This document shows, piece after piece, positions 1 through 64,000 of a stretch of DNA of 64,000 nt (its first letter is position 1; every line of letters starts with the position of its first letter). The translations under genes and the position numbers were made by a program. The notes under the pieces are model-generated. The model searched no databases, had not been told where the DNA came from, and worked only from the letters and a program-made list of their open reading frames with translations. The stretch is from an uncultured euryarchaeote (lineage in GTDB: Archaea > Thermoplasmatota > Poseidoniia > Poseidoniales > Poseidoniaceae): contig CALBRH010000044.1 of the NCBI GenBank assembly GCA_937899865.1, positions 32,001 through 96,000 of the forward strand. Direction: 5' to 3'.

Positions 1-84
1 CTATTTTTAGTTGCAATGCCGGTGGTTATTCTGTTTGAGTTGGCAATAATAATTGACAGGTTAACCAATATTTCAAACGCATAG
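1..84 (+). CDS. 3' end of a membrane protein gene cut by the window edge, resembling the last TM helix of TatC
   Basis: Frame 1 reads LFLVAMPVVILFELAIIIDRLTNISNA* (TAG at 82-84). The A-x-P-x3-L-F/Y-E-x-x-I pattern recalls the TatC C-terminal helix. Only 27 codons are visible. Confidence 0.4.
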   Translation, partial: LFLVAMPVVILFELAIIIDRLTNISNA

Positions 85-939
85 TTGATTGATTGGAGTT
101 GCCATATTTCCGGGACTTTGTCCGTAAGTTTGGCCATGGAAATCGGAGCCACAACTAACTTTCAATTTTAGTTCCCTGCAAACATTCCATAATTCAAATC
201 TATACTCGTCATTGTGGCTGCGATGAAATGCTTCAATCGAATCAATACCAATTTCTCGACAAAATTCACCTAACTCAAGTGGTGGTATGCCATAATACAA
301 TGGATGAGCAAGCGATGTCACTCCATTGCATAGTTTTACCATTTTGACAGCCTCATCAATACTTGGTTTAGGTTGCGCAACATGAGCAGGCAGTCCATCT
401 CCAATCCATTTCTCAAAAGCCTCAGTTTTTGTTTCAACATATCCTTGCTCAACCATTGCTTCTGCAAGATGAGGTCGTCCAATTGAACCTCCAGCCTTTT
501 TTGCTACTTCTTTAAAATCGATAGGCATGTTAAGTTCGTTAAGTTTAGCAATCATTTTTTTCATTCGAGGAATTCTATTGTTCTGTAATGGTTTGAGCCA
601 TTGTGCAAACAGTTTGGCTTTCTCACTTCCATGAAGTAGGTTGGGAAAGTAGGCTAACAAGTGCCATGATTTTGAGGCTCTTTCTCGACCATGACGGGCA
701 AGCTCCTCCGCATTAGGTTCAATGCCTCTTTCACAGGTAATTTCAACACCTGGTATGAAAGTAATTCCTAACTGTTTTGCATGTAATTCAGCACTTGGCC
801 AGCCAGCAATAGTGTCATGATCGGTTAACGACCAAAATTTAACATCATTATTCTTCATCAACTGTGCAACAAATTCAACACTGTGCTCACCATCACTATT
901 TGTTGAGTGACTATGCAGGTCGTAATGCTGTGTCCACAC
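73..939 (-). CDS. PHP-domain phosphoesterase (TrpH/YciV-like)
   Basis: DLHSHS, LTDHDT, GVEI, HLLAY, GRPH, LAHP, EAFH and GSDFHG metal-binding motifs in canonical PHP order. Confidence 0.9.
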   Translation of the reverse strand: MWTQHYDLHSHSTNSDGEHSVEFVAQLMKNNDVKFWSLTDHDTIAGWPSAELHAKQLGITFIPGVEITCERGIEPNAEELARHGRERASKSWHLLAYFPNLLHGSEKAKLFAQWLKPLQNNRIPRMKKMIAKLNELNMPIDFKEVAKKAGGSIGRPHLAEAMVEQGYVETKTEAFEKWIGDGLPAHVAQPKPSIDEAVKMVKLCNGVTSLAHPLYYGIPPLELGEFCREIGIDSIEAFHRSHNDEYRFELWNVCRELKLKVSCGSDFHGQTYGQSPGNMATPINQLCV

Positions 940-976
940 AATTTATGCCAACTTGTTGACCCTAATGAACTTATGA

Positions 977-1699
977 TTAGAATAAATCATCAAGGTCAGG
1001 TAAATCAGGTGTTTCAATAAAATCCTGCTGTTTTTCAGGGGTGATTGCATTTTTATCATCAGGAGTTTCATCTTCAAACAAATCAGTCAAATCTGGCAGA
1101 GAGGGGCTAGTATCCAGTTCAGGTAATGCTGGCATTTCTGCAATGTTTGGTTTATCAGTGACTTGATTTGATGGCAAAGGAACATTACTTTTACTTCCCA
1201 AATCAGACTGATTATTTATTGGAGTTGATGATTGTAACACGTCATCAGATTCTTTGTGTGGAGGAGGCAATTGTTCGGCTATTTGTTGAGCAGCTTGGCC
1301 AAATTCACCTGTACTAAGGGCTCCAATTGCATTGCTTACCTCTAATTCATCAATTTCCTTATTGGCACCAATAATTGAATCAATGATGTTTTTTGTATGG
1401 CTACTTTGAGGTTGTACTACTGAAGAAACATCAGTTCCAGATTTTGTTGGTATGCTTTCAAGTGCTGCAAATTGCTCTTCCAAAGATAAATTATCTGTTA
1501 ACTCTACTACTGTTCTTTCCTTAGAAGCAAAATAAGCCATGATGAATAGAGCAACTGCAGTTGATAGTCCAAGATACTCCTCTAAAGAAAGACCAGCAGA
1601 ATCTAGTAAATCTAGTTTCAAGTTAACCGCTGAAGCAACTACTGCAAGCGAACCTAAGATTTTACCAGCACTTGCCAGCCTTGGCGCTCGTTGCTCCAT
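977..1699 (-). CDS. Hypothetical membrane protein with two N-terminal TMs and an acidic Pro-rich tail
   Basis: Start moved to ATG 1699 (MEQRAPRL) to avoid overlap with folD. Two hydrophobic segments, then a low-complexity tail ending LPDLTDLF...LPDLDDLF. Confidence 0.7.
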   Translation of the reverse strand: MEQRAPRLASAGKILGSLAVVASAVNLKLDLLDSAGLSLEEYLGLSTAVALFIMAYFASKERTVVELTDNLSLEEQFAALESIPTKSGTDVSSVVQPQSSHTKNIIDSIIGANKEIDELEVSNAIGALSTGEFGQAAQQIAEQLPPPHKESDDVLQSSTPINNQSDLGSKSNVPLPSNQVTDKPNIAEMPALPELDTSPSLPDLTDLFEDETPDDKNAITPEKQQDFIETPDLPDLDDLF

Positions 1700-1737
1700 A
1701 ATTTGACACTGAAGAGAATAAGATAAGAGGCTTACCA

Positions 1738-2610
1738 TCAAATGGTTTTTTCTGCAGCAGAGACAGTATTTTCCATCAGCATTGCTACTGTCATAGGACC
1801 AACTCCACCTGGTACAGGGGTTATCCAGGATGCTACTTCATTAGCTGATTTTTCTACATCCCCCACTAAGATATAACCTCGAGGTGAGTTGATATCATCA
1901 ACACGATTTATACCTACATCAACAACTACAGCGCCGTCTTTTATCCAAGATTTCTTAACCATATTTGGTCTACCTACTGCTGCAACTACAATATCTGCTT
2001 GGCGGCATTGTTGTTCCATATTTTCAGTTCTTGAATGAGCTACAGTAACTGTCGCATCAGCACCACGTGAAGCCAACAAAATCGCTTGAGGCATTCCAAC
2101 ATTACGTGATCTACCAATTACCAAAGCTGTTTTTCCTTTGGTTTGAATACCAGCCCAATCTAACATACGCATAACTCCATTAGGCGTACATGGGATTAAG
2201 CAATCCTCTCGAGATTGTACCAATCGACCAAGATTAACTGGATGAAATCCGTCAACATCCTTTGATGGGTCAATCAAATCTGTCAACGCTTCCTCATCCA
2301 TATGTATTGGGAGTGGAGATTGAATTAAAATTCCATGAATAGTGCTATCATTATTTAGTTCAGCAATTATAGTTCGTAATTCATCTTCACTTGTTAACCC
2401 CCCTAATTCAATGTGGGTACTTTTGATTCCAAGTCTTTGACATGCACGAACTTTTGCTCCAACATAAACATGACTTGCAGGGTCATCCCCAACGATAACA
2501 ACTGCTAAATGTGGCACAATTCCAGTATCTAAGCACTTTTCAATACGTCCTTTCAATGCTTCCTCTACTGCTGCAGCACATGCTTTACCATCGAGTACTG
2601 AAGCCACCAT
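1738..2610 (-). CDS. folD: Bifunctional methylene-THF dehydrogenase/cyclohydrolase
   Basis: VGDDPASHVYV, KDVDGFHP, PCTP, VIGRSRNVGMP, VVVDVGINR and ITPVPGGVGPMT motifs. Confidence 0.97.
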   Translation of the reverse strand: MVASVLDGKACAAAVEEALKGRIEKCLDTGIVPHLAVVIVGDDPASHVYVGAKVRACQRLGIKSTHIELGGLTSEDELRTIIAELNNDSTIHGILIQSPLPIHMDEEALTDLIDPSKDVDGFHPVNLGRLVQSREDCLIPCTPNGVMRMLDWAGIQTKGKTALVIGRSRNVGMPQAILLASRGADATVTVAHSRTENMEQQCRQADIVVAAVGRPNMVKKSWIKDGAVVVDVGINRVDDINSPRGYILVGDVEKSANEVASWITPVPGGVGPMTVAMLMENTVSAAEKTI

Positions 2611-2631
2611 AACCTGCCCACAAGACTTTGT

Positions 2632-3102
2632 CTATTGATTATTTTGTTGATTTATTTTTCCTCCACCAACTTCATTTTCATTTCCTGTAACAGTAGCAAA
2701 AAGCCGCTCATCATCACTAAAGGATTTGAATTCTAGAGAATTTCCAGAAGGGTCATCGATAAACAGTGTTGCTTGTTCACCAATTTTTCCAGGATATCTT
2801 ATGTGTGGTTTAATACGAAATTGAACATTTAATTGTTCTAAATGGTTCTTAAATTCGTGCCATTGCCTCCATTCCATTACCAAACCAAAATGAAATGGTG
2901 GGACTTGTTTACCATCAATTTTACCACCATCGGTATAATCAGGCATACTTGAGACAAGATGTGCTACAATTTGGTGACCATGAAAATTAAAATTAATTGA
3001 GGTTGGAGTCCTTCTACCTATCTTACAATCAAGAATATTAACATAAAATTGCTCAGTAATTTCGAGATCAATGACTGGAAACGCCAAATGAAATGGTCGC
3101 AT
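2632..3102 (-). CDS. VOC/glyoxalase family protein
   Basis: FHLAFPV...FY, GHQIVAH, HFG and DDPSGNSLEFK motifs. True start is ATG 3102; the longer track ORF runs into tRNA-Thr. Confidence 0.85.
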   Translation of the reverse strand: MRPFHLAFPVIDLEITEQFYVNILDCKIGRRTPTSINFNFHGHQIVAHLVSSMPDYTDGGKIDGKQVPPFHFGLVMEWRQWHEFKNHLEQLNVQFRIKPHIRYPGKIGEQATLFIDDPSGNSLEFKSFSDDERLFATVTGNENEVGGGKINQQNNQ

Positions 3103-3137
3103 GTGACTAATTAAAGCAATGCAGTTAACTGTTTTTG

Positions 3138-3213
3138 TGGAGCCAACGGAGGGACTCGAACCCCCGACCGTCGGATTACAAATCCGAAGCACTACCAGCT
3201 ATGCTACGTTGGC
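3138..3213 (-). tRNA. tRNA-Thr(TGT) with encoded CCA
   Basis: Reverse complement GCCAACG...TCGGA-TTTGTAA-TCCGA...GGGGG-TTCGAGT-CCCTC-CGTTGGC-T-CCA, a 76-nt cloverleaf. Confidence 0.96.
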
Positions 3214-3306
3214 GCAGACACAGCGAAACAGCAATCATTCATCAATCAAACGGATGATTTATCATAATCTATTGCAAAATATGATGGGCAAATCAAAGAA
3301 CATGAT

Positions 3307-4596
3307 ATGTTTGGAATGTCTATGGCCGAAGACATAGCGAACAGTTTTCTAAACGATTTCGCTAGAACAAAACAGGGTAATGATACGATATTTTCCTGTT
3401 GGGCTCGCTATCAAGAAGCGGTAGCACAAGGTAATGATGCAGTAAATGGTACAATTGGAGCATTGTTAGAAAATGATGGTAGTTTAGCAATAAATCAAAC
3501 AGTTGATGAATTCGTACGCAACTCGCCACCGATAGAAATTGCTGCTTATGCTCCATTGAAAGGCTTACCAGAATTTCTTGACTTTGCAGTTACTCTTACC
3601 TTAGGGGATGCTCGTGAGGAATTAGAAAGTATAGGTGTATGCCATACTGCAACAGCGTCCCCAGGAGGCTCTGGAGCATTATACTTGGCTGCAGCAAATT
3701 ATGCTGACAGAGGTAGTAAGGTACTGTTGAGAAATAGGCATTGGGGTCCATATGATGGATTTTTGGCAGGATGTGGCCTTGGAATTGCTACATATCCTCT
3801 ATTGAATGAATCATCCGGACTTGACCTTGAATCACTAAAATCAAGTCTTGATGAACTTGCAAAATCACAAGGCAAGGTTATGTCGTGGCTTAATGATCCT
3901 GCTCACAATCCTACAGGACTTTCACTTTCTAGTCAAGAGAGAATGTCTGTTTTGCATGCCTTTTCCAACGCAGCAATGGCTAATGAAGAGGTAGGTTTTA
4001 CTTTGTTAATCGATGCTGCTTACCATATGTACGCAAAGGAGCCACATGGTTGGGCAGAAACAATCACCGACGCTCTACACGATGGGTTAGAATGGCCAGC
4101 AAATCTATTGATTACATTTGCAATTTCTATTTCTAAATCTCATACTGTGTATGGCTTAAGAGCCGGAGCGTTGGTAACAATACATCCTGACCAATCAGTA
4201 GTTGATCGAATCACGACTGTAATGGGAGTTACTGGACGGCAAACCTGGTCTGCAAGTTCTAGATTGGCACAGTATTCAGTCGCTAAGATTCATTCTAACA
4301 GTGAATCTGGTGCTGCATGGTCAGATGAGAAAAACCGTTTAACACAACTTCTGAAGGAACGCAGAGAATTGTTTATTGAATCTTGTAAAAAATTTAACGT
4401 TCCGATTAATCCTACTCACGATGGATTTTTTGCATGGCTTGAACATGAGGATCCTCATTCGATTGTGGAATCTTGTGCTTCAGACCAAGTTTACCTAGTG
4501 CCGCTTAATGGCGGAGTTAGAATTGGCCTTTGTGCAATTCCCTTAGGTCAGATTGAAAGGGTAGCAAAATCACTGGGTAAAGCATTAGGCGAGTGA
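3307..4596 (+). CDS. PLP-dependent aminotransferase, class I/II
   Basis: PGGSGAL, DPAHNPTG, DAAY and SKSHTVYGLRAG (PLP lysine) motifs. The start could be one of the next Met codons. Confidence 0.9.
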   Translation: MFGMSMAEDIANSFLNDFARTKQGNDTIFSCWARYQEAVAQGNDAVNGTIGALLENDGSLAINQTVDEFVRNSPPIEIAAYAPLKGLPEFLDFAVTLTLGDAREELESIGVCHTATASPGGSGALYLAAANYADRGSKVLLRNRHWGPYDGFLAGCGLGIATYPLLNESSGLDLESLKSSLDELAKSQGKVMSWLNDPAHNPTGLSLSSQERMSVLHAFSNAAMANEEVGFTLLIDAAYHMYAKEPHGWAETITDALHDGLEWPANLLITFAISISKSHTVYGLRAGALVTIHPDQSVVDRITTVMGVTGRQTWSASSRLAQYSVAKIHSNSESGAAWSDEKNRLTQLLKERRELFIESCKKFNVPINPTHDGFFAWLEHEDPHSIVESCASDQVYLVPLNGGVRIGLCAIPLGQIERVAKSLGKALGE

Positions 4597-4602
4597 TTTT
4601 GT

Positions 4603-4983
4603 ATGGCTCGTAATCCAAGAGAAAATTTGATTCTTGGTGGATTTATTTGTATTGCATTTGGAGCTTTTTTTACAGTTGCTGAAGTCTATACTCTTGCATC
4701 AACAGTTGGAGTACTTGGAATAGCGCTTTTTGTTATTGGAATGAGTCTTAAGAGCAATATTGGGCTTTCAAAAGAAGCGGTTAGAAACTGGCGTCCTGCA
4801 GAGGGCAAACTTCCCGATGCTGGTAGAGTAATGTATCGAGTGGATGTTACAATCGATGAACCGATTGAGTCAACAATTGTTTGCGGTCCATGTGGAGAAA
4901 TTACTGTACATAAGGGGCCTAAACCAGATAGTTTTACCTGTCCAGAATGCAATATTGAATTGTGGAATGCCGAAGAAGAATAG
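4603..4983 (+). CDS. Small membrane protein with two TMs and a C-terminal Zn ribbon
   Basis: Two hydrophobic helices, then CGPC...CPEC. Confidence 0.7.
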   Translation: MARNPRENLILGGFICIAFGAFFTVAEVYTLASTVGVLGIALFVIGMSLKSNIGLSKEAVRNWRPAEGKLPDAGRVMYRVDVTIDEPIESTIVCGPCGEITVHKGPKPDSFTCPECNIELWNAEEE

Positions 4984-5039
4984 AATCGCCATCTCTTGAT
5001 AATAATCAACATAGATTTCATAGGAGAATCATTCCTCGT

Positions 5040-6530
5040 ATGTTCATGGTGGCCGAGAATCTTGTCAATACTGAGCGCAGAATGCTCAAGGCAATGTTGG
5101 TGGATTCTGGCAAAAATTGGACTTTAGATGAAATTCTAGATAGTTGTAATTGGCAAGACCAAGCAGTTGCTGTTGGAGCAGGGCAAGGTCTTGCAAACAA
5201 GGGTTTTGCTGATGTACATGAAGTTGTAAGCACCGAAGTTAGACTCGCTTCTCAAGGGGAATCTGCAATGAACGAAGGGCTACTGGAGGCGAGGTTATGG
5301 CAATGGTTCAAATCTGCTGACGAAGCAACAATGGCCAGTATGCAGCAATCATTTGAGAAACATGAAGCAGGACCAGGAATTGGCTTGCTAAAAAAATTAG
5401 GCATTACGATGGAAACAGGAATATTCACTTGTGCAGATGAAGCAATGGTAGAAGAAACAATTTCAGCACGACAGAAGTTTCTTTCAGACCTTCCAAGCAA
5501 GGTAAGTGATTTAGATCAACAATTACTTGAACAATTCAAAAGTCGACGCAATTTTATTGAATTGGTCGACAGTACTTCCAGAACTTGGACTTTGACTAAA
5601 TCAGGTTCACAAGTTAAGGTAGGTGATTTAGTTGAAACCACAATGGTTAATGAAATAACTCCGGAGTTATTGCAAAGTGATTCATGGAAAGATGTAGAGT
5701 TTAGATCATTCGATGTAACTCTCGAATCTGCTACGCCTAGGACAGGACGTAGTCATCCAATGCAGTCATTGATTGAAAGAATCCGTCACATATTCCTTGA
5801 AATGGGATTTTCAGAATTGGTTGAAGATTATGTTCAAACTGCAGGCTGGAATATGGATGCATTATTTATTCCTCAAGACCACCCTGCTAGGGAAATGCAG
5901 GATACATTTTACCTCGACAATCCAAATTCGATGCCATTACCTGACCATATAATGGAGACATGGTCAGATATTCATCGCACTGGTGGCGAAACAGGTTCAA
6001 CAGGATGGGGCGGTGAGTTCTCTAAAGAAACCTCACAAAAGGGGCTTCTAAGAACTCATACAACTGTGAATACGATTCAATATCTCGCTGACAATCCTAA
6101 GAAAGCTTGCCGTATGTTTACCGTAGACAGAGTGTTTAGAAAAGAGGCAATTGACCGAACTCATCTACCTGAATTTCATCAAATTGAAGGAATCATTATG
6201 GAAGAGGGTGCTAATTTACAAATGCTAGTTACAACGCTCAAAACCTTCTATGAAAAGATGGGATATCCAGAAGTTAGGGTTAGACCAGCATATTTCCCGT
6301 ATACCGAACCAAGTCTCGAAATCGAGGTAAAGTGGCGTGGCAAGTGGTTGGAGTTAGGTGGCGCAGGAATTTTCCGCCCTGAAGTGACCGAACCGTTAGG
6401 AATTGAACATCCAGTTTTGGCTTGGGGCATGGGTCTTGAGCGTTTGGCAATGTTAGTTCTTGGACTTGATGATATTAGACAATTGTATATTTCAGATTTG
6501 GAATGGTTAAGAAATCAACCTTTGATTTGA
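5040..6530 (+). CDS. pheS: Phenylalanine-tRNA ligase alpha subunit, archaeal long form
   Basis: HPAREMQDTFY, LLRTHTT, DRTHLPEFHQIEG, FPYTEPS, ELGGAGIFRPEV and AWGMGLERLAM motifs, plus the N-terminal wHTH extension. Start at ATG 5040 or 5046. Confidence 0.97.
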   Translation: MFMVAENLVNTERRMLKAMLVDSGKNWTLDEILDSCNWQDQAVAVGAGQGLANKGFADVHEVVSTEVRLASQGESAMNEGLLEARLWQWFKSADEATMASMQQSFEKHEAGPGIGLLKKLGITMETGIFTCADEAMVEETISARQKFLSDLPSKVSDLDQQLLEQFKSRRNFIELVDSTSRTWTLTKSGSQVKVGDLVETTMVNEITPELLQSDSWKDVEFRSFDVTLESATPRTGRSHPMQSLIERIRHIFLEMGFSELVEDYVQTAGWNMDALFIPQDHPAREMQDTFYLDNPNSMPLPDHIMETWSDIHRTGGETGSTGWGGEFSKETSQKGLLRTHTTVNTIQYLADNPKKACRMFTVDRVFRKEAIDRTHLPEFHQIEGIIMEEGANLQMLVTTLKTFYEKMGYPEVRVRPAYFPYTEPSLEIEVKWRGKWLELGGAGIFRPEVTEPLGIEHPVLAWGMGLERLAMLVLGLDDIRQLYISDLEWLRNQPLI

Positions 6531-6576
6531 GACGAATTGCGGATTATTTGAATAATCACCGACTGTAGGAGATATT

Positions 6577-8043
6577 ATGGGGCTAACTGACACTATGGAT
6601 TTGGGTGTTTTCACACGCTCCGAAACATGGAAAGCATTTGCTATTGCTGCAATCATGTTTGTAGCAATATCATTTGCGGCCTTGTCTATGTTTGACAGCA
6701 TGGATGATATTTTCCAGTCAGATGCAGACCCTGAACCTATTCCTAACATGGTTTTTGAATCTTTAAATCGAACAGGAGTGGAATCTGAAATAGTGAATGA
6801 AACAGGCTGGTTTAACACAAATGATCTACGTGGTTCTATCGTAATTTTTGATATGATGGCCCATGATTGTAGTAATTGTCATGCAGTGCAATATCATTTG
6901 GAAGATAAAATGAATGAATGGCAAAGTTTAGCAAATCAGTCAAATAAATCATTACACATTATCGCCTATGGTAGTTGGTATGGTGAGGATTTAGATTATC
7001 TAAATGAATCTGATAGCAAGTATACAGTTCCACTTTATCCTACTGGAATGGGTTATGAAAAAGCGGCAATACTTGAAGATGGAGATATAGCAGACCCAGT
7101 TCGATTATTCACTACCGCTGGTACAGGACAAATCCCTGTTGTAATGGTTATTGATGAAGAGGGTTACATCATTGAGCGACAAGCTACAGGTTCACCAACT
7201 GATAAGTGGAATTCATTTGATTCTGTTGTCGAATTAGCAATTACCACTCCAGTAAATGCAACTGAAGATTTGCGTATTGCTTGGGAAGAACCTTCGACGT
7301 CTTATCTTGCAGTATTTGCTTTGGGTATGATTCTCTCGATCTTAGTTTATTTCTCACCGTGTGCTTTCCCAGTCTTACCTGGTTTCATCTCATACTATTT
7401 GTCACTTGGAGCGCGTGAAGACGAATTGATTGCTGATGGTAAGTTGAAGAGTAAAATGCCAAGTCCAATTGTTATTGGTTCTTTATCTGGTTTTGGAATG
7501 TGGACATTTTTCTTGTTCATTGGAATTATTGCAATTGTCATGGGTGAAGCATTTCAAAAATCAGGTCTTGTCCATTATATTGCGGTATTTATTGCAATAT
7601 TATTGATTATTCTTGGTTCAATGATGTTACTTGGAATCACCTCACATGTTATGGGATTTGTCCAAAAATTTGTTGATAAATATAGTACTACTGAAGATGA
7701 CGAAGTATTCACACCACGTCGAAATATGTATCTTTATGGAATTGGCTATGCCGCTGCTTCAATCGATTGCACAGCAGCAGCAGTCTTGCCATTTGTACTA
7801 TATTTGGGAACTTTAGGAGGGAGCGCAATTACTCTTGGTATTGGAGGGTTAATGCTTGGTCTGCTAATCCTAATGATTGCCGTTACAGTATTGGTAGGCT
7901 TGGGCCGTCAAGTAATGATTAATTTCCTCAGAAGAGCGACTGGTATGATTAAGATGGTCGGGTCATGGATGATGATTATGGCAGGAATAAGTTTGACATT
8001 ATATCTTACCAACAGAGATGCTGTAAGTGCGGTCTTTGGTTAA
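6577..8043 (+). CDS. Thioredoxin-like domain fused to a CcdA/DsbD-beta transmembrane domain
   Basis: N-terminal TM, then DMMAHDCSNCH at the TlpA-type CxxC position. C-terminal TM domain has the two CcdA cysteines (FSPCAFPVLP; ASIDCTAA). Confidence 0.8.
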   Translation: MGLTDTMDLGVFTRSETWKAFAIAAIMFVAISFAALSMFDSMDDIFQSDADPEPIPNMVFESLNRTGVESEIVNETGWFNTNDLRGSIVIFDMMAHDCSNCHAVQYHLEDKMNEWQSLANQSNKSLHIIAYGSWYGEDLDYLNESDSKYTVPLYPTGMGYEKAAILEDGDIADPVRLFTTAGTGQIPVVMVIDEEGYIIERQATGSPTDKWNSFDSVVELAITTPVNATEDLRIAWEEPSTSYLAVFALGMILSILVYFSPCAFPVLPGFISYYLSLGAREDELIADGKLKSKMPSPIVIGSLSGFGMWTFFLFIGIIAIVMGEAFQKSGLVHYIAVFIAILLIILGSMMLLGITSHVMGFVQKFVDKYSTTEDDEVFTPRRNMYLYGIGYAAASIDCTAAAVLPFVLYLGTLGGSAITLGIGGLMLGLLILMIAVTVLVGLGRQVMINFLRRATGMIKMVGSWMMIMAGISLTLYLTNRDAVSAVFG

Positions 8044-8784
8044 TCAAAGTGATTCAAAACTGGCAATAGATTCTTCGCTATGGCATTCATCTAATAATGG
8101 TAATATCCAAAATTTCCATGCCACTAATCCTACAATTATTCCTGTCAATGCATCCCAAACAAAATGCTGTTTAGTAGTCATAACAGAAATAGTCAACATT
8201 ATCCAAGCAAACCATAGTATTCTAAAATACCATTTAGTATTTTCATTTTTGTACCATCTACTAACTACTAAGACTGCAAGTAGGCTTTGCACTATGTGAA
8301 GTGAAGGCCAAGCATTCCATTCGGTGTCAACAGCATGTAGGTGATCATACCAGGGTTGCCAAACGCCAAGTTCAGATTCAAAGACGCTTTTACGAATGTC
8401 TACCTCCACTGGTAGGATTATGAAAATGATAAAAACCATCCAAGTTAGAATCAATAAGGTTTGGTGAAAAATGATATTTTCACGCTGAGTCTTTTCATTT
8501 TTCATGCCTAGTAATGCTGCCATTGGGTAGCAAAAGTACAGAGTAGAGTACGGAACAATCATCCATGGAATGACGGGAATCCAACTATCTAATCCAGTAG
8601 CAGGATCAAAAGCTTGCCAATCACGCCAGTAAGAAAACTGATTTGTCAGTAAATAACCTAAACCAGCTCCAAAAATTATCGCTAAAATCAGAGCAATTGG
8701 TAGTCGGTACCCAGAAATTGAGGACTTATTTTGCCAATGGCTACTCCATATTCGCCATGGCTTAGAGCCCCACTTGAGAGACAT
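8044..8784 (-). CDS. PAP2 superfamily membrane protein (AUR1/IPC-synthase-like subgroup)
   Basis: NAWPSLH and KQHFVWD catalytic His motifs in a multi-TM protein. Confidence 0.8.
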   Translation of the reverse strand: MSLKWGSKPWRIWSSHWQNKSSISGYRLPIALILAIIFGAGLGYLLTNQFSYWRDWQAFDPATGLDSWIPVIPWMIVPYSTLYFCYPMAALLGMKNEKTQRENIIFHQTLLILTWMVFIIFIILPVEVDIRKSVFESELGVWQPWYDHLHAVDTEWNAWPSLHIVQSLLAVLVVSRWYKNENTKWYFRILWFAWIMLTISVMTTKQHFVWDALTGIIVGLVAWKFWILPLLDECHSEESIASFESL

Positions 8785-8825
8785 GATTATGCTAAATTAG
8801 GATGATTAATTAACAATCTGCCGAT

Positions 8826-10031
8826 TTACAGAGTTATTCCACAATGAGGGCATGCATTCCAACCTACCATAACTGGCTTTGAACAACTGTTGCATAAGTA
8901 CTCCTCTGTTTTTTCAACATCTCCTCCAGAACCATCAACTGCCTTTTGAGCAGTTTGTTGACGGAGGAATTCTTGCATAACTTCTGGAGTTAGTGCATCA
9001 TTTTGGGCAGCCATTTCCATCATTCTAACTTGTAAGTCATTCTGTTTATCCATACGCTGGTTTTGGTGGTCCATTTGTTGTTGAATACGTTGTTGTTTTT
9101 TAGCCTGTACCTGTTCGAATAACGCCATAGCTTGTTCGGTTTTGTGCGAAGATTCTTTCATTCTAAGGTTTAGTTGACCTTCATCACGCTTCAATTCAGC
9201 TTCCCACTGAGCTTCTTGCTTACGCAGTTCTTTCAACTCGCTCTGTAGTTCTACGGACACTTTTCCTGCGGCTTCAGCCTTGGCGACATTTACCTCGCAC
9301 TCGATTCTTCGAAGTGTTGCGGCTTCTCTAATGGCAATTCTTTCCATCAATGCTTCAGCATGAGCACCTTCAGTATTGGTTGCAGCTGCGAGTTGTGATT
9401 GTAACTCAGATATCTTCTCATTGTCGGTTTGATTTGATGTAATAAATGCCTTTAGCATAGTAAATCCTAATGTCGATAGAGTTGCTCTAAGTTCAACTTC
9501 TGCGCGCATTTCAAACTTTTCTTGGAAAGCAGAACTTCGCAACATAGAATCATTTTCACATTCCGCTAATGATGGGTTAATTACTCGCATCATCAATTCA
9601 TTATGTAATACTTCAGCAAGCCTTTTTCTATCTAACATTGGTGCACTATTGGCAAACATATTGAGTAATTTAGGGATGTCTTCAGTACGTAGTTGAACTC
9701 GAATATTGGCAAAACCTGTTACTACACTGCCATTTGGTAGATTCCCAGAAAACGGTATTGAAATATCTGCTGGGCCAGTCATTGCAAATAACAATCGTCG
9801 ATCTTTTGCAGTAATACCCATCATGTCGCCAATAAATCTGTTAAATCCGCCAGCAACATTGCCAACAACTTTCTCAGTTAGAATATCACCTATTCTTCCA
9901 TCAACAATAAATACACATGCTTCATTTGGTTTGAGCACAACTTCTTGTGCTTTCCATGTGTTCAAATTATTTGCATCAATTAGCTTTGCTAAAATGTTAG
10001 GATTATCTCTCCATCTAAATCTATTACTCAT
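8826..10031 (-). CDS. SPFH/band-7-like protein with coiled coil and C-terminal Zn ribbon
   Basis: VVLKPNEACVFIVDGRI opening typical of SPFH-like domains, Q/E-rich coiled coil, and CNSC...CPHCG. Confidence 0.75.
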   Translation of the reverse strand: MSNRFRWRDNPNILAKLIDANNLNTWKAQEVVLKPNEACVFIVDGRIGDILTEKVVGNVAGGFNRFIGDMMGITAKDRRLLFAMTGPADISIPFSGNLPNGSVVTGFANIRVQLRTEDIPKLLNMFANSAPMLDRKRLAEVLHNELMMRVINPSLAECENDSMLRSSAFQEKFEMRAEVELRATLSTLGFTMLKAFITSNQTDNEKISELQSQLAAATNTEGAHAEALMERIAIREAATLRRIECEVNVAKAEAAGKVSVELQSELKELRKQEAQWEAELKRDEGQLNLRMKESSHKTEQAMALFEQVQAKKQQRIQQQMDHQNQRMDKQNDLQVRMMEMAAQNDALTPEVMQEFLRQQTAQKAVDGSGGDVEKTEEYLCNSCSKPVMVGWNACPHCGITL

Positions 10032-10039
10032 TTTTACAC

Positions 10040-10585
10040 CTACTTTGTTTTCTGCCTAAGACCACCTAGAATTTTATTTCTTGAATTGAAAAATCCTTGG
10101 CAACTTGTTACCATTTGCTGACATTGTTGAATCAAATTCAAAACTTCTTCTTCACCTTTACTGGTATTGAATGCATGTTCCGCACTATTTGCAATATTGA
10201 TTGCTTTGGTTACCATTTCGATTACATCGTGGTCGTGCTTGATTAAACTCTTCAAATCTGAAACCTTTACTGAGCGAGAACCAGAGAAAAATGCATGATT
10301 CATTCCAGAAACTGACTTGTCTACGTCTTCAATCAGAGAATCAATTTCACTATTTGCTAATTTAGCAATTCGAGCAATTTCCATTTTATCTCTCTTGAAA
10401 GCAATGTCTTGTATGTTTGAAAGATGGTTACGAGCTCTTGTTCCAGCACGTTTAATTTCGTCACGAATTAATTTGTCTGCCTCTCTACGCTTACCTTTTG
10501 TATATCCTTCATAACTAGATAGTACAAATTGTATTCCTCTTACGTAAGGTAATACTTCAATGGGTACAGCAGGCATCTCACTCAT
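10040..10585 (-). CDS. Conserved helical hypothetical protein
   Basis: ATG 10585 overlaps the thiQ stop by 8 nt. All-alpha composition with YEGY...RREADKLIR and HAFFS...L..L..HD pattern. Confidence 0.7.
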   Translation of the reverse strand: MSEMPAVPIEVLPYVRGIQFVLSSYEGYTKGKRREADKLIRDEIKRAGTRARNHLSNIQDIAFKRDKMEIARIAKLANSEIDSLIEDVDKSVSGMNHAFFSGSRSVKVSDLKSLIKHDHDVIEMVTKAINIANSAEHAFNTSKGEEEVLNLIQQCQQMVTSCQGFFNSRNKILGGLRQKTK

Positions 10586-11252
10586 GTATACTTTGTACAC
10601 GCTCGTTATTATTGCTTGCGTTATTTGGCGTACAAATTTCATCCCAATTCAAAATTCTATCTGAAATGATTGATGCTTCTTCAATATCATGTGAAACGTG
10701 TATTGCTGCCACACCTTTTGCCTTCAGTATTTCTTTGACATCATTTGCTAATTTTCTTCGTGAATCTAAATCAAGAGATGAGAATGGTTCATCCAATAAC
10801 AATAACATGGGTTCTGCTAACAATGCTCTTGCTAATACAACTCTTTGCGCTTCTCCTCCTGATAAAGTGGTGACTTTCCGTTCTGCATAGCCTGATAAAT
10901 TAACTAATTCAAGAGAACTTTCAATGGTTGTTATTTTCTCTTGCTTTGACAACTTCTTATTTACTCCAAGGAGAATATTTTTTCCAACATTCAAATGGGG
11001 GTAAAGTACCGGCTTTTGGAAAATGAATCCAATATTATCAGTACTTTTTTCATCGAATATGATCTCACCATCATGTGTGCTTTCAAGACCAGAAATCATA
11101 CGCAATAGAGTGGTTTTTCCACATCCGCTTGAGCCAAATATTGACACAATTTCTCCCTTTGAAATTGATAATTCTAAGTTAGAAAAGATTGTCTTATCTC
11201 CAAAAACCTTCTTTCCAATTTCAATCTTCACAATAACTTCATCATTCATCAA
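10578..11252 (-). CDS. thiQ: ABC transporter ATP-binding subunit, ThiQ-like
   Basis: GSSGCGKTT, LSGGEAQR and LLLDEPF motifs; ATGA overlap with the permease gene. Confidence 0.8.
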   Translation of the reverse strand: MMNDEVIVKIEIGKKVFGDKTIFSNLELSISKGEIVSIFGSSGCGKTTLLRMISGLESTHDGEIIFDEKSTDNIGFIFQKPVLYPHLNVGKNILLGVNKKLSKQEKITTIESSLELVNLSGYAERKVTTLSGGEAQRVVLARALLAEPMLLLLDEPFSSLDLDSRRKLANDVKEILKAKGVAAIHVSHDIEEASIISDRILNWDEICTPNNASNNNERVQSIHE

Positions 11253-12955
11253 AAACCACTTCCTTCCTCACTATGGCGAAATCTTTCAGCAATCAAAAAC
11301 AGGATAAATGTCAGTACCATTAGGGTAGTTGCTGCTGCCATAGCCATTGGTTGAATCAATGGGTCAAACTTAGGTTGCCCCATTAGTTGGTCAACCAATA
11401 CCGATAAACTATCCCATGAACCAGACCTAATCAATATCCATGAGGCTCCAAACTCACCGAGTGAAAATGCCATAGTTAAAGCAGCAGAAACTACTATTGG
11501 AGCCCTAAGCAATGCGATTCTAGCATGCCACCATGCTTTAATTGGTGAAAGTCCGAGTAGTTGCGCTTGTTCATGATACTCTGGTTCTAGAGACCGTATA
11601 GCAGGCAATAAAATTCTAATCACAAACGGAGTTGTAATGATTATATGAGGTATAGCAGGGATGAGAATCCAAGAAAACAATGAAGGTGCCCATTTTAGTA
11701 AACCAATTAGAATTCCAAGTCCGATCATTACAGCAGATAATGCAAGAGGAACCATTGTTAAGAATTCAACTATCTTTGCAATATTGTGATTATTTTCTTT
11801 CTCCAAACGTGCAATACAGGATGAAATGATGTAGCCAACAGGGAGCGCAACTGCAAGTGTGATTAGACAGTATATTAGCGAATTGTAAAGGGCATCAGGT
11901 ATTGCAGTTGACGAATAATTTCCTTGCCATGCTTCTTGCCATGCGATAGTTGAAAAATAATATCCCTGGTCAGTAGCATCTCTAATTCTTAGCGATGAAA
12001 TTCCAACAAGCAACAATGGTAGTAAAGCATAGATTACTGCAGAAGTTATCGTTATCTTTGCCATATTAGAGGGGTTAGGTTTGCTAACTGCAAGAGAATT
12101 TTCAGTAATTATTGAATGCATAATGGAGTGTTTCTTCTGTATTCTGGCAGTAATAATAATCGCTAATGAAAGAATGATTAGTTGAACGATTGAAGTGGCA
12201 AGGACAATCTCACTTGTATCAATTCTGTAGCCATAAATCCCTGCAGAACCTCCCGATTTTGCCATCAAGGTTTCAAGATTATCTTGATTAGGAGTTAGCC
12301 ACTTGATTAGGGCAAATGAACTAAATGAGAATATGAAACATAAGCATGCAGCACACATAGCAGCAGGCCATAGGATTGGCAGCCACAAATTTTTGAAACG
12401 TCTAAATGCTGTTTTACCAGCTGGTAAAAACCTCATTTGCTCTTCCCATGAATTATTCATCGTCGACAAGGTTGGTTCGATAAATCGCATTACAAGGGAG
12501 AGATTAAACCAGACATGAGCAGCAATTAAAGCAATAAAATGACCAGGATTAATCCAGCCAGTATGATGTGCAATATCGCCAATAATGCCAGTTTCCAATC
12601 GTAAATCAATACCAATTGTGTCTAATATTCCACCTGGATCAATCAGCATCAAAAAGCCCATTGCCACTACAATTGAAGGTGTGACAAAAGGTACTGATAG
12701 TAAGGCTCTAATGACTCTAATGTTTTTCCAACGATATTTACCCAAATACCATGCTACTGGTAAGCCAATTAGTAACGTGAAGACAGTTGAGATGGTTGCT
12801 TCTAAGAGCGTAAATTTCAACGCTCGTAGTGTATCGTCATCAGAAAAGAAGTTGCTCAATGCTTGAACAATAGTCAAATCAGTAACTGAGGTTAGCCGAT
12901 GAATTGCATAAATTAGTGGAACGATTGTCAGTAAACAAAAACCAATTATCGTCAT
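11249..12955 (-). CDS. thiP: Thiamine/Fe3+ family ABC permease with duplicated TM domain, ThiP-like
   Basis: LKFTLLEATISTVFTL, PFVTPSIVVA and SLGEFGA motifs; lies between the TbpA-like binding protein and the ATPase. May start upstream at a CTG (see findings). Confidence 0.85.
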   Translation of the reverse strand: MTIIGFCLLTIVPLIYAIHRLTSVTDLTIVQALSNFFSDDDTLRALKFTLLEATISTVFTLLIGLPVAWYLGKYRWKNIRVIRALLSVPFVTPSIVVAMGFLMLIDPGGILDTIGIDLRLETGIIGDIAHHTGWINPGHFIALIAAHVWFNLSLVMRFIEPTLSTMNNSWEEQMRFLPAGKTAFRRFKNLWLPILWPAAMCAACLCFIFSFSSFALIKWLTPNQDNLETLMAKSGGSAGIYGYRIDTSEIVLATSIVQLIILSLAIIITARIQKKHSIMHSIITENSLAVSKPNPSNMAKITITSAVIYALLPLLLVGISSLRIRDATDQGYYFSTIAWQEAWQGNYSSTAIPDALYNSLIYCLITLAVALPVGYIISSCIARLEKENNHNIAKIVEFLTMVPLALSAVMIGLGILIGLLKWAPSLFSWILIPAIPHIIITTPFVIRILLPAIRSLEPEYHEQAQLLGLSPIKAWWHARIALLRAPIVVSAALTMAFSLGEFGASWILIRSGSWDSLSVLVDQLMGQPKFDPLIQPMAMAAATTLMVLTFILFLIAERFRHSEEGSGF

Positions 12956-13011
12956 CCATTGAATAGGAATGACCCACTTAGGGTGCTGATTTTTACTCAG
13001 CAGAAATCACC

Positions 13012-14112
13012 TCAATCTGTTGCAGTTTGCCAATCATCTAACCATGACGACATTTCCTGGTTTATTCTAGAAATTTCGATATCACTATTTTCCTCAGGAA
13101 TATCTGAATGATATCTGTAGCCATCAGTTTCTGGTAATGATTGATTGTTCAAAACAGAATACATTAGGTTATTTTCTGGCATGTTAGAGTTAACCTCCGG
13201 GCTCAATAAGTAATCAATAAATGCTTCAGCAGCATCAATATCGTTAGCACCGTTAATTATGCCAGTATACTCTATTTGTTGGAATGTAGTTTTTGGAATT
13301 GTGATAGATGTGGAATGAGTATAATTTCCAGCATAGAATGCTTCAACACCTGGTGATTGACAGTATGATACCGTTAAGTGAGCATCCCCGATATAACCAC
13401 TTGTGTATTCTCCATAGCCTCCAGTGTAATGAGTTTCATAAGATTCAGTCCAGCCTGAAGTAAATATTGCATCATTTTCTTTGATGGCTTTCCACCAGTC
13501 AAAAGCATCAGTTTCTACATCATCATCATTTTCAAAATAATCGATAGTAGCTACAAGGAAAGCTCGTCCAGGAGAGGATGTGATCGGTGAGGGGAATGTC
13601 ATTTTTCCACGCCATTCTTCCAAGGTTAAATCCCAAAGCGAAGTAGGGATTGAGATATTTTCTCCATCAACAAATCTCTCATCATAATTTAGGCAGACAG
13701 GACCCATATCAAATGGAATGGCAAATGGTCCACTGTAAGATTCCAAGGCTTGTGGTGAAATATTGTTGTAATTCGGATTAGTTTTGAATGAAGTTTCAGT
13801 AAGTAGATTATTTTCCAGCGCAGTTTGCAGATAGGTATTGTCAAGTCCAATCATTAAATCTGCTTGTGGACTATCTTTAGTCAGCATCATTTTGTCTAGG
13901 ATTCCTCCAGAATCATCTTCCTTGATGAAATTTACACAATATCCAGTTGTTTCAGTAAACTCATCCACCATCTGTTCGCTAAGTGCTAAAATGTCGTATG
14001 TTAGTACGTCTAAAGTACCCTTTTCACATTCACCATTATCATCATTTTGTAAACAACCAGTGAGGCCAAAGCAAGTAACAATTAGGGTGCAAAAGAGGAC
14101 CCTAAACTGCAT
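13012..14112 (-). CDS. thiB: Thiamine ABC substrate-binding lipoprotein (TbpA/ThiB)
   Basis: Lipobox LTGC; DLMIGLDN, PFDMGPVCLNYD, PITSSPGRAF, GWTESY and SYCQSP match the TbpA signatures. Confidence 0.88.
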   Translation of the reverse strand: MQFRVLFCTLIVTCFGLTGCLQNDDNGECEKGTLDVLTYDILALSEQMVDEFTETTGYCVNFIKEDDSGGILDKMMLTKDSPQADLMIGLDNTYLQTALENNLLTETSFKTNPNYNNISPQALESYSGPFAIPFDMGPVCLNYDERFVDGENISIPTSLWDLTLEEWRGKMTFPSPITSSPGRAFLVATIDYFENDDDVETDAFDWWKAIKENDAIFTSGWTESYETHYTGGYGEYTSGYIGDAHLTVSYCQSPGVEAFYAGNYTHSTSITIPKTTFQQIEYTGIINGANDIDAAEAFIDYLLSPEVNSNMPENNLMYSVLNNQSLPETDGYRYHSDIPEENSDIEISRINQEMSSWLDDWQTATD

Positions 14113-14974
14113 TAATTACATCCCCTATATGGCCAGCAATCAAGTGAGTTCGATCTATTAGTTCAAGTGGGTTATGAGCTAAAATATACAAACTTGGTTC
14201 CCATCCATAACCGCCCTCATCCAAAATAATGTCCAGTTTGGAATAAGAGCCTACTAATTTTCCTTTCTTGCATGTTGCAAAAGAATATCCTAATTGATCA
14301 CAAATCTCCTTTATTCTTTCAATATCCACTTTATCATCATCAATAACTGGCTTCAAATTAATAATCGAAGTTTTTGCCTCATTCATTGTGTGTGCTTGTA
14401 TCAATATTGAAGCAAGATGTTTCGAAACACCAAAGGCCGGAGTTTCATGATGGCGAAGTTTGCCGTTTACTATCGCAATACGGCCAGGAAATGCTGCGAC
14501 CTCCTCACTACTTCTCGCACCTTTGATGCAAGAAGCAATATTCATACCTACTGCTGGTAAAATATGCTGTATTCGTTTAACATCTAATCTTCCTATCGCC
14601 CATTCCAGCCTTCTTAGTAGCGCCCTTTCCAATTGACTACTATCCAAATCAAGCCCGGTAAGAGTTTTATCAAATCGAAGAGTTTGTTGGCCAGAAAATT
14701 GTAATTCAACAATCAATCGCTGCCTTAGCACGTTAGCTTCGGGGCCAATTGATGATAATGCTTGGGAAAGTTCACTCGCCCAAGAGTCAACCATTGCCTC
14801 ATCTGCTGAAGCAGTAAGGCCGATAGTAGGTTTCTGGATGTGGCGGGATATTGTGCTTTGAGTGGAACCAAGAACTGCCGCAATTTCTGTTTGAGACCAT
14901 CCTTTGCCACGTAAATCCTTAGCAACATGTTGGTGCAATCTGTCAAGCCACTTTCCGCCTACTTCTCCTAGCAT
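14102..14974 (-). CDS. thiR: ThiR-type regulator (HTH fused to a ThiN thiamine-phosphate synthase domain)
   Basis: N-terminal GWSQTEIAAVLGSTQSTISRH HTH; ThiN motifs PAVGMNIA, VAAFPGRI and PAFGVSKHLA; heads the thiBPQ run with an 11-nt overlap. Confidence 0.82.
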   Translation of the reverse strand: MLGEVGGKWLDRLHQHVAKDLRGKGWSQTEIAAVLGSTQSTISRHIQKPTIGLTASADEAMVDSWASELSQALSSIGPEANVLRQRLIVELQFSGQQTLRFDKTLTGLDLDSSQLERALLRRLEWAIGRLDVKRIQHILPAVGMNIASCIKGARSSEEVAAFPGRIAIVNGKLRHHETPAFGVSKHLASILIQAHTMNEAKTSIINLKPVIDDDKVDIERIKEICDQLGYSFATCKKGKLVGSYSKLDIILDEGGYGWEPSLYILAHNPLELIDRTHLIAGHIGDVINAV

Positions 14975-15054
14975 TAACTGGTTGTCTTATCATCTTATTA
15001 TTCAACATTACTCATCAATTATGCATATTGCATTGAATTTATTGCCACATTTAG

Positions 15055-15185
15055 CCGGTGAAATACTTATTTTCACTGGAAATAAATTATTTGATAGCTA
15101 ATAATTACTAAATCTCTTAAAATTCCGCAGATCTTCTAAATTACTCTAAATATTGACATTTAAAATTGTTAAATGACTTTCAATA
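15055..15185. promoter_or_regulatory. Inverted repeats in the AT-rich thiR/decarboxylase divergent intergenic region
   Basis: CCGGTGAAA-N7-TTTCACTGG at 15055-15079 (one mismatch) and nested TATTGA/CATTTAA...TTAAATG/TCAATA at 15151-15185. Confidence 0.4.
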
Positions 15186-15297
15186 CGGTGAATGCATATT
15201 GGGTAATAATCTAATTATTATGGGTAAGAATGTGATTTGTCAGTTTTAAGTGTATTTTCAACCGCATATTTCAAGGGATTAGCGCGCAGGGTATGGT

Positions 15298-16725
15298 GTG
15301 ATGCGAGGTACAGAATTGACTCAGTTCCTCGACGGACTGATAGAAAGAATAGATTCATACATTCAATCTTCTGATGAACCTGACCAAAAAACAGTAGATT
15401 TCCTAAACGCAGAATCAAGGCGCAAAGTTACTGATTTATCATTGCCTTTAGAAGGAAATGGCTCTCAATCAATTTTAGACGACATAGATAGTTTTCTTAG
15501 ACAATGCGTCAAAACAAATCGTCCAGAATTTATGAATCCTCTATGGGGTGGCTTGAATATTGCTGGTTTTGCAGGAGAAGTCATTTCAGCACTTACCAAT
15601 CAATCGATGTATACTTATGAGCTGTCACCCATTGCTACACTTATTGAAAAAGCGATAATTGAGAGGATGATGGAAATTGTAGGTTATGGGGATGGTTTTG
15701 GCACTCTTACAACCGGAGGTTCGAATGGCAATATGCTTGGTATGTTGTGTGCCCGACAATCGATCAATCCATTGTCATCCTTAGATGGATTTGATGGCTC
15801 AAAACATGTTGCATTTGTTTCTGCAGAGGCTCACTACTCTACTTTAATGTCGGCTAATGTAATTGGTATTGGGCATCAAAATTTGGTTAAAGTTTCATGT
15901 GATTCACGTGGTAGAATGAAGCCACAATCACTTTTGGAAGAGATCAACCGTGTAATTGGATCTGATAGAATTCCATTTTGTATTATTGCAACTTCAGGCA
16001 CTACTGTTCGTGGTTCATTTGATCCTATAAGAGAACTAGCAACCATTGCCCATGACAACAATATTTGGCTCCATGTTGATGCTGCTTGGGGTGGTAGTTG
16101 TTTGTTTTCAAAACGTCATCGCTATTTGATGGATGGTATAGAATTAGCTGATAGTGTCTGTTGGGATGCTCATAAAATGATGGGTCTTCCATTGATTTGT
16201 AGTGTTTTTTTGACAAAGCACAAGAGCATTTTACGTGCAGTATGTGCACATGGTGATGCTGCACATTATTTGTTCCATGAGGATAGTAAGGATGTCGATT
16301 TAGGCCGCTATTCGCTACAGTGTGGACGTAGAAACGATTCACTGAAACTTTGGATTGCTTGGCGAGAAATTGGCGACGCAGGATGGGCAAGAATGGTTGA
16401 GAAATACTGTGAATTATCCGATTATCTTGAAAATTTAGTCATTGAAAATGAACATCTATCTATGATGTCTGAAAGAAAATGGTCTAATATTTGCTTCAGA
16501 TTTGAAGCGGATGGATATGATTTGAATGAATTGAATACTGAAATTAGAAATCGTATGATGCGTGAAGGTATTCATTTGGTAAGTCGTTCTAATATCGGAG
16601 ATGACATAGTTATTAGAGCAGTAGTAGCTAATCCTTTGATTGATGAAGAAGTACTACGTTCTTTAATCGCGTCTGTAGAGAGGCATGGTAAAGAGATAAT
16701 CAATCAAATTCCTTCAGAGTTCTAG
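15298..16725 (+). CDS. Group II PLP-dependent decarboxylase (GAD/CSAD/ADC clade) with CSAD-type selectivity motif
   Basis: TTGGSNGN, SAEAHYS, TSGTTVRGSFDP, WLHVDAAWGG, DAHK (PLP Lys) and LQCGRR motifs; W83-x19-S103-x-Y105. Confidence 0.9.
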   Translation: MMRGTELTQFLDGLIERIDSYIQSSDEPDQKTVDFLNAESRRKVTDLSLPLEGNGSQSILDDIDSFLRQCVKTNRPEFMNPLWGGLNIAGFAGEVISALTNQSMYTYELSPIATLIEKAIIERMMEIVGYGDGFGTLTTGGSNGNMLGMLCARQSINPLSSLDGFDGSKHVAFVSAEAHYSTLMSANVIGIGHQNLVKVSCDSRGRMKPQSLLEEINRVIGSDRIPFCIIATSGTTVRGSFDPIRELATIAHDNNIWLHVDAAWGGSCLFSKRHRYLMDGIELADSVCWDAHKMMGLPLICSVFLTKHKSILRAVCAHGDAAHYLFHEDSKDVDLGRYSLQCGRRNDSLKLWIAWREIGDAGWARMVEKYCELSDYLENLVIENEHLSMMSERKWSNICFRFEADGYDLNELNTEIRNRMMREGIHLVSRSNIGDDIVIRAVVANPLIDEEVLRSLIASVERHGKEIINQIPSEF

Positions 16726-16764
16726 TTCCCAGTTGTTTAAGGAGCGCCGAGTTTTGGCAGAATT

Positions 16765-17877
16765 ATGTCGAGTGGTGAACTAGTTCGAACAGCGTTGTAT
16801 GAAGAGCATGTTGCATTAGACGCAAACATTGTTGATTTTCATGGCTTTGAATTACCAATTTGGTATTCAAATATTAAGGAAGAACACTTAGCAACAAGAT
16901 CAGGTGCTGGATTATTTGATGTTAGCCACATGGGTACATTTCGGTTTAGTGGCACTAATGTAAAGCAATGGCTTGAAAGTGTAGCAACTCAAAAAGTAAC
17001 AGGAATTACTGAAGGGCGTTGTGCATATACACACTTTCTTGATGATGATGGTTATATTATTGATGATATGATTTTTGCAGTTGTATCAGATGAAGAAATC
17101 CTTGGGGTTCCAAATGCTTCTATGATTGATGTCATGTGGGATTGGTTTAATCAAAGTTTACCTGAAGATGGCTCTGTTAAAATTGAGAACCTCTCTCCAA
17201 GCACTTCGATAGTTGCTCTTCAAGGCCCAAAGTCAAAAGAAATAGTAAGTCAAGTCCTTGGTCCTGATAATCATGTTGGCCGCTTTAAGTGGCAAACAAT
17301 TGGCGATAACAATTTGGATATTTCTGGTTGGATTCAAGGTACGGGATATACTGGAGAATCAGGTTATGAAATTTTTATTCCGAATAATGATGCTGCAAAA
17401 TTATGGCGTAATTTGATTTCTGCTGGAGCAACTCCTGTTGGTCTTGGTGCTAGGGATACTTTACGTCTTGAGAAAGGATATTTGTTAAGTGGAGTAGATT
17501 TTTGTTGGCCACAGCTTCCAGATTCAAGTGACTTTCTTGCTCGAGACTCTTGGGAGACTAATGTACCATTTGGCTTAGATTTGGAACATGACTTCATTGG
17601 CAAAACTAGAGTTATTTCGCACTTGGATACCGATGCAAGATGGTGGGGAGTGAAATATACCGAAAAAGGCCCATTACCGAGGCCTGGTAAAGAAGTTTCA
17701 GATGTTGATGGTAATATTATCGGTAGATTATCTTCTGGCGCTCCATCTCCAAGTTTAGGAAATCTTGGCATTGGCATAGGATATATTTCTGGAGTAATAG
17801 AAGGCGATGAGGTATTGGTTGTTGCAAGCCCTAGAAAATCTGTAAAAGCAATAATTGTAAGGCCGCCATTTGTCTAA
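16765..17877 (+). CDS. gcvT: Glycine cleavage system T protein (aminomethyltransferase)
   Basis: GLFDVSHMG, VALQGPKS, GYTGESGYE and PVGLGARDTLRLEKG motifs. Confidence 0.96.
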   Translation: MSSGELVRTALYEEHVALDANIVDFHGFELPIWYSNIKEEHLATRSGAGLFDVSHMGTFRFSGTNVKQWLESVATQKVTGITEGRCAYTHFLDDDGYIIDDMIFAVVSDEEILGVPNASMIDVMWDWFNQSLPEDGSVKIENLSPSTSIVALQGPKSKEIVSQVLGPDNHVGRFKWQTIGDNNLDISGWIQGTGYTGESGYEIFIPNNDAAKLWRNLISAGATPVGLGARDTLRLEKGYLLSGVDFCWPQLPDSSDFLARDSWETNVPFGLDLEHDFIGKTRVISHLDTDARWWGVKYTEKGPLPRPGKEVSDVDGNIIGRLSSGAPSPSLGNLGIGIGYISGVIEGDEVLVVASPRKSVKAIIVRPPFV

Positions 17878-17966
17878 TTTTGAGCAAGTAAATTGTTCAA
17901 GTAAAAACATGAATATTATGGGCGTTACGCGCACGGGTTTAAATTAGCCGTAAGAGGAGAGTAAGC

Positions 17967-19343
17967 ATGGTCGACCAACTGCCCAATAGAGGACTAGAAT
18001 TAGAGATGCTGCAGGAGATGGGTTTTTCATCGATTGATGATTTATTTAGCGACCTTCCCGAACATGTAAGAATGAATGAACCCCTACCACTTCCACCACC
18101 ACAATCCGAGGAGGAAATTATTGCCGATGCTAAGAGATTGCTTGGTGCAAATCGTGCAATGGGCGATGTTGTTTCATTCATTGGTGCTGGAATATATCGA
18201 AATTATGTTCCTTCTTCAGTATTTCAACTCGTGACTAGAGGTGAATTCCTCACCTCATATACGCCTTATCAACCTGAGGTGAGTCAAGGTATGCTTCAAG
18301 CAATGTGGGAATTTCAAACTTTGATTTCTGAACTTGTAGGGCTACCAATTGCAAATTTATCACTCTATGATGGATCTACTGCTGCAGCAGAAGCATTGAC
18401 TTGTGCTGTCCGAGTTCACAACCGTAAAGCGACACAAAAAGATACGGTATATGTTTCTGAATTAGTGCCGCCAGACCGTATGTCTGTAATGTACAATTAC
18501 TGTCAAGGGGCTGGAATTACTCTTAAAATTTTGAAGCACAATGCTGATGGAACTTTGGATTTGGCAGCGGTTCAAGGTGCTGAAGGTTCATGTGGAGTCT
18601 ATGTTGAACAGCCAAACCCACTTGGGATTCTAGATGGTGGTTTGACACAAATCAAAGAAATAATTGGTCAAAATACTGCACTTGTAGTTGGTATACAACC
18701 AGTTTCACTTGGTCTTGTTGAAGCTCCAGGAAATTATGGGGCAGACATAGTTGTTGGTGAAGGACAACCATTGGGTAGCCCTCCTACTGGAGGTGGACCT
18801 ATCTATGGAATTTTTGCGTGTAGTACTCCCTATCTTAGATTAATGCCGGGTAGAATTGTTGGAAGGAGTATCGACGTTGATGGTAAAGAAGCATATTGTC
18901 TGACATTATCAACTCGAGAACAACACATTAGAAGACATAGAGCAACATCTAATATTTGCACTAATGAAACTTTAATCGCGCTCATGGGTGCAATGCATAT
19001 GTCACTTCTTGGTCCTGAAGGTCTAGAACACTTAGCGACAAGAAACATGGCTGCATGTGTTATTGCTAAGCAAAAGTTGTCCGAAATTTCTGGCATTTCA
19101 TTACCTCATATTGCTTCGTCACACTTCAATGAATTTGTTGTAGAGTTGCCTAAGAGTGCGGCAGATTGTTTGAACTATCTTGATAGTGTTGGGATAATTG
19201 GTGGTTTTGATCTTTCAAGATGGTATCCAAATCATAGTAATTGGCTATTGGTATCAGTAACAGACCAAACCAAAGCGGCAGAAATCGAATTGCTTGCTGC
19301 TCACATAGCGGTATGGTCAACACTTAAGGAGGCGGTAATGTGA
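17967..19343 (+). CDS. gcvPA: Glycine dehydrogenase subunit 1
   Basis: FLTSYTPYQPEVSQG, NLSLYDGSTA and TREQHIRRHRATSNICTN motifs. Confidence 0.96.
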   Translation: MVDQLPNRGLELEMLQEMGFSSIDDLFSDLPEHVRMNEPLPLPPPQSEEEIIADAKRLLGANRAMGDVVSFIGAGIYRNYVPSSVFQLVTRGEFLTSYTPYQPEVSQGMLQAMWEFQTLISELVGLPIANLSLYDGSTAAAEALTCAVRVHNRKATQKDTVYVSELVPPDRMSVMYNYCQGAGITLKILKHNADGTLDLAAVQGAEGSCGVYVEQPNPLGILDGGLTQIKEIIGQNTALVVGIQPVSLGLVEAPGNYGADIVVGEGQPLGSPPTGGGPIYGIFACSTPYLRLMPGRIVGRSIDVDGKEAYCLTLSTREQHIRRHRATSNICTNETLIALMGAMHMSLLGPEGLEHLATRNMAACVIAKQKLSEISGISLPHIASSHFNEFVVELPKSAADCLNYLDSVGIIGGFDLSRWYPNHSNWLLVSVTDQTKAAEIELLAAHIAVWSTLKEAVM

Positions 19344-20839
19344 GCCGTTTGTTTGATTTTGCTGGCGGCACAGGGATGGGTTATTCTCAGCCAGAACCAT
19401 TACTTCCTAAGACAAGTATTGCTTTGCCACCCTCGCTTTCAAGAAAAGAATTACCAAGATGGCCACGATTATCTGAACCAGAAATGGTTAGGCACTACAC
19501 TTGGCTTTCAAGGAGAAATTTTGGTATTGATACGGGATTCTATCCACTTGGTTCGTGTACTATGAAACACAATCCTAGAGTGAATGAAGTAATAGCTCAG
19601 TTGCCTGGTATTGCCGATATACACCCACACCAACCAGAACATCACCTACAAGGTCTGTTATCGATTTTCCATGAGATGCAACATATGCTTGCTGTTTGCT
19701 CCGGTATGGATGCGGTTACCCTTCAGCCAGTTGCTGGCGCTCAAGGGGAATTTACTGCAGTACGTTGTGTTCAAGAATACTTCCGTAGTAGAGGAGAGAC
19801 ACAGAGAACCAAGGTGATTGTTCCAGATTCAGCTCATGGTACTAATCCTGCAAGTGCGGCAATGGCAGGATACGATATTATTGAAATTCCGAGTTTAGCA
19901 AATGGCCGTATTGATCTGGATGCTTTGAAAGCAGTAATTGATGATACTGTTGCACTGATGATGATTACCAATCCGAACACTCTTGGATTATTTGAAACCG
20001 ATATTCCAGAGGCTGCTGAAATAGTTCATGCTGCTGGTGGACAAATGTACTATGATGGTGCTAACTTTAATGCAATCTTAGGTCGTACATCACCCGGTTT
20101 GATGGGCTTTGATGCAGTTCATTTTAATCTGCATAAGACCTTCAGTCAACCTCATGGAGGTGGTGGTCCAGGTTCAGGTCCTATAGGAGTAAAGTCTCAT
20201 TTGGCTGAGTTCTTACCAAGTCCGATTGTTAAGAAACGCCCGATTTCATCAGGGGAAGAGCAATTTGCAGTAGATGATATGTGGTATTCATGGTATGTTC
20301 CTCGTAACACAATAGGTAAGGTACAACAATGGCACGGTAATGCAGGCGCAGTAGTTAGATGCTGGGCATATTACCGAAGGTATGGATACGGCTTGAAAGA
20401 TATGTCCGAACATGCTGTTCTCAATGCTAATTATTTGCGCCATGCATTACACAGGGAAGCAGAATTAGCTGGTGTATCTCACATGTTTGTTGACGGAGCA
20501 GATGCCAAGGTAGCAAAGCACGAATTCACACTATCGCTACAACCGGCTAAGGAATCGGTTGGTGTCTCTGCAATGGATGTTGCAAAGGGATTACTTGACA
20601 TGGGTTACATGGCACCAACCGTCTACTTCCCATTAGTTGTTCCTGAGTGCATGATGTTTGAACCAACTGAAACTGAAAGTCGAGATACATTAGACAAGTT
20701 TGCCAAAGACTTTGTTAAAGTTTTACAAATCGATGCTGAGACTTTACACGAAGCACCAATTACTACACCAGTTCGTAGAGTAGATGAAGTATATGCTGCA
20801 CGAAATTTGTGCTTGAAACATCCGTTTGATGAAGAGTAG
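19340..20839 (+). CDS. gcvPB: Glycine dehydrogenase subunit 2
   Basis: YPLGSCTMKHNP, QPVAGAQGE, SAHGTNPASA and HFNLHKTFSQPHGGGGPGSGP motifs; GTGA overlap with gcvPA. Confidence 0.96.
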   Translation: MSRLFDFAGGTGMGYSQPEPLLPKTSIALPPSLSRKELPRWPRLSEPEMVRHYTWLSRRNFGIDTGFYPLGSCTMKHNPRVNEVIAQLPGIADIHPHQPEHHLQGLLSIFHEMQHMLAVCSGMDAVTLQPVAGAQGEFTAVRCVQEYFRSRGETQRTKVIVPDSAHGTNPASAAMAGYDIIEIPSLANGRIDLDALKAVIDDTVALMMITNPNTLGLFETDIPEAAEIVHAAGGQMYYDGANFNAILGRTSPGLMGFDAVHFNLHKTFSQPHGGGGPGSGPIGVKSHLAEFLPSPIVKKRPISSGEEQFAVDDMWYSWYVPRNTIGKVQQWHGNAGAVVRCWAYYRRYGYGLKDMSEHAVLNANYLRHALHREAELAGVSHMFVDGADAKVAKHEFTLSLQPAKESVGVSAMDVAKGLLDMGYMAPTVYFPLVVPECMMFEPTETESRDTLDKFAKDFVKVLQIDAETLHEAPITTPVRRVDEVYAARNLCLKHPFDEE

Positions 20840-21513
20840 TGATTTTTATGACTAGGGCGCGTGACAAGAGCCCAGATCATTTTGGATGGGAGAAAATCGA
20901 ATTAAAACCAAATCCCGGTTCAGTGCTTTTACCACTATCTTGGGGTTTGCTACCATTGGTATTAACCGTAATTGTTTATTTTACTGAAACAGGATTGCAA
21001 TTTATCAATTTCCTCGGTGCGGGTGCAGTAATTTTGATGTTAGTTGGTGGTATTGGTGCTGTCAGCGCTCGCCAAGGAATTTTTAATTCACAAAAAGTAG
21101 GGCTTGGCTTTTTCTTTAGTTGCCTCTCTCTCTTTTCATGGCTGATGGTTGCTAACAACAACTTTCAAGTTGAGTGGGGGATAATTTCTTCATACCTTGC
21201 TTTTGCAATGATTTATCGTTCTCTTGATTTTATTTTCAAGGATTCAAATTTAATCTTCCAATTAAGTTGGGATGCAAAGTCTCGATTACCACTTGATGCT
21301 ATGACGGGATGGGATGTTAGAAGCCGTAAATTCGCTCAAAATACTATGGCACTGAAGCGATATGACAAGGATAGTTTTGCTCAAATTTATGGCACAAGAA
21401 CAAAGCAAGGATTGGCAATTCGCCTTGACATATTTGGAATTCCAATGGGTGAACGCTTTGATTTTAGACAATTAGGTTTGGATTTGGAACAATTTGTCTA
21501 TGAAGAGGAATAG
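20839..21513 (+). CDS. Hypothetical membrane protein with about 4 TMs and a soluble C-terminus
   Basis: 1-nt overlap with the gcvPB stop; hydrophobic N-terminal half. Confidence 0.65.
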   Translation: MIFMTRARDKSPDHFGWEKIELKPNPGSVLLPLSWGLLPLVLTVIVYFTETGLQFINFLGAGAVILMLVGGIGAVSARQGIFNSQKVGLGFFFSCLSLFSWLMVANNNFQVEWGIISSYLAFAMIYRSLDFIFKDSNLIFQLSWDAKSRLPLDAMTGWDVRSRKFAQNTMALKRYDKDSFAQIYGTRTKQGLAIRLDIFGIPMGERFDFRQLGLDLEQFVYEEE

Positions 21514-21548
21514 TCATCTTGAATAACCGACTGTTATGGCAGTACTTC

Positions 21549-22028
21549 ATGGAAGTAACTATACTGTTGGGGTCATCCTCAGATATGCCCGTTGCCGAAA
21601 AGTGCACTAAGATTTTGAAACAATTCGATGTAACCTATCAATTGCGTGTTGCAAGTGCCCATCGTTCACCTAAATTCGTTGAGCAAATCATCCATGATGC
21701 AGAAGAAGATGGATGTTTGGTTTTCATCGCTATGGCTGGTTTAGCAGCTGCTTTACCAGGTGCAGTAGCAGCACTGACTACCAAACCGGTAATCGGTGTA
21801 CCATGTGGTGGTAGAGTGCCATTTGATTCATTACTATCTATTGTTCAATTACCACCAGGTGTTCCTGCAGCAACTGTTGGTGTTGACCGTGGAGATAATG
21901 CTGGTTATTTGGCAGTTCAAATGCTTGCATTACAGAGTGAAAAGCATGCAGCAGCATTAAAGCAAAACAAACTCGATCAAATTGAGAGAGTTAAGTCCCA
22001 AGACCGTGAGGTTAACGGGGGCGCTTGA
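21549..22028 (+). CDS. purE: PurE (AIR carboxylase/N5-CAIR mutase family)
   Basis: LGSSSD, VASAHRSP, AGLAAALPG, PVIGVP and SIVQLPPGVPAATV motifs; start at ATG 21549. Confidence 0.95.
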   Translation: MEVTILLGSSSDMPVAEKCTKILKQFDVTYQLRVASAHRSPKFVEQIIHDAEEDGCLVFIAMAGLAAALPGAVAALTTKPVIGVPCGGRVPFDSLLSIVQLPPGVPAATVGVDRGDNAGYLAVQMLALQSEKHAAALKQNKLDQIERVKSQDREVNGGA

Positions 22029-22029
22029 A

Positions 22030-22980
22030 ATGTTTGACGTCGATGAATTCGTTCAGGAATCCATCGAGTCATTACAAAACACAATTGATGATGTAGCAAT
22101 TATTGCCTGTTCAGGCGGTGTTGATTCAACCGTTGCCGCAGTTATAGCTAACCAAGCGGTTGGTGATTTACTCCATTGCGTCTATGTTGATACAGGTTTT
22201 ATGCGCAAGGGTGAGACCGAACAAATAGAAGCTTTACTGGCAGACCAAGGAATCAAGAATTTGGTTACAGTAAAGGCAGCAGACCGCTATTTTGAAGCAT
22301 TGAAAGGCGTAACTGAGCCAGAACAAAAGCGCAAAGTTATCGGAGAATTATTCATACGAATTTTCGAAGATGAGCAAAAGAAATGTGGTGCTAAGTATTT
22401 GGTTCAAGGTACTATTGCTCCAGATTGGATTGAATCTGGTGGTGGTGTTCGTGACACAATCAAGTCGCATCACAATGTTGGAGGACTTCCTGAAGACATG
22501 ACTTTAGAGGTAGTTGAGCCACTCCGAGAACTCTACAAAGATGAGGTTAGAGAATTAGCCCGTCACTTAGACATTAATGTTGCAGAACGTCAACCATTCC
22601 CTGGTCCTGGATTAGCGGTTAGAACTCTAGGTGAATTAACACCTGAGCGTGTAGCAGTGGTGCGAGAATCGTGTGCAATTGTTGAAGAAGAATTGGAAGC
22701 AGCAGCTGCTGAAGGTTTGATGGAATTACCTTGGCAATATTTCGCTGCTCTACTACCTGTTAGAAGCGTTGGAGTTCATGGTGATGTACGTGCTTATGGT
22801 GAAACAGTAGTAGTTCGTGCAGTGAAATCAATGGATGGGATGTCAGCAAGGTACTCTGAAATTCCGCATTCAGTACTGCAAAAAATAAGCACTCGAATAA
22901 CCAATACTGTCAAAGGTGCAGTTAATCGTGTAGTATACGATATTACTCACAAACCCCCTGGTACAATTGAGTGGGAATGA
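22030..22980 (+). CDS. guaAB: GMP synthase subunit B (ATP pyrophosphatase subunit)
   Basis: SGGVDS, LVQGTIAPDWIES, IKSHHNVGG, RQPFPGPGLAVR and YDITHKPPGTIEWE; no glutaminase domain; ATG 1 nt after the purE stop. Confidence 0.95.
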   Translation: MFDVDEFVQESIESLQNTIDDVAIIACSGGVDSTVAAVIANQAVGDLLHCVYVDTGFMRKGETEQIEALLADQGIKNLVTVKAADRYFEALKGVTEPEQKRKVIGELFIRIFEDEQKKCGAKYLVQGTIAPDWIESGGGVRDTIKSHHNVGGLPEDMTLEVVEPLRELYKDEVRELARHLDINVAERQPFPGPGLAVRTLGELTPERVAVVRESCAIVEEELEAAAAEGLMELPWQYFAALLPVRSVGVHGDVRAYGETVVVRAVKSMDGMSARYSEIPHSVLQKISTRITNTVKGAVNRVVYDITHKPPGTIEWE

Positions 22981-23072
22981 GTTAATTTTACTTTGCAGAT
23001 GTCAAAATTATCATGCTTTTTGTTAAATCAAAAAAGCAACATATCAAAAAGGGATATGTGTCATTTCAAATT

Positions 23073-25658
23073 ATGCCAGCCAAACGTAAGAGTGTGTTAA
23101 TTTTAAGCATCTTACTTTTTTCATTAATTTCTAATGTACAAGCATCAAATGATTTTGATACTGTTCCACAGTTTGGAACTGGATTTGAGGAGGTTGTAAT
23201 TGCAGATAGTTCTGATGATTTATTTGACCCTAGAGATTTAGAATTTCATCCAGGTAGAGCCAATGAATTATGGATTGCAAACCGTGGCGATGATAGTATC
23301 ACTATTGTTCATAATACTGGGTTAGATGATCAATACTCTGAAAACCGCCAAGACTCTAATCACAATCATTTCCTCGAAGAAGTTAGTGCGATTGCATTTG
23401 GAGCATACCATCCTGAATTTGATTGGCAATGGGGTTCTGCTCAAGAAACTCAAAATACTTACTGTGGAGCTTTAGAAACTCCCAATCTATTCATGGGTCC
23501 AACACTTTGGCCATCCTCACTTGACCATTATGCAGTAGAAAATCAGAATAATGGAAATGGATTATTAGGTAGTCACATAGATATGAATCATCAATCCCCT
23601 GATGGGATGGGTATTGCTCATGATAATGGTAATGCTTATTGGTACTTTGATGGATATTATGGTGAATTGGTTTACTATGATTTTCAAGTTGACCACGATA
23701 CTGGACAAGACGATCATTCAGATGGTATTGTGCACCGATATTCAGATGTTAAATTAACTAGGGATGCTGGTATACCAGGGCATATGATTCTTGATAAGGA
23801 CTCTGGGATACTATACATCGCAGATACCGGTGCAAGTCGTGTTCTTTGGGTAAATACTGATTCTTCTGTCAATACGATAGACATAATGGATGATCCATCG
23901 AGAATGGAACCACTTGCAGAATACAAGCGAAAAACCGGAGTAGAATGGGGTGTAATTGATACCGGACTAAATCGTCCATCTGGTATTGCTCTAGAGGGAG
24001 GAATGCTATTTGTCTCAGAAAATGGCAATGGGCAAATTACAGCTTACGACCTTGCTGATGATGGCAAAAGTGCCACAATTGCAGATACGATTCAAACCAG
24101 TGCAGTTTTCATAATGGGATTGGAAATTGGTCCGGATGGGCACTTGTATTACGTTGACAATGGTCAAAATCAAGTTGTACGAATCGACCCATATTTCGAC
24201 AGTGATGCAGATGGCGTTTATGATGAAGATGATAACTGTCCTACAAATTATAATCCTGACCAAGCAAATTATGATGGTGATAATCTTGGTGATATATGTG
24301 ATGAAGATGACGATAATGATTTGATTCTAGACGAAAACGATGTTTGTCCTATGGGCGAAACTGGTTGGATTTCTCGCTCACTTACTGATTTTGATGGAGA
24401 CGGATGTCGTGATGAAAGTGAAGATTTAGACGATGATGATGATGCTATTTGTGACTCAGATGTTGTTGATTTAAGTTGCCAAATATCCTCTATGTCAAGT
24501 GATTTATGCCCAGCATCATCGATAGATTTCACCTCTAATCTACAAACGGATAATGACGCTGATGGATGTGAGGACACTACCGAAGATGATGATGATGACA
24601 ATGATGGTTATTCAGACGATGTTGATGATTGTCAATTTGAAATAGGTACTAGCTCAAACGGTCTAAAAGGGTGTATAGATACTGATTATGATGGTTATGC
24701 TGATAGTATCGATGTATTTCCATCTGATATTAGTCAGTGGTTAGATACTGATGGTGATGGTTATGGTGATGAGAAAAGTGGCACACAGGGTGATTTCTGT
24801 CCGACAATTTTTGGCACTTCTACAAGTGACCGATTAGGATGTATTGATAGTGATGGAGATAGCTGGTCGGACCCAGATGAATCTTGGACTGTAAATTTTG
24901 GAGGAGATGCTTTCCCTGATGAGCAATCACAACATTTCGATAGCGATGGCGATGGTTTTGGTAATAATCCAGATGGCTATCAACCTGATTCCTGTCCAAA
25001 CGTGTTTGGAACTTCCTTCGTAGATCGGTTCGGCTGTATAGATACTGATGGCGATGGATGGTCAGATGCCGTTGATGTATTCAATGATGATAATACTCAG
25101 TGGGCAGATTCTGATGGTGATGGTTATGGTGACGCTTTAGATGGTAATTTACCAGATTCTTGTCCTGAAATATTTGGCAACTCAACCATAGAACGTTATG
25201 GATGTCTTGATTCTGATGGTGATGGCTTAGATGATGAATTAGATGCTTTTCCATTTGATTCTACCGAGACAATCGATAGTGATGGCGATGGAGTAGGTGA
25301 CAATCTTGATGCTTATCCACTAGATTCTACTAAAACAGTGGTTGAATCAACAGATGATGAGTCAAGTGAAATAATCAATATTGCAATTATAGGTGGAACT
25401 ATTCTTGCCTTAATCATTGTAATCGGTTTGTATGCGAGAAGAAGAAAATCAAATATTGCTATACATCAAAAGAATCAAACCATTATGATGGAACCAATCT
25501 TTGGCCTAGAACCTGTAGTGATACAGCAGCAAAATGTAATCCCGCAAGCACAACCTCCAATGCCTCAATCACCACCTCTGCCACCAGAGGGATTGCCTCC
25601 TGGTTGGACCATGGAGCAATGGAATTGGTATGGTGAAGATTATTTACGCAACCAATGA
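23073..25658 (+). CDS. Surface protein: signal peptide, His-rich beta-propeller, thrombospondin type 3-like Ca-binding repeats, TM and Pro/Trp-rich tail
   Basis: Signal MPAKRKSVLILSILLF; NHL-like blades (PRDLEF, PDGMGIA, PSGIAL, MGLEIGPDG); many DxDxDG and D-x-CP repeats; TM; tail PPEGLPPGWTMEQWNWY. Confidence 0.85.
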   Translation: MPAKRKSVLILSILLFSLISNVQASNDFDTVPQFGTGFEEVVIADSSDDLFDPRDLEFHPGRANELWIANRGDDSITIVHNTGLDDQYSENRQDSNHNHFLEEVSAIAFGAYHPEFDWQWGSAQETQNTYCGALETPNLFMGPTLWPSSLDHYAVENQNNGNGLLGSHIDMNHQSPDGMGIAHDNGNAYWYFDGYYGELVYYDFQVDHDTGQDDHSDGIVHRYSDVKLTRDAGIPGHMILDKDSGILYIADTGASRVLWVNTDSSVNTIDIMDDPSRMEPLAEYKRKTGVEWGVIDTGLNRPSGIALEGGMLFVSENGNGQITAYDLADDGKSATIADTIQTSAVFIMGLEIGPDGHLYYVDNGQNQVVRIDPYFDSDADGVYDEDDNCPTNYNPDQANYDGDNLGDICDEDDDNDLILDENDVCPMGETGWISRSLTDFDGDGCRDESEDLDDDDDAICDSDVVDLSCQISSMSSDLCPASSIDFTSNLQTDNDADGCEDTTEDDDDDNDGYSDDVDDCQFEIGTSSNGLKGCIDTDYDGYADSIDVFPSDISQWLDTDGDGYGDEKSGTQGDFCPTIFGTSTSDRLGCIDSDGDSWSDPDESWTVNFGGDAFPDEQSQHFDSDGDGFGNNPDGYQPDSCPNVFGTSFVDRFGCIDTDGDGWSDAVDVFNDDNTQWADSDGDGYGDALDGNLPDSCPEIFGNSTIERYGCLDSDGDGLDDELDAFPFDSTETIDSDGDGVGDNLDAYPLDSTKTVVESTDDESSEIINIAIIGGTILALIIVIGLYARRRKSNIAIHQKNQTIMMEPIFGLEPVVIQQQNVIPQAQPPMPQSPPLPPEGLPPGWTMEQWNWYGEDYLRNQ
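24198..25329 (+). repeat. Coding tandem TSP3-like repeats
   Basis: About four copies of D-x-CP-x3-GTS/NS-x2-DR-x-GC-x-D-x-DGDG-x-x-D-x-x-D-x-FP, plus shorter DxDxDG units. Confidence 0.8.
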
Positions 25659-25776
25659 TTAATCTACAACTTACTACTAAGCGTAACTAATGGATTGCAA
25701 TATGCGTACAAGAGATTGCAATAAGCGTAGGAGATCTTGGAATTTTCTTATTCTTATTCAAGATGGTAGCATTGCA

Positions 25777-25965
25777 ATGATTATGTCAGCACTTATCTCT
25801 CTATTATTCGGTGTTAATACAATATTGAATTTTATTTTAGTATTCGCTCTTTCTTTCATGACAGTAAGAATGTATCATAGAGTCATTGGTACCTTCTTTA
25901 CTGAATTAGTTAACAATGGATTCCTTAGAAAGTATTTGTTTGGCCAAAATAATGCTAAGCGTTAG
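25777..25965 (+). CDS. Possible small membrane protein (62 aa)
   Basis: MIMSALISLLFGVNTILNFILVFALSFM hydrophobic stretch in a very AT-rich region. The upstream part of the track ORF looks like repeats rather than coding sequence. Confidence 0.35.
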   Translation: MIMSALISLLFGVNTILNFILVFALSFMTVRMYHRVIGTFFTELVNNGFLRKYLFGQNNAKR

Positions 25966-25977
25966 AGCATTGAAATT

Positions 25978-26053
25978 TGGCGCCGATTATGGGTTTCGAA
26001 CCCATGACCTTGGGATTAACAGTCCCACGCTCCACCAGCTAAGCTAAATCGGC
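25978..26053 (-). tRNA. tRNA-Asn(GTT) with encoded CCA
   Basis: Reverse complement GCCGATT...TGGGA-CTGTTAA-TCCCA...ATGGG-TTCGAAA-CCCAT-AATCGGC-G-CCA, 76 nt. Confidence 0.96.
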
Positions 26054-26101
26054 AAAGTTGGCGAACTACCTCTCCTTTATGAGCAATTCGGAAACCTTAC
26101 T

Positions 26102-27424
26102 TTACTCAATAATGGAAATTAGACGATTTTTATGCACAAATGGTTGTGCTGAGGTACTAAGTGAGTTAGTTAATTTATTCAAATCATCTTCAGTCAATGA
26201 CTCATTATGATGAAATTTCAACCATACATCTCCACTATTGATCTGATTTCCTCGCTCAAAACAAATCTCAAAACCTATTTCTGCAATAATCTCATCCTCA
26301 ATTGAAAATCTTCCAGCGCCATGCTTTCGAGCAATATCAGCGAGCATCATCGAATCAATTTCACAAATATACCCGGTATCTTGTGCTTTAATTTCAGTAA
26401 TGTGGGCACTTTGAGTCAAGACATCCTGTGGATTCTCACATAATTTTTGTGCAGTAATTTGGTCAACTCCTTGCTGGATACACATATGTTTGAATTTCTC
26501 AAGAGCCATGCCATTATCAATGACTTGAGAAATTATTTTTTCAGCTTGAACGTGTGATTCTGCCTTACCGGTTCTGGTCAAAAGTTCAGCACATTGTAGA
26601 ATTACAATGTCAAGAGTATCTTTCGAGCCTTTACCTTGCAGTACCATTACACTACCAAGAACTTCTAAACTATTACCAACATATTGTCCGATGGGATAAT
26701 CCATTTGAGTAATCTGAGCAACAGTATTGATTCCAAGACCTTTAGCAGCACCAACCATTGATTCGGCTAGGCCAGTGGCATCTTCCAACGTTTGCATGAA
26801 TGCTGCTTTACCACATTTGACATCAAGGACAAGAGTACCTAAGCCTTCAGCGGCTTTTTTAGAAATTATTGATGCTGTAATAAGCGGTATGCTGTCAATA
26901 GTATCGGTTACATCTCTTATCGCATATAGTAAACCATCAGCAGGAGCAATAGCATCATTTTGTGCGGCAATGCAACAACCTATTGCTTCAACTTGAGTCT
27001 TCATTTGTAGTGGATTTAGTGAGCAATTAAATCCTGGAATAGCCTCTAACTTGTCAATAGTTCCTCCAGTATGCCCTAATCCTCGGCCTGCAAGCATTGG
27101 GACCTTTAGGCCACATGCTGCTAAAATCGGTGCTAACATTAACGACATTTTGTCACCAACTCCACCTGTACTGTGTTTATCAACAACCAGTGCATTATCA
27201 CTCCAATCAATGACTGCGCCAGATAGCATCATACCTTTGGTAAGTTGTGTGGTTTCAGCTACAGAAATACCATTTGAATGGACTGCTTTCAACCATCTCT
27301 CTACTAACTTTATGTCTATACTTCGTTGTGCAACTGCCTGAATAAAATTATCCAATATGGCGCTATCCATTGGATTTGAAGACTGAACTTGTTGTATCAA
27401 CAATTCAACATCGTCAGACTTCAT
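26102..27424 (-). CDS. deoA: Thymidine/pyrimidine-nucleoside phosphorylase, bacterial type
   Basis: VDKHSTGGVGDK, GRGLGHTGGTIDKLE, APADGLLYAIRDVT, SIISKKAAEG and LDVKCGKAAFM motifs; lacks the N-terminal domain of archaeal AMP phosphorylase. Confidence 0.9.
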   Translation of the reverse strand: MKSDDVELLIQQVQSSNPMDSAILDNFIQAVAQRSIDIKLVERWLKAVHSNGISVAETTQLTKGMMLSGAVIDWSDNALVVDKHSTGGVGDKMSLMLAPILAACGLKVPMLAGRGLGHTGGTIDKLEAIPGFNCSLNPLQMKTQVEAIGCCIAAQNDAIAPADGLLYAIRDVTDTIDSIPLITASIISKKAAEGLGTLVLDVKCGKAAFMQTLEDATGLAESMVGAAKGLGINTVAQITQMDYPIGQYVGNSLEVLGSVMVLQGKGSKDTLDIVILQCAELLTRTGKAESHVQAEKIISQVIDNGMALEKFKHMCIQQGVDQITAQKLCENPQDVLTQSAHITEIKAQDTGYICEIDSMMLADIARKHGAGRFSIEDEIIAEIGFEICFERGNQINSGDVWLKFHHNESLTEDDLNKLTNSLSTSAQPFVHKNRLISIIE

Positions 27425-27433
27425 ACTATCAGC

Positions 27434-28408
27434 CTAATCTTCTGCTAACCCAATCTCAACTAATCTTTGATGGAGATAATCTCCAGCACTAATCGATTGA
27501 TAGTCTGCAGTACCACTAGTCATTGCAATGAATTCTGGTCTTGGGGTTAGGTCGATTGTATTTCTTGGATGGACAAACATTGGCATAGAGAATCTGCGTG
27601 CTGATTTTGATGCAGGATTCACTACACGATGAGTAGTTGATTTGAATAAGCCATTGGTTAGGTTTTGTATCATGTCGCCAGAATCAACAATGATGTAACG
27701 CTCATCACCTTCGACTTTTATCCATGTCCCATCATGGTCCATAACTTCCAAGCCATCGGCGGTTGCTGTAACAAGCAATGTGATGAAATTAATATCTTCG
27801 TGGGCTGCTGAGCGAACAGCACCTTCAGGTACATCATCGCCAAGTGGTGGATAATGGATGATTCTCATGATGGTATTACCATCATTGGTCATCTCAACCA
27901 ACCAGTCGCTATCTTTGCCTAAGTATATGCTACATGCAGATAACAAATCACTGGATAAAGTTTCCATCCTATTGTACAGATCATCAATAACTTGCCGAAA
28001 TTGTGGTACAGATTTGTCTGGCCAAACATTGGTAGGATATGAGGGGGTCTCCCCCTCCTTGTGAGTTCTTCCAGTTTGCCAAAATTCTTTCAAATCAGGA
28101 GCAGGGTTATCTTTGGCATGTTCAACTCCAAAAGCGGTATAACCTCTTTGATGAGCGATTTCACGATGAGCATAATTCATTTTTTCACTGGCATCGAGGC
28201 CAAAAAACTCGTCAGCTTTATCGTATGATTGTTGAATCAATTCAATTGGTATGCCATGATTTTTCAAGGCAAAAAAACCGATGTCTTTGAGTGAGTCACC
28301 AACTTCTTCGATGAATTTATGCTTACGTGTTTCATCACCTGAAACATAGTCTGCGAAATCAATCACTGGAATACTTCGACTCATGTTATCAAGGCTTGCT
28401 ATGGCCAA
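27434..28408 (-). CDS. 2-oxoglutarate/Fe(II) dioxygenase, IPNS/DIOX_N family
   Basis: IPVIDF, GFFALKNHGI, AHED (HxD), THRV (distal His) and RFS (RxS) motifs. Confidence 0.9.
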   Translation of the reverse strand: MAIASLDNMSRSIPVIDFADYVSGDETRKHKFIEEVGDSLKDIGFFALKNHGIPIELIQQSYDKADEFFGLDASEKMNYAHREIAHQRGYTAFGVEHAKDNPAPDLKEFWQTGRTHKEGETPSYPTNVWPDKSVPQFRQVIDDLYNRMETLSSDLLSACSIYLGKDSDWLVEMTNDGNTIMRIIHYPPLGDDVPEGAVRSAAHEDINFITLLVTATADGLEVMDHDGTWIKVEGDERYIIVDSGDMIQNLTNGLFKSTTHRVVNPASKSARRFSMPMFVHPRNTIDLTPRPEFIAMTSGTADYQSISAGDYLHQRLVEIGLAED

Positions 28409-28455
28409 TAGCGTATCAAGTCTATGCTTAACTGGTAAGAAAAATGGCGTTTTTC

Positions 28456-29205
28456 TTAGTCACGAATTTTAGCCAGAAGTCTAACCATTTCGATGTAAAT
28501 CCAAATAATCGTTACAAGAACACCAAATGCGCCCCACCATTCAGCATTCTTAGGAGCGTTCCATTTTACTCCCGATTCGATGAATCCAAAATCAGAGATT
28601 AGGCTGAGTGCTGCAATACATAGGATAAATGCAGTTACTCCAATACCAATAGGTCCTGATGAGTGTAGGAATGGAATTTCAAATGGTGTAAAGAAGTAAA
28701 AGAAAATCGAAACCAAATATAACATCATAATTGAGAATACCATGCTACCAATCACTTTGTTAAAAGTTGGTGTAGGACGAATAATTCGTGACGAGTAGAT
28801 AAAAAGCATTCCTCCGGTGATAAATAGAGTTCCAAAGGCTGCTTGAATGATTATGCCGCTGTAAAATGCTTCAAAAATCAAAGATAGAGAGCCAACAAAC
28901 AAACCTTGCATGACTGCGTAAATAGTCATTAGAGCCGCAGGGTTTTCTGGTCTCATAATCATTAGAATTACTGCAACCACTATTCCTCCAAACAGCCCTC
29001 CCCAAGTCATGCCGTTAATTACCCCAGCATTTCCTGCCTCCAAAGCGTCAAGTGCAACGTAAGCAGCGATGAAAGCAACTACCGTAACAACACCCAAAAG
29101 GTAAGCTAACTTACCAATGGTTCCTTGTAGTGTCATTGTGTTTTGACCTTGAATATTTGACCAGAAATTTTGTGTCATTACCGGATTGCTTGTACTATAG
29201 CGCAT
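28456..29205 (-). CDS. Bax inhibitor-1/YccA family membrane protein
   Basis: MRYSTSNP, MTLQGTIGK, YAVMQGLFVGSLS, DFGFIESGV and WWGAFGVLVTIIWIYIEMVRLL motifs; start at ATG 29205. Confidence 0.9.
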   Translation of the reverse strand: MRYSTSNPVMTQNFWSNIQGQNTMTLQGTIGKLAYLLGVVTVVAFIAAYVALDALEAGNAGVINGMTWGGLFGGIVVAVILMIMRPENPAALMTIYAVMQGLFVGSLSLIFEAFYSGIIIQAAFGTLFITGGMLFIYSSRIIRPTPTFNKVIGSMVFSIMMLYLVSIFFYFFTPFEIPFLHSSGPIGIGVTAFILCIAALSLISDFGFIESGVKWNAPKNAEWWGAFGVLVTIIWIYIEMVRLLAKIRD

Positions 29206-29251
29206 CGTTATCGTATGTGCTAAGACAAAGTCCTTTGTCAATCTTGCGATA

Positions 29252-32200
29252 TTATTGGTTATCTTGCAGTTGTTCTTGGTAGTATTCTTGCAGTTGCTCA
29301 ATTGTCCAACCATTGTCAAGATATCTTTGGATTACATCTTCACCCCAGCCAGGGAATTTTGCGAGATCAGCATCACTAATGCCACTGCTTGCTTCACTAG
29401 CCACTTCTCCACCACTGCCGTCTAGGACTGGCATAGACCACTCTTCAGTGTCAACTGCTTCTGAATTTTCCATCAACATCATTTCTTGTTCCTCAATACT
29501 AACCAAATCCTTTGCTTGACTCGCTTTGCTTTCTAATTGTTTTAGGATAAGGAATGCTCCAGCACAGAAGATTGCAGCAACGAGCATAACTATCAGCATA
29601 GAATTTGAGCCTGTATTATCTTTCTCGCCATCACTGGCATCAGCGTTGTCAGATAACTGTTCACTTGAACAACCATCCAAATCAGTCAGTCCACCCACTT
29701 CGGTATCAGGACACAAATCAAATTTGTTTAGAATACCATCTAAATCATCATCTGCATCTGGGTCTACAGTTTGATTATCGTCTGGCTCATCAGTATCTAT
29801 TACTGCAGATAAGTCACAACCATATTTGTCAGTATCTTTGATGCCATCTCCATCCGCATCTTCCAAGTTTAACGCATCAAATATTGCAACATTTTCCACA
29901 CTGGAATTAAGTGCTGTACTTTGAGCCCAAGCTATCTCTACTGAATCAATAGCACAATCACCGTCAGTATCAGCGAGAAGAGGATGACCGCCTTGCTTTT
30001 CTTCATCGGTATTATTCACGCCATCACCATCTGAATCATACATGTCTTCAGTCATTCCGTTTGGCATGATTCGCTTGGTACGGTTTAGGCCGTTTGCAAC
30101 TTCCCATTTATCCGTAAGAGAGTCTTGGTCAGTATCGGTAACATTGTCCAATCTATTCCAATCTACATGCCAAGCATCAAGATAATACTGAGTAATAGCG
30201 GCAGAGTGTATTATGACCCCCATTTCACGATTTCTATTCATTGCAGAACTACCCATATTGATTGAAGATACAAGTACGCTCTCACCATCTACAATTATTC
30301 CTTTATTGTGTAATTTTGAGACATCATCATCTTCACTCATTACGATTGCAGATGCATCTAATCCTTGGGAGCCATTCCATACTTCATTGAATAAATCTAC
30401 AACTTCTTGGTCATCATCGTCCAAATATGCTCCGTTAATTATTAGATGTACTCCAACTCCATTCATTGCCACATCATGAAGAGCAGTAATGATTGGATTT
30501 TCATCTCCCCAACCATATGCCCAGTCAACATCAAGTGTTTGTTGAGATAGTAAGACTTCACTATTTGCTGAACGAATAAAGTCAGTTATTTTGGTGACAC
30601 AATTCTCGGGACAAGTCAATAATTCACCAGAAACACTGGTTTGAATTGCGGCTTGTACTCCGCCACCTCCAATTGTATTCGGTGCGTAAAAATTGTATTG
30701 ATCATAATCACTTAATGACATCATTTCAGACCAATGAATATCTAAATTGAATTGTTGATCAACCATATGTGCAAGTTCTAAGTTGTCAATAATAATACTC
30801 CATTCTACATTGCCTCTAACTCCAGGGGCTGGTACAGAAGAAGACTTCCAATTGCCCGAAGACATCCAAACACTGCTTGAGTCTCGTACTGCAACTTTAC
30901 TGTGAAGATACAAGTATGGCTCATCACTTCCAGTATTGAACTCATAAACAGTAGCACCCGCTTGGATTAAGGTGTAAGCGAAATCATTTTTGTATTGCAA
31001 ATCTGTTTCAGACCAAATGTTACAGTTTATACATCCAGAATCAAGCATTAATTCTACACTAACTCCTCTTTGCAAAGCATCCAATAATGCTTGAACCAAG
31101 TATGCGTCTTGTAATTGATACAATTGAATTTTCAAACTTGTTTGGCTATCATCAATGAATTGTTTCAATTCAAGTAAGCCATTTTGCGGACCGATAATTG
31201 GTACTATAAGTGCCTCGGATTGAGCAAACTCAGATTGTAAGCACAAAGTACCCATGCTACCTGTTATCGACCAATGATGCTTCCAGTCATCTGCTGTATC
31301 AGTGTCAGGTAAGTATGAGCAACCATCACCTCTAACATAGACGAATTCATCATCAGAAACACTGGATGCTGGAATAGAAATTGCCTCACTGCTCCAACCA
31401 TCTTGGCTTGCAGGGCCACTGTCAAAGACAAATGTGTCTGACAAGACGCCATTAGGGTCTTTCAAGGAAATAGCAACTCCAGAATCAGGGATGTATAGGT
31501 TTGAACATCCAATATCATCGAAATTTAGGTAGGTTGTTGCTTCTCCAAGCAGCAGATTTGTGTCTTGAGTAATTATTTCAGCCATACCATCATTATCTGT
31601 AATATCTGAATCCTCAGCGAAAACAATTGTGCTTTGAGGACTGAAGAACATATTGTTGATAATAGTACATTCAACTAAAGTGCCATCATTGATATTGATG
31701 GTCCAACCGTTGAAGAACGCATCATTTTCTCCGATGTTTTTGATTTGAATGAATTCATTGTCATATGGTGAAACTCTTGTAATTATGATGTCTTGAGCAG
31801 TAGCAAAGTCGGTAGCTTGTATGTTGGCGGAACCCGGTGTTGGGTAAGCACCAGAAAACCAATTTACTCCATCTTCAGAAATCCATGACTCGCAAGTATT
31901 TGCTGTAATTCCTTCACCATGTACATTTGATGTTGTGACCATGACGCCATCTGGATTGTACATGTGAATCAAATCTATAGGCATAAGGAATGAGCGTGGT
32001 AGGCTAATAAGAGTATATTCGCCTGGATTTAATAAGGTAGTTTTACTACTATTTGTCGTGACAATGTTTTGATTTATGCTATCTACATCAGCTAATTCAG
32101 TGATGAATAATCGGTTGCTATCGGTATCAATTCGCCACCTTAAGAGGTCAATTGGTGAAGTACCATTATTGAATACCTCTACCCAATCGTTGTAATTATT

Positions 32201-34240
32201 GCCTAATTCATCACACCAGCCAACATATTCGGTTAATATCAAGTCGTTGGAATCAGTGTATGCAGGCCATACAGGATTTATGACTCCTGGGGTAGACCAT
32301 GCAGGTTCAACCCATCCAGTGACTCCTGAAGGATTGGTAGTAGTATATCCTGCATGACTGCTTCCAGGTGCTACTAATGACACATTCTCAGAGGAATGAT
32401 TCCAACTAACCATGTCAACAATTCCTGAATTTGCATCAACTAAAGTGATTATGTCACTAGTTTGTTTCAAGTAAAATGAATTAGTTCCATTCAATACAAT
32501 CAAACCAGTACTTCCTGGCTGAATGATTGCATCGTTTTGAAGAGGGAAATTATAGCCTCCTAAAGTGAAACTCCTACTGTTAGATGCTTTTAATTTCCAT
32601 CCAGTCAAGTCGACAGGAGATGTATCATTATTGTACAACTCAATCCATTCGCCAAGTGGCCAAGATTGGGTATCTGAACCTTCGCCATCTGGTAATATTT
32701 CTGTGAATATAATATCAACAGCAACATATGGTTCACTACCAGGTTCAGGTTCACCTGGAGTCATCCAATTTGATGGGATCCAAGCAGCACCCATATTTTC
32801 GTAATCTCTTACCATTGATACATTATCGCCAAAGAAATTACTATGCCATGCAGCATCAACAATATTACCAGAATTATCCTTCAAAACTAAGTGCTCATAA
32901 TAGTCATATAAATCAAAACTATTTGACATGCCAACCAAGCGTCTTTCACCTGGGTTTACTTCTGTCACTCCTGAGTGGGTTTGGTTGAATACCATGGTTC
33001 CTGGGTCAAAGTACAATAAATCGCCTTTGCCATTAGTTACACTCCACCCCGAAACATCCACCATGCTGGTTCCGTTATTGACAATTTCAATCCATTTTCC
33101 ATCAGGGAAGTTTCCTGAGGTATTGGTAGATGGTAAATATTCAGTGATGAAAATATCTCCTATCTTGGTTGGTAAGTTTTCCATAGTATCGAGATTTGTC
33201 ATATTGATAGTTGGGTGGGCTGAGATATACATTGCATCACTGCCCGAAACCCTAGATAGTGAGAATCCTGGCTCATTTGTAGTCCAATTTACTTCGTCAC
33301 CAATAGAAGCATTTGGCCAGTGTACACGTAATTTCTCAATTGCGTTATTCAACACACCACTGCTTGTAGAGCCATTTATCGCTACTATTCTTGTATCTCC
33401 TGCATTAATCATTAATGAATTAGGGTCGCTTGAATAACCGATTAGGTGATCTTGATCAAACTCAATGATATTACCCGCCGCATCAGATGCATACCAGCCA
33501 GTCATATCGATATTAGTTGAGCCTTGATTGTATACCTCTATCCATTCCCCACCAGGATATGTAGCATTATCATAACTTGGTGAAGCATCAGCCATTACCT
33601 CATTGATGACAATGTCTCCAGCAAAATATTCTGGCCCAACAGGGGTGCCTCCTTGATTGGCCTCTCCAGGGGAAAGAGTTCCGGATTCTACCCAATCTGC
33701 AGCAGGATCACTGGAATCTTCGATTAGTGAGATTCCCTCGGAAGGTGATGAGGTCCAAGTAATAGAATGAACTAGAGTGCCAGTCGGATCTTTTAGATTC
33801 ACCATTCCATTAGAATTTTTCAAACAAAAGCCACATGAACCGCCATCGCCATTTCTTGCCATGACGATATAATCTCCAGCAGCAAGGTCAAGGTTTTGTG
33901 TATTTGTTGGATAGACAACGTGACTGGTGGTCATACTGAGTGGTCTGTTGTAATGATCATCTAAAGTCCAAGTTGAAAGGTCAATCGTAGAAGTTCCAGA
34001 GTTATGTAGTTCAACCCATTCACCACTTGTCCAGTCTGAAGGCCCAACAGCACCCGTTTCTGAGCCAAAGGCATTAACCAAGACTTCAGAAATACAAATA
34101 TCCCCAATACATGCAGATGAGCGACTTGATGTTTCTGAGGCTTCTTGAGTATCCTGCAATGTTTCGTTATCGAGTAAAGGTGCTAAGTAAGAACATAGCA
34201 TAATAGTAATCAAAATTATTGGGTATCTTTTGTCTAGCAT
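29252..34240 (-). CDS. Secreted/membrane-anchored protein with six lamin-tail domains (LTD), a two-HKD phospholipase D-family domain, TSP3-like repeats, TM and Trp-containing tail
   Basis: Six I-(S/N/T)-E/R...E/K/D-W/F-(I/V)-E/Q-x-x-N units; HSKVAVRD...SSGNW (H1113) and HNKGIIVD...SSIN (H1311); DTDQDSLTD-type repeats; C-terminal TM. Confidence 0.9.
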   Translation of the reverse strand: MLDKRYPIILITIMLCSYLAPLLDNETLQDTQEASETSSRSSACIGDICISEVLVNAFGSETGAVGPSDWTSGEWVELHNSGTSTIDLSTWTLDDHYNRPLSMTTSHVVYPTNTQNLDLAAGDYIVMARNGDGGSCGFCLKNSNGMVNLKDPTGTLVHSITWTSSPSEGISLIEDSSDPAADWVESGTLSPGEANQGGTPVGPEYFAGDIVINEVMADASPSYDNATYPGGEWIEVYNQGSTNIDMTGWYASDAAGNIIEFDQDHLIGYSSDPNSLMINAGDTRIVAINGSTSSGVLNNAIEKLRVHWPNASIGDEVNWTTNEPGFSLSRVSGSDAMYISAHPTINMTNLDTMENLPTKIGDIFITEYLPSTNTSGNFPDGKWIEIVNNGTSMVDVSGWSVTNGKGDLLYFDPGTMVFNQTHSGVTEVNPGERRLVGMSNSFDLYDYYEHLVLKDNSGNIVDAAWHSNFFGDNVSMVRDYENMGAAWIPSNWMTPGEPEPGSEPYVAVDIIFTEILPDGEGSDTQSWPLGEWIELYNNDTSPVDLTGWKLKASNSRSFTLGGYNFPLQNDAIIQPGSTGLIVLNGTNSFYLKQTSDIITLVDANSGIVDMVSWNHSSENVSLVAPGSSHAGYTTTNPSGVTGWVEPAWSTPGVINPVWPAYTDSNDLILTEYVGWCDELGNNYNDWVEVFNNGTSPIDLLRWRIDTDSNRLFITELADVDSINQNIVTTNSSKTTLLNPGEYTLISLPRSFLMPIDLIHMYNPDGVMVTTSNVHGEGITANTCESWISEDGVNWFSGAYPTPGSANIQATDFATAQDIIITRVSPYDNEFIQIKNIGENDAFFNGWTININDGTLVECTIINNMFFSPQSTIVFAEDSDITDNDGMAEIITQDTNLLLGEATTYLNFDDIGCSNLYIPDSGVAISLKDPNGVLSDTFVFDSGPASQDGWSSEAISIPASSVSDDEFVYVRGDGCSYLPDTDTADDWKHHWSITGSMGTLCLQSEFAQSEALIVPIIGPQNGLLELKQFIDDSQTSLKIQLYQLQDAYLVQALLDALQRGVSVELMLDSGCINCNIWSETDLQYKNDFAYTLIQAGATVYEFNTGSDEPYLYLHSKVAVRDSSSVWMSSGNWKSSSVPAPGVRGNVEWSIIIDNLELAHMVDQQFNLDIHWSEMMSLSDYDQYNFYAPNTIGGGGVQAAIQTSVSGELLTCPENCVTKITDFIRSANSEVLLSQQTLDVDWAYGWGDENPIITALHDVAMNGVGVHLIINGAYLDDDDQEVVDLFNEVWNGSQGLDASAIVMSEDDDVSKLHNKGIIVDGESVLVSSINMGSSAMNRNREMGVIIHSAAITQYYLDAWHVDWNRLDNVTDTDQDSLTDKWEVANGLNRTKRIMPNGMTEDMYDSDGDGVNNTDEEKQGGHPLLADTDGDCAIDSVEIAWAQSTALNSSVENVAIFDALNLEDADGDGIKDTDKYGCDLSAVIDTDEPDDNQTVDPDADDDLDGILNKFDLCPDTEVGGLTDLDGCSSEQLSDNADASDGEKDNTGSNSMLIVMLVAAIFCAGAFLILKQLESKASQAKDLVSIEEQEMMLMENSEAVDTEEWSMPVLDGSGGEVASEASSGISDADLAKFPGWGEDVIQRYLDNGWTIEQLQEYYQEQLQDNQ

Positions 34241-34292
34241 TCTATCCTCTCCATGTGTCTCGGGTATTGTTTGTCATATCTTACTTTTGATT

Positions 34293-35795
34293 TCACAAGA
34301 AGCCAAAGGCATCTTGAGCTTGTGAGAATGTGTAAATCATAATTGGCACAATGATAATTCCCATACCGTGACTCCTTCTAATTCCGACTCTTGGTGGAAT
34401 TAGACCAAGTATTGTACCGATTATCAGTACTCCAATGCCAATGAATCCAGTAGTAAACCAGACCAATGCACTGACGAAAATGATTACCCCCATGACCATT
34501 TGTTGTAGTGGTATTGCTGCGTGTAATTTTAGCATACCTTTCCCAACAACACGCATAATTGGCATGGCCATCAAACCTGCAGCAACGGTAATGGAAATCA
34601 ATCTAATGAAGTCCGCAGTTGGTTCTGTTGATGACCAAGTATCGATTGGATACATCATTTTCAAGGCAAGCGTTGCACCGGAACGAGATCTACCAATAAT
34701 ATACAAGAATCCCAATACCATTACAGTAACAGCAGTATTTACTGCAGATAAGATTGCAATAACTTCCAAATCTTGTTTGGTTTGTGGACCCTCTACTCCT
34801 CCTTCAGCCTCTGAAAGCGCAATTTCTAACAGTTCATCATCGGTTAATTCAGTTAACCTCCTGGTTTCCCAATCCATTCCATAACCCTCTTTGCCTTGCA
34901 CCTTTGCTGCAACATTTCTTCCACCCATTACAAGTACAGTTGCTTGAGATGCAGTCATTCCAGGTAATACTCCCATGGATGCTCCGGCAACACCAGACCA
35001 GAAACATGGGACGATTAACGGCTTAGCAGGAGGTAAAGTCCAGTCTTCGTTTTGTGGCGGTATATGTGAAGTTGTAGCATAAATATCCAAAAGGTTAGCT
35101 ATACCGAATAGACCAGCAAGGCTCGGTAGTAAGAGACTAGCATCTGGAATTCCTACCGGCGACCTTGCAGGTAGGCTAAATACAGCCCAACCATAGAAAC
35201 CAGATAATAAAAAGAATCCAGTTGCTGCAAGGAATCCAGCAAATCGACTATCAGTAGCCAACTTATTCATTGAAAGTTTTTGCATCCACTTTGGCCAATC
35301 CAATCTCGTTGTTTCAGTTGCAAGTAGTAAGAAAGAGATACCAAGTAATAAAAAGAAAATTATGTTTCTCAAGTAATCATACCATCCCAATTCATCACCA
35401 AAAGCAATTCTTGCAACTATTATTAGTGGTAGGGAAAGGAATAATCCGAGTTGTGAACCTCTTGCTGACCAAGCCACTCCACGTGGTGCATTACCTGATA
35501 GTAACATTCTGTGACCTGGCAATAATGAAAGCGCAGTATCCCCATCTGGAGCACCTAACAAAGCAGATGGAATATAATTGAGAAAAGTATGCACAGTGCC
35601 GGTTGAAACAATAATTGCAGCAACAGCAGATAATGGAATCCCCCAACTTAGGAATACAGGCGATAACGCTAGAAGAATTAAAGCAACATTATTGACGTGG
35701 AAACCAGGAATTAGCCCAGTTAATGAGCCCATTGCTACGCCAAAGAATAAGGCGAACAACAACCATCCAAGGTCAATAAAGTATGCTTCAAACAT
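34293..35795 (-). CDS. TctA/DUF112 family membrane protein, archaeal type
   Basis: GSLTGLIPGFHVN, HTFLNYIPSALLGAPD, LPGHRML..G and GVLPGMTAS motifs; about 12 TMs; no TctB/TctC in the window. Confidence 0.85.
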   Translation of the reverse strand: MFEAYFIDLGWLLFALFFGVAMGSLTGLIPGFHVNNVALILLALSPVFLSWGIPLSAVAAIIVSTGTVHTFLNYIPSALLGAPDGDTALSLLPGHRMLLSGNAPRGVAWSARGSQLGLFLSLPLIIVARIAFGDELGWYDYLRNIIFFLLLGISFLLLATETTRLDWPKWMQKLSMNKLATDSRFAGFLAATGFFLLSGFYGWAVFSLPARSPVGIPDASLLLPSLAGLFGIANLLDIYATTSHIPPQNEDWTLPPAKPLIVPCFWSGVAGASMGVLPGMTASQATVLVMGGRNVAAKVQGKEGYGMDWETRRLTELTDDELLEIALSEAEGGVEGPQTKQDLEVIAILSAVNTAVTVMVLGFLYIIGRSRSGATLALKMMYPIDTWSSTEPTADFIRLISITVAAGLMAMPIMRVVGKGMLKLHAAIPLQQMVMGVIIFVSALVWFTTGFIGIGVLIIGTILGLIPPRVGIRRSHGMGIIIVPIMIYTFSQAQDAFGFL

Positions 35796-35804
35796 GGTTA
35801 TTCC

Positions 35805-37565
35805 TCAGTAGTCGGGATATGTGTCGTTGTCATCTCTGTCGTTTTCACCATCACCATCAGTATCAGGATTGTATGGATTTGTCCCATACAATGATTCTAA
35901 GTTGTCAGATAATCCATCGCCATCGGTATCGATGACATCTGCATTGATTAGATGATATACAGTTGCTACAAGTTCAGGGTCTGCAACTTCCATTAGTCTA
36001 CCGTTCCATGTATGGGAATAGCCTGAATGGACATTGTCAGTTCCAATGATGGTATTGTTATTTGGTGATAGCCTAATACTTTGATTAGTTCCATCTCTTT
36101 GTAACCACCATTCTCCATCTTCATCTTGTACAGCAATACCTGGAATATTTACCATTTGACTTCGAGAATATCCCCATTGTGATGCACCTTCATCCCAAAT
36201 CAAATTCTTAGCGTCTGGTGCTTCTCCTAATTGATAATCATGAATTAGTAGTCTGATTGCCATATTTATGTCATCCCAAGTTACCGAAACATTAGCCGTG
36301 ATTGCTTGTCCAGCTTCTATCCATTGAGTTGAAGTTTGAGCAGGGAATGTGGCGTAGATTTTTGTCTGTCCACGATAATCAATTTTGTCAACTAACCATC
36401 CACTGACATCTTGTACACTGGGCTCTATTGAATATCTAACAAATGCATTGATTGTATAATGTGTATCTGGGTCATCAATCAATCTAATAGGGTCTCCAGA
36501 TAACAATGCAAGTAAATCGATAATGTCTTCAGAATTAATCAAATTTCCAGTTGGAGTTCCTTCACTTGAATCAACACACCAACTCGCATCGGCTTCAGAC
36601 CACATAAGTCTTCCTTGAACATCTCTAAATTGATTGTGAAGTGAACTATTAGCGTGTTCATTAAGGTCAGCCTCACTTGGTTTCAAACAGATCATGATGC
36701 CTCCAGGTCCTCGTAATTGCCATTGCTCTCCAACAGTGATATAGCCTGCAATTTCAATCAAGTTACCAGATTGATAACTCCATGTTGATTCTTCGCCCCA
36801 GTTCAGCCTAATTATTTCAATTGGATGATTTCTATCAACCAGAATTTCAGGTCCTTGGACAGACATAACCCAATTCATATCACGTTGATTGTAAGAAATA
36901 GTTCCAGTAACTTGAACTTTTGATGATGATTCAATCCAACTGCCAACTTTTGACCTAATATTGAGTTTGATTTGATGCTCTGCATTACCATAGGATGGAT
37001 GATCTCGCAAATCAGCAGAAACAAACATTTCATCAGGTGGAATTGATTCACCGATGTATCCAGTTAATGTGATAATTTCGTCAACATACTTTTCTGGGTC
37101 TAATGCTACATCGAGGATTGCTAATTGGACAATGTCTGGCAAATCCTCTTCATCCCATTCCATCGCTCCTGAGCCAATTGCAGTCATGTAGATATTTCCT
37201 TCAAATTCCATTACTTTACCTGTGATTACAACATTAGTCCCGATTGGTGGTATTTCTGCTGGCCGACTCCATCTTGCTTCAACAACAGCAGTTCCATCGC
37301 TGACAATTACGTGAGTTTCCCAGTCACCGGAATTCCATGGGTCTTCACGCCAAGAGATTATCTCTCCTTCAACTTTAACAACTTCATTTTTGTATTCAAT
37401 CAAATCTTCCATTTCGACGATATCAGGTTCCCTAACCATGGCATAATAATTTAGCACTGCGACCAAGAAAATAGCTAGAGTAAACATGACCCAAAGCTGT
37501 TGACCCCTTGTTGCTGGGTCGTCATCTGTAATTTTGTTCATAATGCTCTTTAGCACATCCGCCAT
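35805..37565 (-). CDS. Membrane-anchored protein with about five OB-fold-like repeats and a C-terminal Ca-binding DxDxDG repeat
   Basis: N-terminal TM. VVKVEGEI...VSDGT...PIGTNVVITGKVMEFEG is a classic OB pattern, with similar units repeated. Ends DTDGDGLSD...DTDGDGEND. Confidence 0.7.
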   Translation of the reverse strand: MADVLKSIMNKITDDDPATRGQQLWVMFTLAIFLVAVLNYYAMVREPDIVEMEDLIEYKNEVVKVEGEIISWREDPWNSGDWETHVIVSDGTAVVEARWSRPAEIPPIGTNVVITGKVMEFEGNIYMTAIGSGAMEWDEEDLPDIVQLAILDVALDPEKYVDEIITLTGYIGESIPPDEMFVSADLRDHPSYGNAEHQIKLNIRSKVGSWIESSSKVQVTGTISYNQRDMNWVMSVQGPEILVDRNHPIEIIRLNWGEESTWSYQSGNLIEIAGYITVGEQWQLRGPGGIMICLKPSEADLNEHANSSLHNQFRDVQGRLMWSEADASWCVDSSEGTPTGNLINSEDIIDLLALLSGDPIRLIDDPDTHYTINAFVRYSIEPSVQDVSGWLVDKIDYRGQTKIYATFPAQTSTQWIEAGQAITANVSVTWDDINMAIRLLIHDYQLGEAPDAKNLIWDEGASQWGYSRSQMVNIPGIAVQDEDGEWWLQRDGTNQSIRLSPNNNTIIGTDNVHSGYSHTWNGRLMEVADPELVATVYHLINADVIDTDGDGLSDNLESLYGTNPYNPDTDGDGENDRDDNDTYPDY

Positions 37566-37576
37566 GATTATTGGTG

Positions 37577-37620
37577 TTCAAACAGTCATTTAGTCATGTT
37601 TGAAGGATTAGTCATATCTT
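37577..37620. promoter_or_regulatory. Candidate operator in the divergent OB-fold/HD promoter region
   Basis: TTCAAACA-N12-TGTTTGAA (37577-37604), three AGTCAT copies, GTCATATCTT at 37611-37620 and a TTTTTAAA TATA-like box just downstream. Confidence 0.45.
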
Positions 37621-37665
37621 GCGCGGCCTTTTTAAACATTAAATCGAGGGAGTATCGGGGATGGA

Positions 37666-38961
37666 ATGAGAGAGAGGGTGATTCGCGACGAGATTCACAA
37701 GGATATTCTTGTGCCTTTCCAACATGCTAGAATCATAGATACTAAGGAATTCCAAAGGCTTCGCTCAATTCAGCAATTATCTACTTGCGAATATGTTTTT
37801 CCTGCTGCTAATCACAATAGATTTTCTCACTCCTTAGGAGCATATCATCTGGCGTGTAAACTGACTCAACTAATTCAAGAAGTACAGCCAGGAATAATCG
37901 ATGACGACGATGCAGAATTAGTCCAACTTGCTGCATTGTTGCACGATATTGGCCATCCACCATATTCTCATTTATTGGAGACTCCAAAAGTGTTTGCAAC
38001 TTTCCATTCTCATGAGCATTGGGGCAGATTACTTCTTGAATCGGAGGAAACAGAAATTGGTAGAGTCGTTAAGGATATATTGGGAAGTAAACGTCTTGGG
38101 CGTTTATTTGCAATAATGGATGGAGATTCAGATTATGATGGTGCAGCAATACCTCCTTTCATGAAAGAAATAGTCTCTTCACAACTTGATGTAGACCGTA
38201 TGGATTATCTGGTTAGGGACCAAGCAAATACTGGTGCACAGATTGGTGGATTTGATATTGACCGAGTATTTAGGGCACTTCGAATTGGCGATGGTGGTCA
38301 TTTTCATGTTAAGGCTTGGGGGCTTCCAGCGGTTGAAGCATATTTGGTTACTAGATATCACATGTATAACCAAGTCTATTTCCATAAGGTAAATATGCTC
38401 ACACAAAATTACTTGATCAAAATGTTGTCAAGAGCGAAAGTACTTGCTCAAGAGGGCGATTTGCTGCTTGATGACAAATTAGAACATATGTTGCTTAATG
38501 AATCACTAAGTCCTTCCCAATATGCAGAATTAAATGATTCACACATTAAGGTAGTACTTGATGACTGGTCTAAGCATGATGATGAATTACTTTCGCTATA
38601 TGCTGGAAAATTACTTTCCCGAAGAGATTTTCACAAATCCCTTAGAATTGATACTCTTGACATAAATATGGTTGATTTAGTTAAGGAGAGACTTGAGAAA
38701 TTTATTCGAGACAAAGGCTATGATCCTGAAATTCATGTATTGTATGCTCGTATTTCCAAACGTGGTTACATGCCCTATAAGCAAGGAATTATGTTGGAAG
38801 ACGGTAGAGATGCATCAGAGCATTCAGCAATGATTCGTTCACTTTCATTACCTAATGAAAGAGCCATGGTATTCGTTCCTGAAGCAGTACGCGATGAAGC
38901 GGAATTAGCGGTTAGAGAATGGATTAAGCCAAGCCAGTCATCGCTTTCACAATTTGGTTAG
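37666..38961 (+). CDS. HD-domain phosphohydrolase, SAMHD1/dNTPase-like
   Basis: FQRLRSIQQL, HNRFSHSLG, ALLHDIGHPPYSH, LDVDRMDYLVRD and RYHMYNQVYFH motifs. Confidence 0.9.
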   Translation: MRERVIRDEIHKDILVPFQHARIIDTKEFQRLRSIQQLSTCEYVFPAANHNRFSHSLGAYHLACKLTQLIQEVQPGIIDDDDAELVQLAALLHDIGHPPYSHLLETPKVFATFHSHEHWGRLLLESEETEIGRVVKDILGSKRLGRLFAIMDGDSDYDGAAIPPFMKEIVSSQLDVDRMDYLVRDQANTGAQIGGFDIDRVFRALRIGDGGHFHVKAWGLPAVEAYLVTRYHMYNQVYFHKVNMLTQNYLIKMLSRAKVLAQEGDLLLDDKLEHMLLNESLSPSQYAELNDSHIKVVLDDWSKHDDELLSLYAGKLLSRRDFHKSLRIDTLDINMVDLVKERLEKFIRDKGYDPEIHVLYARISKRGYMPYKQGIMLEDGRDASEHSAMIRSLSLPNERAMVFVPEAVRDEAELAVREWIKPSQSSLSQFG

Positions 38962-39001
38962 TTGGAACATTTTATGACTGAGCGGCATGACGGGCGGCTA
39001 A

Positions 39002-39078
39002 GGGCCTGTAGCTTAGTTGGTTAGAGCACCCGGCTCATAACCGGGCGGTCAAGGGTTCAAATCCCTTCGGGCCCACCA
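39002..39078 (+). tRNA. tRNA with CAT anticodon, probably tRNA-Ile2 (agmatidine type), with encoded CCA
   Basis: GGGCCTG...CCCGG-CTCATAA-CCGGG...AAGGG-TTCAAAT-CCCTT-CGGGCCC-A-CCA. The GGGC acceptor stem resembles archaeal Ile2 rather than initiator Met (A1-U72). tRNA call is firm; Ile2 versus elongator Met is inferred. Confidence 0.9.
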
Positions 39079-39167
39079 AATTGAATCTTTATTTTGTCAG
39101 AATTATTGGCCATATTCCCACAATGGTTATGAGTGTCACACAACTGGGAGTGATAATAGGTGAGACT

Positions 39168-40103
39168 GTGTCAACTGTAAAGCGCGCTTCATTTCTCTTG
39201 ACTTTGTATATATTTTCGATGCTAGCGGTAGCGGCTCCTGCTGCTGCTCAAAACCCAACTCCAACTGCGGCTATTTCCGTTACTTGTGCCCCTTCTAACA
39301 TCAATGTAGAAGTAAAACCAGGTTCAACATACTCAGGTTTTACAACATGTACTGCTACCAATCCAACTGCTTACCAAGAAAAGGTTAGTATCAACGTACA
39401 AGCCGATGGTTTGGCAACTGCAGCACCAGGTGACATGTATGTAGGTGCTGGCGATTCAGTGGATTTCCAAGTATCTGTTAGAGCAACACCTTACATGAGG
39501 ATGGATGCAAGAACCCTTTCAGTTTCAGCTACAGTGCAAGAAATTAATGGTTTCCCACCAGCAAACTCAGCATCTTCTAACAACAACATGATTGTTAACA
39601 TCATGCAATATTCACTTGTCCAAGTTGAAGCAACTGAGCCATTCGTTCAATTGATGCCAAAGACTGACAAAATATTTGAGTTCAAAGTTTACAATCTCGG
39701 CAACCAAATAGATTTCATGAAGGTTGGTGTAACTGATACCTATCGTAAGACACTAGAAGAAACTGGTTTCACAATTACTCTTCCTGCTGTTAAGAAGCAA
39801 GTAGATGCAACACCAACTCCAGCAAGCGTTGAGGTGAAGGTTAGAACACCTAAGACTCAAGGATGGAGCGATGCTTACCACGTACTCGATTTCTATGCTG
39901 AGTCTGAGTTTGCTTGTAACAACGGCGGCTGTATCACAGAATCACAGATGATTACTATTTACGTTAGAGGTATTTATCTGCCAGGTTTTGAAATTATTCC
40001 AGCTCTTTCAATGATCGCTCTTGCAGCAGCAGTTGCCGGTCGCAGATTTATCAACATTGATGATGAAGAAGATGAATGGCGCGAATCAGCACCAGGTCTG
40101 TGA
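39168..40103 (+). CDS. Secreted surface protein (choice-of-anchor T-like) with PGF-type C-terminal sorting segment
   Basis: GTG 39168 preceded by GGTGAG; signal ending AAPAAA; Ig-like strands; LPGFEIIPALSMIALAAAVAGRR followed by an acidic tail. Confidence 0.7.
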   Translation: MSTVKRASFLLTLYIFSMLAVAAPAAAQNPTPTAAISVTCAPSNINVEVKPGSTYSGFTTCTATNPTAYQEKVSINVQADGLATAAPGDMYVGAGDSVDFQVSVRATPYMRMDARTLSVSATVQEINGFPPANSASSNNNMIVNIMQYSLVQVEATEPFVQLMPKTDKIFEFKVYNLGNQIDFMKVGVTDTYRKTLEETGFTITLPAVKKQVDATPTPASVEVKVRTPKTQGWSDAYHVLDFYAESEFACNNGGCITESQMITIYVRGIYLPGFEIIPALSMIALAAAVAGRRFINIDDEEDEWRESAPGL

Positions 40104-40123
40104 ATAATTAGACATAGCCTTCA

Positions 40124-40154
40124 AAACGCATCCTTTCGATGCTTGTATGCGTTT
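40124..40154 (+). terminator. Stem-loop downstream of the surface protein gene
   Basis: AAACGCAT...ATGCGTTT with an alternative inner GCATC-N5-GATGC stem. Confidence 0.4.
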
Positions 40155-40198
40155 AATTCATAACTTGTACTTGTAGTCCACGAGTTTGGGGAAGACCT

Positions 40199-41500
40199 AT
40201 GAGTGGACTATTAGACAAAGCAAAGACTGCCTCATCATCTGAAGAAAAGGCTACTAAAGCGGACACTAAAGAAGCAAAACAAGCCAGTAGTGCTGGCTTA
40301 CTGACAAAGGCAGATTCTAAGCCACAAAAAAAGCAAGCAGCAAAATCTGATTCATCACCGCCAAAAACCCAAGCATCAAAGCCAGGCGCAGCAGAAGATG
40401 GCCCTGACATTCCAATGATACTCAATCTCGCTGGTTGGGTAATTATTGTTCTTGGAGCAATCTTTTCACTTCAAGGTGGGGGTTTTGGCCTCATTGTAGT
40501 CCTAATTGTTTTGGCACTGGGTATTGGTTCAATTGTTCAATCTCAGAAAATGACAGGTGGTATTTCACCGTTGAAGACAGGGTTATCAGTTGCTTTAGCA
40601 TTTGTAATAGCAGTTGGCCCGTATGCAGCAATTATGATCGTACCTACCAATGCATCAATGGCAGTTACAGAAGTTAGTATTGATGAAGATGAAGATGTAA
40701 TTTCATTTGTTGTAAGAGGTAGTTTCTCTGAGGCAGATGCTAAGATTTTTGCTGATTCAACCGAAGTATGGTCAGGAAGTAAATCAATGAGCAACGATAG
40801 AGCAAGTTTTGATGTTCCAATTGCCACTATTTTCCAAGGTAATTCTCTAGACTACACAGCAAATGTTGTCAAAGAGTATACTATTGAAGTTGAATCTTCA
40901 GATGGGCAGAAAATTACTACTGATATCGATCCTGACTTTACTACCAGAGAGGTTTTGGATTCTGCAACTAGGATAACTAAGGTTTCCAAGACCTCGACCA
41001 GTAGTAACGGAGGTACAACAACGACTTCCACTGTAACAGATGGAATTACTATCGAAGCAATAGTTGGCTTATTCTCACCTAGTGAAAGTGCACAAGATGA
41101 TGGTGGACACAGTTTAGAAAACTTAGGACTGATCCCAGTCACTTCAGATTATACTTTCAAAATGACCGTCAAAAAGGGTAGCAGTACTGAATACATTATG
41201 CCTACTGTAACCGTAAGTGGTTTAGATGCATCTTGGACAGGTACTTTCTCAGGAGGCACACAAACTGGTAAGGCCAATGGATGGCTTGGAATGCCAGGTA
41301 CTGCACAAAATGACTTGGGTACTGAATATTTACAAAAGGATGATTTCTATGATGGTTCAGGATGTTATTCCTTTGAGATAGAGATCACAAATCAGTATTA
41401 TGCTGGCGATTCTGCTACAATCTATACCTCAACTAACAGCTGGGAATTAGATTGGCATTCTGAAGACTCTACTCAAGATGGCGAGATGACAACTTGTTAA
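40199..41500 (+). CDS. Hypothetical membrane protein with disordered N-terminus, about 3-4 TMs and a large beta-rich external domain
   Basis: K/A/S-rich N-terminus, hydrophobic block, then a T/S/D-rich domain with two Cys. Confidence 0.75.
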   Translation: MSGLLDKAKTASSSEEKATKADTKEAKQASSAGLLTKADSKPQKKQAAKSDSSPPKTQASKPGAAEDGPDIPMILNLAGWVIIVLGAIFSLQGGGFGLIVVLIVLALGIGSIVQSQKMTGGISPLKTGLSVALAFVIAVGPYAAIMIVPTNASMAVTEVSIDEDEDVISFVVRGSFSEADAKIFADSTEVWSGSKSMSNDRASFDVPIATIFQGNSLDYTANVVKEYTIEVESSDGQKITTDIDPDFTTREVLDSATRITKVSKTSTSSNGGTTTTSTVTDGITIEAIVGLFSPSESAQDDGGHSLENLGLIPVTSDYTFKMTVKKGSSTEYIMPTVTVSGLDASWTGTFSGGTQTGKANGWLGMPGTAQNDLGTEYLQKDDFYDGSGCYSFEIEITNQYYAGDSATIYTSTNSWELDWHSEDSTQDGEMTTC

Positions 41501-41617
41501 GCAGATAAGTTCGCAAAGAATCTTTGATTTGCAACGGTCTTGAATTGTGTTAGATGCAATTTTAACAAAATATAACTTTACGGGATTTTTTAAATACCTA
41601 AGTATTATGTAACTACT

Positions 41618-43549
41618 ATGCAGAAGAATAGTTTGATTGCGATATTTCTTATTATTATAATGGCTTTAAGCACTACATTATCACCCGTCGACCAACTTGA
41701 ATCGAATGATGTCCAAGGTGTTGAAGGAAGACAAAATACCCCTTTAATAACTAACTTCACACAATTCAATCAAGACCTACAAGATCTAAATGATCGTTGG
41801 TCTCTTCAAGGTGGATTACAAGCGGCAGTTTTTCATAATGGGAGTTTAGTTTATGCTAATTCATTTGGAAATGCAGTCTCAGATAATACCGGGCAGATTT
41901 TGATGCAAAATCACCATCAAATGAGAATTGCAAGTCTATCAAAGGCAATTACTGCAGCAGCAATTCAAACCTTAGTAGTTAGTGGTGATATTACATTAAA
42001 TGATAAAATGATTGATTTACTTCCAGAAGAACAATTGCCAGGTACGTTAGAAGGGTGTGAATATCCGCAACATTCAGATCAATACTTAGATGCAGGCCCA
42101 GATAATATTGAGGGTAATGATAATGATGTTTATTGGGGCATTCATAATATTACTGTGTCTCATTTGATAAACATGAGAAATGGAATAGGTCTCACACCAA
42201 CAAATACAACAAATTGGCACTATGCTAACCACTGGGTGGATGATAGTACTTCTTGGGATGGGGCAAATAATGCTTGTATTGACCACGAATCAGTCGCAGA
42301 AGAATATGATAATGGATTTCTTGCACCTGTAAAAATTGAAACCACTATTAGAGAAACTCTTAGATTACCAATGAGTTCAATTCCTGGTACAGAACATGTA
42401 TATTCAAATATAGGTTACAGAATATTAGGTGAAATAATAGAAGAGGCATCAGGTCTTGAATATGAGGATTATGTTAAGCAATATGTTCTTGAACCAATGG
42501 GAATAAATAATTTACAACTAGGTAAATCATTACTTGCTGATAAGGCTGAAGATGAAGTGATATATTATGATAGATTTGGAACAACAAGTGTCAGTTTCTT
42601 TCCATTAAATACTAATGATGGTTCTAATGAAGTAGTAGATTTTGGAGATTCAAGTTCTACGCCCAAACCATATGGTGGTCGTGCGCCAATGGAAGAATTG
42701 GCAGCTAGTGGAGGTTGGATTGCCAATGCAATTAGTTATGGCCGTTTTATTTCTTATTTAGATGGCACTTTACACCATCCTAATTTTGATGATTCTTTCA
42801 ATTTTACAATTAATAATCCATTTTTTACATCTACAAGTGGAGCTCCTTATGGTGCTGGAATATATGTTAATTTGAATGATAATTCTAACGGTGAAACTTG
42901 GTGGCATACCGGTTCTTTACCAAGTTTTACTTCGACTAAGTTTGACCGCAAATTAGTACATGATGAGCCAGTAGTAGTTGTTTTATTGACTAATTCAGCA
43001 CCGGGAAGTGATCAAGAAATAACCGTAAACGGTCAAAATCTTGAATGGTGGGAAGATAGAAGGAATGTAATGCAAACTGCATTTACAACAATAGATTATC
43101 AAAACTTAGACACTGGCAGAGATTCCGATAGGCCATTGGTTTATGACGAATCATCACCATGTCCTCCTGGAACCTCTGAACAAGGTTCAGGAGCACATAT
43201 AATTCTCTTTGGACCTCCACAAATGAAGTGCTATTACATTGATCAAATGGGTAAAAAAGGTCCTGTTTTTGATGAAGAAAAAGGATGGCAAAAATGTCCA
43301 GAAGGCACATCTACATCTGGTGTTGGTGATCCAAATTTCTATCTCTGGAACGAAGGCGGAGGTTACATAATTTGTTATCTAGATGAAGAACTTCATCCAG
43401 AAGAAGAGCCTTGTCCTGAAGGAGAAGTGCTCAATGATGATAACCGGTGCGTCAAAGAGAGTCGAGCAATCAATTCAGTAGGTGCAGTTTGGACTATTGT
43501 TTGTATTCTATGGGCAGTCCTCATGAGTAGAAGATATCGGATAAATTAG
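41618..43549 (+). CDS. Secreted serine hydrolase, beta-lactamase/PBP fold, with Cys-rich C-terminal region and TM anchor
   Basis: RIASLSK (SxxK), YSNIGY (YxN) and WHTGS (HTG) motifs; signal peptide; CPPGT/CPEGT/CPEGE repeats; TM plus RRYR. Confidence 0.88.
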   Translation: MQKNSLIAIFLIIIMALSTTLSPVDQLESNDVQGVEGRQNTPLITNFTQFNQDLQDLNDRWSLQGGLQAAVFHNGSLVYANSFGNAVSDNTGQILMQNHHQMRIASLSKAITAAAIQTLVVSGDITLNDKMIDLLPEEQLPGTLEGCEYPQHSDQYLDAGPDNIEGNDNDVYWGIHNITVSHLINMRNGIGLTPTNTTNWHYANHWVDDSTSWDGANNACIDHESVAEEYDNGFLAPVKIETTIRETLRLPMSSIPGTEHVYSNIGYRILGEIIEEASGLEYEDYVKQYVLEPMGINNLQLGKSLLADKAEDEVIYYDRFGTTSVSFFPLNTNDGSNEVVDFGDSSSTPKPYGGRAPMEELAASGGWIANAISYGRFISYLDGTLHHPNFDDSFNFTINNPFFTSTSGAPYGAGIYVNLNDNSNGETWWHTGSLPSFTSTKFDRKLVHDEPVVVVLLTNSAPGSDQEITVNGQNLEWWEDRRNVMQTAFTTIDYQNLDTGRDSDRPLVYDESSPCPPGTSEQGSGAHIILFGPPQMKCYYIDQMGKKGPVFDEEKGWQKCPEGTSTSGVGDPNFYLWNEGGGYIICYLDEELHPEEEPCPEGEVLNDDNRCVKESRAINSVGAVWTIVCILWAVLMSRRYRIN

Positions 43550-43611
43550 ATTCATAGATAATCAAATTGAACAGGTATTGCAAGGATTCTATATTGAATC
43601 TATACTAATTA

Positions 43612-45360
43612 CTATTCAGTATTTTCTTCATTTGAATCAGCAGATTCGATTGATTCCTCTATTGCTTCATTATCATAATCCTTCTCTTCTTCAACTGCGG
43701 TGATTTTCTTTGCAGATACTCTGGTGAAGATTATTGTAGCAATAACGATTACAATTACAATTGCCGCATAAAGTATTATTGGTGCATCATCTCTATCTTC
43801 TGCATCTTTAAATGATACTTGTTCTGATTCTGTTCCCGATGAAGAAGTTAAATCATCAGCTAATGAGTTGAAAAATGATGGAACAGATGCTTTACAGTTG
43901 AGTGATTTGGCTCCGGAGGCATTGGCGTACCATACAGCAGGAACATCTTTGGTTTGACCTGCTTCAAGACTGACAAATATTGTTGCCATATCAGCTTCGT
44001 CTACCCCCTCAAAGCATCTAATATTTGTCGCAACATCTACAGTTCCGGTATTAGAAACAGTTAGCATGACGCCAAGTCCTTTGTCAACAGTACCTTGATT
44101 ATCCTCAGGTACTACTTTGTCAACCACTACAAATGGTAATTCTACATTTGCAGTATAGGTGGGAGTTGTAGGTGCAGGGTCGAGAGTAATTGAATAATCG
44201 CTATTCCAAACACTTGTACCGCCATTAAGGGTAATCATAATCATTCCATCTTCTTGATGAAGAGTTCCTGAACTATCGACCCATTCTGTCATTCTGAGGT
44301 ACTTGCTAATCTCAGGATTATTGTTTAGGCCAAGATCTATTGCACCATTATCATCAAGAATCAAATCACCATCGCTTCCTAGATATCCTAATCCTTCATA
44401 ATGTACGGTAGATGGTGCATCTTTGAGGTTGGTATTGATTACTCTTTGAGAAAGTAACCTAATCCACATGTCTGTTGGACCACCAGTTCCTGTCATGGAA
44501 TTAGTATCGTAGTCAATCATTGCTGTATCATGAACGATAATGTCTTCATAGGTTCTACTGCCATTGATTATGCTTGTTTCCATAGCAAGCATAGCACCGT
44601 CATTAACATTGATTGGAGCGCTCCATGAAAGAGTACTATTTTCAAAGGAACAAGAGCCACTACAGGATATGTCTGCACCAGAAATCGTTCCACCGATTGA
44701 ATTCAATTCACCTTCTACATTAATTGTAAAAGCAGCCCCAGTTTCTTCAGTTTTTAGCACACCATTGCTGTGGATCCATTCATCAGCATCAAGTGTATAG
44801 ATTACTCCATTGCTGTCAAAAGCTTGGATAGAATCAATCCATACTGGGAAAAGCCAAAAACCGCTAAAATTAACATCGATTGCAGCGTCTTGAAATTCCA
44901 CACTATAGTCGATATAATCTTCACCAGTCCAGGTAATGTTTGTTCCTCCAACTGACACATTTACTTCCATTGAACTAAAGTATTCCTTCGCCATATTGAT
45001 TCTCATGGTTCCTGTATCAGTAAGTCCGTTGAAGTAAGGTTGAATTGTTGTTCCATTGTAAACTTCCATGAAAAGTTCATTTGTTAAATCAGCAGAATTT
45101 AGTTCACTATTCAATACAAGATTGCCCCCCTCTTGGATTGTAATAGTACTACCAGTTTCAACACTGATGATACCATCTATTGTTAATACTCCTCCATCTG
45201 ATATGATTACATCACCATCTAATGAAGCATCACTAGACCATGTTTCAGAGTTGGTGATTGTTTGAGTTGAGCCATCATTTTGTGCCTCGGCTAAGGCAGC
45301 AGGGCTCAAAAGAACAGTTGTAATCATCATCAATGCAACTAATGTGGTATTCACACGCAT
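43612..45360 (-). CDS. Secreted surface protein with beta-helix-like N-terminus, CARDB-like domain and C-terminal TM
   Basis: Signal peptide; ETWSSDASLDGDVIISDGGVLTI; VSNTGTVD...LEAGQT (CARDB-like); TM and acidic tail. Confidence 0.7.
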   Translation of the reverse strand: MRVNTTLVALMMITTVLLSPAALAEAQNDGSTQTITNSETWSSDASLDGDVIISDGGVLTIDGIISVETGSTITIQEGGNLVLNSELNSADLTNELFMEVYNGTTIQPYFNGLTDTGTMRINMAKEYFSSMEVNVSVGGTNITWTGEDYIDYSVEFQDAAIDVNFSGFWLFPVWIDSIQAFDSNGVIYTLDADEWIHSNGVLKTEETGAAFTINVEGELNSIGGTISGADISCSGSCSFENSTLSWSAPINVNDGAMLAMETSIINGSRTYEDIIVHDTAMIDYDTNSMTGTGGPTDMWIRLLSQRVINTNLKDAPSTVHYEGLGYLGSDGDLILDDNGAIDLGLNNNPEISKYLRMTEWVDSSGTLHQEDGMIMITLNGGTSVWNSDYSITLDPAPTTPTYTANVELPFVVVDKVVPEDNQGTVDKGLGVMLTVSNTGTVDVATNIRCFEGVDEADMATIFVSLEAGQTKDVPAVWYANASGAKSLNCKASVPSFFNSLADDLTSSSGTESEQVSFKDAEDRDDAPIILYAAIVIVIVIATIIFTRVSAKKITAVEEEKDYDNEAIEESIESADSNEENTE

Positions 45361-45421
45361 AGTTTAGACTCAAGCAAGTCATTCAAGAAACCTTTGCCGA
45401 ATTTACTTACAATGGTAGCGA

Positions 45422-46099
45422 TTAGTAAGGCACGTCTTTCCAACCAATATAGTATCCAATGAGATTAAATGACCGATGAAGAATTGGTGTGATTATTATC
45501 ATAATTATCATTGGAACAATAAGCTCGCTTTGTGATAACAATGAATCGCCTAAGAATAATTGGCCCCATAAGAACACCATGATGGCGAATGGTAATGTGT
45601 CTAATAGTGGTGCTTTGGATGAAATCTCTCCTTCTCTTTTCAGGCCTCTTCGGCGCTTGAAAAATGATCCCGTACTGTCGCCAACTAAACAAGCAAATCC
45701 GAGGAAAGTCCCTAAAACAAACGCCGATAAATTGGCTGAACCAAAATCAAACCATGTCCCTTCATATCCAGTTAAGGGATGAGCAAAGATACCAGATTCA
45801 ACAGTTTCCGAAGTCGGTGCATCACCCATTGATGCAACGATTATCACACACAATATTCCGGATGTAATTGAGCCTCCAATAAGCCCATTCCAGGTTTTCC
45901 CATCACCAAGAATCCGATTTCCATCTTTCCAATTTCTACCACCGTCAATAGGCCATGGCCCATAACCGGTTTTTGGTAACCATTTGCCCCACATCATGGC
46001 AAATGTATTTGCTAAAAATCCTGGGAGATATAGCCATAGAGTCATTATGCTTAATGATAAAATTCCTAAGTCAAGTGCTACATCATTGACTGTTTGCAT
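45422..46099 (-). CDS. carS: CDP-archaeol synthase
   Basis: PIDGGRNWKDGNRILGDGKTWNG and GDSTGSFFKRRRG...APLLDTL motifs. Confidence 0.93.
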   Translation of the reverse strand: MQTVNDVALDLGILSLSIMTLWLYLPGFLANTFAMMWGKWLPKTGYGPWPIDGGRNWKDGNRILGDGKTWNGLIGGSITSGILCVIIVASMGDAPTSETVESGIFAHPLTGYEGTWFDFGSANLSAFVLGTFLGFACLVGDSTGSFFKRRRGLKREGEISSKAPLLDTLPFAIMVFLWGQLFLGDSLLSQSELIVPMIIMIIITPILHRSFNLIGYYIGWKDVPY

Positions 46100-46194
46100 G
46101 ATGTGGCGTTTAATTGAAGGCCTTTAACATTTGACGGAATTGATAGTTTATTTTGGTAAAATAGATTATCAATCGTTTGCATCAACACTATGTT

Positions 46195-47466
46195 ATGGGC
46201 GACAGAAAAGTCTTGGTTATTGGGGGTGGCGGAAGAGAACATGCTCTATGTTTAGGGCTGCATAACTCTGCTCAGGTTTCAGAAATATATTGTAGTCCAG
46301 GCAATGCAGGAACGAAGATGTTGGCTAAGAATGTCGACTTAAGCAATAACGATAATTCAACAATTGTTGAATTTTGTCAAGATAATTCGATTGATTTGGT
46401 AGTTGTCGGGCCTGAAGCTCCTCTTTGCAATTCTTTAGCAGATGTATTGGCTGAAGAAAAAATTCCATGTTTTGGGCCAATTGGATTGTTAGCAAACTTG
46501 GAAGGCTCTAAGTTGCACGCTAAAGAGATCATGCAATTAGTCGGTGTTCCTACCGCAGGCTTTCAGATACTCGATTCGGATTCTGATATTGAATCAGCAC
46601 TTGACAAATATTCTGCTAATCCTTGGGTCATTAAAAGAGATGTTTTAGCCGGTGGCAAAGGAGTAGTTGTAACCAGTGATTTTTCCGAAGCAAAAGAGTT
46701 CATAATTAATTCAATAAATTCCGATGGCAAGGTTTTGCTTGAGGAATTTCTTCCAGGTGAAGAAGCCAGTATGTTGGTAGTGATGGATGGTTCTGACTTT
46801 GTTTGTCTTCCAGCGAGCCAAGACCATAAACGTGCATATGACGGAGATGAAGGGCCCAATACTGGTGGGATGGGTGCTTATTGTCCAGCTCCGGTTATTA
46901 CTGATGTGATACATGAGAGAGTAGTTTCTAGAATTGTAAAGCCAATGTTTGACTATTTATCAAATCTTGACACACCGTACCGTGGTGTGCTTTATGTTGG
47001 GCTAATGATTACTGAAAATGGTGATCCAAATATAGTAGAATTCAATGTTAGATTTGGCGACCCAGAATGCCAAATCACGCTACCACTTATCAAAACTGAT
47101 TTGTTTGATGTCTTGTTTCATGCATCGATTGACAGGCTTGCGGATTTAGATGTTGAATTTCATAATGCCCATGCATTAACGGTAGTTTTAGCGTCAGAAG
47201 GATATCCAAGTAAGCCAATCAAGGGAAGAAAAATATCCGGACTAAATTTGGAAATACCCAAATTAAACATGGGAGACAGTTGGGTTAATTTTGCAGGAGT
47301 AAAACAAGAAGGTCAAGACTATTTCTCAAGTGGTGGTAGAGTGCTTTCCTGCAGCGCTATTGCAAGTTCATTGAGCGAAGCAGCTGAATTATCTTATCAA
47401 TTGATGAACTCAATAACACTTGAAGGTAGTCATTATCGATTAGATATTGGAGGAAAAGCACTATGA
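46195..47466 (+). CDS. purD: Phosphoribosylamine-glycine ligase
   Basis: KVLVIGGGGREHA, PGNAG, VVGPEAPL, LEGSK, QDHKRAYDGDEGPNTGGMGAY, EFNVRFGDPE and GGRVL motifs; start at ATG 46195. Confidence 0.97.
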   Translation: MGDRKVLVIGGGGREHALCLGLHNSAQVSEIYCSPGNAGTKMLAKNVDLSNNDNSTIVEFCQDNSIDLVVVGPEAPLCNSLADVLAEEKIPCFGPIGLLANLEGSKLHAKEIMQLVGVPTAGFQILDSDSDIESALDKYSANPWVIKRDVLAGGKGVVVTSDFSEAKEFIINSINSDGKVLLEEFLPGEEASMLVVMDGSDFVCLPASQDHKRAYDGDEGPNTGGMGAYCPAPVITDVIHERVVSRIVKPMFDYLSNLDTPYRGVLYVGLMITENGDPNIVEFNVRFGDPECQITLPLIKTDLFDVLFHASIDRLADLDVEFHNAHALTVVLASEGYPSKPIKGRKISGLNLEIPKLNMGDSWVNFAGVKQEGQDYFSSGGRVLSCSAIASSLSEAAELSYQLMNSITLEGSHYRLDIGGKAL

Positions 47467-47610
47467 TTTTTTCTCTCATCATTTAATGTCTAAAACGCTT
47501 ACTGCGGGAATATGAGCAATAGTAATGTGCGTCACTATTAAAAGAGGTTCTAAAGTGGCCAACTTGCTCCAGCCTTTAGGCTGTCGCTAAACACCGATGA
47601 GGGAAAAAAA

Positions 47611-50600
47611 ATGGAAGAGAAAACAACAACATTGCGAAACTCTCCAGCACCAATGCTAGGGTGGCTAATTGCTCCACTAGCAGTAATGCTGGCAATCGCT
47701 GCAATAATGGTCGGAGGAATTGACTTCGACTTAGATATGAACAACATGTCACCTCTGCTAATAGTTGCAGTAGGTGCAATCTTGGGTATAACTCCTAGAG
47801 TACTCAAGGACAATGGTGCTGTTAAAATCTCTTCCTCAGCACTTTCCCTTGCTACATTGGGTGTTGCCATGGTAGGGCATCAAGCAATAGTACACTTGAC
47901 AGATGAAGGTGCTTTTACTGCTCTACAATTCTTAGTGGCCGCCTTTGGTGTGTACTTTTTTGATTCTCGTGGAAGACATGAAATTGCTACCTTGCTGACC
48001 TTTGGCTTGATTGGAATCAATGTCGGTATGATTGTTGCAGGTTCATACAACAGTGAACTTGACACAATATACACAATGCCTGATGAATCATTGATGGATA
48101 CCTTAAATCTTCAAAGACAAGCACTTGGTTATGTATTCTTTAGTTATCTAACAATTTTCATAGCGCTTGGTCTACTAGTTGCCGTTCTTTCAAGAGGGGT
48201 AATAAATCCTGAAGGTAAAGAAGGATGGTTCTCCAAGATTTCATCGCATGATGGAGGCTATAATAAGGCAACAATGCCATTGCAAATAGCTACACTGGTA
48301 TGGATTTTAGCCCATGTTGGTAGTTTATATCACTTTGATTCAGTGTCAATGGCTGACAAACTTGGCCTTACTATGGTTGATGATTATAGTGGGCACTTTG
48401 GATTCTGGGGTGCATTCTTCACAGGAATAATGGCAATGATTGTAGCAGGAATGTTTGCTGAAAAGTGGTATACTAGATCAATGTTTTTCGGTTCTATGTG
48501 GCTTCTATACCTAGTATCTTCTTGGTATGAGGTAGGATTTTGGGAATCTGAACAACTTGAAGGCACATGGGGTGCTTTGATATGGCTTGGTTTTACCTTC
48601 TTTATCTGTGTTGGAATCTATATGATTTCAACACATGAAAAGTATGGTGGATGGGCTAATCTTGATGAATATGAAGCGAGTGGGGCAAGAAAGTTCTGGA
48701 ACGCACATTGGGCAAGTCTAATGGTAGGAGCAGCATTCTTCTTTGGATTAGTAATCAGAGTTCAGTGGTACTTGATTCCTTCAATGAATGCATTTGGAAC
48801 AGGTAATTGGGATATGACTGGGGGTTCTGACCCTTGGTATATGAAGAGAGTTGTAGACTATATTCTTGCAAATAACGCACACTTCATTTTTGATGCAGAC
48901 AGGTCATATCCACTTGGCGGTGTTAACCCTCGTCCACCATTGTTTACTTGGTCAATAGCGCTTGTAACAATGGCTTTGGAGCCAATGCTTGGTCCCGATG
49001 CTGTTTGGATTGCCATCTTAGGTCTACCAGCAATTTACGGTGCACTTACTATTTTCCCTATTGCAACAATAGCTAAGGATAATTTTGGTAAGTCAACAGG
49101 AGTTGTTGCTGCATGGCTAATCGCTTTCATGCCTGCACACGTTTCCCACTCCACTTGGGGTCTAGCAGACCACGATGCTTTCGTAATGCTGTTCATTTCT
49201 ATGGGATTCATGTTTTGGTTCAAAGCCATAAAGAATTCTGGAAACGAGAGACTTACCAAGACTTCATCTCCAAGAATTGCTGAGATTTTGAAGTCTTTTT
49301 CAGTAGTTGCCAGTGAGAAGAGATCATCAATGGCATTTGCTGTTCTAGCAGGTGTATCATTTGGTGTTGCATCTCTTGCTTGGAAAGGTTTCGTAGTCGG
49401 CCCAAGCATCTTGTTCTTGGCTTATTTTGTTCAAGTCGCACTTAATATGTTTAGAAGGAAAGATTCAACCACACTAAACGCATTGTTCCTTGCTATGTTA
49501 ATATCAAATTTATTAATGGCAATCCCATTCTATGGACATCCACAAATGGCTTTAATCCTTGATGGTACTGGACTACAACCGTTCTTATTCGTCCTTGGAT
49601 TTACCTTGGCAATATCATATGTTACTACAGGATTCCGTGACAAACCATGGTTATTGGTTCTCGGAACATTATTTGTCGCAGCAACTGTTTTCTTCATCAT
49701 TTTGTTTGTATTGAAACAATTAGAAATCAGCAATGCTTGGGATGTTTTGTTTACTGGTAGTGGTTATTTCACTAAGACAAAGATATTCAGTACTGTTGCT
49801 GAGGCAAATGCGCCTGACAGAGGCCAGTTATTCGCTCAACTTGGGCCAATTGTATTAGTTCTAGCATTAACCATGGGATTCTATTCTATGTGGTCTACAT
49901 TTAGAAATAAAAATCAATCACATTTATTCTTTGGAATTTGGATTTTTGCTGCAACTTACATGTCTTGGACTGCTGCTAGATTTATGTTTAACGCAACCCC
50001 TGCAGTTGCCGTACTTGGTGCGTGGGGAATCGTTGCATTGTGGGATAAAGCAAATTGGCAAGGTTTGGTTCGCACATGGAAGAAATTTGGTGTAAGGACT
50101 CCTGCTGATAGAATTACTGGAGCTAGGAAAGCCGTTTGGCGAACACCATCGTTTTCTGCGATTTTGTTAATTATTCTACTTGTTGGTGGCCAGCAATTCA
50201 CCTATGGATTGGATTCTGCAATTCCGGGTACAGATTCATCAGAAGATGATTTAGATGAGACTATTTACAACATTATCCCAGATGCTTTAAGATGGGAATT
50301 GGCAGGTTTTTCAATTCTTGATAGTAGCGCATATTCTGGAAATTGGTATCTAGGTTCATTTGGTTCATCATTCAATGATCCTGGCTGGAATAGGGCTTAT
50401 GATTGGATGGCTCAACAAGATTCTCAGATGCATTTTTCCGAAAGGCCAGCTTTTGTATCTTGGTGGGATTATGGTTTCCAAGCATTGGATTCAGGTGAAC
50501 ATCCATCTGTTTCAGACAACTTCCAATCTGGAATCCCTGCAGCTGGAAATATGCTTCTTGCAAGGTCTCAAACTGATTTAGTGTCGATGTTTATTTGGCA

Positions 50601-53600
50601 ACTTGCCACAGGAGACTTGCGCTACAACCAGATTAATACTGGTGATTATGAACTAACTAATGGATTTGATAAAATAGTCGAAAATCATATGCATACTGAA
50701 GAGCAACACGAATTGTTTGTCTCAATTCAAGAAGAGTTAGATGTCGACATAATGAAGCAAAACATTGACGATTATGCATTTACTGTCATCCAAACAAATG
50801 AAGCATCACAAGTTCAAGAAAATAGCAAGAATGTAATGGCTAGTGGATATCATAGAATAGATGGTATCGCAGATACTAGCACTCTCTATTATAGAATCTA
50901 TCAAGATGGAGAGAGAATGTTGTGTGACCCTGAAGTATCAGCATCCTGTGCTGATGGAGATTGGTCAAACTTCGATGATGCAAACATTACCTTCAACAAT
51001 AATGTTCGCTCAGGGCAAGAAACACAGTACAAAACAACTCACTATATCTTTGGTGACTATTGGTATACCAATGACTTACGTGATGAATTTGGCTCAGTTT
51101 CAACACATATTCATAGACATAACACAAGAATAGCAATGACTACACAATTACTTAATGATATTATGACTGATTCACAAATAGTCGATCTATATGACGATTT
51201 GATTGGAATGGAAGACTATTACCATGTTCAAGATTATGAAGGTCTACCAGGGGATACAATTTCTCGTGACCATGAAATTAGATACTTTGCTATTGACAAT
51301 CGACTTTATCCAAGAGCGGGTAGGTATACTGCAGATTATAGTTACAATCAAGGACAACCAATGGGTATCTTTGGTGCTCCAACAATTCTAAGTGGACAAG
51401 ATGTTACTACTTTCATGGATGAAGTGTATGAAACCTCTCGTGGCAGTAGGAATTTCGAAATGACGCGTGAAGAAGTCGACGAAGCTATGACGAATGACTT
51501 CTTAGACCAACAATCAGGTCTAGATATTGATCCACTCCAAGTGCAAGATGTTAGAGTAGATCATAACCCAGCATTCTTCGACACCATGCTTGCTAGAACA
51601 TATGTAGGATATGGTGCATCATCCCTAGGTGTTGATACCGGGTTCTCGAATCCTCAACCAGCACAACACTTTGGACTATCAGGAAGTCCAGGTTCGATAC
51701 TACAACAAGCAGTTCCATTACCAGGAGCTATGATGAATCATTTCGTAATCTCAAACTGGTATGATGAAGATAACAATTTCACAATAGGTTCTGCAAATAC
51801 TAATGTCAAGATTATGAAGTATTATTCTGGTGCAGAAATTTCTGGTTCAGTAACATTGAGTGATAACGGTGTAGCACTTCCTGGAGTAAGGCTGTTGATT
51901 GAGAGAGATGCATTCTCTGGTGAAGGGGCAGAAGACATGGATGAAGATACTTATTGGATTCCAATTGGCTTTACAGATGCTGATGAAAATGGTGAATGGT
52001 CATTCCTTGCACCTGCAGGTAAGATTAGAGTTTCTGCCTTTGTAGGAACATTTGATGCTGAACAGGCTCGAGCCACAATTAACGATGGAAGTTATACTCA
52101 AGGTCTTAGCGATTTGCTAAATGAAGAGAATGATAATCGACAAGTTAATTCGCTAACTGCAATTTTGGGTAATGTCGCTAATATGACCTGGTTGGGAGAA
52201 ACACAATACAATGTTACTGGTGAGCAAGCCAACAGAACAGCATCATTTACTGATTCAATGGACATAGAAGTTGATAGTAGCGGTATATCTGGACAATTAA
52301 CTTGGTCTGGAGATGAACTGTTTGATGGTGAAGCGATTGTTAACACAAACCTTGTTCTAAGAAATGTTCATGAAACATCTGACGATGTTGTTCTTGTAAC
52401 TACTAATGGTTCCTTCACATCTGATGAAACTAGAATTATTCAAGGAACTGGTCAAGCCACATTCACTGAGAATGGTACATTTGAGAGTGATGGTTTAGCT
52501 TCAGTACTAGATTTCCATGGAACTTTTACTCGAACAATTGGCGACAGTAGAACTTATGTTGCAAATGGAACATGGAATGGAACAGGTGAAATAAAGGCAT
52601 CATGGATTGATTTGGTTGAAGGTTTTGATGTTGATTGTATAATCGATTCTAACGATTCTAGTAATGTTACTATGCCAACTAATGAGACCTTATGTTTGAA
52701 AGATGATTCTGGAGAATTACCGATTTATCTTATAGATGGTGAGGTGAATGCTAATGGAAGATTTACATCAGTTGGAGAAACTGTACTTGTTCAAGAGCAC
52801 GAAGGTTCATCTTTCGATGGAATTGGATTCTTTGAAGGAACAGGTACTTTCAATGGCACAGGAAGATTCGTAGGTTCTGGACAATTCTCAGGAGATATGG
52901 TTAGCCCAGGTTCTTTCTATCAAACTGGAATAGTACCTGGCGAGTATGAAGTATTTGCTAATCTAGAAAATGGTAGAGAAGTGCAACTACCAGAAACGGT
53001 CACAGTTGGTATTAATCCTTCATTTGGAATTAGTTTGACGATGGCAGGTTCTATTATCTCAGGAAACCTAACTAATTCTTCTGGCGATGTAATCTCAAAT
53101 GTAACATTTGAACTAATTGATACATTATTAGAAGATTCCTCACCAATTATGGTTGAGGTCAACGAAACTGGTGGTTACAAATTTGGTCCAATTTCTACAG
53201 GAGATTATGAATTTAGAATTGATCTAGATGATGATGGATTCTATGAATCATCAGGGCAATTTACAATTGGCTCAGAATCAGAGCAATTGAGTCCAATATC
53301 CGATGTTCCGGATTCATTTGATCTTATTATCACTCTAAATTCTCCAGTTGACGAAAATGAAATACCTCTTATTGATACAGCAGAACAAAATTTCACAATT
53401 AAAGATCAATTTGGATTTAGTGTTGATGTTGTATCTGATTCTGAAGGTAAAGTAACTATTGAACTTCCTAATGGTGATTATACAATTGAACAAAATGATG
53501 TTTCCGATTATTATTTATTCTCATCTATTGAAGTTAACAACGAAGATATTGAATTTGATCTTTCATACTCTATTGCCTCAGAGATAACTGGCACATTGCT

Positions 53601-56600
53601 GGCTTATACAACTACATTTGATGAGAATTGGGAACAAAAAGACATTGATGCAAATACAACACAAGCATCTCAATTAGAGATTACCTTCAGTTCTGAAAAT
53701 TTCTCTTTCTCTACTACTACTGACTCAGATGGTAATTTCTCCATAGAATTACCTGGTGATTTAGAATATGTAATGAAGGCTTTTTCCGCAGCGTCAAATT
53801 ATGGTGTTGGGATAAATGTTAACCCAAACAATAGTAGTAATATTGATCTAGGGAATATCTACCTCAATCCGCTTGTTTCAGTTACCGGTACACTATTTGT
53901 TGATGACAACATTACTTCTTGGAATGCTCAACAATTTATTGGCCTAACTCCAGAAATAATTGCGATTGATGAAAATGGTGTTGAATGGTCGACAGAAACC
54001 TCGCCGAGCGGTGATTTCTCCTTCCAGATAGCTTCGGGTCTTTACGACTTTATGGGCTCGGAGTCTGAGTACAATATTACTACAGTTGAAGGTTGGAGTG
54101 TGACAGACTCAATCCAAGATACTATAGTAAATCTAACTGCAAATATAGAGCCAGTAATTATTGATGTTTATGTATGTTTGAGCAATGATGATGTCGAGAC
54201 TTGTGATGATATTTCACCTGCTGCAGCACAGGTTGAAATAGTAGCACCAAGTTCAGATTTCAAGTCTTATTCACTCAATACATCTGACTTTGATATTAAT
54301 GGAAAAGCCAGCTTGGAATTAATGCCAGGAAGTTATCAATTAATTGTAAATCACTCATTATCATCTGATTTAGGTGCATCGGATTACAATACTTTCTACC
54401 AATCAAAATCGGTTGAAATAAGCTTGTTTGATGATGAAAATAATGATATTCATATCATTTTGTCTAACGAACGACTCTTTACAGGCGTAGTAGAAATTGC
54501 TGATTCAACCTTGAATAATACCCAATTCCTAATGTATAATCAAACCAATGACCAATGGCTTTCAATCAATACTAATGATACAGGTGTATTTAATCAATAT
54601 GTACCTATTGGGGATTGGATAATTATTATTGCTAATCAAGATTATGAAAATAACACCTTTGTATTGAGATCCCCTATTACCATCGATGAAAATTCTGCTT
54701 CAAGAACAGAACTAACTTTATCTATGGTAGAATGTGTTGAAGTCAGTTTCAATCTAAAAGAACAATTGACTGGAGGTAATATTTCAGATGTAAGAATTAC
54801 CGCTGTAAGCAACGATGGCTATGGCAACATTACTCTTCAACCGAGTAATTCATCAGGTGCTGTTGTTGACAAAATTATGCCAGGTAGTTGGAATCTTTTC
54901 TTAGATAAAGAAACCAGCAATAAGCGCCTATCGATTGAATCAGAATTGTATAGTTTCGATACCAATGGTTTGACTACTTATGACGGTGGGGATGTAATGG
55001 TTATGACTGAGGTTACTATTGGAGGCAAGGTTTTCTGGGATTTCAATAATAATTCTCTAGTAGATTTCCTTGAAGAAATTTCTGATGCTAATTTATCGAT
55101 ATCCTCATTAGATGGTACTTTGGAATTCAATGTGACAACAAATGAAAATGGCGTTTGGTCGCAATTTGTACCAATCCAAAATACTTACAACATTACAGTC
55201 GATAAGGAAGGTTATACTACTGGTTATTACAATATTGATGGTGCTGATGGTATTTCTGTTGAAAACGAATCCGAATCATTTAACATCGATGTTGAGGCAA
55301 GTAATGTAATCGTTAATGGAGTTATCACTTCTGAATTATTAGATCAAGAAGCAAGTCTTGTAGGTGCAACGATTACTCTTTATCCTGAGTCTGGAAGAGA
55401 TGCGCAACCGGTTGTTGTGTTTGGTTCATACTCAAATGGTGAACTATCATGGTCTACTAGTGTCGAACCAGGGAATTGGATTGTAGTTGCTGAAAGTTTG
55501 GTATTTGATGAAAATACTGGTGGTATTTCAATAGGTTATTTGGATGCCAATGTAGTTGATGGTGGCACATTAGATATGGTAATGAAATCTGGTGGCTATG
55601 TCGAAATTGAAACCAGTTGGGAAGATATCACATTAACTACTCATAATGCAGGTTCTTCAGGTACTGGTTCAGATATGATTTCTGATATAGTAGAATATAC
55701 CGTAGATATCGGCCTAGAATCAAGTTGGAATTATACTGTTAGTGAGGATGGGTCAATGTCAATATTGTTACCTGTTGGCGATTTCCAAATATCTTCAACT
55801 TTTACTACTGTTCAGCACTACAAAGAACTGGAAATGGATTACTCTGGAACCACTTTCGGTACAGTCGAACAAGGAATAGTAGATGTTGAATTAAATTACT
55901 TAAGATTGCCAAACTCAGAATCAGAAGTCACCATTAATGCTACCTCAATTGCCAATGCAACATTCATCGAATCAGTAGCTCTAACACCTATTGTTGATGA
56001 TAGTGAAGACGTTAGTGATGATGATAGAATGTACAAAATTATTGAGTTTGATATCGATATAGATTATGTTGGAACAGAAATAAGTGACGTTCTAACGGTT
56101 AGTGGTACAATTGCCGACACTTTAGATTCTGAAGATTGGACTATTGAAGTCTTTAACGGGACAGAGTGGACAAATGAGGCTGAAATTAAAATTGGAATAG
56201 GTGAATCATTGAATGATGATTCAGTAGATGATTTCGCAACTGTAAAAATGCGAATGATCTTACCTAATGTAACATCATCATTAAGTCTTGAAGATGGTCA
56301 CAAGATTCGTATTGATGTTGCAGGAGAATCGGGGCCATCCGGTTTCATTGATATGATTGTGAATGTACCTCAATACTATGGTATGGAAATTTCTGATGCA
56401 ATTACTCAAACTGGAGTTTCACCAGGTGGTACTGGAACATTCTCGTTCACTCTAACTAACACAGGTAATGGTGATGATTCATTTGTCATTGAACTTGCAG
56501 AAAATCTTCCAGAAGGATGGCAGATCACACCTACGACAAGTACGTTGACTATTTCTAAAGATGATCAAAGAAATCAACCGTTCTCAATTTTTGCTCCTGA

Positions 56601-57156
56601 ATCATTTACATCAGGAGAAATTGAAGCAACTGTTACAATTACCAGTGAAGATGGTATTACATCTGAAACTATTACTGTTAAGATTCAATCAGCTAGAATC
56701 AATCTAGATGTCGATGAAACTCTTTCACAAGAATTAACTAAAGTTTACGAGAGTCAACCTGGACAATTGGTTGTACCAATTTCAAATTCAGGTTTCAGAA
56801 CTGCAAGCACAGTTCTTGTTACAGTGAACTTAACTAACGATGCAGGTAATAATGTACTTGAAAACATTGGTAATCAAACTATTAGCATCCCTGCAGGTCA
56901 AACAATCAATGCAACATTTACTTTAGATGAGTCTTCAAAGAAATTTAACAGATTTTCGATAAGCGTTGATGTTTTGGGTGAAGATATGGATTATGTTGAA
57001 GATTCAGTAGAGCCATTTGATTATCAAGAAGAAACAATTCTAGATACTTCTGAACCAACTTCTGGTTGGTTTATGATAGTAATAGTTGCTCTTACCTTAC
57101 TTGTTGGTTACGGTGGATTGAAGGTTGCACGAAATAAGAGCTCAACTAGATTCTGA
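47611..57156 (+). CDS. aglB: Giant oligosaccharyltransferase AglB/STT3 fusion protein (3181 aa)
   Basis: GSDPWY (D407), ADHD (520-522), STVAE (E731), SWWDYG (W951, nt 50461) and DNF; followed by carboxypeptidase-regulatory-like/Ig repeats, NEW3-like and CARDB-like domains and a C-terminal TM. Confidence 0.9.
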   Translation: MEEKTTTLRNSPAPMLGWLIAPLAVMLAIAAIMVGGIDFDLDMNNMSPLLIVAVGAILGITPRVLKDNGAVKISSSALSLATLGVAMVGHQAIVHLTDEGAFTALQFLVAAFGVYFFDSRGRHEIATLLTFGLIGINVGMIVAGSYNSELDTIYTMPDESLMDTLNLQRQALGYVFFSYLTIFIALGLLVAVLSRGVINPEGKEGWFSKISSHDGGYNKATMPLQIATLVWILAHVGSLYHFDSVSMADKLGLTMVDDYSGHFGFWGAFFTGIMAMIVAGMFAEKWYTRSMFFGSMWLLYLVSSWYEVGFWESEQLEGTWGALIWLGFTFFICVGIYMISTHEKYGGWANLDEYEASGARKFWNAHWASLMVGAAFFFGLVIRVQWYLIPSMNAFGTGNWDMTGGSDPWYMKRVVDYILANNAHFIFDADRSYPLGGVNPRPPLFTWSIALVTMALEPMLGPDAVWIAILGLPAIYGALTIFPIATIAKDNFGKSTGVVAAWLIAFMPAHVSHSTWGLADHDAFVMLFISMGFMFWFKAIKNSGNERLTKTSSPRIAEILKSFSVVASEKRSSMAFAVLAGVSFGVASLAWKGFVVGPSILFLAYFVQVALNMFRRKDSTTLNALFLAMLISNLLMAIPFYGHPQMALILDGTGLQPFLFVLGFTLAISYVTTGFRDKPWLLVLGTLFVAATVFFIILFVLKQLEISNAWDVLFTGSGYFTKTKIFSTVAEANAPDRGQLFAQLGPIVLVLALTMGFYSMWSTFRNKNQSHLFFGIWIFAATYMSWTAARFMFNATPAVAVLGAWGIVALWDKANWQGLVRTWKKFGVRTPADRITGARKAVWRTPSFSAILLIILLVGGQQFTYGLDSAIPGTDSSEDDLDETIYNIIPDALRWELAGFSILDSSAYSGNWYLGSFGSSFNDPGWNRAYDWMAQQDSQMHFSERPAFVSWWDYGFQALDSGEHPSVSDNFQSGIPAAGNMLLARSQTDLVSMFIWQLATGDLRYNQINTGDYELTNGFDKIVENHMHTEEQHELFVSIQEELDVDIMKQNIDDYAFTVIQTNEASQVQENSKNVMASGYHRIDGIADTSTLYYRIYQDGERMLCDPEVSASCADGDWSNFDDANITFNNNVRSGQETQYKTTHYIFGDYWYTNDLRDEFGSVSTHIHRHNTRIAMTTQLLNDIMTDSQIVDLYDDLIGMEDYYHVQDYEGLPGDTISRDHEIRYFAIDNRLYPRAGRYTADYSYNQGQPMGIFGAPTILSGQDVTTFMDEVYETSRGSRNFEMTREEVDEAMTNDFLDQQSGLDIDPLQVQDVRVDHNPAFFDTMLARTYVGYGASSLGVDTGFSNPQPAQHFGLSGSPGSILQQAVPLPGAMMNHFVISNWYDEDNNFTIGSANTNVKIMKYYSGAEISGSVTLSDNGVALPGVRLLIERDAFSGEGAEDMDEDTYWIPIGFTDADENGEWSFLAPAGKIRVSAFVGTFDAEQARATINDGSYTQGLSDLLNEENDNRQVNSLTAILGNVANMTWLGETQYNVTGEQANRTASFTDSMDIEVDSSGISGQLTWSGDELFDGEAIVNTNLVLRNVHETSDDVVLVTTNGSFTSDETRIIQGTGQATFTENGTFESDGLASVLDFHGTFTRTIGDSRTYVANGTWNGTGEIKASWIDLVEGFDVDCIIDSNDSSNVTMPTNETLCLKDDSGELPIYLIDGEVNANGRFTSVGETVLVQEHEGSSFDGIGFFEGTGTFNGTGRFVGSGQFSGDMVSPGSFYQTGIVPGEYEVFANLENGREVQLPETVTVGINPSFGISLTMAGSIISGNLTNSSGDVISNVTFELIDTLLEDSSPIMVEVNETGGYKFGPISTGDYEFRIDLDDDGFYESSGQFTIGSESEQLSPISDVPDSFDLIITLNSPVDENEIPLIDTAEQNFTIKDQFGFSVDVVSDSEGKVTIELPNGDYTIEQNDVSDYYLFSSIEVNNEDIEFDLSYSIASEITGTLLAYTTTFDENWEQKDIDANTTQASQLEITFSSENFSFSTTTDSDGNFSIELPGDLEYVMKAFSAASNYGVGINVNPNNSSNIDLGNIYLNPLVSVTGTLFVDDNITSWNAQQFIGLTPEIIAIDENGVEWSTETSPSGDFSFQIASGLYDFMGSESEYNITTVEGWSVTDSIQDTIVNLTANIEPVIIDVYVCLSNDDVETCDDISPAAAQVEIVAPSSDFKSYSLNTSDFDINGKASLELMPGSYQLIVNHSLSSDLGASDYNTFYQSKSVEISLFDDENNDIHIILSNERLFTGVVEIADSTLNNTQFLMYNQTNDQWLSINTNDTGVFNQYVPIGDWIIIIANQDYENNTFVLRSPITIDENSASRTELTLSMVECVEVSFNLKEQLTGGNISDVRITAVSNDGYGNITLQPSNSSGAVVDKIMPGSWNLFLDKETSNKRLSIESELYSFDTNGLTTYDGGDVMVMTEVTIGGKVFWDFNNNSLVDFLEEISDANLSISSLDGTLEFNVTTNENGVWSQFVPIQNTYNITVDKEGYTTGYYNIDGADGISVENESESFNIDVEASNVIVNGVITSELLDQEASLVGATITLYPESGRDAQPVVVFGSYSNGELSWSTSVEPGNWIVVAESLVFDENTGGISIGYLDANVVDGGTLDMVMKSGGYVEIETSWEDITLTTHNAGSSGTGSDMISDIVEYTVDIGLESSWNYTVSEDGSMSILLPVGDFQISSTFTTVQHYKELEMDYSGTTFGTVEQGIVDVELNYLRLPNSESEVTINATSIANATFIESVALTPIVDDSEDVSDDDRMYKIIEFDIDIDYVGTEISDVLTVSGTIADTLDSEDWTIEVFNGTEWTNEAEIKIGIGESLNDDSVDDFATVKMRMILPNVTSSLSLEDGHKIRIDVAGESGPSGFIDMIVNVPQYYGMEISDAITQTGVSPGGTGTFSFTLTNTGNGDDSFVIELAENLPEGWQITPTTSTLTISKDDQRNQPFSIFAPESFTSGEIEATVTITSEDGITSETITVKIQSARINLDVDETLSQELTKVYESQPGQLVVPISNSGFRTASTVLVTVNLTNDAGNNVLENIGNQTISIPAGQTINATFTLDESSKKFNRFSISVDVLGEDMDYVEDSVEPFDYQEETILDTSEPTSGWFMIVIVALTLLVGYGGLKVARNKSSTRF

Positions 57157-57208
57157 TTTCAGACAATAGATTAAATGCTTGACCCGCAGATTACTGTGTG
57201 GTGGAGAG

Positions 57209-58423
57209 ATGGGTAGTTTAGATACTGTTGAGTTGTTACCTGAACCAGACGATAGCCGAATACTATCAGCAATCGATCCATCTGCAGTTGGTTTTCAAGA
57301 TGATTGGAGGGCTGAAGTAACAGGCTGGGCCCCAGCAATACCTACGCCAATAAAGCGCGTACGTGGGAGTAAATTTTTGATTACTAATGGTGTTCTATTC
57401 GCTATTTTTGCAGTTATATTACTATGGGTTTGGCAATCAGGTTTCCTAGTTATTGATTTACCACCGGCTAAATCCGAATGGGCTGCAGAACAGGCTGGAT
57501 TCTCAGATTCCACCTTGGATGGACTAACTGGCGAAGGAGTTAGAGTTTGTATAGTGGATACGGGAATAGATCTATCTAACCCTGCTTTTGATGGTGTTGA
57601 GATTGTTTTCAAGGATATGATTGGCGATTCATCAACACCAGTAGACTATGGATTTTTAGCACATGGTACACTTATGAGTGGTTTACTAATTTCTCAATCG
57701 CATCAAATTGGTATGTCACCTAATATCAAATTGGGTGTAGTCGCGGCTTTAGGTGATGATGGTACTGGAAAGAATACTGCTGATGAAAATGAAGTGGCAC
57801 AAGCGATTAATTGGTGTATAGACAATTTTTCTGCAGATATTATTTCTCTATCTTTAGGTGGCACTCAATCTGATGGAATGATGCGAGAAGGACCATCAGT
57901 ATCGGTGACTAGGAAAGCAGTTGATATGGGGATTTATGTTATAGCTGCAGCGGGTAATGATGGGGGTTCAGAAGATGATGGTAGAGTTTCAGTACCAAGT
58001 AATGTAGCGAGAGCAATTTCAGTAGGTGCTTCAATTAGAGGTGGTGAAGTTTGGGAAAATAGTTCAATGGGATCCCAGATTATGCCAAATGGTGAAGCAA
58101 GAAGCAATCCAAATTTAAAACCGGAAATCATTGCTCCTGGGCAATCAATTATCAGTACAGGTAGAGGAAACACTTGGTATTCAAGTAGTGGAACTTCAGA
58201 TGCAACGGTATTTGTCACTGCTGCGTTGGCATTAATCTTAGAAGACCAACCTAATCTTAAACCTAATAGTGAATCAGATGGCTCATGTATTGATGCAGTT
58301 AAGGAAGCCTTGAGATTAAGCACTGAATCAAATGGACAAACCCATGACAATAAATCAGGCTATGGTGAATTAAATGCTGCTAATTGGTTAACTGAGGTGA
58401 GAAACTTACCAATTTGCCAATAA
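57209..58423 (+). CDS. Membrane-anchored subtilisin-like S8 peptidase
   Basis: IVDTGID (Asp), HGTLMSG (His), AAAGND (oxyanion Asn) and SGTSDAT (Ser) motifs; internal TM near the N-terminus. Confidence 0.9.
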   Translation: MGSLDTVELLPEPDDSRILSAIDPSAVGFQDDWRAEVTGWAPAIPTPIKRVRGSKFLITNGVLFAIFAVILLWVWQSGFLVIDLPPAKSEWAAEQAGFSDSTLDGLTGEGVRVCIVDTGIDLSNPAFDGVEIVFKDMIGDSSTPVDYGFLAHGTLMSGLLISQSHQIGMSPNIKLGVVAALGDDGTGKNTADENEVAQAINWCIDNFSADIISLSLGGTQSDGMMREGPSVSVTRKAVDMGIYVIAAAGNDGGSEDDGRVSVPSNVARAISVGASIRGGEVWENSSMGSQIMPNGEARSNPNLKPEIIAPGQSIISTGRGNTWYSSSGTSDATVFVTAALALILEDQPNLKPNSESDGSCIDAVKEALRLSTESNGQTHDNKSGYGELNAANWLTEVRNLPICQ

Positions 58424-58552
58424 AAAGCAATATTGGTCTGAAAATTTTATTCCATTTGTGATACAAATAGCCTGATTTGATATTCTTAAAAAAATCAGTG
58501 TTAGCGCAGTATTATATTGTTCGATTGAATAGGCCAATATAGAGGAGTAACT

Positions 58553-61500
58553 ATGTCTTCAAATCTTAAGAAAAAAAGTGTTTCAATGATAGCCTTGATG
58601 TTTGCATCGGTCATGCTATCGATGATTTCAGTACCATCAGTTTCTGCTGCAGGAATAAATCAAACTACAGCAGGATTGCTTAACGGTCAAGAAACTTGGA
58701 CTGGCACTCACACTTTGACTGATAATGTTACGGTTGCACCTGGTGCAACATTGGTTGTTAATGCTGGGTCAACAATTAACATACCGTTTGGTAAATTCAT
58801 CGATGTTAGGGGTGCTATTTGTGTGGCTGCTAGGGTTTGTGGCGCACCAGCGGATGGCTCAGTCGGAAATGAGGTAACATTCTCATGGAGCATTCCATCA
58901 GAAGCAGAATATCTTGTTCGAGGTTCATGTTTGGGAAGTGTTGACGCAGCATGTGGTTCTGGAATGATAATTAGAAACACAATCGATGAATCAAAGACTG
59001 GTTTGAATTTTGTTGAGTTTGAAAATGCCTTTGGCTATGAGTATATTTACTATGTTGGAAGTAATCCTCAAGCAAAATATGCGGCTTTAGTTTTGGATGG
59101 ACCAAGAACCAATGCTAATGGTTTAATCTTCACCAATACTAACGCATCAAACATCTTTTTGACTAATTTAGCAAACCCTACAATAACAGACTCGACATTT
59201 TCTTTGGGAGTTGATGGATATTCACTGGGTAAGCGTGCTGCTATTGATGCATTGGGTGCAGGTGCTGGAATATCGGATCCAATGAGTATCTCAAGTTCAA
59301 CATTTACTGGCGATTCTGAAGGTTCTTGTGGAAATAGTGGTACTGGTATACAAATGATATATGTCGATAATTCTTACGTATCTTTTGATGACATTACTAT
59401 TTCTGATAATGGGTTTGGTGTTTTCATGAAAGAGTCTTCAGGGAAATTAATTAATTCAGATATTTCAATAAATTGTGCTGCAGTAAATACTAATGGACAT
59501 AAGCAAACAGGTTCAATAAAACATACCTTGGAAATAAATGACAATGTTCTAACAACTGCGGAAGGAGCTGGGATTACGGCTTATGATCAAGCGATTATTT
59601 CTGCATCACGGAATACAATTTCAGGTGCTGAGCAAGGTTCTGGAGTAGCCATACGTTCTTCCATAGCAGAGTTATATGATAACAACATTGGCCCTATTGG
59701 TGGATTTAATGGGCTGTGGATTTATGGAACATCAGATGTAATTGCTATTGGCAACAATATTTCTAACACAGGAAAGGAAGCAGTAGTTCACGGTGAATAT
59801 CACTACCAAGATAGTGGATGGCCTTCTATCCAACCTTCGGAATCAAGGCTATTTATGGAAAATAACATTATTGACAATAATTCTGGAACATGTAACTCTG
59901 TCAAGATGTATGGCGGAGATTTTCAATGCCCTGCAATTCATATTTTCCGTGCTTCGGCAACTTTGTATAACAATGTTGTAAAAAATAACGTTGGTGATGC
60001 ATTAAGAATAAAGGGTGGAATAGTTAATGTCCAAAACAATGACATGCAAACCAATAGTTTTGCTGTCAACATATCTCATCATGATGATAATTATGGCAAC
60101 AAATATGGCTCAATTGGTTATTTCTCCGGTAATACCTTCGTAGGTGCATTACAAGTTTACAATATAACTGAATCAATGGTAACAATACAATCAGAAAATA
60201 TACCTGCACCTGGAGGCAATGAATTGTATCCAATCAATATGCAATGGCTTGGCGCCGAATGTCCAGATGTTCAAAATGAGTGTCTTAAGTTGCCTAATAC
60301 TGCAAATATGCCGCCAGCTGAAATGCCTATGGCATTAGAATTAGTTAACAATTCTACTGTTTTATCATTTGCAGGTCTACAAAATTTTGATACCTCGAAG
60401 ATTCATGTTACTAATCAACAATCTGCTTGGGGCAATCAAGTTAGAGAAGGTGAATTAGTCAAGTTTAGAGTGAAGGCAGCAAATGTAGATGTTGAAGGTG
60501 CAACTGTAATTATCAAAGATGCGGTTGGAACTCCACTTTACACAATGATTACCGATGCACAAGGATACACTGATGAAGTGACATTAGCTAGTGATTTTTA
60601 TCTAGATCGAAACAATAACCATGTTGTTGGTGAAAGTAACGTACAAGTTCAGTTAGCAAATGCATCAGGTGGTCCACCTATTGTTAGAACACTTGATGAG
60701 AATACCTGTTCAGATGGTTATGATAATGACGGTGATACATTAACAGATGATGACGATACTGATTGTTTAAATGATAGAGAAATACCTCAATATAAGGTAG
60801 AAGCCTATAAATTTGGCAAAGGTGTATTTGAGTATGATTTCGTATTAACTGGGCCAGTTGATGATATTATTTCGTTAGTAAATGTGGCTCCAAGTGTGAC
60901 AGTTGAGCAACCCGAATTGACCTCATTTGCTCGTGTAGTGACATTATCGGGTACTGCTTGGGATGGAGAAGCGCCTCCATATGCAAGTGATATAATTGCA
61001 CAACAGAAACAATTCGGTTATGTAGAAGATGTTCAAGTTCAACCTCCAGGCTCAAGTGTTTGGATTTCAGCAGTTGATACATCGAACTCAGGTGGTGAAA
61101 TTACACAAGGCAGTTATCCATTTAGTACATGGTCTTTCCAATATGATATGTCAGATCATGCTGAAGGAGAAGGTGATGTAACATTTAGAATACGCTCTTT
61201 TGATGGATTAGATTATTCGCCAATTACTGTGAAGAAATATAAATTAAATCTACAAGCACCTAGCATAGTTGTTAATACTCCAGCTCAAAACTCTCAACAT
61301 GATACTAATTCTCCGAAAGGTTCGGTAATTTCCTTTAGTGGTACGGCAAGCGATCCTTACTTCGGAGTAAATGGAAATGATATCAAGGAAATTTGGTTTG
61401 AAATTTTTGAGAATTCCAATCCTCAATTTGCTTCAAAATTTGCCATTACTCCAGCACCTGGTGAAACACTGTCAGCTTGGCAATATGATTGGAATTACAG

Positions 61501-62938
61501 AACTTATGCTTCTGGAAGTTATACATTTAAGATTTGGGCGGCTGATAGTGACTTCTGTAAAGATGATACAAGTGATGAAACATGTGTTGTCGTCACATTG
61601 AATCTTCAAATTACTAATGAAAATGCTCAACCAAATATCGCTCTTGATTATCCATTTAATAATGAAGTGATTAGAGGAAGTGAATCGACTTCTATTGCAG
61701 GATATGTATGGGATAATGATGGAATTATCACTAGAGTTGACATTGATATCTATAAGAATGGTAGAGATAGTGGTTCTGCAGCAAATACAATTACAGTTAC
61801 ACAAAACCTAATCCAGGATGGTGGATTTAATACCTCATGGAACCAAAATACAATTTGGAAAACAAATAACTTGCCGCATAACTCGATGTATGAGATTGTC
61901 ATAAGGTCATTTGATGGAGAAACATACTCAGAAGAGGAGATAAGATTTGTTACAATTGATAACTCTGTAGATAATTCTCCACCGTCGTTTAATCCAGATG
62001 GTTGGGCAAATACTGTTGTAGTATATTGTGATGCGAATTCAAAGAGTCTTGATAGTTGTGGCTCTGGGGCAACTTTTGACCTCACTCAATACTTTACTGA
62101 CCCAGAAGGTGGATTGCTAAGATATGACGTATACAACGATCCGAGTGTTCCTACTGACGATTTATACTATGATTATGTATCAATCTCTTCTGAAGGAATT
62201 GCTACTTACAACCCGCCAACAATTCGCTCTGACGATATATCTCAATGGTCTTTAGTGCAATTGAAATTTATTGCAACTGATAATAGTGATTTATGGGAAG
62301 TTTCTCGTTCAGTAAATGTGATTGTAAAATCAGTTTCTTTCGAGGTAATTCGAGAAGGAACTGGAATAATCAGTGATTCAGAACCAGCAATATTCTCCGG
62401 GCAAGGTCTGCCAGATAGTCTTGTTAAAGCCCGATTCGATTCTAAGTCAGGTCAAATGATTAATTCTACTAGAGTCCTTGCTGATGGAACATGGAGCATG
62501 GAGATTAGTGCCAGTCAATTAGGTTCAAAGGATACTCGAGAAATAGTATTCGAAATGGATGGGCAAATTTTTGCTGGTGAACAAGGCGGTGATGCGTTAT
62601 TCCAACTGTCTTCAAAGTCCGAGTCAGAGAGTGGTAATTTGCTTCTTTACATTATTATTGCAGTAGTTGTTATAGCTGCACTAATTGCGATTGGTGCATT
62701 CTTCTTTACCTTCGAAGAATATGATGATGAAGAAGAATTAAATGAAATTAATCAGGTTCAAGAAGATCCTTATGCATGGGCTAAAGCAAAACAGGTGCCA
62801 AATATATCTCAGCAAGTTGTGCAAGAACCAGTTCAGCAACAAGTAGTTCAACAGACATCTCAACATCCAGGATGGTTATGGGATGCTCAAACTAATCAAT
62901 GGGTCCCAGATCCAAATTATGTCCATAATAAGCAATGA
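58553..62938 (+). CDS. Large surface protein: right-handed beta-helix repeats, Ig-like domains, TM and Gln/Trp-rich tail
   Basis: Signal peptide; repeated N-x-I/F-x-x-N beta-helix turns; P-x-V/I-x-I/V-x-x-P Ig starts and W-x-Y-x-W strands; TM; tail QHPGWLWDAQTNQWVPDP. Confidence 0.8.
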   Translation: MSSNLKKKSVSMIALMFASVMLSMISVPSVSAAGINQTTAGLLNGQETWTGTHTLTDNVTVAPGATLVVNAGSTINIPFGKFIDVRGAICVAARVCGAPADGSVGNEVTFSWSIPSEAEYLVRGSCLGSVDAACGSGMIIRNTIDESKTGLNFVEFENAFGYEYIYYVGSNPQAKYAALVLDGPRTNANGLIFTNTNASNIFLTNLANPTITDSTFSLGVDGYSLGKRAAIDALGAGAGISDPMSISSSTFTGDSEGSCGNSGTGIQMIYVDNSYVSFDDITISDNGFGVFMKESSGKLINSDISINCAAVNTNGHKQTGSIKHTLEINDNVLTTAEGAGITAYDQAIISASRNTISGAEQGSGVAIRSSIAELYDNNIGPIGGFNGLWIYGTSDVIAIGNNISNTGKEAVVHGEYHYQDSGWPSIQPSESRLFMENNIIDNNSGTCNSVKMYGGDFQCPAIHIFRASATLYNNVVKNNVGDALRIKGGIVNVQNNDMQTNSFAVNISHHDDNYGNKYGSIGYFSGNTFVGALQVYNITESMVTIQSENIPAPGGNELYPINMQWLGAECPDVQNECLKLPNTANMPPAEMPMALELVNNSTVLSFAGLQNFDTSKIHVTNQQSAWGNQVREGELVKFRVKAANVDVEGATVIIKDAVGTPLYTMITDAQGYTDEVTLASDFYLDRNNNHVVGESNVQVQLANASGGPPIVRTLDENTCSDGYDNDGDTLTDDDDTDCLNDREIPQYKVEAYKFGKGVFEYDFVLTGPVDDIISLVNVAPSVTVEQPELTSFARVVTLSGTAWDGEAPPYASDIIAQQKQFGYVEDVQVQPPGSSVWISAVDTSNSGGEITQGSYPFSTWSFQYDMSDHAEGEGDVTFRIRSFDGLDYSPITVKKYKLNLQAPSIVVNTPAQNSQHDTNSPKGSVISFSGTASDPYFGVNGNDIKEIWFEIFENSNPQFASKFAITPAPGETLSAWQYDWNYRTYASGSYTFKIWAADSDFCKDDTSDETCVVVTLNLQITNENAQPNIALDYPFNNEVIRGSESTSIAGYVWDNDGIITRVDIDIYKNGRDSGSAANTITVTQNLIQDGGFNTSWNQNTIWKTNNLPHNSMYEIVIRSFDGETYSEEEIRFVTIDNSVDNSPPSFNPDGWANTVVVYCDANSKSLDSCGSGATFDLTQYFTDPEGGLLRYDVYNDPSVPTDDLYYDYVSISSEGIATYNPPTIRSDDISQWSLVQLKFIATDNSDLWEVSRSVNVIVKSVSFEVIREGTGIISDSEPAIFSGQGLPDSLVKARFDSKSGQMINSTRVLADGTWSMEISASQLGSKDTREIVFEMDGQIFAGEQGGDALFQLSSKSESESGNLLLYIIIAVVVIAALIAIGAFFFTFEEYDDEEELNEINQVQEDPYAWAKAKQVPNISQQVVQEPVQQQVVQQTSQHPGWLWDAQTNQWVPDPNYVHNKQ

Positions 62939-62950
62939 TATGGTGATTTG

Positions 62951-64000
62951 ATGGCTAATGCAAAACCTGGTGTGCAAGAGAGAATCTTGTTACATTTACT
63001 TGACTATTCTGATTACAAGAATAGTGTTGAAGTGCCATTTTCATTGTCTCAAATGGGTATTGCAAATGCCGTAGCCATTGCTCGTTCAAATGTTCCAAGG
63101 GCAATTGCTGGACTAAAAGACCAAGGTTTGTTGATTGAAAGACAGGCGCACGTCAAAGGAGTATCTAGGAAAAGGAAGGCATACTTCTTAACAGATTCAG
63201 GAAAAAATTTAGCAGAAGAGACATGGAATGAATTACGGGCATTTCCAGTTAGATGCATACTAAGTGATGGCAAGATTGAATCCTCAACGTTGGGTGAAAT
63301 AAACACAATACTTCCTTTCACTATGCGTTCTGTAGATATTATCCGGTATATGGATGATAATTGTATACTAGATTCTAGAAGCCTATCTGCAGATTTAATC
63401 GAAAGAGATCTTTCTAAACATGTGGAAAAACAATTGGTTACTGCATTGGGTGATTTGCCTAGGTTACGTCATTTCTATGGCAGAGAAAAAGAACTTGATA
63501 ATATGTTTAATTTGCTTGAAGCAAGAGCAACAACTCTTCTAGTTCCGGGGATAGCAGGAATTGGAAAAACCACAATGGCTAGTAAACTGATTGAGCGTTT
63601 CATGCATCGAAGAAATTTGCTGTATCATCGTTGCCAAGATTGGGAAGGCTCACGTTCATTTTTTGAATCAGTTGGAGAATGGTTGGCAAATATTGGAGAT
63701 TCAACATTTGCTGACTATATTGCTACAACTCCAGTACCTAAACCGGCAGAAGCTGCAAACTTGCTAATCAATGCCTTGGAAGGAACTCCATCACTGATAG
63801 TCATAGATGACTTCCATAAGGTGGCAGATGCAACATTACATCAAACATTCCAAACGATGGCATTAGGATTACTTGGAAGTGAAGAAAAAATAGGTTTAGT
63901 GCTTTTCTCTAGGTCTTTCAAACCCGTTGTACCATCAAAGGATGCAGAAGGAAGAATTGCTAGTTTAGTATTGCCTCTAGATGGACTTGATTCGGATTCA
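62951..64000 (+). CDS. Winged-HTH plus STAND-class P-loop NTPase, 3' end cut by the window (absent from the ORF track)
   Basis: ATG 62951 after GGTGA; 350 open codons by manual translation. SQMGIANAVAIARSNVPRAIAGL HTH, FYGREKEL (hhGRExE), GIAGIGKTT Walker A (63548) and LIVIDDFH Walker B. Confidence 0.88.
   Translation, partial: MANAKPGVQERILLHLLDYSDYKNSVEVPFSLSQMGIANAVAIARSNVPRAIAGLKDQGLLIERQAHVKGVSRKRKAYFLTDSGKNLAEETWNELRAFPVRCILSDGKIESSTLGEINTILPFTMRSVDIIRYMDDNCILDSRSLSADLIERDLSKHVEKQLVTALGDLPRLRHFYGREKELDNMFNLLEARATTLLVPGIAGIGKTTMASKLIERFMHRRNLLYHRCQDWEGSRSFFESVGEWLANIGDSTFADYIATTPVPKPAEAANLLINALEGTPSLIVIDDFHKVADATLHQTFQTMALGLLGSEEKIGLVLFSRSFKPVVPSKDAEGRIASLVLPLDGLDSDS

What the first reader, a model, noticed from the sequence alone, without database searches (positions are those of the whole stretch)
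26102..38961. Candidate extracellular DNA/nucleotide scavenging system: OB-fold, TctA-like, LTD-PLD, dioxygenase and thymidine phosphorylase, divergent from a dNTPase
Seen: six co-oriented genes with gaps of only 9-52 nt (multi-OB anchored protein, TctA/DUF112, 6xLTD-PLD, YccA, 2OG dioxygenase, bacterial-type DeoA). They share a ~100-nt divergent promoter region, containing repeats, with a SAMHD1-like HD hydrolase. Known: OB folds bind ssDNA, HKD/PLD enzymes include Nuc-type nucleases, prokaryotic LTDs are often fused to extracellular phosphoesterases, and HD dNTPases and DeoA act on dNTPs and thymidine. Inference: a surface bind-cut-import-catabolise module for dissolved DNA in a marine heterotrophic archaeon, with the orphan TctA-like protein as channel. 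I do not know of such a system being described.
Basis: partly seen in the sequence, partly recalled or inferred. Interest (0 to 1): 0.8.

Follow-up and report, generated by a model that had tools for sequence, protein, structure and literature searches.

The report
Archaeal DNA-uptake operon with tethered nuclease
An abundant ocean archaeon (Marine Group II) keeps in one gene row a surface protein built of DNA-binding-type folds, a transporter of the kind a methanogen needs to take up DNA, a surface-tethered nuclease-like enzyme and a thymidine-cleaving enzyme, so it probably captures, cuts, imports and uses DNA from seawater, although no activity has been tested.

Summary
Six co-oriented genes lie on the minus strand: a membrane-anchored multi-OB protein, a TctA-like permease, a 6xLTD protein with two HKD motifs, BaxI_1, a 2OG dioxygenase and DeoA. 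A SAMHD1/EF1143-like HD gene diverges from them across 100 nt.

The core is OB, TctA, LTD-HKD and DeoA. It keeps its order and strand in all 14 loci fetched from three Poseidoniales families, while both flanks vary. BaxI and the dioxygenase are found only in this genus. The HD gene is a neighbour in only two families. The promoter "repeat" is not conserved.

Outside the order, a TM+OB gene sits directly upstream of an archaeal-type TctA in 61 of 73 Thermoplasmatota loci and 34 of 72 loci from other archaeal phyla. In Methanomassiliicoccales the OB fold is inserted into TctA. In the Methanobacterium phylum the two genes are unlinked, yet missing together.

An adjacent OB-fold/TctA-like pair is published as essential for natural transformation in Methanococcus maripaludis (PMC10133366). 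The HKD domain is closest to Nuc-type nucleases.

My reading is an eDNA capture, cleavage, uptake and salvage module (about 0.55). It is a new variant of a known kind. No activity is shown, and I could not align it directly to the Methanococcus proteins. This scan has already reported the same locus in other MGII genomes.

The parts
35805..37565 (-). Type II membrane-anchored surface protein, 586 aa. One TM helix (aa 26-44), about five OB-fold modules and a C-terminal TSP3-type Ca-binding repeat. Proposed DNA-capture subunit.
   Evidence: AF2 model and Foldseek hits to multi-OB DNA binders. TM prediction. TSP3_bac hit. Its N-terminal part is homologous to the small TM+OB proteins that precede TctA in other archaea.
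34293..35795 (-). Archaeal-type TctA-like (DUF112) permease, 500 aa, at least 10 TM segments. It is the only PF01970 gene in the genome, which has no TctB or TctC. Proposed translocon.
   Evidence: The family is small and mostly archaeal. An adjacent OB-fold/TctA-like pair is essential for transformation in M. maripaludis.
29252..34240 (-). Surface-tethered enzyme, 1662 aa. N-terminal signal/TM, six lamin-tail domains, a two-HKD (PLDc_2) catalytic domain at aa ~981-1423, TSP3-like acidic repeats, a C-terminal TM helix (aa 1548-1566) and a cytoplasmic tail. Proposed nuclease.
   Evidence: HKD motifs at aa 1113 and 1311 are invariant in 15 orthologs. The ortholog profile is nearest to Nuc 1byr (1e-15), Zucchini and NucT, and to DrmC.
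26102..27424 (-). Pyrimidine-nucleoside (thymidine) phosphorylase DeoA, 440 aa. Last gene of the conserved core.
   Evidence: NF004490 at 416 bits. PDB best hit is human TYMP at 2.5e-92. It follows the HKD gene in all 14 loci.
28456..29205 (-). BaxI_1 (YccA-like) membrane protein. Genus-specific insertion between the HKD gene and DeoA. The likely start is ATG 29205; the longest ORF reaches 29319.
   Evidence: It is present only in loci of the window's own genus.
27434..28384 (-). Fe(II)/2OG dioxygenase (DIOX_N + 2OG-FeII_Oxy). Genus-specific. Its closest functionally characterised solved relative is fungal thymine dioxygenase. The likely start is ATG 28384.
37666..38961 (+). HD-domain dNTP triphosphohydrolase-like protein (EF1143/SAMHD1 type). 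Divergent neighbour, not part of the conserved core.
   Evidence: It sits next to the OB gene only in families f1 and f2.
37566..37665 (.). 100-nt divergent intergenic region. It holds an A/T box about 30 nt before the HD start that is conserved across the genus. The 8-nt direct repeat is not conserved.
25978..26053 (-). tRNA-Asn(GUU) directly downstream of DeoA. It marks the 3' boundary of the gene row.

Best explanation
The locus is the Poseidoniales (MGIIa) version of the archaeal OB-fold/TctA-like membrane module. In this order the module is enlarged and joined to a surface nuclease and a nucleoside phosphorylase.

Proposed mechanism:
1. The outward-facing chain of about five OB folds, anchored by one N-terminal helix, binds extracellular DNA. 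This is inferred from the fold and from family genetics.
2. The C-terminally tethered 6xLTD enzyme, with its Nuc-like two-HKD domain, cuts that DNA at the cell surface. This is inferred from homology and intact motifs. In some sister lineages the same protein also carries a PhoX phosphatase domain.
3. The TctA-like permease, which has no TctB or TctC, moves DNA or oligonucleotides across the membrane. This is inferred from the Methanococcus deletion phenotypes.
4. After intracellular breakdown, DeoA phosphorolyses thymidine/deoxyuridine to base plus deoxyribose-1-phosphate. The enzyme assignment is strong; its link to the pathway is inferred from conserved order.

In this genus a thymine-dioxygenase-like enzyme and a BaxI-like membrane protein were inserted, and an HD dNTPase lies alongside. 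These are optional additions.
For: Conservation of the core within the order:
- OB, TctA, HKD enzyme and DeoA keep their order and strand in all 14 loci from 3 families. OB identity falls to ~28-32% and both flanks differ.
- The OB protein was found in 60 of 61 genomes of the order.
- All four genes were not found in the same four genomes of two genera, which are 89-94% complete.

The OB/TctA pair as one module:
- A TM+OB gene lies directly upstream of TctA (gap -43 to +50 nt) in 61/73 Thermoplasmatota loci and in 34/72 loci from other archaeal phyla.
- These OB genes carry PF01336 above cut-off, plus weak hits to the ComEC N-terminal OB domain DUF4131.
- The OB fold is inserted inside TctA in Methanomassiliicoccales.
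- In the Methanobacterium phylum, OB and TctA lie 56 kb to 1 Mb apart. All 4 TctA-negative genomes also lack the OB gene, while 114/117 TctA-positive genomes have it.
- One locus has type IV pilin and prepilin-peptidase genes next to OB-TctA.

Published genetics:
- In-frame deletions of the adjacent MMJJ_13020 (OB, one TM) and MMJJ_13030 (TctA-like) each abolish natural transformation, and both are complemented. A TctA-like homolog is also essential in Methanoculleus thermophilus (PMC10133366).
- An LTD-bearing surface nuclease, Hvo_1477, is needed for growth on eDNA (PMC3929857).

The enzyme:
- The HKD profile is nearest to Nuc (1e-15), Zucchini and NucT. It is much weaker to PLD1 (1.5e-4) and PssA. 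It also hits DrmC.
- Both HKD motifs are invariant.
- Family f3 orthologs add a PhoX domain.

No ComEC Competence domain, TctB, TctC or YdjM was found in the genome.
Against: - No activity, binding or transport has been measured for any of these proteins.
- I could not obtain the M. maripaludis sequences. The link to the experimental pair therefore rests on shared Pfam family, architecture and adjacency, not on a direct alignment.
- The transformation phenotype does not prove that TctA-like is the DNA pore.
- Outside Poseidoniales the OB/TctA pair is never next to an HKD enzyme or DeoA, so the four-gene link rests on one order. That order also keeps some other synteny, such as GuaA nearby in two families.
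- Unrelated genes have been inserted inside the block: a CD36-like ORF, a thiolase, BaxI and the dioxygenase.
- Co-absence of adjacent genes can result from a single deletion.
- HKD enzymes also act on lipids and other phosphodiesters.
Confidence: 0.55

Rival explanations
1. Genetic competence rather than feeding. OB/TctA-like imports DNA for recombination, and the tethered HKD nuclease plays the part of a bacterial entry nuclease (EndA/NucA) that makes single strands. DeoA is merely a neighbour.
For: The only experimental data for this kind of pair concern natural transformation. One locus joins OB-TctA to type IV pilus genes. The genome has four PilB/FlaI-type ATPase genes.
Against: DeoA stays at the end of the block across three families. 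Some orthologs of the HKD enzyme carry a PhoX phosphatase. Both point to nutrient recovery. Uptake for food and uptake for genes are not mutually exclusive.
Confidence: 0.15
2. Order-specific synteny without a common function. On this view there are three independent units: the ancient OB/TctA-like pair, a surface phosphodiesterase and a cytoplasmic nucleoside phosphorylase. They happen to have stayed adjacent in Poseidoniales.
For: - No HKD or DeoA gene lies next to OB-TctA in 145 evaluable loci outside the order.
- Unrelated genes have been inserted between the units.
- There are 52-nt and 46-nt gaps around the HKD gene.
- Some other synteny, such as GuaA, is also kept.
Against: Order and strand are kept in 14/14 loci down to ~30% identity while the genes on either side of the block change. 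The predicted activities form a coherent chain. The parts are also lost together, though one deletion could do that.
Confidence: 0.15
3. Scavenging of phospholipid or other organophosphate. The HKD enzyme cleaves lipid head groups or other phosphodiesters, PhoX releases phosphate, and TctA-like imports a small anionic product, with the OB protein as its binding subunit.
For: - TctA is by family a carboxylate-transporter subunit.
- HKD enzymes include phospholipases.
- Family f3 loci carry a CD36-family (lipid-receptor-like) ORF and f2 a thiolase inside the block, and PhoX is fused in f3.
- MGII are described in the literature as lipid and peptide users (abstract of PMC9723583).
Against: - The HKD profile scores about 10 orders of magnitude better against Nuc-type nucleases than against PLD1 or PssA.
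- LTDs accompany surface nucleases.
- The OB modules resemble nucleic-acid binders, and homologs carry PF01336.
- The genome has no TctB or TctC.
- The only genetic phenotype for this kind of pair concerns DNA.
Confidence: 0.12

Closest known systems
Methanococcus maripaludis JJ MMJJ_13020 (OB-fold, single TM) + MMJJ_13030 (TctA-like), and the TctA-like gene of Methanoculleus thermophilus: natural-transformation genes (Fonseca et al. 2023, PMC10133366)
   Same: An adjacent gene pair made of a single-TM OB-fold protein and a PF01970 TctA-like permease without TctB/TctC. The same architecture occurs across archaeal phyla.
   Different: - Here the OB protein has about five OB folds plus a Ca-binding tail, instead of one or two folds.
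- Here the pair is followed by a tethered HKD nuclease and DeoA.
- The methanogen uses a separate secreted thermonuclease.
Bacterial ComEC (DUF4131 OB fold + Competence channel + metallo-beta-lactamase nuclease)
   Same: The same three functions sit together: an outward OB fold, a polytopic membrane channel and a nuclease. The small archaeal OB partners give weak sub-threshold hits to DUF4131 (E 3e-4 to 1e-3).
   Different: - The channel is unrelated (TctA-like, not the Competence domain; none was found in the genome).
- The nuclease has an HKD fold, not a beta-lactamase fold.
- The three parts are separate genes.
Haloferax volcanii Hvo_1477 (lipobox + thermonuclease + lamin-tail domain), needed for growth on extracellular DNA (Chimileski et al. 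2014, PMC3929857); also bacterial cell-bound nucleases with LTDs
   Same: An archaeal surface-attached enzyme that combines a nuclease domain with a lamin-tail domain and is tied to the use of eDNA as a phosphorus source.
   Different: Hvo_1477 has an SNase fold and one LTD. The window protein has a two-HKD fold and six LTDs, is anchored by a TM helix rather than a lipobox, and Hvo_1477 is not linked to a transporter.
Nuc (Salmonella/IncN plasmid, PDB 1byr), NucT (Helicobacter), Zucchini/MitoPLD, DISARM DrmC: small HKD nucleases
   Same: They share the PLDc_2 fold with the HxK(x)4D motif, and are the best sequence and profile matches.
   Different: Those proteins are single-HKD and act as homodimers. 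Here two HKD halves sit in one chain, fused to LTDs and membrane anchors. The substrate is untested.
Bacterial tripartite tricarboxylate transporter TctABC
   Same: TctA-family membrane protein (PF01970).
   Different: There is no TctB or TctC in the genome. The partner is an OB-fold protein. The archaeal-type family is small and distinct, with 2229 representatives among 1.84 billion proteins.
DNA-degradation loci of Ca. Izemoplasmatales (Wasmund et al. 2021, PMC8289736)
   Same: Extracellular nuclease genes are co-localised with phosphohydrolases and transporters for DNA breakdown products.
   Different: Those loci are bacterial and use ABC transporters and other nuclease folds. They are supported by DNA-SIP, whereas the Poseidoniales locus has no experimental support.

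Membership tests
Archaeal OB-fold/TctA-like DNA-uptake pair (MMJJ_13020/13030 type) | PF01970 TctA-like permease without TctB/TctC | tested here: met
   PF01970 at E 1.6e-42. It is the single copy in the genome. No TctB or TctC was found in the 91%-complete genome.
Archaeal OB-fold/TctA-like DNA-uptake pair (MMJJ_13020/13030 type) | Adjacent, co-oriented gene for an OB-fold protein with a single TM helix | tested here: met
   There is a 9-nt gap, one TM helix and OB folds by AF2/Foldseek. The protein is homologous to the small TM+OB partners of TctA elsewhere.
Archaeal OB-fold/TctA-like DNA-uptake pair (MMJJ_13020/13030 type) | Direct sequence homology to the M. maripaludis proteins | not tested
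   No named Methanococcus sequence could be reached. The link is through the shared family and architecture described in PMC10133366.
Archaeal OB-fold/TctA-like DNA-uptake pair (MMJJ_13020/13030 type) | Required for uptake of external DNA | not testable with these tools
   This needs genetics or heterologous complementation.
Nuc-type HKD (PLD-superfamily) nucleases | HxK(x)4D catalytic motif, two copies forming one active site | tested here: met
   HSKVAVRD at aa 1113 and HNKGIIVD at aa 1311. H, K and D are invariant in 15 orthologs.
Nuc-type HKD (PLD-superfamily) nucleases | Closer to nuclease members than to lipid-acting members | tested here: met
   Profile against PDB: Nuc 1e-15, Zucchini 7.6e-14, NucT 1.3e-10, versus PssA 1.4e-5 and PLD1 1.5e-4. 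NCBIfam and PADLOC give DrmC.
Nuc-type HKD (PLD-superfamily) nucleases | Hydrolysis of DNA/RNA phosphodiester bonds | not testable with these tools
   An enzyme assay is needed.
Tripartite tricarboxylate transporter (TctABC) | TctB and TctC partners | tested here: not met
   PF07331 and PF03401 were not found in the genome, although the control genomes gave hits.
ComEC competence channel | Competence domain PF03772 | tested here: not met
   It was not found in the genome. The resemblance is functional only.
Pyrimidine-nucleoside/thymidine phosphorylase (DeoA/TYMP) | Full-length match to the equivalog models and to solved enzymes | tested here: met
   NF004490 at 416 bits (cut-off 269) and TIGR02644 at 410.6 bits (cut-off 409). 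Human TYMP 2.5e-92 and E. coli DeoA 1e-75.
SAMHD1/EF1143-type dNTP triphosphohydrolase | HD domain plus associated region, homologous to solved dNTPases | tested here: met
   HD + HD_assoc_2. EF1143 2.4e-45 over aa 3-355, and SAMHD1 ~1e-25 for the N-terminal part. All NCBIfam dGTPase models score below cut-off.

The most novel reading that the evidence does not exclude
The OB-fold/TctA-like module is the general archaeal machine for importing DNA, doing the job ComEC does in bacteria. On this reading the two parts are physically one unit: the OB fold is inserted into TctA in Methanomassiliicoccales, and the two genes are lost together where they are unlinked. Poseidoniales, the most abundant planktonic archaea of the surface ocean, would then have turned this machine into a feeding device by adding an enlarged OB array, a tethered HKD nuclease (with PhoX in some lineages) and thymidine phosphorylase. 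That would make them consumers of dissolved DNA.
Probability: 0.4. Interest if true: 0.85.

Novelty: new variant of a known kind. Interest (0 to 1): 0.66.

Why it matters
How archaea move DNA across the membrane is an open question, because they have no ComEC. The only genetic lead is the OB/TctA-like pair of Methanococcus.

This locus shows that pair, enlarged, in a conserved row with a surface nuclease and a nucleoside-cleaving enzyme. The host group is uncultured and makes up a large share of surface-ocean archaea.

If the reading is right, it gives three things:
- independent comparative support for a nucleic-acid role of the pair;
- a concrete gene set for testing whether MGII archaea consume dissolved DNA, a major marine phosphorus and nitrogen pool;
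- soluble ectodomains (the OB array and the HKD domain) that can be assayed without cultivating the organism.

Tried and rejected
1. Reaching the M. maripaludis genes for a direct alignment failed.
- Three scans of genome contigs with TctA alignments returned only Poseidoniaceae, Thermoplasmatota or assorted other archaea.
- One alignment was too divergent to search with.
- A protein search from a Methanobacterium TctA listed only Methanobacterium relatives.
- A sample of 121 genomes from the Methanobacterium phylum gave, in the ten loci I opened, only Methanobacteria-like neighbourhoods with aEF-1beta upstream.

2. Pfam alone does not see OB folds in the window protein. A structure prediction was needed.

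3. I rejected the promoter-repeat idea after comparing 24 relatives.

4. I rejected the HD dNTPase, BaxI and the dioxygenase as core parts, because they are missing from the block in other families.

5. YdjM is a third partner reported by earlier notes in other lineages. It was not found in this genome.

6. Foldseek on the TctA insertion gave only E ~6e-3, although every top hit is an OB fold. I treat the fusion as likely, not proven.

7. Literature searches for MGII together with thymidine phosphorylase, nuclease or TctA found nothing relevant.

Full report
**The observation**

The minus strand of the window carries six co-oriented ORFs between 26102 and 37565, and a divergent ORF at 37666-38961. 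Pfam and NCBIfam confirm six of the seven assignments:
- TctA (PF01970, E 1.6e-42).
- A 1662-aa protein with six lamin-tail domains and two PLDc_2 domains.
- BaxI_1.
- DIOX_N + 2OG-FeII_Oxy.
- Thymidine/pyrimidine-nucleoside phosphorylase (NF004490, 416 bits).
- An HD + HD_assoc_2 protein. Its best solved relatives are the EF1143 dNTPase (2.4e-45) and SAMHD1.

The seventh, the 586-aa "OB" protein, gives only a TSP3 repeat in Pfam and a sub-threshold PF01336 hit.
- An AlphaFold2 model built on 15 orthologs (pLDDT 73) shows one N-terminal helix and about five beta-barrel modules.
- Foldseek returns only multi-OB nucleic-acid binders at the top: p204 HINab-dsDNA at 2.8e-11, then CST, RPA, POT1 and TEBP.
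- A crude hydropathy scan gives one TM helix in this protein, at least ten in TctA, and an N-terminal plus a C-terminal helix in the LTD-HKD protein.

Gene gaps are 9, 52, about 46, 47-71 and 9 nt once likely starts are used. A tRNA-Asn closes the row. A CDP-archaeol synthase in the window and the names of the closest public contigs place the window in MGIIa Poseidoniaceae.

**The promoter region**

The 100-nt spacer holds TTAGTCAT twice and one 8-nt inverted repeat. In 24 related loci only the copy nearer the OB gene is kept, and only in the nearest relatives. The element conserved throughout the genus is an A/T box about 30 nt before the HD start. I therefore do not count the repeats as a feature.

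**What is conserved within the order**

The OB protein was found in 60 of 61 genomes sampled from the order, spanning three families. I fetched 14 neighbourhoods from nine genera.
- All 14 have OB, TctA, the HKD enzyme and DeoA in that order on one strand. OB identity falls to 28-32%.
- The genes on either side of the block differ between genera.
- BaxI and the dioxygenase occur only in the window's genus.
- The HD gene is the divergent neighbour only in families f1 and f2.
- Some f3 genera have a ~920-950-aa ORF with a CD36-family hit between TctA and the HKD gene. The f2 locus has a thiolase there.
- In f3 the HKD protein has two LTDs, and in some genera it also has a PhoX alkaline-phosphatase domain.

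Four genomes of two f3 genera (89-94% complete) lack the OB protein. In these genomes TctA, the HKD catalytic domain and DeoA were also not found, while a positive control had all of them. Because the genes are adjacent, one deletion could explain this. It shows that the block behaves as a unit and that DeoA has no second copy there.

**The OB/TctA pair outside the order**

A profile of the Poseidoniales OB protein finds no full-length relative elsewhere in the phylum. It does hit eight small TM+OB ORFs, and seven of them lie directly upstream of a TctA gene.
- *Thermoplasmatota.* In 80 loci found with a TctA alignment, a TM+OB ORF of 203-550 aa sits immediately upstream on the same strand in 61 of 73 evaluable cases. 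It often overlaps TctA by 4 nt.
- *Other phyla.* In 80 loci from Hydrothermarchaeota, Aenigmatarchaeota, Woese- and Nanoarchaeota, Hadarchaeales, Methanosarcinales, Altiarchaeota and others, the same holds in 34 of 72.
- *Domain content.* These ORFs carry PF01336 above Pfam's cut-off. Three of them give weak hits to DUF4131, the OB domain at the N-terminus of bacterial ComEC.
- *Pilus link.* One locus joins prepilin peptidase and class III signal-peptide (pilin) genes to OB-TctA.
- *Family size.* The archaeal-type TctA family is small, with 2229 representatives at E<=1e-3 among 1.84 billion proteins.

Two further observations tie the two proteins together.
- *Fusion.* In five Methanomassiliicoccales loci there is no separate OB gene. 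Instead TctA carries a ~90-aa insertion between two TM segments that matches my small-OB profile (domain E ~1e-6 to 1e-7) in three of the five. It folds as a small beta-barrel whose top structural neighbours are all OB folds: RPA14 at 1.8 A over 66 columns, then Ten1, AsnRS/AspRS and YgiW. The Foldseek E-value is only ~6e-3.
- *Joint absence where unlinked.* I sampled 121 genomes from the phylum of Methanobacterium sp. MBAC-LM. TctA-like is present in 117. A ~135-aa TM+OB ORF is present at E<=1e-15 in 114. The two genes lie 56 kb to 1 Mb apart. All four TctA-negative genomes lack the OB ORF, whereas 114 of 117 TctA-positive genomes have it. These genomes are related, so this is not a clean statistic. 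It cannot, however, be explained by one deletion of adjacent genes.

**Published function**

Fonseca et al. 2023 (PMC10133366) found transposon hits in MMJJ_13020 and the adjacent MMJJ_13030 of M. maripaludis JJ. MMJJ_13020 is an OB-fold protein with a single TM helix. MMJJ_13030 is TctA-like with 11 TM helices.
- In-frame deletions of either gene abolished natural transformation, and both were complemented.
- Deleting the TctA-like homolog of Methanoculleus thermophilus had the same effect.
- The authors propose a DNA transporter role.

I could not obtain those sequences, so the window pair is assigned to this kind by family, architecture and adjacency rather than by alignment.

Chimileski et al. 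2014 (PMC3929857) showed that Hvo_1477 is needed for growth of Haloferax volcanii on extracellular DNA. This protein is a surface lipoprotein with a thermonuclease domain and a lamin-tail domain. It is a precedent for LTD-bearing surface nucleases in archaeal DNA use.

**The enzymes**

- *HKD enzyme.* Both HKD motifs (aa 1113 and 1311) are intact and invariant in 15 orthologs. A profile of the catalytic region matches Nuc endonuclease best (1e-15). Zucchini (7.6e-14) and NucT (1.3e-10) follow. PssA and PLD1 score 1e-5 to 1e-4. NCBIfam and PADLOC give DrmC. It is the only PLDc_2 gene in the genome.
- *DeoA.* It is a full-length pyrimidine-nucleoside phosphorylase. Its best solved match is human TYMP (2.5e-92), ahead of E. 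coli DeoA at 1e-75.
- *Dioxygenase.* Its best characterised solved relative is fungal thymine dioxygenase (8.5e-35). Two uncharacterised bacterial proteins score higher.
- *Rest of the genome.* It has DeoC-family aldolases and PilB/FlaI-type ATPases. It has no TctB, TctC, ComEC Competence domain or YdjM.

**Interpretation**

Shown:
- the gene content and the OB folds (by prediction);
- order-wide conservation of the four-gene core;
- the pan-archaeal OB/TctA pairing.

Likely but not proven: the OB fold inserted into TctA in Methanomassiliicoccales.

Taken from the literature: the requirement of such a pair for DNA uptake in two methanogens, and of an LTD-nuclease for growth on DNA in a haloarchaeon.

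Inferred:
- the Poseidoniales OB array binds DNA;
- the HKD enzyme cuts it;
- TctA-like carries it in;
- DeoA handles the products.

I give the combined scavenging reading about 0.55. The rivals are competence for genes rather than for food, mere synteny, and lipid or organophosphate scavenging. They are listed with their tests.

**Relation to earlier notes of this scan**

I found the literature link before opening the notes. The notes show that the same MGII locus has already been reported from several other genomes with the same reading. They also report a YdjM-type third partner in other lineages. As far as those summaries show, four points are added here:
- the OB insertion in Methanomassiliicoccales TctA;
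- the joint absence of unlinked OB and TctA genes in the Methanobacterium phylum;
- the joint absence of all four core genes in two Poseidoniales genera;
- the finding that the promoter repeat is not conserved.

Two central MGII papers (PMC6461757, PMC9723583) do not mention these genes.

Noticed in passing
L152:4965-6656, L154:4965-6656, L155:4911-6650, L167, L175 (Methanomassiliicoccales MAGs): The TctA-like protein carries a ~90-aa insertion between two TM segments. It matches the small-OB profile in three of the five loci and folds as an OB-like barrel. These loci have no separate OB gene upstream. This looks like a domain fusion of the two partners.
   Followed up: yes
Genomes G331-G451 (phylum of Methanobacterium sp. 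MBAC-LM): TctA-like and a ~135-aa TM+OB gene are both nearly universal but lie 56 kb to 1 Mb apart. TctA is preceded there by aEF-1beta. The four genomes without TctA also lack the OB gene.
   Followed up: partly
L208:1-5194 (JGI metagenome 3300002481; nearest named relatives are Hydrothermarchaeota): A prepilin peptidase, a class III signal-peptide (pilin) gene, DUF2101, a 125-aa OB gene and TctA-like lie in one co-oriented row. This links the pair to type IV pilus genes.
   Followed up: no
L021:2761-7356 (family f3 ortholog of the LTD-HKD protein): In some sister genera the HKD enzyme has two LTDs plus a PhoX alkaline-phosphatase domain (E 1.4e-28) ahead of the two HKD domains.
   Followed up: partly
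L021:7464-10313, L032:7270-10044 and similar ORFs in L023, L027, L031: A 905-951-aa ORF inserted between TctA and the HKD gene gives a hit above cut-off to the eukaryotic CD36 scavenger-receptor family (E ~3e-9, N-terminal ~100 aa only). Such a hit is unexpected in an archaeon.
   Followed up: no
window 26102-27424 (-): The best solved relative of the thymidine phosphorylase is human TYMP (2.5e-92). It scores ahead of E. coli DeoA, Bacillus/Staphylococcus PyNP and the archaeal AMP-phosphorylase type.
   Followed up: partly
window 27434-28408 (-): The closest functionally characterised solved relative of the 2OG dioxygenase next to DeoA is fungal thymine dioxygenase (5c3p, 8.5e-35). It could oxidise the thymine that DeoA releases. 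It occurs at this place only in the window's genus.
   Followed up: partly
window 39081-40103 (+) and 40199-41500 (+): Two membrane-anchored, probably extracellular proteins without any Pfam family. They are conserved as divergent neighbours of the OB gene in most families of the order, including those that lack the HD gene.
   Followed up: partly
window 25978-26053 (-): A tRNA-Asn(GUU) gene lies 48 nt downstream of the DeoA stop on the same strand.
   Followed up: yes
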